Sequence record: SRR31156797_3865
Length of the DNA stretch: 33,713 nt
Direction: 5' to 3' (one strand)
The notes below the pieces were generated by a model. It was not told where the DNA came from. It saw only the letters and a program-made list of their open reading frames with translations, and made no database searches. Below, in pieces: positions 1 through 33,713 of the stretch (its first letter is position 1; every line of letters begins with the position of its first letter). Made by a program: the position numbers and the translations under genes.

Positions 1-1
1 C

Positions 2-118
2 TCTGTCTTCCATCTTCTGACTTCTGTCTCCTAAGTCACTTAATTCACTTCGTTCTCCATCTTCCGTTCTCCATCTTCCGTTGTCTGCCTTCTGTTTTCT
101 GTTCTCTGTCTTCTGGTT
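2..118. repeat. Degenerate pyrimidine-rich heptamer tandem repeat (TCTGTCT/TCTGACT/TCCATCT/TCCGTTC), probably continuing left of the window
   Basis: Reads tctgtct tccatct tctgact tctgtct ... tccatct tccgttc tccatct tccgttg tctgcct tctgttt tctgttc tctgtct tctggtt. Confidence 0.85.
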
Positions 119-141
119 TTTAGATTGCAATACTAACAAAT

Positions 142-184
142 AATTTCCCTAAATGGCAATTCATTTTGCCACTTTAGGGAAATT
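142..184 (-). terminator. Inverted repeat downstream of the TonB-dependent receptor; probable intrinsic terminator
   Basis: AATTTCCCTAAA-TGGCAA (142-159) pairs with TTGCCA-c-TTTAGGGAAATT (166-184); lies 22 nt past the stop codon at 207. Confidence 0.65.
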
Positions 185-206
185 TATATTTAAAGAACAA
201 TTTAAA

Positions 207-2285
207 TTAGAAGTTGTAAGTTAAGCTTGCGCCAAAATACGACGGTTTGCCAAGTTGAACGTATTGGTTTCCAAATGCTTCAAACGCAAAAGTATGGTAT
301 TGCGTATTAAACATGTTTTTGCGATAAAAATTCAGAGCAAAGTTTCCTTTTATGAAACTAATATTTGTATTAAATAAGCTATAATACTTTTGACTCATTG
401 TATTTTCTTCATTCCAGTATATCTTTCCATTACCTGTATATAATAGACTAATTCGTAGTTTATCAATCAAATTACTACTATGTAACTGATAGGTTTTACT
501 AAGTCGAACTGATAATGTATGTTGAGGAGCATATGGTATAAAATTGCCATTGTGATTTACTGAGTCATTTACTTCATATTTTTTAAATGTGGCGTGTGTA
601 TAACCATAACTAACTGTAGTTACATAACCGCAAAAAGGAATTGTTTTAAGAGTTAGTTCAACTCCTTTACTTACTGATTTTCCTGCATTGGTTAAGTGGC
701 TACCTTGTCCACTCGGGTTAGATTCATATATCTGTTGGTTATCCCAGTCAATATAAAAAAGAGCTAAATCTGCATATACTTGTTTGTTAGCCAATGAAGT
801 TTTAACACCAATTTCATAGTTTATACTAGTTTCAGGTTCAAAGGTCATATGTTCTGGGTGATCCTGATCAAAACTTGTGTTGAATCCACCAGTTTTATAA
901 CCTTTTGATATATTTCCATAAAGGTTTGTACCGTTAAATTTATAATTGAAGGCTACTTTTGGTAAAACCTGAAAATAATCTAAACTAGCAATAGTATCTT
1001 CTGCTTCAGTTTCTATGTTATTTTCTCTCTTTTGATAGTCATAATCTTGTTTATCCTTTTCATAATCTATTCTTAAACCTCCCGTTAGGGTTAAATTCCC
1101 TATAGTAAGTTTTGATTCATGGAAAAAAGCATGGCCATTGATTTCAATATCGTAATATTTCAATGTTCTATAGCCTCGAATAAATACATCTGCATCTACA
1201 AATTGGTCAAAGATCTGATTAAAACTAAAATAGCCAAAAAGCCAATTATAGGTCTTGTTGTTTTTTGATCTTACAGTTAATTCATTTGAAATCATGTGTT
1301 GAAGCTGATTTTGACGCACAAATACCCATTTACTTGGAGTAAAGTCTTGATCAATAGACTGCACGCCGTAAAGGTATTGATAGGAAGTAGTTAATTTTGC
1401 AACGATATCATTATTGTCATATTCGAAAACTAATGAATTTGATGACATACTTCGCTCATAAGAACTCAGTGAATCGTATGTTATGTCTGCAGCCTCTTCT
1501 TCTTCACTATCGTAAACAGCATAAGGGTAGCCTCCTTCATTACTGTATTCAAAAGATGAAATTGCGGATATTGAAAAATTGTCTATAGGTTTCCAAATTA
1601 CTTTTGCACGTCCACTTACTACATCTGTTTCATCTATTTGTTTATCGTTATAATGGTTTGTGTAGAATCCATCGTAATGTTTATATAAAGCGGTAACTGA
1701 ACCAGCTAGTTTATCATTTATTTTTGTATAATAACCAGCATTTGCTTCATATTGTCCAAAGTTGCCATATCCCATTTTTGCTTTTAGGCCTTGAAAATCA
1801 AAAGGAGAAATAGTTTTTACATTAACAACTCCACCTATGGTGTTTCTTCCATAAAGCGTTCCTTGAGGTCCTCTGAGTACTTCAATTCTGTCTATATCAA
1901 AAAAGTCAAAATTAAATGAAGCCTTTTCAAAATATGGAACTCCATCTACATAAAGCCCAACTCCAGGTGAGTTAATTCTTGATCCTATACCTCTGATATA
2001 AATAGGAGAGGTTAGTTTTGATCCATAATCAGGCATAAATAGGTTTGGTGCAATTGCTGTAACATCTGTGAGGCTGAAAATAGCATCGTCTTTAATTGTA
2101 CGTTGCGTCATTAGGGATACAGAAGATGGCAAGTCTTTTAACTTTATATCGCTTTTTGATCCGTTAATAATGATTTCTCCAAGCTCAATTTCGGGTACTT
2201 TTGTCGTGTCTGTGCTTAAAATTGCATTTTGTGCAAATAATGATACTGGCAATATAGCCAATAATAGTAGGTATAGATTCTTCAT
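207..2285 (-). CDS. TonB-dependent outer-membrane receptor (FyuA/CirA-like); probable start ATG 2285
   Basis: Signal peptide MKNLYLLLLAILPVSLFA; plug motifs YIRGIG, GLYVDGVP and IDRIEVLRGPQGTLYGRNTIGGVVNV; C-terminal barrel signature GASLTYNF. Confidence 0.93.
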   Translation of the reverse strand: MKNLYLLLLAILPVSLFAQNAILSTDTTKVPEIELGEIIINGSKSDIKLKDLPSSVSLMTQRTIKDDAIFSLTDVTAIAPNLFMPDYGSKLTSPIYIRGIGSRINSPGVGLYVDGVPYFEKASFNFDFFDIDRIEVLRGPQGTLYGRNTIGGVVNVKTISPFDFQGLKAKMGYGNFGQYEANAGYYTKINDKLAGSVTALYKHYDGFYTNHYNDKQIDETDVVSGRAKVIWKPIDNFSISAISSFEYSNEGGYPYAVYDSEEEEAADITYDSLSSYERSMSSNSLVFEYDNNDIVAKLTTSYQYLYGVQSIDQDFTPSKWVFVRQNQLQHMISNELTVRSKNNKTYNWLFGYFSFNQIFDQFVDADVFIRGYRTLKYYDIEINGHAFFHESKLTIGNLTLTGGLRIDYEKDKQDYDYQKRENNIETEAEDTIASLDYFQVLPKVAFNYKFNGTNLYGNISKGYKTGGFNTSFDQDHPEHMTFEPETSINYEIGVKTSLANKQVYADLALFYIDWDNQQIYESNPSGQGSHLTNAGKSVSKGVELTLKTIPFCGYVTTVSYGYTHATFKKYEVNDSVNHNGNFIPYAPQHTLSVRLSKTYQLHSSNLIDKLRISLLYTGNGKIYWNEENTMSQKYYSLFNTNISFIKGNFALNFYRKNMFNTQYHTFAFEAFGNQYVQLGKPSYFGASLTYNF

Positions 2286-2347
2286 TGTGTTTGAATAAAT
2301 AGTTAATAATGTATTGATCACTATTTAAGTGATAAAATAAATGTCAG

Positions 2348-2686
2348 TTACACTATTAATTGTGGAGGAGGTCGTGACCAAAGTTTTGAAATACTGTGGA
2401 TATTCCTTAACGGTGGTGGAGGCCCACATTTAAACGTTGATCTTTTAATACATATCACTTGAGATTTTTTCCCAAACTGATTGTTTGCAGCTGATTTTGT
2501 GATATCATTAAAATGAATTGAGTTGTGTTTGTATAAATCTGCTTCAGATATCTCAGAAAGTATTTCATTAACCTCATCAACGTCCATGTCTTTCATAGTA
2601 ACCGTGCCATAGAAGTAATAGCATAGTGGAGCAGCTATGAGCAACAGATAAGGTAGGTATGACGATAAAAATCCGAAATAGAACAT
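2348..2686 (-). CDS. Small membrane-anchored protein with C-terminal PPPP and RPPP motifs; candidate translation-arrest leader of the receptor
   Basis: ATG start; hydrophobic N-terminus MFYFGFLSSYLPYLLLIAAPLCYYFY; ends CGPPPPLRNIHSISKLWSRPPPQLIV; same strand, 62 nt upstream of the receptor ATG. Confidence 0.7.
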   Translation of the reverse strand: MFYFGFLSSYLPYLLLIAAPLCYYFYGTVTMKDMDVDEVNEILSEISEADLYKHNSIHFNDITKSAANNQFGKKSQVICIKRSTFKCGPPPPLRNIHSISKLWSRPPPQLIV

Positions 2687-2823
2687 AAATGTTAATTATA
2701 TGTCAAAATAAATCATTTCCGATAAACATACCAAAGGAATTACAGCATATTTTGAATTAATGATTTTACCAATAATGAAAAAAAGATGCTAATATCTTAT
2801 AATATAGACTTTTAAACTATTTG

Positions 2824-2831
2824 TAATTTTG
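2824..2831 (+). promoter_or_regulatory. Candidate Bacteroidota -7 promoter box (TAATTTTG) for the respiratory cluster
   Basis: Exact TAnnTTTG match about 137 nt upstream of ATG 2968; the region is AT-rich, so a chance match is possible. Confidence 0.45.
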
Positions 2832-2967
2832 CGTGTTTTTGTAAAAAACAGATTATTATTAATTTAGACTTTATATAAATTATTGTCTTATACGCCTTTA
2901 TTGGTGCGAAAGCTCAAAAGAATCTATATCTTTATTAAAAAAATAACAATACTAATCCACTTAAATT

Positions 2968-3429
2968 ATGAAAAATTACGCCATTATCATTGCTATTTTA
3001 TTTCTTGGACTTTTTTCTTGTCAACAAAACGAAGAAGTAATTAAAGAAAAAGAAGAAAAGGAATGTATAACGAGCCATAAAGATGGCTTATTTGTGCACA
3101 TTAGCTCTAATGAACCCCGAAAAGTATTAATGGGATTATCAATTGCATTAAAAATGCAAGAGGCAAAGGATGTTATTGTATTTGTTGATGCTGAAGCCAT
3201 TAATATAACAACAAAAGATGGTGATGTATATCAAATGGAGGGTTACGAAGGATCATCTGTGGAATTGATGCAAAAGCTATCTCAAGCAGGTGTGAAAATA
3301 ATGGTTTGTCCAATGTGTCTGAAATCATTTGGTAAAACCGAAGCAGACTTATTAGAAGGCACTGAGATTGCTGATAAAGCAAATTTCTTTGGATTTACTA
3401 AAGGTCGTATTCTTACTTTGGACTATTAA
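2968..3429 (+). CDS. DsrE/DsrF-like family lipoprotein
   Basis: Lipobox LFSC; DsrE-like pattern (VIVFVDAEAI ... GVKIMVCPMC ... LLEG ... ILTLDY). Confidence 0.75.
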   Translation: MKNYAIIIAILFLGLFSCQQNEEVIKEKEEKECITSHKDGLFVHISSNEPRKVLMGLSIALKMQEAKDVIVFVDAEAINITTKDGDVYQMEGYEGSSVELMQKLSQAGVKIMVCPMCLKSFGKTEADLLEGTEIADKANFFGFTKGRILTLDY

Positions 3430-3459
3430 AATATTTAATAATAATTAATTAACAATACA

Positions 3460-3792
3460 ATGAGAATTTCATCTATTTTAATGGTATTATTCATGTTTTT
3501 ACTTAGTTGTAACAACACAGATAGTACCAAACAGACTAAAAAACCTGCAGAGTATGTTAAAGTGGAATTGCAGGTTGAAGGTATGACATGTACAGGATGC
3601 GAAAAAACTATCGAAGCTAATGTCAATAAATTAGAAGGTATTGAAAGCATCAAGGCAGACCATGAAGCAGGTACAGCTAAATTATCTTATGATGCTGCCA
3701 ATGTAGATATTGAAGAAGTTAAAAAAGTGATGGCTGATAAAGGTTATAAGGTTACTGAAGTCAAAAAATTAGAATCGGTTTCTAAGGAATAA
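3460..3792 (+). CDS. Heavy-metal-associated (CopZ/MerP-like) domain lipoprotein
   Basis: Lipobox LLSC; HMA motif VEGMTCTGC...IE...LEGI; GY motif near the C-terminus. Confidence 0.9.
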   Translation: MRISSILMVLFMFLLSCNNTDSTKQTKKPAEYVKVELQVEGMTCTGCEKTIEANVNKLEGIESIKADHEAGTAKLSYDAANVDIEEVKKVMADKGYKVTEVKKLESVSKE

Positions 3793-3795
3793 TAT

Positions 3796-4758
3796 ATGGA
3801 AAAAGAAGATCTAACTCCCCAAGAGCAGTCCTCTGAGGAGAAAAGTAAACAATCGCGTAGGGACTTCCTTAAACGACTGGGATTAATTGGAGCAGCCTCG
3901 GCTACTGGTGCTGCTGCGATTTATACTGGTTTACATTATCAGAAATCAAAAGGAGATAAGGTCAAGGTTTTAACTGCCGATAACCGTTTAGTCGAGGTTT
4001 CAAAGAGTGAATTAAAAGAAATGAAACCTACTGATGAATATTATCAGGATCGAGGCAGGGAGGGTATTGCTGGTAAAAGATGGGTAATGGTAATCGATTT
4101 ATCGAAATGCCGGAATGCAAGGCAATGTGTGAATGCTTGTCAAACTGCTCACAGATTGAGACCTTACGAATATCATATCAACACGCTGCAGATGCAGGAG
4201 GATCATTCTACACCTCCTTATCATATGCCAAAACCTTGTCAACATTGTGATAATCCACCTTGTGTTTCTGTTTGTCCGGTTGATGCTACGTTTAAAAGGC
4301 AAGATGGTATTGTATTGATTGATAATGAGCGATGTATTGGTTGTAGGTTCTGTGTAGCTGCATGTCCTTATTCAGCACGAATGGTACACTGGCAAGAGCC
4401 AAAATATGCAAAAGAAGATGCAGACAAAATATATGACGTTGAATTAAATGTTCCACAACAAAAAGGTACCATTTCAAAGTGTTTGTTTAGCGCAGATAGA
4501 TTGAGGAAAGGTGAATTACCTTATTGTGTAACGGCTTGCCCAAATGGTGTATTCTATTTTGGCGACCAGAATGAAGATGCTGTAACAAATGGAACAACTA
4601 AGGAAACTGTACGCTTAAGTGAGTTGCTTAGACAAAATAGTGGTTACCGATTAATGCCTGAGTTAGGAACAGAGCCACGTGTTTATTATTTACCACCAAA
4701 AAACCGCATATTCGATTTTCCGGAAAAAAGTATTCTGGATAAAGATCATCATGCTTAA
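3796..4758 (+). CDS. Tat-exported NrfC/DsrO/PsrB-like polyferredoxin Fe-S subunit
   Basis: Twin-arginine signal SRRDFLK plus hydrophobic segment; RWVMVIDL; motifs CRNARQCVNAC, CQHCDNPPCVSVCP, CIGCRFCVAACPY and KCLFS...CVTACP; LMPELGTEPRVYY tail. Confidence 0.9.
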   Translation: MEKEDLTPQEQSSEEKSKQSRRDFLKRLGLIGAASATGAAAIYTGLHYQKSKGDKVKVLTADNRLVEVSKSELKEMKPTDEYYQDRGREGIAGKRWVMVIDLSKCRNARQCVNACQTAHRLRPYEYHINTLQMQEDHSTPPYHMPKPCQHCDNPPCVSVCPVDATFKRQDGIVLIDNERCIGCRFCVAACPYSARMVHWQEPKYAKEDADKIYDVELNVPQQKGTISKCLFSADRLRKGELPYCVTACPNGVFYFGDQNEDAVTNGTTKETVRLSELLRQNSGYRLMPELGTEPRVYYLPPKNRIFDFPEKSILDKDHHA

Positions 4759-4769
4759 AATTATTGCTT

Positions 4770-6119
4770 ATGTCTTCGAAAACTGAAAATCATTATAATT
4801 CAAAAATAGCAGACAAAGTAGCCAATGATGTGCTTAAGTCGGTAAATATTGGCTGGGGATTTAAAATTTGGTTTGCTGTTCTTGCAATAGCATTAGGTGT
4901 TTGTGTTTATGCCTATTCAATTCAGCTGCGAGAAGGTCTTGGTGTTACGGGCCTTCGTGATTATGTAAGTTGGGGATTGTATATTGCTACTTTTGTATTT
5001 TTTGTTGCCTCTAGTTTAATTGGAATGCTCATTAGTGGTGTTCTTGGGTTGATAGGATATGACTGGATTAAACCAATTGGCCGGATTGCTGAAATAATTG
5101 CTGTTGCTTTTGCGGCGATTGCCGGTTTAGTTATTGTATCTGATATGGGACGCCCGGATAGATTACCTTATGTATTTATGTATGGCCGTTTTCAATCACC
5201 TATTTTATGGGATGTAACAGTTGTGACAACCTATTTTATACTGAGTGGCTTACTATACTATGTTACGCTTATTCCTGATTTAGCCATTGCTAAAGATAAG
5301 CTGGAAGGACGACCAAAACTGCTTCAAAAGGCTTATAAAATAATGTCAATTAAATGGATACATTCTAACCAGCAGTATCATACGCTTTATAGAATTATTC
5401 GAATATTATTAATACTCATTATCCCAACAGCATTTGCCATTCATACGGTTACTTCGTGGCTGTTTGCAGTAAATCCCAGACCAGGTTGGGATAGTACCAT
5501 ATTTGGCCCATATTTCTTGTCTGGTGCTTTTGTGGCAGGAGCTGCAGCAGTTATTATTGCTATGTTTTTCTTTAGGAATAGTTATAAACTGAAAGAATAT
5601 CTCACTAATTCACATTTTGACAAGATTGGGAAATTGCTGGCTTTAGTTTCAATTGTTTACTTATACTTTAATATAAATGAGTTTTTAGTTCCAGGTTACA
5701 AATTGAAAAAGTTTGATTTAATTCACCTTGAAGCTCTTTTTGTCGGTAAACATGCGCTTACTTTTTGGTTTACTCAAATTGCAGGCTTAATTCTCCCAAT
5801 TATTTTATTGATGTTTAAGCCGTTTCGAAAGCCATTACCGCTCACAGTAATATCGGTGTTTATGTTAGTTGGTGCGTTTTTAAAACGGTACTTAATTGTA
5901 GTCCCAACACAGGAGCACCCATATTTACCAATACAACATGTGCCAGAAATATTTCATGTATATTTTCCAACCTGGGAAGAGATAGCTATTACAGGTGGTT
6001 CTTTTGTTCTGGTTATAATGATTATTACGGTATTGTCTAAATTATTTCCAGTTATACCAATATGGGAAGTGGCCCATGATATGGAAAAGAAAGAAAAGCA
6101 AAAAATTGAAAATGAATAA
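4770..6119 (+). CDS. NrfD/DsrP/ActC-family integral membrane quinol-interacting subunit
   Basis: GLGVTGL..VSWGLYIATFVFFV, DMGRPDR, SPILWDV, HTVTSWLF and W.STIFGPYF motifs; about 10 hydrophobic segments; ATG at 4770. Confidence 0.92.
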   Translation: MSSKTENHYNSKIADKVANDVLKSVNIGWGFKIWFAVLAIALGVCVYAYSIQLREGLGVTGLRDYVSWGLYIATFVFFVASSLIGMLISGVLGLIGYDWIKPIGRIAEIIAVAFAAIAGLVIVSDMGRPDRLPYVFMYGRFQSPILWDVTVVTTYFILSGLLYYVTLIPDLAIAKDKLEGRPKLLQKAYKIMSIKWIHSNQQYHTLYRIIRILLILIIPTAFAIHTVTSWLFAVNPRPGWDSTIFGPYFLSGAFVAGAAAVIIAMFFFRNSYKLKEYLTNSHFDKIGKLLALVSIVYLYFNINEFLVPGYKLKKFDLIHLEALFVGKHALTFWFTQIAGLILPIILLMFKPFRKPLPLTVISVFMLVGAFLKRYLIVVPTQEHPYLPIQHVPEIFHVYFPTWEEIAITGGSFVLVIMIITVLSKLFPVIPIWEVAHDMEKKEKQKIENE

Positions 6120-7041
6120 ACTCAGAAATATGAAGATAATATTAACCATATCAATTATAATTCTGGGGTTTTTCTATACCCAGGCGCAAACTGAAGGAGA
6201 ATGGATTGTTCCTGAAGAAGATGCTGCTAAATTAAGTCCTTTCGAATTTACAGAAGACGATGAAAAAGAAGGTCTTGATTTATATTTAAAAAATTGTAAA
6301 TCCTGTCATGGGGACCCTGGTAAGATGAATTACATTAATTTACAACCAGAACCGGGTGATATCACTACAGAGAAAATTCAACGAAACACCGATGGAGCCA
6401 TTTATTATAAACTAAAAGCCGGTCGTGGAGCTATGCCTGCTTTTGAGAATGTTTTGACACCCAATCAAAAATGGCAGGTTGTGGCTTACATCAGAAGTTT
6501 TAATGATGATTATGTGCAACAAGTAGCCGAAGAGATTCCAGAGACCGCTTTTGGTGGTAAAATTGATATCAATTTGGAATACATTCAAGAAGAGGATAAA
6601 CTTCAAGCGAGTTTTATTGGAAATAAAGATGATGCCAAGGAACCAATAGTAGGTGCTGACGTAAATTTATTTGCGAACCGGTATTTTGGAAAACTAGCAT
6701 TGGATGAAGTACGTAAGACAAATGAAGAAGGAAAGGTTACTTTTAATATACCAGCTGATTTGCCTGGCGACTCCAGTGGGTTTGTCAATATAAATATTGC
6801 ATTGGCTAATCAGGAATTATATGGGCAAACTGCAAAAGATACTGCCCTGGCATTGGGAGTTCCTACATATAAGCCCCCATTAAATGAACAGCGGGCAATG
6901 TGGAACGTAAGAATGAAAGCCCCAATTTGGCTTCTAATTTCCTATCATGGTGCATTATTGGCAGTGTTTGGAACTATTTTTTACATTTTACTACAGTTGA
7001 GAAATATATATCTGGAGGGAAAGAAAAATGAAGAGGAGTGA
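6112..7041 (+). CDS. Membrane-anchored monohaem class I cytochrome c with an extra soluble domain (start 6112 or 6130)
   Basis: Signal peptide; single CKSCH; distal Met in GRGAMPAF; W.VVAYIR; C-terminal TM WLLISYHGALLAVFGTIFYILL. Confidence 0.88.
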   Translation: MNKLRNMKIILTISIIILGFFYTQAQTEGEWIVPEEDAAKLSPFEFTEDDEKEGLDLYLKNCKSCHGDPGKMNYINLQPEPGDITTEKIQRNTDGAIYYKLKAGRGAMPAFENVLTPNQKWQVVAYIRSFNDDYVQQVAEEIPETAFGGKIDINLEYIQEEDKLQASFIGNKDDAKEPIVGADVNLFANRYFGKLALDEVRKTNEEGKVTFNIPADLPGDSSGFVNINIALANQELYGQTAKDTALALGVPTYKPPLNEQRAMWNVRMKAPIWLLISYHGALLAVFGTIFYILLQLRNIYLEGKKNEEE

Positions 7042-7098
7042 ACCATTATTGTTAATTGACTGTTAGTGCTTTAATATACTAACTTAAATTCTAGCTTT

Positions 7099-7491
7099 AT
7101 GAACAAACTTACAACGATTGGACGGATTTTATACGCATTACCATTTGCGTTTATGGGTATTAATCATTTTGTTATGATCGATTTCTATGCTGGTATGTTA
7201 ACTTCATTCATGCCTGGAGGTGGTTTTACCATTATTCTTGTAGGAATTCTATTATTAGCAGCAAGTATTAGTATCCTTACAAGAAAATTTGTGCAACTAT
7301 CATCTTACTTATTAGCATCATTGCTATTTCTATTTATTGCAACTATTCATATTCCTCACTTGATTAATCCAGGTGAATTAGATATTCAGTTAGTTGTGTT
7401 TTCAATGGTTAAAGATGTAGCATTAATGGGCGGATCGTTAATGATTGCTGGAGCTTGTCAAAATAGAAAAGCTGAAGAGGTAAAAGAATAA
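7099..7491 (+). CDS. DoxX-family membrane protein
   Basis: GRILYALPF..GINHF, IHIP and KDVALMGGSL motifs; four hydrophobic segments. Confidence 0.8.
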   Translation: MNKLTTIGRILYALPFAFMGINHFVMIDFYAGMLTSFMPGGGFTIILVGILLLAASISILTRKFVQLSSYLLASLLFLFIATIHIPHLINPGELDIQLVVFSMVKDVALMGGSLMIAGACQNRKAEEVKE

Positions 7492-7533
7492 AACTGAAAA
7501 ATTGTCAAAATCAAAAGAATTATAAACTGAACT

Positions 7534-8304
7534 ATGAAATATTTTCTAATACCAGTACTTGTGTTTTTTATGGGAATTTCAATGACCAAAGCACAAGATA
7601 ATAAAGTTAACATTGAAGTAGGTATTATAGAACATTTGGGAGATACTATTCCATTAGATCTCACATTTTATAATACCGAAAATGATACAGTAACTCTTGG
7701 AGAATTGATTACTAAACCTACTGTACTCTCATTTGTATATTTTGATTGCCCGGGTCTTTGCAGTCCTTTACTTGATGGAGTAGCAGACGTTGTTTCGAAA
7801 ACAGATGTGCAGATAGGTGAGGTATACGATGTAATTACAATTAGTTTTAATACGAAAGATACTCCTGAAAAAGCCAAAGAGAAAAAGAAAAATTTTGTGA
7901 CTAAAATTGGTGAAGAAAATCAGGATGCCTGGTATTATTTAACTGGTGAAGAGAAAAATATCAAAGCAATTACTGAGGCTGTTGGTTTTATGTACAAACC
8001 TCAAGGTGTAGACTTTGCACACCCTTCAGCTATTATTGTTGTTAGTCCTCAAGGAAAGATTACAAGGTATCTCTACGGTATTGACTTTTTGCCTTTTGAT
8101 TTAAAAATGGCTGTAACAGAAGCACAAACAGGAATAGAAAGACCAACAATAAATAAAGTTTTACAGTATTGCTTTGCTTATGATCCTAAGAGCCAGGGTT
8201 ATACATTGCAGATTACTAAGGTTTTAGGAACATTTATTATTGCTGTGGCAGTAATTTTATTTTCTATTCTATTATTTAAACGCAGAAAAACAGTAAAAAA
8301 ATAA
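7534..8304 (+). CDS. SCO1/SenC copper chaperone
   Basis: CxxxC motif YFDCPGLC; conserved His in FAHPS; GKITRYLYG; C-terminal TM; directly upstream of oxidase subunit I. Confidence 0.92.
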   Translation: MKYFLIPVLVFFMGISMTKAQDNKVNIEVGIIEHLGDTIPLDLTFYNTENDTVTLGELITKPTVLSFVYFDCPGLCSPLLDGVADVVSKTDVQIGEVYDVITISFNTKDTPEKAKEKKKNFVTKIGEENQDAWYYLTGEEKNIKAITEAVGFMYKPQGVDFAHPSAIIVVSPQGKITRYLYGIDFLPFDLKMAVTEAQTGIERPTINKVLQYCFAYDPKSQGYTLQITKVLGTFIIAVAVILFSILLFKRRKTVKK

Positions 8305-8306
8305 AA

Positions 8307-9929
8307 ATGGAAAGTACTCAAGCAACGAATCACGTAAGTTATCTTCAACATAAGCCATATAAAAGAGGCATATTTAACTGGATACTTTCGACAGATCATA
8401 AAAGAATTGGATTGCTCTATTTGTATTCGATTATGGTGTTCTTTTTAGTGGCAGCGTTTCTTGGTTTGCTGATGCGAATTGAAAAATTTGCCCCCGGAGA
8501 AACCATAATGGATGCCCAAACATATAATGGAGTATTTACAGTACATGGAATCATAATGATATTTATAATAGTGATTCCGGGATTAGCCGCAGTATTTGGG
8601 AACTTCTTTCTTCCCATATTAATTGGAGCAAAAGATGTAGCCTTTCCGAAGCTTAACTTGTTTTCATGGTACATTTATATTGCCGGTGCAATCTTAGCTT
8701 TGGTGAGCCAATTTGCGGCAGGAGGCGCTCCAGACACAGGGTGGACCTTTTATGTTCCATACAGTGCGGATAGCTCTACTAATGTGATTTGGGCTTTGAC
8801 AGCTGCTTTTATTTTGGGTTTTTCATCCATATTAACTGGTCTTAATTTTATCGTAACTATTCATAGGTTGAGAGCCAAAGGAATGACCTGGTTTAAAATG
8901 CCGCTCTTCCCTTGGGCTATATATGCTACTTCATGGATTCAGGTTTTAGCCACACCAATTGTAGGTATTACTTTATTAATGGTAATTGCTGAGCGTGTGC
9001 TAAATATTGGATTCTTTGATCCTGCATTAGGTGGCGACCCTATTCTATTCCAGCATTTGTTCTGGATTTATTCTCACCCGGCTGTTTATATTATGATTTT
9101 GCCGGCCATGGGTGTGGTCACAGAAATATTCCCGACTTTTAGTCAAAAACCGGTATTTGGTTATACTGCCATCGCACTTTCCAGTGTGGCAATTGCTGCT
9201 GTAGGATATTTTGTTTGGGGACACCATATGTTTACCACCGGTATTAGTTACTGGTCAAGGTGGTTTTTCTCCTTCCTGACTTTCATTGTGGCTGTACCAA
9301 GTGCCATTAAAGTATTTAACTGGATATCAACCATGTACGGTGGATCTATTGATTTGAAACCACCGCTTTTATGGGCCATAGGATTTATTTTTCTATTTAT
9401 GATCGGTGGTTTAACAGGACTTGTGTTGGGAGCGTTAGCTACTAATGTGCATACCCACGATACAACTTTTGTGGTAGCACACTTTCATTATATCATATTT
9501 GGAGGAATGGGATTTGCTTTCTTTGCCGGATTGCACTATTGGTTCCCTAAAATGTATGGGAAAATGTATAATATCAAAATGGCCAATATTTCATTTATAA
9601 TAACCTTTATTGGTTTTAATGTTCTTTATTTCCCATTATTTATTATTGGTTTACAAGGTATGCCACGTAGGTATTTTGATTATTTCCCTGAATATCAATA
9701 TGGCCATGTGATTTCAACAGTTGGAGCATTTATATTAATTGCTGGTATTCTAATTATGTTGTATAATTTATTTCATGGTGCACGTAAGGGTGAAAAAGCG
9801 CCTTCAAATCCATGGAAAGGTGTTACGCTTGAGTGGAAAATTGAATCTCCACCAACACTGTTAAATTTTGAAGAAGAACCAGTGATTACTGAGAGACCAT
9901 ATACATTTAAAAAGGAACCAGAAGCTTAA
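8307..9929 (+). CDS. ctaD: Cytochrome c oxidase subunit I, A2-type haem-copper oxygen reductase
   Basis: TDHKRIG, FTVHG, DVAFPKLN, GWTFY, YSHPAVY (A2 YS motif), WGHHMF, AVPSAIKVFNW, VAHFHY and GMPRRY. Confidence 0.97.
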   Translation: MESTQATNHVSYLQHKPYKRGIFNWILSTDHKRIGLLYLYSIMVFFLVAAFLGLLMRIEKFAPGETIMDAQTYNGVFTVHGIIMIFIIVIPGLAAVFGNFFLPILIGAKDVAFPKLNLFSWYIYIAGAILALVSQFAAGGAPDTGWTFYVPYSADSSTNVIWALTAAFILGFSSILTGLNFIVTIHRLRAKGMTWFKMPLFPWAIYATSWIQVLATPIVGITLLMVIAERVLNIGFFDPALGGDPILFQHLFWIYSHPAVYIMILPAMGVVTEIFPTFSQKPVFGYTAIALSSVAIAAVGYFVWGHHMFTTGISYWSRWFFSFLTFIVAVPSAIKVFNWISTMYGGSIDLKPPLLWAIGFIFLFMIGGLTGLVLGALATNVHTHDTTFVVAHFHYIIFGGMGFAFFAGLHYWFPKMYGKMYNIKMANISFIITFIGFNVLYFPLFIIGLQGMPRRYFDYFPEYQYGHVISTVGAFILIAGILIMLYNLFHGARKGEKAPSNPWKGVTLEWKIESPPTLLNFEEEPVITERPYTFKKEPEA

Positions 9930-9940
9930 TATTATTGCAT

Positions 9941-10540
9941 ATGTCACACGAATTTAATGATGATGTAGGTAAGAAAATGGGAATGTGGATTTTTATATTC
10001 ACTGAGTTATTCCTGTTTGGAGGCCTGTTTTTAGTTTACGCTGTATTTCGCGCTGAGTATACAGAAGGATTTCATAAAGCAGCAGCTGGTCTAGATGCAT
10101 TTGTGGGCACACTGAATACTGTCATATTACTAGCCAGTAGTGCTACTGTTGCAATGTCCATTACTGCAGTTCAGAAAGGAAATTATAAGTTAGCCAAACG
10201 ATTTATCATAGCCACAATATTATTTGCTCTTGCGTTTATGGTAAATAAATATTTCGAATGGGGACATAAGTTTGAAATTAAGCTTTATCCAGGGTCAGAT
10301 ATTATGGATCAACTGAGCAATGGTGAAGTTCTGTTTTTTGGACTTTACTATATGATGACCGGACTTCATGCGCTTCACGTTGTGGTGGGTGTTGTATTGC
10401 TAGCAATTAGCTATTTCAAAGTGAAATCAGGTTCAGTACATAGCCAAAAATTCATATTTCTTGAAAATAGTGGTTTATATTGGCACCTTGTTGATTTTAT
10501 TTGGATATTCCTTTTCCCATTAATGTATTTGGTAACTTAA
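9941..10540 (+). CDS. ctaE: Cytochrome c oxidase subunit III
   Basis: GMWIFIFTELFLFGGLF, NTVILLASS, TGLHALHV and GLYWHLVDFIWIFLFPLMY; ATG at 9941. Confidence 0.95.
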   Translation: MSHEFNDDVGKKMGMWIFIFTELFLFGGLFLVYAVFRAEYTEGFHKAAAGLDAFVGTLNTVILLASSATVAMSITAVQKGNYKLAKRFIIATILFALAFMVNKYFEWGHKFEIKLYPGSDIMDQLSNGEVLFFGLYYMMTGLHALHVVVGVVLLAISYFKVKSGSVHSQKFIFLENSGLYWHLVDFIWIFLFPLMYLVT

Positions 10541-10550
10541 TTAGAGAGCT

Positions 10551-10835
10551 ATGGAAGATAAGAAACAACATATTTCCAGTTTTAACTCATTACTAATGGT
10601 ACTAATCGGACTATTTATCATGACTGGTATTTCAGTAATGGTTACGGAAATACACTTTAGTACTTTTTCAGTTGGAGTGGCATTATTATTAGCGTCTATT
10701 AAAGGTTATTTGGTTTTAACTTATTTTATGCACCTTAAATATGACGAGCCCATATTTCGAATAATGGTTTTATTAATACTATTATTATTCGCAATTGTCA
10801 TTGGTATTACATTTATAGATTATTTATTACGCTAA
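10551..10835 (+). CDS. ctaF: Cytochrome c oxidase subunit IV (caa3-type)
   Basis: Three TMs; K..LV..YFMHLKYD motif; located between subunits III and II. Confidence 0.88.
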   Translation: MEDKKQHISSFNSLLMVLIGLFIMTGISVMVTEIHFSTFSVGVALLLASIKGYLVLTYFMHLKYDEPIFRIMVLLILLLFAIVIGITFIDYLLR

Positions 10836-10847
10836 AACCCATTTGAT

Positions 10848-11765
10848 ATGTTTTCAGGAGCATCAAATTTTGTAGAAGGAGTTGACACGGCATTTGCTTT
10901 TATTTTTGGAGTATCAGCCTTCTTTATTATTGCCATTACGGCATTCATGATATATACAGTTATTCGTTTCAAACGTAAGAAAGTTAAAAATGCTAAGCAG
11001 TTCAGAGGTAGTCTGACACTTGAATTAGTATGGACTATAATCCCTACTGCATTAGTATTAATGATGTTTTACTATGGATATATGGGTTTTGCACCTATGC
11101 GTAATGTGCCGGACAATGTAATGGAGGTTGACGCCATTGGTCGCATGTGGGAATGGGAATTTGTATATGATAATGGAAAATCATCCAAAGACCTTGTAAT
11201 ACCTGTGAACAGACCTGTCAAACTTAACCTAATATCCGAAGATGTAAATCACAGTTTGTTTATTCCAGCATTCAGGGTAAAGGAGGATTTGGTTCCGGGA
11301 TATGATAACTATATGTGGTTTACTCCATACTATATTGGTGATTATGAGATACTTTGTACTGAATATTGTGGCATGCTTCATTCGGCCATGACAGCCGAAG
11401 CAAAAGTAGTGGATAGTGCCGAATTTGATAAGTGGTATGCTGACTTATCTGCTCAAAAAGAGGAGGTGAAACCAGAGGGATTTGAAATTGCTAAATCTAA
11501 TGGTTGCTTTGCTTGTCACTCCAGAGATGGCAGTAAGCTTGTAGGTAGCACATTCAAAGGAATTTTTGGAAGTGAGAAAGTTGTAATTACAGATGGTAAG
11601 GAACGAACCATTACAGTGGATGAAGCTTACTTAAAAAATTCTATACTTCACCCGGATGATGATGTTGTAAAAGGCTTTAATAAAGGCTTAATGCAATCAT
11701 ATGAAGGTGTTATATCTGATGAAGATATTGATAAAATTGTAGAATACTTAAAAACAGAGAAGTAA
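10848..11765 (+). CDS. ctaC: Cytochrome c oxidase subunit II with fused C-terminal cytochrome c
   Basis: LELVWTIIP, WEWEF, DVNHSLFIP, CuA motif CTEYCGMLHSAM, and haem motif CFACH. Confidence 0.96.
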   Translation: MFSGASNFVEGVDTAFAFIFGVSAFFIIAITAFMIYTVIRFKRKKVKNAKQFRGSLTLELVWTIIPTALVLMMFYYGYMGFAPMRNVPDNVMEVDAIGRMWEWEFVYDNGKSSKDLVIPVNRPVKLNLISEDVNHSLFIPAFRVKEDLVPGYDNYMWFTPYYIGDYEILCTEYCGMLHSAMTAEAKVVDSAEFDKWYADLSAQKEEVKPEGFEIAKSNGCFACHSRDGSKLVGSTFKGIFGSEKVVITDGKERTITVDEAYLKNSILHPDDDVVKGFNKGLMQSYEGVISDEDIDKIVEYLKTEK

Positions 11766-11790
11766 AAAAATCATTTAACTTTTTAACTAA

Positions 11791-12648
11791 TTGGCAAATA
11801 GGTTGACCATATTATTTAAACTTATTCGCATAAAACTTTCCCTTGCCGTCACTTTATCGGCAACTATTGGGTATGTTTTTGCCGGAGGTGATGATTTTGC
11901 CATTGGGCTAGGCATTGCTTTTGGAGTGATGCTATTATCATCGGCTTCGTCTGTATTGAATCAGATGCAGGAGTCAGATTATGATGCCAAAATGAATAGA
12001 ACAAAAAATCGTCCATTGGCAAAAGAAGTTGTTTCAGAAAAATATGCAGTAAGGTTATTCGCATTACTTTTAATATCAGGGAGCATACTTCTTGCAACTA
12101 TTAGCACATGGTCTGCCATTATTGGTTTAATTACAATTGCAATATATAACCTGGTTTATACACCATTAAAAAGAAAAAGTGGATTGGCCATTTTTCCTGG
12201 TGCTGTTGTTGGAGCATTACCACCCGTATTAGGTTGGGTAGGTCATTCTCCGCATATTTTTGAATTGGGTATAGTGTTACTGGCTGGTTTTATGTTTTTA
12301 TGGCAAGTGCCTCATTTTCTACTACTATCTTATAAATATAAAGATGAATATTTAGAAGCAGGTTTTAAGGTACCCATAGAAAGCTTGAATGAATTGCAAA
12401 CAAAATTAATGCTAGGTTTATGGATAATTACGACATCTCTTATTGCGCTTTTATTTCCGCTCTATGGTCTTGTGAGTAATAGCTATGTTTTAATTGGGAT
12501 ACTAGCTCTTAATGTGTCATTAATTTTAGTTTTCTTCAAACTGGCTTTTGGAAGAACCAGAACGAAAAGCTCATCTAAGTTGCATGTTTACATTAGTTTA
12601 TACATGTTGTTGTTTTTAGTGCTAATTGCTATCGATACATTATTGTAA
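11791..12648 (+). CDS. cyoE: Protohaem IX farnesyltransferase (haem O synthase)
   Basis: D..MNRTKNRPL, YNLVYTPLKR, GA.PP..GW, WQVPHF and Y..AG motifs; TTG start. Confidence 0.92.
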   Translation: MANRLTILFKLIRIKLSLAVTLSATIGYVFAGGDDFAIGLGIAFGVMLLSSASSVLNQMQESDYDAKMNRTKNRPLAKEVVSEKYAVRLFALLLISGSILLATISTWSAIIGLITIAIYNLVYTPLKRKSGLAIFPGAVVGALPPVLGWVGHSPHIFELGIVLLAGFMFLWQVPHFLLLSYKYKDEYLEAGFKVPIESLNELQTKLMLGLWIITTSLIALLFPLYGLVSNSYVLIGILALNVSLILVFFKLAFGRTRTKSSSKLHVYISLYMLLFLVLIAIDTLL

Positions 12649-12708
12649 ATAAATGGTATAGGTAATACTTTAAAATATGGTTGGAATATTGTAATTTGCA
12701 ACCATAAT

Positions 12709-12732
12709 GATTAAGAATTAGATTAAGAATTA
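12709..12732 (+). repeat. Perfect 12-bp tandem duplication GATTAAGAATTA x2 ending at the tatA start
   Basis: Seen directly at 12709-12720 and 12721-12732. Confidence 0.8.
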
Positions 12733-12965
12733 TGATAAATACATTATTGACAGTTGTTTTAGGAATTATTGGTGGCCCGGAAATTATTATCATTGCCATC
12801 ATTATTTTAGTTTTGTTTGGTGGTCGTAAAATTCCTGAACTTATGAAAGGCCTTGGTAAAGGAATGAAGGAATTCAAAGAGGCCAGCAAAGATACTGAGG
12901 ATACAATTAAGAAAGAGCGTGAGGATTTAAACCGCTCTATTAATGGGAATTCAGATAAGAAATAG
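12732..12965 (+). CDS. tatA: Twin-arginine translocase TatA/E
   Basis: GGPEIIIIAIIILVLFGGRKIPELMKGLGKGMKEFK. Confidence 0.95.
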   Translation: MINTLLTVVLGIIGGPEIIIIAIIILVLFGGRKIPELMKGLGKGMKEFKEASKDTEDTIKKEREDLNRSINGNSDKK

Positions 12966-13009
12966 GGTCTGTATCAAATCCCAACTACTCTAAAGTAACA
13001 TAGCATAGA

Positions 13010-13846
13010 ATGCGACGTCTTTTTTCAAGGAAAAAAGTTTCAGAGGACGAGATGAGTTTTTTCGAGCACTTAGAAGTGCTTCGATTTACTATTATTCGAT
13101 CTGTATTAGCTATTATGCTATTTGCAATTGTGGCTTTTGTGTTTAAGGAGTTTATTTTTAATACAATAATTCTTGGACCACAAAAAGCTGATTTCATTAC
13201 AAATTTATTTTTATGCAAACTTGGAAATTTGATTGGTTCAGAAGCCATTTGCATCAATCAAAAAGCCCTGACCATAATCAATATTGAATTGGCCGGGCAG
13301 TTTAAATCTCATTTAGTGATTTCATTAACTGCCGGTTTGGTAATAGGAATGCCTTTTGTGCTAAGGGAAATCTGGGCGTTTGTAAAACCTGCTTTGGGTA
13401 AAAAGGAACGGAGAGGTTACCACTTTTCATTGTTTTTATCATCATTGCTGTTTTTTATCGGTGTTTCATTTGGTTATTATGTATTAAGTCCTATTACAAT
13501 TGATTTTCTTGGAACTTATGTATTAGATGAAGCAATACAAAATACCATTCGATTAGGTTCTTATATTAGGACAATCTCAATGCTATGTTTGGCTACCGGT
13601 ATTGCTTTTGAAATGCCTCTTATTATTTTATTCTTAACTATTAACAGGGTTATTTCAGCTAGATTTTTAATCAAGTATCGCAAGCATGTTGTGATATTCT
13701 TTTTCATTATATCTGCTATTATTACACCACCTGACGTAATTAGCCAATTTTTAGTAGCTATACCGTTGTATTTACTTTACGAAATATGTATACGCATTGC
13801 CAAAAGAATTGGACGCAGGTTGGAATTAAAAGATCAAATGCAATAG
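13010..13846 (+). CDS. tatC: Twin-arginine translocase TatC
   Basis: EMSFFEHLEVLR, EIWAFVKPAL, FEMP and SAIITPPDVISQ..VAIPLYLLYE. Confidence 0.95.
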   Translation: MRRLFSRKKVSEDEMSFFEHLEVLRFTIIRSVLAIMLFAIVAFVFKEFIFNTIILGPQKADFITNLFLCKLGNLIGSEAICINQKALTIINIELAGQFKSHLVISLTAGLVIGMPFVLREIWAFVKPALGKKERRGYHFSLFLSSLLFFIGVSFGYYVLSPITIDFLGTYVLDEAIQNTIRLGSYIRTISMLCLATGIAFEMPLIILFLTINRVISARFLIKYRKHVVIFFFIISAIITPPDVISQFLVAIPLYLLYEICIRIAKRIGRRLELKDQMQ

Positions 13847-13953
13847 AGAATTTTTTTAATCTCAGTGATTTGTTTTTGAATATGTAACCCTGGTTATTAT
13901 CAAAGAATTTCCATTTTTTCATAACTTTAGCATAACTATTTAAATATCATATC

Positions 13954-15516
13954 ATGAAAAAATTATATCTAATAATCATATTGTTTGTATTTATTGCTTG
14001 TCAACCTAAATCTGAAAAGCAGAATGTTGATTCAGGTATATTTAATTTAGAAGAGTTTACCATTGCAGCATTACAAAAAGCTTATGATAGTGGTGACTTA
14101 ACTATTGTGCAAGTTGTAAAGCAATATTTACAACGAATAGAACAAATAGATAAGAATGGACCACAATTAAATTCAATTATTGCCATTAATCCTGATGCAT
14201 TAGCAATTGCTGAGCAATTAGATAATGAATTAAAAAACGGAAATAAAAGGGGCCCTTTACATGGAATTCCTATTGTTTTGAAAGATAACATAGACACACA
14301 CGATAAAATGCCAACCACTGCCGGCAGTAGGGCGTTAGCTAAGTCATTTCCAGATCAGGATAGTTATGTGGCAAAGCAACTTCGGGAAGCAGGAGCGGTG
14401 ATAATAGGTAAAGCCAATTTAAGTGAGTGGGCAAATTTCAGAGGAGAAATGTCTACTTCAGGTTGGAGTGGAGTAGGTGGTCAAACAAAAAATCCTTATG
14501 ATACACAACGCAATCCTTGTGGAAGTAGCTCTGGAAGTGCTGTGGCTGTTTCGGCGAACTTAACAATGTTGGCAATTGGCACAGAAACAAATGGTTCCAT
14601 TGTGTGTCCTTCACATGCTAATGGAGTGGTGGGAATAAAGCCTACGGTTGGTTTGGTAAGCAGATCAGGAATTATTCCTATTTCTTTTACGCAGGATATT
14701 GCCGGACCAATGGCCAGAACCGTAACCGATGCTGCAATATGTCTTGGTGCTTTAACAGGAGTTGACAAAAACGATTCAAAAAGTATGGAAAGTGATGGGC
14801 ATTTTTATAAAGATTATACTCAGTTCCTAAATACCGATGGTATAAGCGGAAAAAGAATAGGTATATATACTGCACCCATGAGAATGAATTATAAAGTTGA
14901 TACTCTTTTCAAACAGGCCATAGCTTTTTTTAAGCAAAGCGGTGCTGAAGTTATAGAAATTGATCGTATTGGAGCGCAAGGGGTTGGAGGGCATTCTTTT
15001 CAGGTGATGTTGCACGAATACAAAGATGGTTTAAATAAATATTTTGAATCTTTAGGAGATGATGCACCAATTAAAAGTGTAGAGGAATTAATAGCCTTTA
15101 ATGCAAGGGACTCGGTCGAATTAATATATTTTAATCAAAAATATCTTGAAATGGCCAATGATAAAGAAGGATTAGATTCTGAGTCTTATAAAAATGCGCT
15201 TCAAAGTTTAATGAAAGGAGCAAGAGAAGAAGGGTTAGATAAGGTGTTGAAAGAAAATAATCTGGATGCTATTATTGCACCAACGGGTTCTCCCGCCTGG
15301 TATACAGACTGGGTTAATGGAGACAGCTATCAGTTAGGTAGCTCATCACCAGCTGCTCAAGCTGGTTATCCAAATATTACAGTTCCAATGGGGTTTATAA
15401 ATGATTTGCCTGTAGGAGTTTCAATTTTTGGAGCAGCCTGGAGTGAACCAATTTTGATCGAAATTGCATATTCATACGAACAAGGAACCATGCATAGAAG
15501 AGCCCCAGATTTATAG
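13954..15516 (+). CDS. Amidase-signature family lipoprotein
   Basis: Lipobox FIAC; RGPLHGIPIVLKDN, GKANLSEWAN, GSSSGSA and GTETNGSI (Ser-cisSer-Lys triad). Confidence 0.93.
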   Translation: MKKLYLIIILFVFIACQPKSEKQNVDSGIFNLEEFTIAALQKAYDSGDLTIVQVVKQYLQRIEQIDKNGPQLNSIIAINPDALAIAEQLDNELKNGNKRGPLHGIPIVLKDNIDTHDKMPTTAGSRALAKSFPDQDSYVAKQLREAGAVIIGKANLSEWANFRGEMSTSGWSGVGGQTKNPYDTQRNPCGSSSGSAVAVSANLTMLAIGTETNGSIVCPSHANGVVGIKPTVGLVSRSGIIPISFTQDIAGPMARTVTDAAICLGALTGVDKNDSKSMESDGHFYKDYTQFLNTDGISGKRIGIYTAPMRMNYKVDTLFKQAIAFFKQSGAEVIEIDRIGAQGVGGHSFQVMLHEYKDGLNKYFESLGDDAPIKSVEELIAFNARDSVELIYFNQKYLEMANDKEGLDSESYKNALQSLMKGAREEGLDKVLKENNLDAIIAPTGSPAWYTDWVNGDSYQLGSSSPAAQAGYPNITVPMGFINDLPVGVSIFGAAWSEPILIEIAYSYEQGTMHRRAPDL

Positions 15517-15520
15517 TATA

Positions 15521-15569
15521 GTTTTGAGTATTGAGTTTCGAGAGTTGAGTTTTGAGTGGCGAGTTGAGA
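15521..15569. repeat. Heptamer tandem repeat GNNNNGA x7
   Basis: gttttga gtattga gtttcga gagttga gttttga gtggcga gttgaga, starting 4 nt after the amidase stop. Confidence 0.8.
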
Positions 15570-15799
15570 GAATTAGGGAAGTTAATTGAGGTCTTTGGGT
15601 TTATTGACAGAAATAGCCGAATAATCTAATTGTTATTGGGAAAGTTAGTGTTATTTACTGAATACAATTCAGCGCGTTCTTGAAGATGGTTAATGAGGTT
15701 ATCGTTAGAAATTGGTATTCCTTAAAATTTGATGCTAAAAGTACAATGCCTGAGGGATTGAATGTCTATAGCCACGGGCGAAGCTTCTGAAATTAATCG

Positions 15800-15866
15800 T
15801 AGCGTTATACCCGCCGCAATATATGCAATAATCGGAGACGATTTTTATCCATCGGCGGTTTAGCTA
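15800..15866. other. GC-rich nested palindromic element between convergent genes
   Basis: CCGCCG (15811-15816) pairs with CGGCGG (15853-15858); inner AATCG-GAGA-CGATT hairpin (15830-15843); outer TAGC/GCTA. Confidence 0.45.
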
Positions 15867-15887
15867 TTAAATTGATTGATAAAATTG

Positions 15888-16760
15888 TTATAGGAAAATC
15901 ATTAATATAGCAAAGGTGGCTATTGATAATGCAATTCCAAACTTATTCATAATAGATAGCTTTTCCCTGAAAATAAATAGTGCTGCTATTATCGATGCCA
16001 GTACTACACCAGTATTGTTAAGTGCAATTACAATTGAGTTATTTAGTTCAAGCGCATTTAGAGCATTAATAAGAAAGTACATTGACCCAAAGTTTGCTAA
16101 TCCAATTAATATGCCGCTGAGTAATGTTTTGGGTTTTAGTATGGATAGTTTATTCTTTTGGAAAAAGATAAGTACAATGCTCCAAAATGCTGAAAATCCA
16201 AATGTTAAGAATGAAAATGCCGAACTGTCTATTTCATTCTTAATATAAAAAGTTTGGGAAAACTTAACGATTGAATCAGCCACTCCTAATAGTACAAACA
16301 ACATAGCAGGAAGAAGCATTATAAACAATGATTCAATGGTTTTTCGTCTCTTTTTATAGACTGTTAGAAAAACCGCAATCATTGCCATAAGCAGAAGAAT
16401 CAGTTTTGTACTGGAATAATGGTCTTTATCATCAATCATGATTGAAAAGAACATTGGAAATACAAAAGACATTTTTGAAGCTACAGTGGTTAATGCAATT
16501 CCTGCTTTTCGTGTTGAAAGGCCGATGAGGAAGAATGTAAAAACAAACAAACTGCCCACAAAAGCAGCGGGCCAATACCATTCTAATGGAATCTCAGCTA
16601 CTTTTTCAAATGTTAGTCCGGCATTAAAATATCCGAATCCACTTGCTATAAAATAGTTTATGATAATGGGATGAATTACAGGAATATTATGCTTGTCAGT
16701 TACTTTAAAAATAACAAGAATAACAAAACTAGAGAGTATACTAAGTATTAAGAATAACAT
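15888..16760 (-). CDS. EamA/DMT-family transporter; probable start ATG 16760
   Basis: About 10 TMs; Bacteroidota-type MLFLILSILSS, INY, and FREKLS..N..GI motifs. Confidence 0.85.
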   Translation of the reverse strand: MLFLILSILSSFVILVIFKVTDKHNIPVIHPIIINYFIASGFGYFNAGLTFEKVAEIPLEWYWPAAFVGSLFVFTFFLIGLSTRKAGIALTTVASKMSFVFPMFFSIMIDDKDHYSSTKLILLLMAMIAVFLTVYKKRRKTIESLFIMLLPAMLFVLLGVADSIVKFSQTFYIKNEIDSSAFSFLTFGFSAFWSIVLIFFQKNKLSILKPKTLLSGILIGLANFGSMYFLINALNALELNNSIVIALNNTGVVLASIIAALFIFREKLSIMNKFGIALSIATFAILMIFL

Positions 16761-16778
16761 TGGCACATTTTTGTGCGG

Positions 16779-16786
16779 CAAAGATA
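16779..16786 (-). promoter_or_regulatory. Bacteroidota -7 promoter box TATCTTTG(C) for the DMT gene
   Basis: Exact TAnnTTTG on the minus strand 18 nt upstream of ATG 16760; it overlaps the TTG used as start in the ORF track. Confidence 0.7.
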
Positions 16787-16827
16787 GAGATGTAATTGAA
16801 ATAAATAGTCGTCAATTTTTAATTTGT

Positions 16828-19800
16828 TCAGAAGCGTACACCAACTAAAAGCATATCATCAATTTGTTCGAAATTCTCCATCCATTTTTCAATGGTTTCC
16901 TCCATTATTAATTGTTGGTTTGGCATATTTTCATTTTGAATTGAAAGCAACTTCTCTCGCATTCTTTTACTGGTAAATTTACGTTCTCGTGGACCTCCAA
17001 ATTGGTCAGCATAGCCATCAGAGAAAATGTAAATGATATCTTTTTGTTGTATTTCTATTTCTTGATTAAAAAATTCCTGATGGGCTATTAATTTTGTTCC
17101 CCCAATTGATCTGCGTGAGGCTTTATATTTAGTTAATTCTCCATCTCTCACAAGGTAGAGTGGATTATATGCTCCGGAAAAAGTAAGTTTATTACTATTT
17201 TCATCCAAGGCGCATAATGCAATGTCCATTCCATCAAAGGTGTCCGATTTTCTACCTTTTTGATGCAAGTTTTCCCTCACTTGATCATCTAATAATGTTA
17301 AAATCTGAGCTGGATCAGTAATCCCTTTTTCTGATACAATTTGATTAAGTAGGTTATTTCCAATAATTGACATAAACGCTCCTGGTACACCATGTCCGGT
17401 GCAATCAGCAGCAGCAAAAATACGTCGTTTACCTTTTTTGATATACCAAAAAAAGTCTCCACTTACGATATCTTTGGGTTTAAATAGGACAAAAATATTA
17501 CGGAATTCATCTGAGAATTCATTTATATTGGGGAAGATGATTGCTTGTTGTATACGTTGTGCATATTGGATACTAGAAGTTATATCCATGTTTTTTTTCT
17601 GCAACTCTGCTGTTCTGGCTGCTACAATATTTTCAAGTACTTCTTTTTCCTTTTTAAGCTTTGCTGTTCTCCATCTTATATAAAATAATGTAATTAATAT
17701 CGGAATTATAATATATAGTATGTATGCAAGTGTTGTTCTCCACCAGGGAGGTGTCACTGTTATGCGTATAGATACTTCATTAGTCTTTGGGTCACCCCAG
17801 ATTCCTTCTGCATTAGTTGATTGCACCCGAAATACATATTCACCATCTTTAAGGTCAGGGAAAGATGCAAATGTGCGTGTACTCGGACTACTCCAATTAT
17901 CACTCTGTCCTTCCATTTTATAACGGTACAAAATATTGCCATTATGGGCATAATCTAATCCTACAAATTCAAATGCTACAAAGTTACTGTTATATGGAAT
18001 ATTCAATACTGTTTTACTGGATGGGATGGTATCGCTCTCTAATTCTTGATCCATTACCTTTATAGATGTAATAGCAGTTGGTGGATTGAAAGTCCTTGCT
18101 TTTATTTCGTCCGGATTAAATACATAAAAACCTTCTGTACCACCAAAATAAATTAGGTTGCTAATCTTATCGTGAAAGCCAGCTCCCTGACTAAACTCAA
18201 GACTAAGTAATCCTTCATTTTTTTGAAAGCTTTTAATATTTCTGACATTAGATGTCGAATCCAGATCAACTTTAGCAATTCCTCCATTAGTACTGATCCA
18301 TAAGCTATTTTTATTAGATGTAATAGCCCATAAATTATTATTAGGCAGTCCATCTTTAATATTGAAATTTTTGAAACTTTCTTTTTTTGTATCAAATCTT
18401 GAAAGTCCACCTTCAGTTGCTAACCAGAAATAGCCATTTTTATCTTCGAAAATATATTTAACTGAATTATCTGCTATAGAAGTAGGATCATTTTTATCAT
18501 GAGTAAAGCTTTTAGCTTTCATTGTTTTTAAATCCAAAATGGCAAAACCCCCATTTCTTGTAGCCAGATACAGTGTATCTTTATGATTGCTATAAATGAA
18601 AAATACGGTGTGATCAATTAATCCGTCAATACTATCATAATATAAATATTTATCGGTATTGATTTGATAATGATTCAATCTTTTAAAAGATCCAAACCAT
18701 AAGCTGTTTTTATTTTCAAGATAAAGGCATGTTACTGTACTGACATCAATATTCTTTTCTTTATAACTCGTAACGGCGCCGGTTTCCGGATTAAAATTTT
18801 GAAGACCATCGCCCCATGTTCCCAGCCAAACACTATTATAAGCTGCTGTTTTAATGGCTGTTATTTTTGGACTTATTTCTGGATGGTATCTATTATAGTT
18901 ATAAAAAGTTTCAGTTACAGGATTGAAATTATCCAGTCCACCACCTTCACTTACAGTTCCAATAAGAATTTCATTTACATCATATTTATCAAAACTAAAA
19001 ACAATCTTACTGCTTAAAGAGTTTTGATTGCTTTCTACTCCATAGTGTCTGAATATCTGTGTTTTATTATGAATTACGTTAACCCCATTTTCTTTGTTGG
19101 CAAACCATAAGCTTCCTGATTTATCTTCATAAATGTCAACTAACCAATTGGAACGTAAAGTAAAATCATCATCACTGTTTGCCTGATAAAGGTCCCATCG
19201 GTTATTCGAATATTTAAGCAACCCTTGATTAGTAGCAACCCACACTATTCCATCTCTATCTCTTAAAATGTCACGAACTCTTAAAGCATCGTTTCTATTT
19301 GGGAATAGATTTTTGGGAATGAGATTGATTATGTTGTTTGAAGTAATATTCCAAAAATGTAATCCATCCTCGGTTGCTAGCCAATAATTTTCTTCATCTA
19401 TTTGCAGAAATGTGTTGATGTGAGATATATATTTTTTCTTTTCAGTATTTGCAATTCTAATTTCAGACTTTTTCTTGCTATGATTGTAACTGAATAAGCC
19501 ATCTTCATGAGTTCCTATAAAAACTGTTTCGTTAAAGCAACGAATACCTCTAATATGGACTGGATTACCCGGCAAACTAATAGGCTTAACTATTAATGTG
19601 TTTGTATTCATATAGTGTAAACCCCCATTTTGGGTACCTATATATAGAATTGAATCTGAACAAAAATGTAAATTTAATATTTGATTATCATTCAGCTTAA
19701 TATCTTTATCGTTATTCAGGTAGCTTTTGAATTGTCCTGTAATTATGTTATATGAATTAAGTCCGGAATTTGTCGCAATCCAGATTCTTTTATTGCTATC

Positions 19801-20067
19801 CTCAAGGATGTCATATATTTTATTACTTGAAATAGAGTTAGGATTGTCAGATTGATTACGGAAAATTTCAAAATTGTAGCCGTCAAATCGATTTAAACCA
19901 TCTTCAGTTGCCAGCCAAATAAAACCTTTGCTATCCTGAAATACTTTCTGGACTTTACCCACAGAAATACCTTCTGCAGTGCCATAGCCAAAAAACCTTA
20001 AATCCTTTTTTTCGGCACTGACTGTAAGAAAAGAAAGAATGAATAATATCGTAAAAATGTTCCGCAT
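16828..20067 (-). CDS. Membrane sensor phosphatase: periplasmic two-component-regulator propeller repeats, Y_Y_Y domain, TM and cytoplasmic SpoIIE/PP2C domain
   Basis: Repeated D..G.IW.AT..GL; YRYKMEG..W...GEYVFRV; PPWWRT TM; KDIVSGDFFW, ADCTGHGVPGAFMS, DGMDIA, SDGYADQFGG and QIDDMLLVG. Confidence 0.92.
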   Translation of the reverse strand: MRNIFTILFILSFLTVSAEKKDLRFFGYGTAEGISVGKVQKVFQDSKGFIWLATEDGLNRFDGYNFEIFRNQSDNPNSISSNKIYDILEDSNKRIWIATNSGLNSYNIITGQFKSYLNNDKDIKLNDNQILNLHFCSDSILYIGTQNGGLHYMNTNTLIVKPISLPGNPVHIRGIRCFNETVFIGTHEDGLFSYNHSKKKSEIRIANTEKKKYISHINTFLQIDEENYWLATEDGLHFWNITSNNIINLIPKNLFPNRNDALRVRDILRDRDGIVWVATNQGLLKYSNNRWDLYQANSDDDFTLRSNWLVDIYEDKSGSLWFANKENGVNVIHNKTQIFRHYGVESNQNSLSSKIVFSFDKYDVNEILIGTVSEGGGLDNFNPVTETFYNYNRYHPEISPKITAIKTAAYNSVWLGTWGDGLQNFNPETGAVTSYKEKNIDVSTVTCLYLENKNSLWFGSFKRLNHYQINTDKYLYYDSIDGLIDHTVFFIYSNHKDTLYLATRNGGFAILDLKTMKAKSFTHDKNDPTSIADNSVKYIFEDKNGYFWLATEGGLSRFDTKKESFKNFNIKDGLPNNNLWAITSNKNSLWISTNGGIAKVDLDSTSNVRNIKSFQKNEGLLSLEFSQGAGFHDKISNLIYFGGTEGFYVFNPDEIKARTFNPPTAITSIKVMDQELESDTIPSSKTVLNIPYNSNFVAFEFVGLDYAHNGNILYRYKMEGQSDNWSSPSTRTFASFPDLKDGEYVFRVQSTNAEGIWGDPKTNEVSIRITVTPPWWRTTLAYILYIIIPILITLFYIRWRTAKLKKEKEVLENIVAARTAELQKKNMDITSSIQYAQRIQQAIIFPNINEFSDEFRNIFVLFKPKDIVSGDFFWYIKKGKRRIFAAADCTGHGVPGAFMSIIGNNLLNQIVSEKGITDPAQILTLLDDQVRENLHQKGRKSDTFDGMDIALCALDENSNKLTFSGAYNPLYLVRDGELTKYKASRRSIGGTKLIAHQEFFNQEIEIQQKDIIYIFSDGYADQFGGPRERKFTSKRMREKLLSIQNENMPNQQLIMEETIEKWMENFEQIDDMLLVGVRF

Positions 20068-20148
20068 ACAATAATTTGTGCTTGACTAAGATAAAAATTT
20101 TTATGCAGATAACTTTTTATTCACAATTGTTTTTGCAACAAGAAATTG

Positions 20149-20781
20149 CTATTTAATGGAATTTTTTAGATAAAAATAGCTTAAGGGACCTTCATTAAAT
20201 ATTAAATCCAATATGCTGAGATTGGCAATAAATCCATATTTTTCTTCAAATAGCTGATGGTATTGAACAGCTTTAAAAGCTTTATCCTCCTTACGAAACT
20301 GGGGTTTGGGATGCACTATGTCTCTATTATCCAATTGGTAGTTATGTGCATATTCATTTGTAAGTTCAACAACAGTATCTATTTCTATTATTTCTAATGT
20401 TTTTAGAAGTACTTGAATATTTAGGTCAATGAGTTTTTCATATTTATTTTCGAAAAAAAGGATAAAATCATCGATGTAAAATTCATAAAATGGACTATTC
20501 TTATAAGCCATCTTAATGCTTCTTAGAACATTAACTTGCCAGTCGCTTGAGTAATTTATAAGAATATCTTTCATCTTGGTTTTTGACCCAAATGGTTTCT
20601 CAACAGGGATGCTTAAGTTTTGTAAACCATTTGGCCCGGCAATCTGAAGCCTGTTTCTGAAAGTTTGTTTGCTGTATGTATCGTGTTGTTCAATCAGTAT
20701 TGAATCGTACTCTCTTATGTGAGCAATTTGCTGAATAGGTGGGAAAAAAGTGGATTGGAATACTGGTATAATATTGCTCAT
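20149..20781 (-). CDS. WbqC-family protein
   Basis: FFPPI, YSKQTFRNR..I.GPNG..LSIPV, AYKNSPFYEFY and NLSILDLIFNEGP. Confidence 0.9.
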   Translation of the reverse strand: MSNIIPVFQSTFFPPIQQIAHIREYDSILIEQHDTYSKQTFRNRLQIAGPNGLQNLSIPVEKPFGSKTKMKDILINYSSDWQVNVLRSIKMAYKNSPFYEFYIDDFILFFENKYEKLIDLNIQVLLKTLEIIEIDTVVELTNEYAHNYQLDNRDIVHPKPQFRKEDKAFKAVQYHQLFEEKYGFIANLSILDLIFNEGPLSYFYLKNSIK

Positions 20782-20793
20782 TCTCAGTTAGTT

Positions 20794-21564
20794 TTAAAAT
20801 CTAAAAACATTCCCACTTCTAACAAATCTAACCGGTAAATCCTGGCGCATATCTGCAATTACTTCAGGCGCTGTGCAATGTGAAGGGTATAAATGTTTTA
20901 TGTTTAATGATTTGAAATATTCAATTGTAGGCTGAATACGTTCATCGCCAGGTTTTAAATGAAAACCTCCCATTACTGCAACCACAGGTTTTTCAGGAAA
21001 TAATCTTCTGGCTTGCTCTGTAATATTTGTAATGCCACTGTGTGCACATCCGCTTATTACTACTAGTCCTTGATTTGTTAATGCAACTATTCCAGTGTCA
21101 TCAGGGACTGTATCATGTTCTCCATTTTCTAATTTAAAGTCTTCATGTCCAGTGTCCCAATCGTGCATGCGATCAATTTCACCAAGGAAATATATTGATT
21201 CACTTAATTGAAGCGGTTCTTTGCTGTAATTAACTTCATATTTCTTTTCAATTTCTTGCTTAGAAAGGTCAATTCCTATTCCATGTGATCTATTAAAACG
21301 CTTTCGGTATATGTCAGGATGCGCTATAAGTTTGCCTCCATTTAAGAAATTTAATCCATTAGCATGATCCCAATGTCCATGGCTAAGTACTATTAGGTCA
21401 ATATCATCCATGGGCATGCCTAATGTTTGTGCATTTTTCAGGAAAATATCAGATGGTCCTGTGTCGAATAGAATCTTTTTATCAACTTCAATCATCCATG
21501 ATAAACCATGAGCTGCACTGCAAATACCACTGGCCATATTGTCGTTTAGGACTGTAATTTTCAT
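20794..21564 (-). CDS. Metallo-beta-lactamase-fold hydrolase; probable start ATG 21564
   Basis: MKITVLNDN, HGLS, ILFDTG, LSHGHWDHANG, GCAHSG, GGFH and HCT. Confidence 0.9.
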   Translation of the reverse strand: MKITVLNDNMASGICSAAHGLSWMIEVDKKILFDTGPSDIFLKNAQTLGMPMDDIDLIVLSHGHWDHANGLNFLNGGKLIAHPDIYRKRFNRSHGIGIDLSKQEIEKKYEVNYSKEPLQLSESIYFLGEIDRMHDWDTGHEDFKLENGEHDTVPDDTGIVALTNQGLVVISGCAHSGITNITEQARRLFPEKPVVAVMGGFHLKPGDERIQPTIEYFKSLNIKHLYPSHCTAPEVIADMRQDLPVRFVRSGNVFRF

Positions 21565-21568
21565 AATG

Positions 21569-21601
21569 CAAAAGTACAAAATAGAAATTCCAAATGACAA
21601 A
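21569..21601 (-). promoter_or_regulatory. Bacteroidota promoter: -7 TACTTTTG (21576-21569) and -33 TTTG (21601-21598)
   Basis: Exact -7 match only 4 nt before the ATG; a TTTG lies 21 nt upstream, within the heptamer repeat. Confidence 0.65.
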
Positions 21602-21626
21602 TTCCAAATGACAAAATCCAAATCAA
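21585..21626. repeat. Heptamer tandem repeat AAATTCC/AAATGAC x6
   Basis: aaattcc aaatgac aaattcc aaatgac aaaatcc aaatcaa. Confidence 0.85.
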
Positions 21627-21684
21627 TATGCTTAAACGCTTATATATCCCAATGTCTGATTACGTTGCTAGCTTTCAATCCTAC

Positions 21685-21803
21685 AAACTAATAAACCTAG
21701 TAACCCAATCAACTTAATAACTTAATTAACTAATTAACTCAATAAACTTAATCAACCCAATCAACTCAATAACTAAATAATTAGATCAAACCAATCACTC
21801 ATT
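21685..21803. repeat. Degenerate 8-9 bp tandem repeat AAC(T/C)(T/C)AAT(C), nearly G-free on the plus strand
   Basis: aacccaatc aacttaat aacttaatt aactaatt aactcaat aaacttaatc aacccaatc aactcaat aactaaat ... Confidence 0.8.
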
Positions 21804-21845
21804 AATTTTTACTATTTTAGAGATTCCAATTTTAAATATCCAGCC

Positions 21846-23204
21846 ATGAAGATTAATGTGAAAAATATTAACGTCAAGGAGCTGACTAAGAAATCAGTTG
21901 GTTTTATAAAAGAAGATGTTTGGCGTATTTCGCTGAAAGATAAACCGAAGTATTTTAAATGGCTAATCATGCCTTTGCGAGTTTTACTAATTGCTTTTCG
22001 TGGCTTTAAAGAGGACAAGGTTTCTTTACGAGCTTCGGCATTGACTTTTTATTCAATGCTTTCTGTTGTTCCTGTTGTAGCTATGGGTTTTGGAATAGCT
22101 AAAGGTTTTGGTTTCGAGAAAATGCTTGAAAAACAGTTAGCCGAAAATTTTGCTGATCAGCAGGAGGTATTTAATTATATTCTGACTTTTGCAAATAGCT
22201 TTCTTGAGAATACCAAGGGTGGGGTAATTGCGGGAATTGGTATTGCCGTATTGTTTTGGACTGTAATGAAAGTTTTTGGTAATATCGAGAGTTCTTTTAA
22301 TGCCATTTGGCAAGTGTATAAACCAAGGGTTTGGTTTCGCAAGTTCAGCGATTACCTCACAATGATGCTGATTGCACCTCTTCTAATTATACTTTCAACA
22401 AGTGCTAACGTTTTTATTACCACTCAGATATCTAATATTACATCGGAAGTGGCTTTGCTTGGTTATTTTAGCCCTATTATTTTCTTTTTAGTAAAGCTGA
22501 TTCCATATGTACTTTTCTGGTTTGTTTTGACCCTGATTTATATGGTAATGCCGAATACCAAAGTAAGCTTTAAGTCGGGATTTGCTGCAGGAGTGGTAGC
22601 AGGGACTATTTTTGTATTTACACAGTATTTGTATATCTATTTCCAGGTTGGTGTTTCGAAATACAATGCGATATATGGTAGTTTTGCTGCTTTACCATTG
22701 TTCCTAGTTTGGCTCCAAACAAGTTGGCTGATAGTTCTTTTCGGGGCAGAAATATCATTCTCGGTTCAAAATGTGGAAAAATATGAGTTCGATCCGGATA
22801 TTCAGAATTTAAGTCCTTTTAGTAAAAAAGTGTTAACTCTAATGATTGTTAATTTACTTGCTAAACGATTTACAAAAGGAGAGGAGCCGCTCACCGACAA
22901 GGATATTAGTCAGCAGCTTGAAATACCAATTAAATTGGTGCGTGATATTATTCATGTGCTGATTGAGGCCAATATTGTTTCAGAAATTAATACCAAAAAC
23001 AATAAAGAAAAAGCTTACCAACCAGCTCAGGATATAAATAATATGAGCATTAGTTTTATCTTGAAATCACTTGATCATTTAGGAGTAGATAAAATATTAG
23101 CTGTAGCTACAACAGAGAAAGAGCAAATTGAAAAAGTTCTAAATGGATTCGATGAGCAAATTCTTAAAGGAGAAGGCGGGAAGTTGGTGAAGGATATTGG
23201 CTGA
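21846..23204 (+). CDS. YihY/BrkB-family membrane protein with probable C-terminal winged-helix extension
   Basis: RASALTFYSMLSVVP, IESSFNAIW, PNTKV and YNAIYGSFAALPLFLVWLQ.SW.IVLFGAE; C-terminal DISQQLEIPIKLVRDII..L.EA.IV...YQPA. Confidence 0.9.
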   Translation: MKINVKNINVKELTKKSVGFIKEDVWRISLKDKPKYFKWLIMPLRVLLIAFRGFKEDKVSLRASALTFYSMLSVVPVVAMGFGIAKGFGFEKMLEKQLAENFADQQEVFNYILTFANSFLENTKGGVIAGIGIAVLFWTVMKVFGNIESSFNAIWQVYKPRVWFRKFSDYLTMMLIAPLLIILSTSANVFITTQISNITSEVALLGYFSPIIFFLVKLIPYVLFWFVLTLIYMVMPNTKVSFKSGFAAGVVAGTIFVFTQYLYIYFQVGVSKYNAIYGSFAALPLFLVWLQTSWLIVLFGAEISFSVQNVEKYEFDPDIQNLSPFSKKVLTLMIVNLLAKRFTKGEEPLTDKDISQQLEIPIKLVRDIIHVLIEANIVSEINTKNNKEKAYQPAQDINNMSISFILKSLDHLGVDKILAVATTEKEQIEKVLNGFDEQILKGEGGKLVKDIG

Positions 23205-23209
23205 ATTAC

Positions 23210-23267
23210 AAGAAGACAGAAGTCAGAAGACAGAATTATATATCTGATTTCTGACTTCTGTCTTCTT
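23210..23267. terminator. 25-bp inverted repeat built from AGAAGAC/AGAAGTC heptamers between convergent genes; probable bidirectional terminator
   Basis: AAGAAGACAGAAGTCAGAAGACAGA (23210-23234) versus TCTGATTTCTGACTTCTGTCTTCTT (23243-23267), 2 mismatches, followed by a T-run. Confidence 0.75.
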
Positions 23268-23275
23268 TTTAGGCT

Positions 23276-25363
23276 TTATTTCAACCACTTATCTAACCAA
23301 TCTTTAAACTCGCGCTGCCATAAAATACCATTTTGGGGTTTCAATACCCAGTGTGTTTCCGATGGGAAGAATAACAATTTACTTGGAACGCCTAGCAATT
23401 GAGCTGAGTTAAACGCAGCTAAACCTTGCGTATAAGGAATACGATAGTCATGCTCACCATGAATAATCATTATTGGTGTATCCCAATTTTTTACAAAGTT
23501 GTGAGGCGATCCTGCGTATGATTTCATGGCTACTTTGTTGTCTTTCTCCCATGGTGCGCCGCCTTTTTCCCAGTTATCAAAAAACATCTCTTCGGTAGTC
23601 ATATATTCCATTTCTGAATTGAAAACACCGCAATGAGAAATAAATGCTTTGAAACGTCCATTGTGATTTCCGGCTAACCAGTTTACAGAAAAACCTCCGA
23701 AACTTGCACCAATTGCTCCCAGTTTATCTTCATTGATGAATGGTTCTTCTTTCATAACATCAATGGCGCGAAGAAGATCTTTCATAGCTTGCCCCGTATT
23801 GTCTTTGCTAATTTGGTCTGTCCATTCCTGACCCATAGTTAATGTACCTCTACGGTTAGGTGCTACAATAATGTATCCGTTTGAAGCCATTTGGCTAAAG
23901 TTCCAACGGTAGCTCCAGAATTGACTTAAAGGTGATTGTGGCCCACCTTCGCAATACAGAATAGTAGGATATTTCTTATTCTTTTCAAAGTTAGGTGGGT
24001 AAATAACCCATGTAAGCATATCCTTGTTGTCAGTTGTTTTGATCCAGCGTTTTTCCACTGTTGGCATCGTTAACTGATCCAATAAATGTTTATTTTCAAG
24101 TGAAATATCAGTGGCCTCACCTGTTTCTGGATTTACCGAGTATATTTCCTGAGGTTTAGTCATGTCTACACGAGTAGCTATTAGTTTATCACTGGCAATA
24201 TCTACTGAATGATAATCATGCATGCCTTCTGTAATAGCTGTAAACTCTTGCGTTTCGATATTCATTTTGTAAATTTGGAATGTTCCAAATACTCCGGCTA
24301 CAAAGTATAACTGTTTGCCTTCATCAATCCATTTGAAGCTAAACGGACTATGATCGAACTTTTCTGTTAAGTACTTTTTCTCTCCGGATTGCATATCTAA
24401 TTGGAAAAGTCGGTCTTTATCAGCTTCAAACCCGGCTCTCTCCATGCTAAGCCAATACATCTTTGATCCATCAGGTGAGAAAAATGGAGCCTTATCATAA
24501 CCTGGCATACCTTCTGTTAAGTTTTTAGTTTCTCCGCTTGAAATTGTGTACAAGTAAACATCTGAATTTGTGCTCAATGTATAAGCTTTGCCTTTTAGTT
24601 TCTTACATGTGTAGGCAATGGCTTTTCCATCAGGTGTCCAGCCAATATCATCAAGTCCTCCAAATGGCTTAAGAGGAGAGTCGTAAGGTTCACCTGGCAT
24701 AATGTCTTTTTCGTTTGTAATTTTTTTACCGTCAAAATCGGCTACAAAGATGTGGCTATATTTTCCATCTTCCCACGTGTCCCAATGTCTGTACATTAAG
24801 TCGGTAATGATACGACCGTCAGCTTTGTCCAAATCCGGATAAACGTCTTTGGTTACTTTATCTATTTTCACCTCTTTTGTGAAAAGTACTTTATCACCTT
24901 TAGGAGAAAACTTTAATTCGGAGAATCCATCCTTGATATCAGAAATTTTCGTTTTCCCAGTTCCATCGCTGTTAATCATCCAGGCTTGTACTGAGCCAGA
25001 TTCCGATGACAGGTAAACAATTTGTTTCCCGTTGGGGTGCCATACTGCATTGTACTCACTTTTAGGTGTTTGAGTGAGTTGTACTTTTTCTGATCCATCA
25101 GCATTCATTACAAAAAGCTCTCTATTGCTTTTGTTTTCAGGAATACTATAATAGGATACACCATAAAGCACTTTTTTACCATCAGGAGATACTTGTACAT
25201 CTCCTAATCTTCCAAAAGACCATAGCACTTCCGGCGTCATTATGCCGGATTCTATTTTCATGTCTGATTTGCCAATTATTTTCTCAACTTTTTCAGTTGG
25301 GGTGGCATTATTGCACGCTATTAATGCAATTGTGATAATAATTAATAATATTACTTTGTTCAT
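23276..25363 (-). CDS. S9 family prolyl oligopeptidase / dipeptidyl-peptidase-5-like lipoprotein
   Basis: Lipobox LIAC; PD40-type SPDG repeats; GGPQS, nucleophile GASFGG, HGEHDYRI and ETHWVLKPQN. Confidence 0.93.
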   Translation of the reverse strand: MNKVILLIIITIALIACNNATPTEKVEKIIGKSDMKIESGIMTPEVLWSFGRLGDVQVSPDGKKVLYGVSYYSIPENKSNRELFVMNADGSEKVQLTQTPKSEYNAVWHPNGKQIVYLSSESGSVQAWMINSDGTGKTKISDIKDGFSELKFSPKGDKVLFTKEVKIDKVTKDVYPDLDKADGRIITDLMYRHWDTWEDGKYSHIFVADFDGKKITNEKDIMPGEPYDSPLKPFGGLDDIGWTPDGKAIAYTCKKLKGKAYTLSTNSDVYLYTISSGETKNLTEGMPGYDKAPFFSPDGSKMYWLSMERAGFEADKDRLFQLDMQSGEKKYLTEKFDHSPFSFKWIDEGKQLYFVAGVFGTFQIYKMNIETQEFTAITEGMHDYHSVDIASDKLIATRVDMTKPQEIYSVNPETGEATDISLENKHLLDQLTMPTVEKRWIKTTDNKDMLTWVIYPPNFEKNKKYPTILYCEGGPQSPLSQFWSYRWNFSQMASNGYIIVAPNRRGTLTMGQEWTDQISKDNTGQAMKDLLRAIDVMKEEPFINEDKLGAIGASFGGFSVNWLAGNHNGRFKAFISHCGVFNSEMEYMTTEEMFFDNWEKGGAPWEKDNKVAMKSYAGSPHNFVKNWDTPIMIIHGEHDYRIPYTQGLAAFNSAQLLGVPSKLLFFPSETHWVLKPQNGILWQREFKDWLDKWLK

Positions 25364-25599
25364 AGTTTTGATATTTTTCTTTTGAGATATAAAGTTACTG
25401 CTTATTGTTGCTTAAAGAATATTTTTTATCGATAATTTAGTTTAATAAGTGATTAACTTTTAATTAACCTAATTTAAAACCTTTTCAAATTAGCCTCTTT
25501 TTCTAAAAAACACCTTTGTCTCATTTTTTACTTCGCGGGCATTTTCTAAATTCACAAGTGAAATACTTGGTTTTTAGGTAACCTCTAAAATTACTAACT

Positions 25600-26121
25600 A
25601 TGCGTGTACAACGTCTTGCCCCAAAACCTGTGCAAAATGAAATCTCCGCGCAGGTCGATCTCAGTTTACTGGATCCCTTAATCGAAAAATACAAAGGTAA
25701 AAAAGGTAGTATGATTCCGCTGCTACAAGGTACTCAAGATATTTTCGGATATCTGCCACGTACTGCATTCGAAAAAATATCGGCAGAAGCTGGTTTGAAA
25801 TTGAGTGATATGTACGGTGTGGCTACTTTTTATGCCCAATTCAGATTAAAACCAGTGGGAAAACATATTGTAAAAGTTTGCCATGGTACAGCCTGCCATG
25901 TGCAAAATGCCAGTAAAATTACCGATGCTCTTGAAGACACTTTGGGTGTGAAAGACGGTGAAACAACTGAAGATATGTTGTTTACGCTTGAGTCTGTTGC
26001 TTGTTTGGGATGTTGCTCACTAGCTCCGGTTATGATGATTGGTGATGAAACATACGGAAACCTTGATGGTAAAGGTGCTTCAAAAATCGTAAAAGAAATC
26101 CGCCGTAGCGAACAGAACTAG
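25600..26121 (+). CDS. NuoE/HydC-like [2Fe-2S] subunit
   Basis: GVATFYAQF, VCHGTACHV and VACLGCCSLAPVM. Confidence 0.93.
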   Translation: MRVQRLAPKPVQNEISAQVDLSLLDPLIEKYKGKKGSMIPLLQGTQDIFGYLPRTAFEKISAEAGLKLSDMYGVATFYAQFRLKPVGKHIVKVCHGTACHVQNASKITDALEDTLGVKDGETTEDMLFTLESVACLGCCSLAPVMMIGDETYGNLDGKGASKIVKEIRRSEQN

Positions 26122-26162
26122 TTATATCCCAAAATTTTTGTTGAACAAATTCACATCATGAT

Positions 26163-27941
26163 ATGGAAAAATTACAAGTAACAGTAGATATAGGTAGCTC
26201 GGGAATAGCAGCCGGCGCCGGAAAAGTAAATACAAGACTTAAAGAAATAGTAGCACAAGATAATCTTCCGGTTAATTTAAAACAAACCAGTGGAATTGGG
26301 ATGTGTTACAAAGAACCGCTCGTTGAAATTAAAGATGCAGATGGCACTTATTTATATGGTGATATGACGCCAGAGTTGATTGAAGATGTGCTGAATAGCC
26401 ATTTGAAATTAAATGTGCCTTTAGAAAAATATGTGGTGCATACAGCCAACTTTGATACAGATCACAATGCTTTTATGAATGACCAGGTGAGAATAGCACT
26501 GCGTAATTGCGGTGTAATTGATCCTGAAATTATTGAAGAATATGAAGCTCAGGGCGGATATGAAGCCATTAAAAAGTTATTGAAAGATAAGGCTGAGCCC
26601 ACTGACGTAATCCAAACCATCTTAGACTCTGGTATTCGCGGTCGCGGTGGTGGTGGATTTCCCACAGGACTAAAGTGGAAATTTGCATACAACAGTAAAT
26701 CCGAAGAAAAATATGTAATATGTAATGCCGATGAGGGTGATCCCGGAGCATTTATGGATCGTTCATTATTAGAAGGCGATCCACATGCAGTTTTGGAAGG
26801 AATGATTATTGGCGCTTATGCCATGGAAGCAACAGGTGGCATTATTTACTGTCGTGCTGAGTATCCTTTAGCCATTAAGCGTTTAAATATAGCAATTGAG
26901 CAGGCTCATAAGAAGGGATATTTAGGAAAAAACATCTTTGGCATAGAAGGATTCAATTTTGATATTTATGTGAAAGAGGGAGCAGGTGCATTTGTTTGCG
27001 GTGAAGAAACTGCATTGATAGCATCTATTGAGGGTGAGCGAGGTATGCCTCGAAAACGTCCGCCTTTCCCTGCTGTTAGAGGATTGTGGGATAAACCGTC
27101 GAATATCAATAACGTGGAAACGCTAGCTAATATTCCATGGATCATAAGTAATGGAGCTGAAAAGTATGCTTCATATGGAACTGAAAAAAGCAAGGGAACA
27201 AAAGTATTTGCTCTTGCCGGAAAAATTAATCGAGGTGGATTGGTTGAGGTGCCCATGGGAATTTCTTTGGAGGAAGTTATTTTCAAATTAGGAGGCGGTA
27301 TTCCTGATGGTAAAAAGTTAAAAGCAGTACAGCTTGGAGGTCCATCAGGTGGTTGTATTCCTTCGCATTTAATGGATACTAAAGTTGATTATGATAGTGT
27401 TACAGCTACCGGAGCTATTATGGGGTCAGGTGGTTTGGTTGTGATGGACGAAACTACTTGTATGGTGGATGTCGCCAGATTCTTCCTGGATTTTACACGA
27501 AAAGAATCATGTGGAAAGTGTACTTTCTGTCGTATTGGAACTATGCGCATGCTTGAAATTTTGGAGCGAATTACAGAAGGAAAAGGAAAACCAGAGGATA
27601 TTGATAATCTTTTGGAATTGGGTGAAGAAATCAAGAAAAACTCACTTTGTGGTTTGGGACAAACAGCACCAAATCCTGTATTGACTACTATTCGCTATTT
27701 CCGTGATGAATATGAAGCGCATATAAATGACAAAAAATGTCCTTCTCATCATTGTAAAGCATTATTAGACTATGAAATTGATGCTGAGAAATGTACAGGC
27801 TGCACAGTCTGCGCTAAAGCTTGTCCAACTGATGCTATTACTGGTGCTCGTAAAGAAGTGCATGTATTAGATCAGGAGAAATGTATTCGCTGCGGTGAGT
27901 GCTACAGCAAGTGTAATTTTGATGCAATTTTAGTTTCGTAA
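26163..27941 (+). CDS. NuoF/HydB-like FMN/NADH-binding subunit with C-terminal 2x[4Fe-4S] domain
   Basis: GRGGGGFPTG, CNADEGDPGAFMDRS, GAGAFVCGEETAL, GGPSGGC, ESCGKCTFCRIG, LCGLG, CTGCTVCAKACP and CIRCGECYSKC. Confidence 0.95.
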   Translation: MEKLQVTVDIGSSGIAAGAGKVNTRLKEIVAQDNLPVNLKQTSGIGMCYKEPLVEIKDADGTYLYGDMTPELIEDVLNSHLKLNVPLEKYVVHTANFDTDHNAFMNDQVRIALRNCGVIDPEIIEEYEAQGGYEAIKKLLKDKAEPTDVIQTILDSGIRGRGGGGFPTGLKWKFAYNSKSEEKYVICNADEGDPGAFMDRSLLEGDPHAVLEGMIIGAYAMEATGGIIYCRAEYPLAIKRLNIAIEQAHKKGYLGKNIFGIEGFNFDIYVKEGAGAFVCGEETALIASIEGERGMPRKRPPFPAVRGLWDKPSNINNVETLANIPWIISNGAEKYASYGTEKSKGTKVFALAGKINRGGLVEVPMGISLEEVIFKLGGGIPDGKKLKAVQLGGPSGGCIPSHLMDTKVDYDSVTATGAIMGSGGLVVMDETTCMVDVARFFLDFTRKESCGKCTFCRIGTMRMLEILERITEGKGKPEDIDNLLELGEEIKKNSLCGLGQTAPNPVLTTIRYFRDEYEAHINDKKCPSHHCKALLDYEIDAEKCTGCTVCAKACPTDAITGARKEVHVLDQEKCIRCGECYSKCNFDAILVS

Positions 27942-27961
27942 CCCATTGACAAACAAGAATT

Positions 27962-30900
27962 ATGAGTGAAAAGGTAAATATAATTTTAAACGGTAAACAT
28001 ACAACGGCTAATGCCGGTGATACTATATTAGAAGTAGCAAGAAATCATGGAATTGATATTCCAACTTTATGCTACGATGATCGCTTGAAACCCAATTCAT
28101 CATGCTTTGTTTGTGTGGTGGAAGTGGACCAAAATGGTAAAAAAGGTATGCAGCCTTCATGCAGCACATTTGTAAATGAGGGAATGCACATCAATACTTC
28201 AAATGATGCAGTTAGAAAATCACGCAAAACAGCGTTGGAATTACTGCTTAGTAATCACTATGCAGACTGTGTTGGGCCATGTACAGTTGAATGTCCTGCA
28301 GGTGTGGATGTACAGGGATATATTTCACTAATTGAAAAAGAACGCTATAGTGAAGCTATTGCACTGATTAAGGAAACTAATCCTTTACCTGCTATTTGTG
28401 GTAGAGTATGTGTGCGTCCTTGCGAAGTGGCTTGTCGCCGAAATTTATTGGATGAAGACAATGCAGTAGGTATTGATTATTTGAAACGTTTTGCAGCCGA
28501 TCAGGATATGCAGAATGAATATTACATTCAACCTGAACTGGCCGAATCAACTGGAAAGAAAGTTGCAATAATTGGTGCTGGTCCCGGTGGATTATCAGCT
28601 GCATGGTTTTTACAGCAAAAAGGACATCAATGTGATATATTTGAAGCTCAGCCATATGCCGGAGGTTGGTTACGATATGGAATTCCAGAATATCGACTAC
28701 CAAATGATATTTTAGATAAAGAGGTAGCACGGATTACCGAATTGGGTGTAAATATTCACTACAATCAAAAATTGGGCGATAATTTAAGTTATGCCAAGTT
28801 AGATAAAGAATATGATGCTACTATCTTGACTATTGGTTCGCAGCGTGGTACATTATTGCGTGCGGAAGGTGAGGATGCTGAAGGAGTTTATTCTGGTATT
28901 GACTTCCTCCGTAACATGGAAATGACAGGTCAGCGTTACGATTTCAAAGGTAAAAAAGTGGCTGTTGTAGGTGGAGGAAATACGGCTATGGATTGTTGTC
29001 GTACAGCTTTGCGTTGTGGATCTACTGATGTAAAGATTATCTACCGTCGTACAGAAAAAGAGATGCCTGCAAATCCAATTGAGATTCATGAGTCGAAACT
29101 GGAAGGTGTTAAATATGATTTACTTACAAATCCAGTGCGCGTAAATCAAACTGAAAATGGCAAAGTGAAGAGTATGACGCTGATTAAGATGGAGTTGGGT
29201 GAGCCTGATGAGTCTGGTCGTCGTCGTCCTCAACCTGTAGAAGGTTCTGAATACGATGAGGAGTTTGATTATATTTTAGCTGCCATTGGACAAAAAACGG
29301 AAATTAATTTCCTTGATGATGTAAATCGCAATGCCAGCAATGGTGAACTGAAAGCTAATCGTTGGGGCGATATTGATGCTGATGAAGCTACACTACAAAC
29401 AGGTATACCTTCCATGTTTGCTGCAGGTGATGGTGTAACCGGCCCTGCAACCATTATTGAAGCTGTGGCGCAAGCTAAAATAGCAGCGCATAGTTGTCAT
29501 CAGTTTTTGATGGGCGAGGAGCTTAAACCTGAAGGTAAGGAGTTTTTCAGTCGTCGTGATAACTTCAAAAAGCAGGATCCTAAAGATTATGCTGATAGAT
29601 ACCAAAAGCAACAACGCGAAGAGATGCCAACTTTAGCTGAGGATATCCGTGTGAATTTCAATGAAGTTGAATTGGGTTATGACAGCTCTGATGTGGCTAA
29701 AAATGAAACCAAACGTTGTCTTGAATGTGGTTGTACTGCTTTACACACTTGTGATTTAAAAGCTTTTGCAACAGAGTATCAAGCTGAGCAAAAAGTATAT
29801 GATGGTGAATTTAAAGACGTTCCAGTCGATCATACACATCCATTTGTTGAAATAGATACCAATAAATGTGTGTTATGTACCCGTTGCGTGCGTGTATGTA
29901 AAAACATTGTGGGAGCTAATGCACTTGGTTTAGTAGAGCGTGGATTTGATACGCATATTGCTCCGGCAATGGGTGAGTCGTTGCTAGATACCAATTGTGA
30001 GTCGTGCGGAATGTGTATTTCTGCTTGTCCAACAGGAGCTATCACTGAAAATGTAATGTTCAAACCATTACCACTTGATATGCAGGTGATAAATACTATA
30101 TGTAACTATTGCAGTGTTGGTTGTGAAATAGAAATTCATCACAAAGATGGATTTGTTACAGCTGTTGAAGGTGCTAAAGGTAGAGTCAATGAGGATGGCA
30201 ATATTTGTAAATTTGCTCGTTTTGGGTATCATTATTTGAATGATAAGAACCGAATAACCAAACCTATGGTAAAAGATGGTAACTCATTCAAGGAAGTTAC
30301 ATTTGATGAGGCTTTTGCTATCATAAAAGATAAAATGGTTACTGGTAATACTTCTGCTGTATTTGCCGGAGCTCGTTTATCTAATGAAGAACAATACCTG
30401 GCTGGGAAACTAGCAAAAGAAGCTATCAAAACGGAGAATATAGGTAGTTTCCATTATTTAGGTCGCGAGTATGGTTATTTGAATAATAACAATCGCAATG
30501 TACCATTTGATCAGTTGAATGATGTAAGAAAATTCTTCCTATTGGGTTCTGAAATTAATACAGATAATGGTGTTGCAGGTTTCAAAGTGATGGAAACGGT
30601 CATTCAAAACGAGGCTGAACTGACTGTTATCACTGAGAAAGAAGAATCAGCAGTTTCTTATAAAGCCAATGAAACGGTAAAAATTGATTCCTACTACCAT
30701 TTTGTGAAGGCAATGAATTATTATCTGGTTAATGAGGGTAAAGAAAATCAAATGTTTATTGGGGCTCAATGCGAAGAATTTGAAACCTATAAAACTCAAT
30801 TGCTTCAAGAGGATTACAAAGCACTTGTAAATAAGGCTGGTGTGGGTGAGCAAATGGTTGAAAAAGTTGCCAATGCTTATAATGTAGACCCTAATGCTTT

Positions 30901-31633
30901 ATTGATATTTGCTGAAAATCAGATAGATACTTCAACAAGTATTGAGATTCACAATTTTGCTTTAATTACAGGAAAACTGGGTAAAACTGCCATGGGAATT
31001 TTAGCGCTTAAGGAGAAAAATAATTCTCAAGGATTGTTAGATATGGGAATTGCACCGGCATTGGAAATTGGTGGTGTACTGAATAATCCGGTCAATGGAA
31101 ATCTAAAAATGAAGGTTGAAGAGGGAGCATTTGAAAATCTCATGATTTTGGGTGAAGATCCGGTTGGAACGGCAAAAGACTCATCTGTTGTGAAAACGCT
31201 TATGGACAATACTAAGTTTATAGTTGTTCAGGATGCTTTCATGACTGAGACTGCAAAACAAGCTGATGTAATTTTACCGGCTTCATTTACATTAGAATCT
31301 GAAGGAAGTTTCACTAATACTAATCGTACAATTCAGCAATTCAAAGCTCAATGGTCTGCAAAAACTGAAAAAACCAGTATTGACCAATTGTCTGAATTAG
31401 CTAAAATGTTTGGGGTTGAAGTACCTCAAGATGCAGCGGACATAATGGATGCTATTGCAGGTGAACTTCCGGCTCAGAAAGATGAAAAGCAACAATTTGT
31501 CTACACTGATAAAAAAGGAGAAAATGCTCTGTTTAATCATGGTGCAGATGCTATCACTAAGCAATTTGATGATATGTTCGAGCAGGCATTTGAACAGTCT
31601 CATATTAGTGTAGAAGAAAAAGTTTACGGATAA
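27962..31633 (+). CDS. Large Fe-S flavoprotein: [2Fe-2S] + GltD/NfnB-like FAD/NADPH module + 2x[4Fe-4S] + NuoG/molybdopterin-oxidoreductase-like domain
   Basis: IPTLC..SSCFVC..PSC; PCTVECP; CGRVCVRPCE..C; GAGPGG; YGIPEYRLP; GGGNTAMD; YRR; AGDGVTGP; CVLCTRCVRVC; CESCGMCISACP; CNYCSVGC..ICK; TETAKQADVILP; EGSFTN. Confidence 0.9.
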   Translation: MSEKVNIILNGKHTTANAGDTILEVARNHGIDIPTLCYDDRLKPNSSCFVCVVEVDQNGKKGMQPSCSTFVNEGMHINTSNDAVRKSRKTALELLLSNHYADCVGPCTVECPAGVDVQGYISLIEKERYSEAIALIKETNPLPAICGRVCVRPCEVACRRNLLDEDNAVGIDYLKRFAADQDMQNEYYIQPELAESTGKKVAIIGAGPGGLSAAWFLQQKGHQCDIFEAQPYAGGWLRYGIPEYRLPNDILDKEVARITELGVNIHYNQKLGDNLSYAKLDKEYDATILTIGSQRGTLLRAEGEDAEGVYSGIDFLRNMEMTGQRYDFKGKKVAVVGGGNTAMDCCRTALRCGSTDVKIIYRRTEKEMPANPIEIHESKLEGVKYDLLTNPVRVNQTENGKVKSMTLIKMELGEPDESGRRRPQPVEGSEYDEEFDYILAAIGQKTEINFLDDVNRNASNGELKANRWGDIDADEATLQTGIPSMFAAGDGVTGPATIIEAVAQAKIAAHSCHQFLMGEELKPEGKEFFSRRDNFKKQDPKDYADRYQKQQREEMPTLAEDIRVNFNEVELGYDSSDVAKNETKRCLECGCTALHTCDLKAFATEYQAEQKVYDGEFKDVPVDHTHPFVEIDTNKCVLCTRCVRVCKNIVGANALGLVERGFDTHIAPAMGESLLDTNCESCGMCISACPTGAITENVMFKPLPLDMQVINTICNYCSVGCEIEIHHKDGFVTAVEGAKGRVNEDGNICKFARFGYHYLNDKNRITKPMVKDGNSFKEVTFDEAFAIIKDKMVTGNTSAVFAGARLSNEEQYLAGKLAKEAIKTENIGSFHYLGREYGYLNNNNRNVPFDQLNDVRKFFLLGSEINTDNGVAGFKVMETVIQNEAELTVITEKEESAVSYKANETVKIDSYYHFVKAMNYYLVNEGKENQMFIGAQCEEFETYKTQLLQEDYKALVNKAGVGEQMVEKVANAYNVDPNALLIFAENQIDTSTSIEIHNFALITGKLGKTAMGILALKEKNNSQGLLDMGIAPALEIGGVLNNPVNGNLKMKVEEGAFENLMILGEDPVGTAKDSSVVKTLMDNTKFIVVQDAFMTETAKQADVILPASFTLESEGSFTNTNRTIQQFKAQWSAKTEKTSIDQLSELAKMFGVEVPQDAADIMDAIAGELPAQKDEKQQFVYTDKKGENALFNHGADAITKQFDDMFEQAFEQSHISVEEKVYG

Positions 31634-31653
31634 TAATTAAAATAAATACTGCC

Positions 31654-32109
31654 ATGGAAAATTTTAAGAACATCGATGAAATATTGGATTTTGCCATTCA
31701 AAGTGAGCAAGATGCCGTTGATTTCTATAGTAAATTAGCCAGGAAAGCAAAAACTAAAGATATGGAAGATATCTTTGAGGACTTTGCTCAGGAAGAAGTG
31801 AAGCATAAAGCACGATTACTAGATATCAAAGAAAAAGGATCATTTGAAGTATCTGATGAAAAAGTAGCTGATCTTCAAATTGCTGATTATACGACTAAAG
31901 TTCAACCAACAGATGATATGAGTTATCAGGATGCTTTGGTGCTTGCAATGCAAAAGGAGAAAGCTGCTTTTAAATTATATTCAAATTTAGCTGAGCGCGC
32001 TCCTAATGATGAAATGAAAGCTTTATTTCAATCACTCGCCATGGAAGAATCAAAACATAAGTTGCGATTCGAATTGGAATATGACGATAATGTGTTGAGA
32101 GAGAACTAA
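31654..32109 (+). CDS. Rubrerythrin-like ferritin-fold di-iron protein (no rubredoxin domain)
   Basis: Two-fold repeat: AIQSE..A..FY...EEVKH and AMQKE..A..LY...EESKH. Confidence 0.88.
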   Translation: MENFKNIDEILDFAIQSEQDAVDFYSKLARKAKTKDMEDIFEDFAQEEVKHKARLLDIKEKGSFEVSDEKVADLQIADYTTKVQPTDDMSYQDALVLAMQKEKAAFKLYSNLAERAPNDEMKALFQSLAMEESKHKLRFELEYDDNVLREN

Positions 32110-32129
32110 TAACAAATGCTATTGTTATG

Positions 32130-32160
32130 AAAAGGTCGGATGATTATCCGGCCTTTTTTT
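32130..32160 (+). terminator. Intrinsic terminator of the oxidoreductase-ferritin operon
   Basis: AAAAGGTCGGAT-gatt-ATCCGGCCTTTTTTT. Confidence 0.85.
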
Positions 32161-32270
32161 ATGGCGTGGAATTACCTGCATTTTAATATCTAATAATTTT
32201 TTTTTTGAGTAAAATCACCCATGCATTGATTGAATAAATGTAGGAAATTTGAATAATTGAAATGGTTAGA

Positions 32271-32385
32271 TTAACCAGAGATCCGGAATTTAATAAACCG
32301 AGTTTAGAAAGAATCAATCCAAATGAATATATTGAAGTCATGGCAATTATAGGGGGTTTGCAATGATTTCAGAATTTTTGGTTAA
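32271..32385 (+). other. Candidate structured RNA overlapping a 34-codon ORF (32262-32366)
   Basis: Outer stem 32271-32282/32374-32385 (two G-U pairs) encloses inner stem 32333-32346/32358-32371. Confidence 0.35.
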
Positions 32386-32400
32386 CTTATTTTAGAGAAG

Positions 32401-32432
32401 AGCGTCATCATTTGGGGGATGACGCTTTTTTT
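32401..32432 (+). terminator. Intrinsic terminator 65 nt upstream of the porin gene
   Basis: AGCGTCATC-atttgggg-GATGACGCT followed by a T-run. Confidence 0.8.
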
Positions 32433-32497
32433 GTGCAAATAATATTTCCCAACATGTTTTTCTTAAATTTACATCTTTAAAATTTAATAACCACATT

Positions 32498-33229
32498 ATG
32501 AATAAGTATATCAAGACAATATCATTGGGTTTAACGTTTTTAATGCTGTTTTCAAGTTATTCATTTTCATCAAATAAGAGTGATAGCACTAAGGTTGATG
32601 CTGATTTAGGAATGGATCTCGTATCTCGTTTTGTATGGCGGGGTTTAACAGTTAATAATCGACCTAATTTTCAACCTTATTTTGAAATAGGATATTCCAA
32701 TTTTATGGTTGGAGCCTGGGGATCATATTCCACATCAAATAATTATGGTGAGGTTGATTTGTATTTGGGTTACTCAAATAAAGGTTTTACAGTTTTGGTA
32801 AGTGATTATTTTGTAGAAAATGAGGAGAATTTTGGAGAATTTGACTACCTCAATTGGAAAGATAAAGTTACAGGTCATGCCGTTGAAGGTAATATCGCCT
32901 ATGAATTACAAGGGAATGTCCCTTTGTCATTTTCTATAAATACGTTCCTTTACGGTTTTGATAAAAAAGATAATGGTGACAATTATTACTCTACCTGGAT
33001 TGATATTAAATACCCGTTTAAGATTAACAAACTCGATTTTGAAGCACATATTGGAGGAACCCCCGCCAAAGGATTATACAGTGAAAAGGAAGCTGCCATT
33101 ACAAGTATTGGATTAAATGCAACCAAAAACATTGAGCTGTCTACGAAATATAGTATTCCACTAACTCTTTCATTAGTAGTAAATCCAAAAGCGGAGGATG
33201 TGTTTTTGACAGCGATTTTAAGTTTTTAA
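32498..33229 (+). CDS. Putative outer-membrane beta-barrel (TorF-like putative porin)
   Basis: Signal peptide; DLVSRFVWRG, QP, GAWGS and EVDLYLGY motifs; C-terminal Phe. Confidence 0.7.
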   Translation: MNKYIKTISLGLTFLMLFSSYSFSSNKSDSTKVDADLGMDLVSRFVWRGLTVNNRPNFQPYFEIGYSNFMVGAWGSYSTSNNYGEVDLYLGYSNKGFTVLVSDYFVENEENFGEFDYLNWKDKVTGHAVEGNIAYELQGNVPLSFSINTFLYGFDKKDNGDNYYSTWIDIKYPFKINKLDFEAHIGGTPAKGLYSEKEAAITSIGLNATKNIELSTKYSIPLTLSLVVNPKAEDVFLTAILSF

Positions 33230-33367
33230 AATAAAATAAGCATTAATTAATCTTTTACTTTGAACCTTTACCTGAGACTGAAATTTTGCTACATCCTGAA
33301 TTCTAAATTCTGATTTTTATACACTAAACTCCTGACAAATATCTTCTTTTTTAACATCCTAAATGAT

Positions 33368-33375
33368 TACATTTG
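33368..33375 (+). promoter_or_regulatory. Bacteroidota -7 promoter box TACATTTG(C) for gcvT
   Basis: Exact TAnnTTTG 41 nt upstream of ATG 33417. Confidence 0.7.
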
Positions 33376-33416
33376 CGGTTAATTAACATTTTAATCAATT
33401 ATTTAAATTTAATATA

Positions 33417-33713
33417 ATGAAAACCACAGCTTTCACTAAATTTCATGAAGAGTTGGGTGCTCGCATGGTAGAGTTCGCAGGTTTTAAAATGCCCATTGAA
33501 TATACTGGTATTAAAGATGAACATGCCAATGTTCGTGAAAAGATGGGTGTATTTGATGTATCGCACATGGGAGAATTTTGGGTTAAAGGTCCAAAAGCAT
33601 TTGATTTAATACAAAAAATCACAACCAATGATGTGGCTGCTTTATTTAATGGTAAAGTGCAATATAGCTGTATGCCTAATGGCAATGGTGGTATTGTTGA
33701 TGATTTGTTGGTT
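33417..33713 (+). CDS. gcvT: Glycine cleavage system aminomethyltransferase T (5' partial; absent from the ORF track)
   Basis: Manual translation [54 protein letters not shown]...GGIVDDLLV, running off the window edge. Confidence 0.95.

Follow-up and report, generated by a model that had tools for sequence, protein, structure and literature searches.

We identified a set of three adjacent genes, encoding an iron-sulfur (Fe-S) protein, an NrfD-like membrane protein and a membrane-tethered monohaem cytochrome c, that probably performs the function of respiratory complex III, and does so in an apparently undescribed way. These genes (the trio) head a cluster at positions 3796-12648, on the + strand, of sequence record SRR31156797_3865, a stretch of 33,713 nt that we refer to as the window. 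We consider it reasonably probable that the three proteins form one membrane complex that oxidizes menaquinol and reduces cytochrome c, thereby supplying the caa3 (A2-type) oxidase encoded immediately downstream, in the role otherwise taken by the bc1 complex or alternative complex III (ACIII; ActABCDEF). In the literature searched we found no description of the trio or of a complex III role for it, and no biochemistry on any of its members.

Gene content of the cluster

The cluster encodes, in order, the Fe-S protein, the NrfD-like protein, the monohaem cytochrome c, a 4-TM protein, SCO and CoxI-III-IV-II(c)-CyoE (Table 1); all genes named in a preliminary description of this DNA are present on the + strand, at the positions given there. 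The intergenic distances in that description are also correct, with 11 nt separating the Fe-S and NrfD genes if the latter starts at ATG 4770, and with the cytochrome gene either overlapping the NrfD gene (starts 6076 or 6112) or beginning 10 nt past it (ATG 6130, which is the likely start). Pfam and NCBIfam calls over the whole 33.7-kb window bore out the earlier observation that no ActA, ActB1, ActD, ActF or molybdenum (Mo) subunit is encoded in the cluster: among all ORFs of the window there was no multihaem cytochrome, ActD (PF11821), second NrfD or periplasmic molybdopterin protein, and the sole molybdopterin domain belongs to a cytoplasmic NuoG/GltD-like fusion (27962-31633).

Table 1. 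Features of the cluster and of the gene preceding it
Feature	Position	Strand	Evidence
Lipoprotein with heavy-metal-associated (HMA; CopZ-like) domain	3460-3792	+	PF00403 E 1.3e-16
Fe-S subunit, TAT-exported, four-cluster, 320 aa	3796-4758	+	Fer4_11 E 1.6e-22
NrfD-family integral membrane subunit, 451 aa	4764 (TTG) or 4770 (ATG) to 6119	+	PF03916 E 1.4e-32
Monohaem cytochrome c, membrane-tethered	6076, 6112 or 6130 to 7041	+	one CXXCH; PF13442 E 4.1e-12
Ig-like domain and C-terminal TM module, cytochrome residues 159-317	6550-7026	+	hhalign
Small protein, 130 aa, about 4 TM helices, DoxX/MauE-like at best	7099-7491	+	
SCO1/SenC copper chaperone with C-terminal TM helix	7534-8304	+	PF02630 E 9.9e-9
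CoxI, A-type	8307-9929	+	TIGR02891 672 bits (cut-off 670.75); PF00115 E 1.3e-150
CoxIII	9935-10540	+	PF00510 E 1.3e-21
CoxIV, caa3-type	10551-10835	+	TIGR02229 58.5 bits (cut-off 37.25)
CoxII, CuA motif and fused C-terminal cytochrome c domain (CFACH)	10848-11765	+	TIGR02866 161 bits (cut-off 147.7)
Haem o synthase (CyoE/CtaB)	11791-12648	+	TIGR01473 182 bits (under cut-off 210); PF01040 E 7.4e-42

Since CoxII carries a fused cytochrome c domain (residues 210-303 match PF00034), the oxidase is of the caa3 type, and the presence of this domain together with CuA means that it needs a cytochrome c donor. The CoxI translation contains YSHPAV, which we take to be a hallmark of A2-type oxidases.

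Conservation and linkage to oxidases

A relative is encoded in at least 545 GTDB species genomes. We examined the best 80 related loci, each within +/-10 kb; every one belongs to the Bacteroidales in the broad sense, and 67 contain all three genes. Among the complete trios, 64 had 3 kb or more of downstream DNA, and 62 of these were immediately followed, on their own strand, by a haem-copper oxidase cluster, comprising 52 SCO-CoxI-III-IV-II-CyoE (caa3) clusters, 9 cbb3 clusters and one case of both; cbb3 genes (CcoI, CcoNO, CcoP, CcoG and CcoH) were verified in two loci (L059 and L066). The trio thus goes together with cytochrome c oxidases from two distinct families. It is a conserved unit tied to these oxidases, with a linkage far beyond chance and with the gene order of the window repeated in 52 of the 80 loci. 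The survey agrees with the linkage noted earlier from the window.

The two complete trios without an oxidase, one with nothing relevant nearby (L070) and one followed by napAGHBD (L071), count against the complex III role, as do 7 loci in which the Fe-S gene is truly missing. In these 7 the NrfD gene is kept, with or without the cytochrome gene, so parts of the trio can persist apart; all 7 also lack an oxidase cluster, a joint absence that we count in favor of the role. Orphan NrfD copies were seen in Prolixibacteraceae loci. Three of the 80 loci (L007, L008 and L016) carry an in-frame fusion of NrfD to the cytochrome, joined by a linker and a hydrophobic stretch that make topological sense. 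Proteins of about 760 aa make up 9 of the 120 protein clusters listed; 7 of the 9 have both NrfD and cytochrome c among their precomputed Pfam domains, and two were rescanned.

Relationships of the three subunits

The NrfD-family subunit shows ten hydropathy peaks, corresponding to about 10 hydrophobic helices, with no Cys/His cofactor motif in its sequence, and is presumed to hold the menaquinol site. Its PDB matches were the ActC chains 6lod_C (5e-48), 6f0k_C, 8k9e_C and 6btm_C, all over the full length (E 5e-48 to 2e-37), and weakly ActF; PsrC was not matched at E<=0.01. The subunit is ActC-like, yet it falls outside the canonical ActC clade in the tree, and it scored 132-167 bits against the PDB ActC chains, whereas a true ActC representative reached 452-539 bits. 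We mapped its residues by hand from the alignment against the residue lists given in PMC5928083, and found about 15 of the 21 proposed ActC channel residues identical or conservatively replaced. Because many of the proposed proton-channel residues are retained, proton translocation may be possible. By the same mapping parts of the proposed quinol site of ActC are altered (His139 to Asp127, Asp253 to Leu233, Pro136 to Val and Val250 to Thr), which counts against a menaquinol:cytochrome c oxidoreductase.

The Fe-S subunit carries the TAT motif SRRDFLK, with RR.F[LIVM] found in 60 of 66 full-length homologues. It has the full set of Cys in groups II and III but three Cys in each of groups I and IV, an unusual pattern (C-x5-C-x3-C in group I, C-x2-S in group IV) that is identical in all 66. 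Under the ligand scheme of NarH and PsrB, which we assume to apply here, the three-Cys motifs fall at the distal clusters. Having only three Cys each, these two clusters may be of the [3Fe-4S] type or otherwise raised in potential; three-Cys sites can still bind [4Fe-4S] given another ligand, and Ser232 is invariant. The top PDB match was PsrB (2vpw_B, 1.2e-30; ActB 6f0k_B, 8.1e-18) and the top NCBIfam model DsrO, pointing to a four-cluster protein of the PsrB/DsrO type, nearer to DsrO/PsrB than to ActB2.

The cytochrome has a signal/anchor helix ahead of its class I cytochrome c domain, which occupies about residues 60-145. An Ig-like beta-sandwich comes next (about 160-260), and an amphipathic helix then leads to a TM helix at the C terminus (about 284-320). 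The AlphaFold model has a mean pLDDT of 86.7. Its top PDB fold match was ActE (6lod_E, E 9.9e-6), with 6f0k_E and 8k9e_E matching as well. The haem ligands, CxSCH and the M120-P121 pair, are invariant across 27 cytochrome sequences, and 73 of 74 homologues have a single CXXCH. The conserved Ig-like domain and C-terminal helix had gone unmentioned in the preliminary description. This module matched the C-terminal extension of NrfD-like proteins of 620-700 aa (hhalign probability 99.3%, E 2.6e-20), which show weak Big_1 or Big_3_5 Pfam matches and are haem-less, with no CXXCH in any of 150 representatives. These uncharacterised metagenomic fusions (such as P0124, P0127 and P0128) are the nearest outgroups in the NrfD tree; they share the module with the trio cytochrome but have it fused to NrfD, and lack a cytochrome c domain.

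The trio resembles ACIII (6f0k, 6btm, 6lod and 8k9e) in having a 10-helix NrfD-family quinol subunit with ActC as its only solved relatives and many proposed channel residues kept by hand mapping, a four-cluster Fe-S module exported to the periplasm by TAT, a monohaem cytochrome with ActE as best fold match, and a gene cluster directly upstream of a caa3 oxidase. It differs in that pentahaem ActA, the ActB1 domain, ActD and ActF are absent from the 33.7-kb window, and in the extra Ig-like domain and C-terminal anchor of the cytochrome. The earlier interpretation as a stripped-down ACIII is only partly supported: the ActC and ActE relationships agree with it, but NrfD lies outside the canonical ActC clade and the nearest relatives of the Fe-S protein are DsrO and PsrB, with a different placement of its three-Cys motifs, so that the trio is more than an ACIII that has shed subunits. 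In ActB the three-Cys motif is in group III and gives a membrane-proximal [3Fe-4S] cluster, according to the account in PMC5928083, and groups I and IV have four Cys.

A periplasm-facing three-part module of membrane-anchored c-type cytochrome, TAT-exported Fe-S protein and 10-helix NrfD-family protein is also found in DsrJOP of DsrMKJOP. DsrO (186 bits) and DsrP (121 bits, E 8e-35) were the best NCBIfam models for the Fe-S and membrane proteins, but both fall short of their curated cut-offs of 200 and 350 bits, the trio cytochrome is a monohaem His/Met protein whereas DsrJ is trihaem, DsrM and DsrK are lacking, and the linkage is to O2 reductases rather than sulfite reduction. With NrfCD and PsrBC (CISM family) the trio shares a four-cluster Fe-S protein, PsrB being its best solved relative, and a cofactor-less NrfD membrane anchor; this anchor, however, has about 10 helices rather than 8, there is no Mo or multihaem catalytic partner, the trio has a tethered cytochrome c of its own, and the three-Cys motifs belong to the pair of clusters expected to lie towards the catalytic subunit.

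Proposed electron path and alternative readings

In the path we propose, menaquinol would bind at the periplasmic face of the NrfD subunit, which retains ActC Trp82, Ile86, Phe89 and Asp169 as W70, I74, F77 and D150, and electrons would first reach the cluster of the Fe-S subunit that is nearest the membrane and fully Cys-ligated. Since there are no ActA haems for a sideways exit, they would have to use the Fe-S wire, passing along its four clusters to the two distal three-Cys clusters and on to the His/Met haem of the cytochrome, which its own Ig-like domain and C-terminal helix would position. From this haem they would pass to CoxII, through its cytochrome c domain, or to cbb3 in other lineages. 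We count in favor of this complex III role the oxidase linkage, the joint absences and the fusions described above, together with the ActC, ActE and PsrB/DsrO relationships, the invariant haem ligands, the fixed Cys pattern and the retained channel residues.

It is possible that the main quinol:cytochrome c link is a canonical ACIII or bc1 complex encoded elsewhere in the genome, with the trio being an auxiliary or condition-specific input to the oxidase and the missing Act subunits perhaps even joining it. The absence of act and bc1 genes covers the 33.7-kb window only, ActC/ActF are present in 76% of Bacteroidetes species in the figures given by Calisto & Pereira (PMC8076601), and the orphan NrfD copies in Prolixibacteraceae indicate that paralogous or partial sets exist. 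However, the trio NrfD clade is separate from canonical ActC, and ActC Ser245, for which communication with ActD and ActF has been proposed, is replaced by an invariant Ala225 in the NrfD of the window (hand mapping). A self-contained unit is further favored by the fusions and by the presence of a cytochrome within the trio, and 62 of the 64 informative loci have the trio at the head of the oxidase operon; we regard an auxiliary role as unlikely.

A menaquinol dehydrogenase of general use in the periplasm, comparable to NrfCD, NapGH or DsrJOP, would have a cytochrome that feeds any periplasmic reductase at hand (nitrate, nitrite or N2O reductase as well as oxidases) and would not be dedicated to O2 respiration; it would differ from the complex III role only in the breadth of its acceptors. 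The DsrO and DsrP matches, the service to two oxidase families, and the two trios that stand alone or directly before napAGHBD all fit such an enzyme. Against these stand 62 informative trios adjoining haem-copper oxidases versus one adjoining nap, and that nap cluster has a quinol dehydrogenase of its own, NapGH, making this breadth rather improbable in our view.

We give very little credence to a Qrc-like reverse flow, in which periplasmic cytochrome c or some other donor would reduce menaquinone, or to a non-respiratory role in oxidase biogenesis: NrfD-family modules are described as working in both directions, QrcABCD being one example (PMC10564751), and copper chaperones (HMA, SCO) are present in the cluster, but a His/Met monohaem cytochrome of high potential next to cytochrome c oxidases is as expected of an oxidase donor, a search of the window proteins placed the NCBIfam QrcC and QrcD models far under their cut-offs, and tblastn detected a linked periplasmic dehydrogenase or hydrogenase in 0 of 80 loci.

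The copper chaperones do imply that some neighbors of the trio are assembly factors. The HMA lipoprotein, whose gene is 3 nt ahead of that for the Fe-S protein and which CopZ-type NCBIfam models match under cut-off, probably acts in the periplasm as a copper chaperone in the assembly of the oxidase; 31 of the 80 loci have a homologue upstream of the trio, and an SCO gene is found in 56. The DoxX label given earlier to the small 4-TM protein is weak, as the Pfam DoxX match has E 1.6 (MauE, 0.062) and nothing in Pfam or NCBIfam reached E<=0.01; among 29 homologues, 9 matched DoxX and 10 MauE, every one under the gathering score. This protein, which has a homologue in 41 of the 80 loci, is possibly a further subunit or else helps in assembly.

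Gene order and its conservation

The genes for a TAT-exported Fe-S protein, an NrfD-family membrane protein and a monohaem cytochrome c (hereafter the trio) lie in a single tight gene run that continues into the genes of a cytochrome c oxidase (see the table). The genes, their arrangement and the intergenic distances are those reported in the preliminary description. Its label DoxX for the 130-aa membrane protein finds no support at the family level: the protein scores 9.8 bits against a gathering cut-off of 23.6 (E 1.6); the DoxX Pfam model matches 9 of 29 homologues at E<=0.1 and none of the 29 above gathering. In the oxidase itself, CoxI matches the CtaD equivalog TIGR02891 (672 bits, cut-off 670.75), CoxII TIGR02866 (161 bits, cut-off 147.7) and CoxIV TIGR02229 (58.5 bits, cut-off 37.25). 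The translations contain a CuA motif and CFACH in CoxII, and YSHPAV in CoxI, a helix VI motif (YSHP) which we take to be the mark of an A2-type oxidase. Judged by these models and motifs, the enzyme is an A-type (A2) caa3 cytochrome c oxidase, the A2 part of the assignment resting on the YSHPAV motif.

Features of the window: the gene run with the trio and the oxidase operon, and further genes
Feature	Coordinates	Strand	Remark
Single tight gene run	2968-12648	+	
DsrE/DsrF-like protein	2968-3429	+	lipoprotein-type signal; first gene of run
CopZ-like HMA lipoprotein	3460-3792	+	
Fe-S protein, 320 aa	3796-4758	+	twin-arginine signal
NrfD-family membrane protein, 451 aa	4764 or 4770 to 6119	+	
Monohaem cytochrome c, 321 aa	6076, 6112 or 6130 to 7041	+	
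Membrane protein, 130 aa	7099-7491	+	
SCO	7534-8304	+	
CoxI, CoxIII, CoxIV, CoxII with fused cytochrome c domain, haem o synthase	8307-12648	+	
TatC	13010-13846		downstream of oxidase operon
ORF, 112 aa	2348-2686	-	no Pfam match at E<=1e-5
Multi-TM protein, 297 aa	15888-16781	-	no Pfam match at E<=1e-5
NuoE-like, NuoF-like, 1223-aa fusion, then rubrerythrin	25600-32109		

When one genome per GTDB species was scanned, at least 545 genomes proved to hold a relative; the best 80 loci were examined by tblastn with the window proteins followed by ORF extraction. These 80 loci (55-93% identity) all carry Bacteroidales-type labels, among them Salinivirgaceae, Marinilabiliaceae, Prolixibacteraceae, Marinifilaceae, Rikenellaceae, Paludibacter and Lentimicrobiaceae; among the matches listed, Salinivirga cyanobacteriivorans is the closest named NrfD relative (84% identity). 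A reading of the trio as a remnant or a pseudogene was rejected in view of its conservation over the 80 loci. Some loci from metagenome-assembled genomes show damaged genes, owing perhaps to assembly errors or to decay: the Fe-S gene has an internal stop in one (L001:1962-2924), and the others show a broken Fe-S gene and cytochrome gene (L030:9335-12621), and a frameshifted cytochrome C-terminus (L004:11331-12194).

All three genes were detected in 67 of the 80 loci. The complete trio is followed on the same strand by SCO-CoxI-III-IV-II-CyoE in 52 loci, by a cbb3 cluster in nine, and by cbb3 and then caa3 in one (L066); two have no nearby oxidase (L070 and L071), and in three the downstream DNA is too short to tell. 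A caa3 or cbb3 cluster thus stands directly behind 62 of the 64 complete trios with enough downstream DNA. Pfam or NCBIfam models identified the cbb3 genes of L059 and L066; in the latter the trio precedes CcoI-CcoNO(+c)-CcoP and then SCO-CoxI-CoxIII (L066:9000-21326), placing two oxidase families behind one trio. The remaining 13 loci comprise six that are cut or masked at a gene's place and seven that truly lack the Fe-S gene (L010, L014, L015, L021, L027, L048 and L061).

The association with two unrelated cytochrome c oxidase families is our strongest argument that the trio would yield reduced cytochrome c. The loss of the oxidase linkage together with the Fe-S gene argues in the same direction, as none of the seven loci without this gene, mostly from Prolixibacteraceae or Tangfeifania, has an oxidase cluster. 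All seven retain a close homologue of NrfD (60-64% identity), some together with the cytochrome gene and some without it. A divergent gene for a 974-aa YdiJ-like FAD/Fe-S dehydrogenase lies upstream in L010, L014, L021 and, probably, L027. The NrfD gene in such loci could be an additional copy with other partners, or a copy in decay. In L071 the trio is followed directly by napA, napG, napH, a NapB-like dihaem protein and napD (L071:3269-11674), which hints that in some lineages the trio cytochrome may serve a periplasmic nitrate reductase.

Properties of the three subunits

The NrfD subunit matches PF03916 with 114 bits (cut-off 25.8) and shows about 10 hydropathy peaks. The only solved relatives are the ActC chains of four alternative complex III (ACIII) structures, matched over the full length at E 5e-48 to 2e-37, and, weakly, ActF; PsrC was not matched in this search against PDB sequences. 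A quick maximum-likelihood tree (120 rows, unrooted and without named references) groups the Bacteroidales proteins in one clade (SH-aLRT 100%), which is embedded in a set of proteins that often have 150-300 additional residues at the C-terminus. The ActC-ActD fusions P0171, P0212 and P0221, together with P0250 (all representatives of NrfD-like clusters), fall in the opposite half of the tree, and the PDB ActC chains score 452-539 bits with P0250 vs 132-167 bits with the window protein. Because of this tree position and these low scores, we class the subunit as ActC-like, not as canonical ActC.

Residues were compared by reading an alignment by eye against the lists of ActC quinol-pocket and proposed channel residues in the accessible part of Sousa et al. 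(PMC5928083). By this hand mapping, Trp82, Ile86, Phe89 and Asp169 of the pocket are conserved as W70, I74, F77 and D150, His139 is replaced by Asp127 and Asp253 by Leu233, and 4 of 9 pocket residues differ in all. In the proposed channel, about 15 of 21 residues are identical or conservatively replaced; Ser245, which in the same part of that paper is proposed to communicate with ActD and ActF, corresponds to Ala225.

In three of the best 80 loci (L007, L008 and L016) NrfD and the cytochrome form one open frame of 756-760 aa, in the order NrfD, charged linker, hydrophobic segment, cytochrome domain, a topology that would suit an NrfD whose C-terminus lies in the cytoplasm. Among 120 listed clusters, nine are of fusion length, seven of them with precomputed NrfD and cytochrome c Pfam domains, and two were rescanned. 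P0138/P0282 had appeared as an NrfD-Fe-S fusion, a candidate we rejected since an internal TAT-like signal suggests two genes read as one.

The best NCBIfam models of the Fe-S protein are DsrO (186 bits, cut-off 200), TtrB, QrcC and NrfC, and its best solved relatives are PsrB (1.2e-30) and ArrB, with ActB at only 8e-18; it aligns to the B2 part of ActB alone (residues 796-1022 of 6f0k_B). A single cysteine pattern is common to all 66 full-length homologues. Group I reads C-x5-C-x3-C, with the second cysteine missing and an invariant Asn-Ala; groups II and III are complete, group III being CIGCRFCVAACP, where the aligned stretch of R. marinus ActB reads CIGTRYC; and group IV reads C-x2-S...C-x3-CP, with serine in place of the second cysteine. 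Following the NarH/PsrB ligand scheme, we provisionally assign groups I and IV to the two membrane-distal clusters and group III to the membrane-proximal one.

The cytochrome has exactly one CXXCH, and a CxSCH motif and a Met-Pro pair are invariant in 27 sequences. In its AlphaFold model (mean pLDDT 86.7, pTM 0.52) an N-terminal helix leads into a class I cytochrome domain; a beta-sandwich follows (strands 162-258), then short helices and, at the C-terminus, a long helix. The top Foldseek match in the PDB is ActE of Roseiflexus ACIII (6lod_E, E 9.9e-6), with 6f0k_E and 8k9e_E also found, and 6btm_E is a weak sequence match (E 4.5e-4). As modelled, the subunit is an ActE-type monohaem cytochrome c. 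Residues 159-317 share homology with the extension at the C-terminus of long NrfD proteins in which CXXCH is absent throughout (hhalign 99.3%, E 2.6e-20). The Ig-like/TM module therefore belongs to a wider NrfD lineage, the Bacteroidales form having a cytochrome domain in front of it. In the tree, the Bacteroidales clade has these haem-less NrfD-Ig-TM proteins as its nearest outgroups. The wider haem-less set comprises NrfD-like proteins of 620-765 aa whose C-terminal part holds an Ig-like domain and a TM helix (P0124, P0127, P0128, P0130, P0134 and others). In the ESM Atlas the C-terminal half of the cytochrome matched only unnamed Bacteroidota clusters.

Relation to known complexes and predicted function

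The membrane subunit, the cytochrome and the place ahead of a caa3 operon are points of likeness between the module and ACIII (ActABCDEF). The two differ in that ACIII has a pentahaem ActA, whereas no ORF of the trio cluster has more than one CXXCH; ActB is a protein of about 950-1040 aa with a molybdopterin-like B1 part fused to the Fe-S B2 part, whereas here the Fe-S protein has no B1; and ACIII carries the paralogues ActC and ActF plus ActD, whereas here there is one NrfD gene and, in the whole window, no match to PF11821. A Pfam scan of every window ORF of at least 100 aa returned no multihaem cytochrome, ActD, second NrfD or exported molybdopterin protein. The cysteine motifs differ as well: in ACIII a three-cysteine group III gives the membrane-proximal [3Fe-4S], whereas here group III is complete and groups I and IV have three cysteines each.

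The stand-alone Fe-S protein is a likeness to the DsrJOP and NrfCD/PsrBC modules. From DsrMKJOP the trio departs in that DsrJ is trihaem and its own cytochrome monohaem, DsrM and DsrK are absent from the window, and the DsrP score (121 bits against 350), like that of DsrO, is below the cut-off. NrfCD/PsrBC membrane anchors pair with a molybdopterin or multihaem catalytic subunit, and none is present in the window cluster; such a partner was found in none of the 67 complete trios (tblastn with the window genes, ORFs being inspected in some loci), the sole case being napA behind the trio of L071. The predicted module thus lacks the defining features of ACIII, DsrMKJOP and NrfCD/PsrBC alike, and is best called a putative member of the NrfD-family quinol:acceptor oxidoreductases, related to ACIII and not made from it by simple deletion. 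The accessible part of Calisto & Pereira's survey of NrfD-like subunits (PMC8076601) contains no such complex, and a full-text literature search, covering the main texts of openly accessible papers, returned no description of the trio.

The earlier proposal of a stripped-down quinol:cytochrome c module is partly supported, through the oxidase linkage and the ActC- and ActE-like parts; derivation from ACIII by simple deletion is not supported, the NrfD subunit lying outside the canonical ActC clade and the Fe-S protein scoring higher with DsrO and PsrB than with ActB. We consider it fairly probable, from gene linkage and homology, that the trio is a menaquinol:cytochrome c oxidoreductase serving caa3 and cbb3 oxidases. 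A complex prediction for Fe-S protein (86-312), NrfD (18-447) and cytochrome (38-318) scored 0.65; since replacing NrfD in a control lowered the score only to 0.51, the prediction counts neither for nor against binding.

A more detailed proposal can be offered only tentatively: that Bacteroidales outside the aerobic flavobacteria may possess a so far undescribed substitute for complex III, made up of three or four subunits. Menaquinol would be oxidised by the lone ActC-like subunit, and electrons would leave through the entire Fe-S wire, whose two outer clusters would be remodelled three-cysteine sites of higher potential. They would then pass to the ActE-like cytochrome, which an Ig-like/TM module derived from the wider haem-less NrfD-Ig family would keep in place, and on to caa3 or cbb3. 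Since ActA is absent here, the Fe-S wire is the only visible route to haem, and three-cysteine distal sites would fit a wire of rising potential toward a cytochrome c acceptor. For ActB, the accessible part of PMC5928083 gives a membrane-proximal [3Fe-4S] at +140 mV that passes electrons on to ActA.

Bacteroidales living in sediments, mats, digesters and groundwater are in many cases regarded as fermenters, yet in at least several hundred species genomes cytochrome c oxidases are preceded by their own predicted quinol-oxidising module. If the trio links menaquinol to cytochrome c, it would explain how such Bacteroidales respire O2 at all. Automatic labels of the NrfD clusters ("molybdopterin oxidoreductase membrane subunit", "HybB-like") mask this possible respiratory role, and a cluster look-up gave generic names for 10 NrfD-like representatives. 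As a natural minimal relative of ACIII, with one NrfD subunit, no haem wire and neither ActD nor ActF, the trio would make two long-standing questions testable, namely the purpose of the [4Fe-4S] wire in ACIII and whether a single ActC-like subunit pumps protons. Should it be a true complex III substitute, it would reveal the parts of ACIII that quinol:cytochrome c activity, and perhaps also proton pumping, requires.

Other features of the window

A promoter and terminator scan of 2300-13900 gave 56 and 6 hits vs 54.2 and 6.5 in shuffles, using a sigma-70 consensus that is unsuited to Bacteroidota. The DsrE/DsrF-like gene has a homologue in only two of the best 80 loci, the two closest. The Fe-S subunit requires TAT export, and in the window tatC lies just 3' of the oxidase operon; it is near this operon in only three of the best 80 loci, on the same strand in the two closest (L001 and L002) and on the opposite strand in L063. 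The 1223-aa fusion combines 2Fe-2S, GltD-like flavoprotein and NuoG/molybdopterin-like domains, and with its neighbours resembles a cytoplasmic module of the formate dehydrogenase or hydrogenase type, linked to NAD(P)H, a type typical of a fermentative or anaerobic lifestyle, yet found here beside an O2 reductase.
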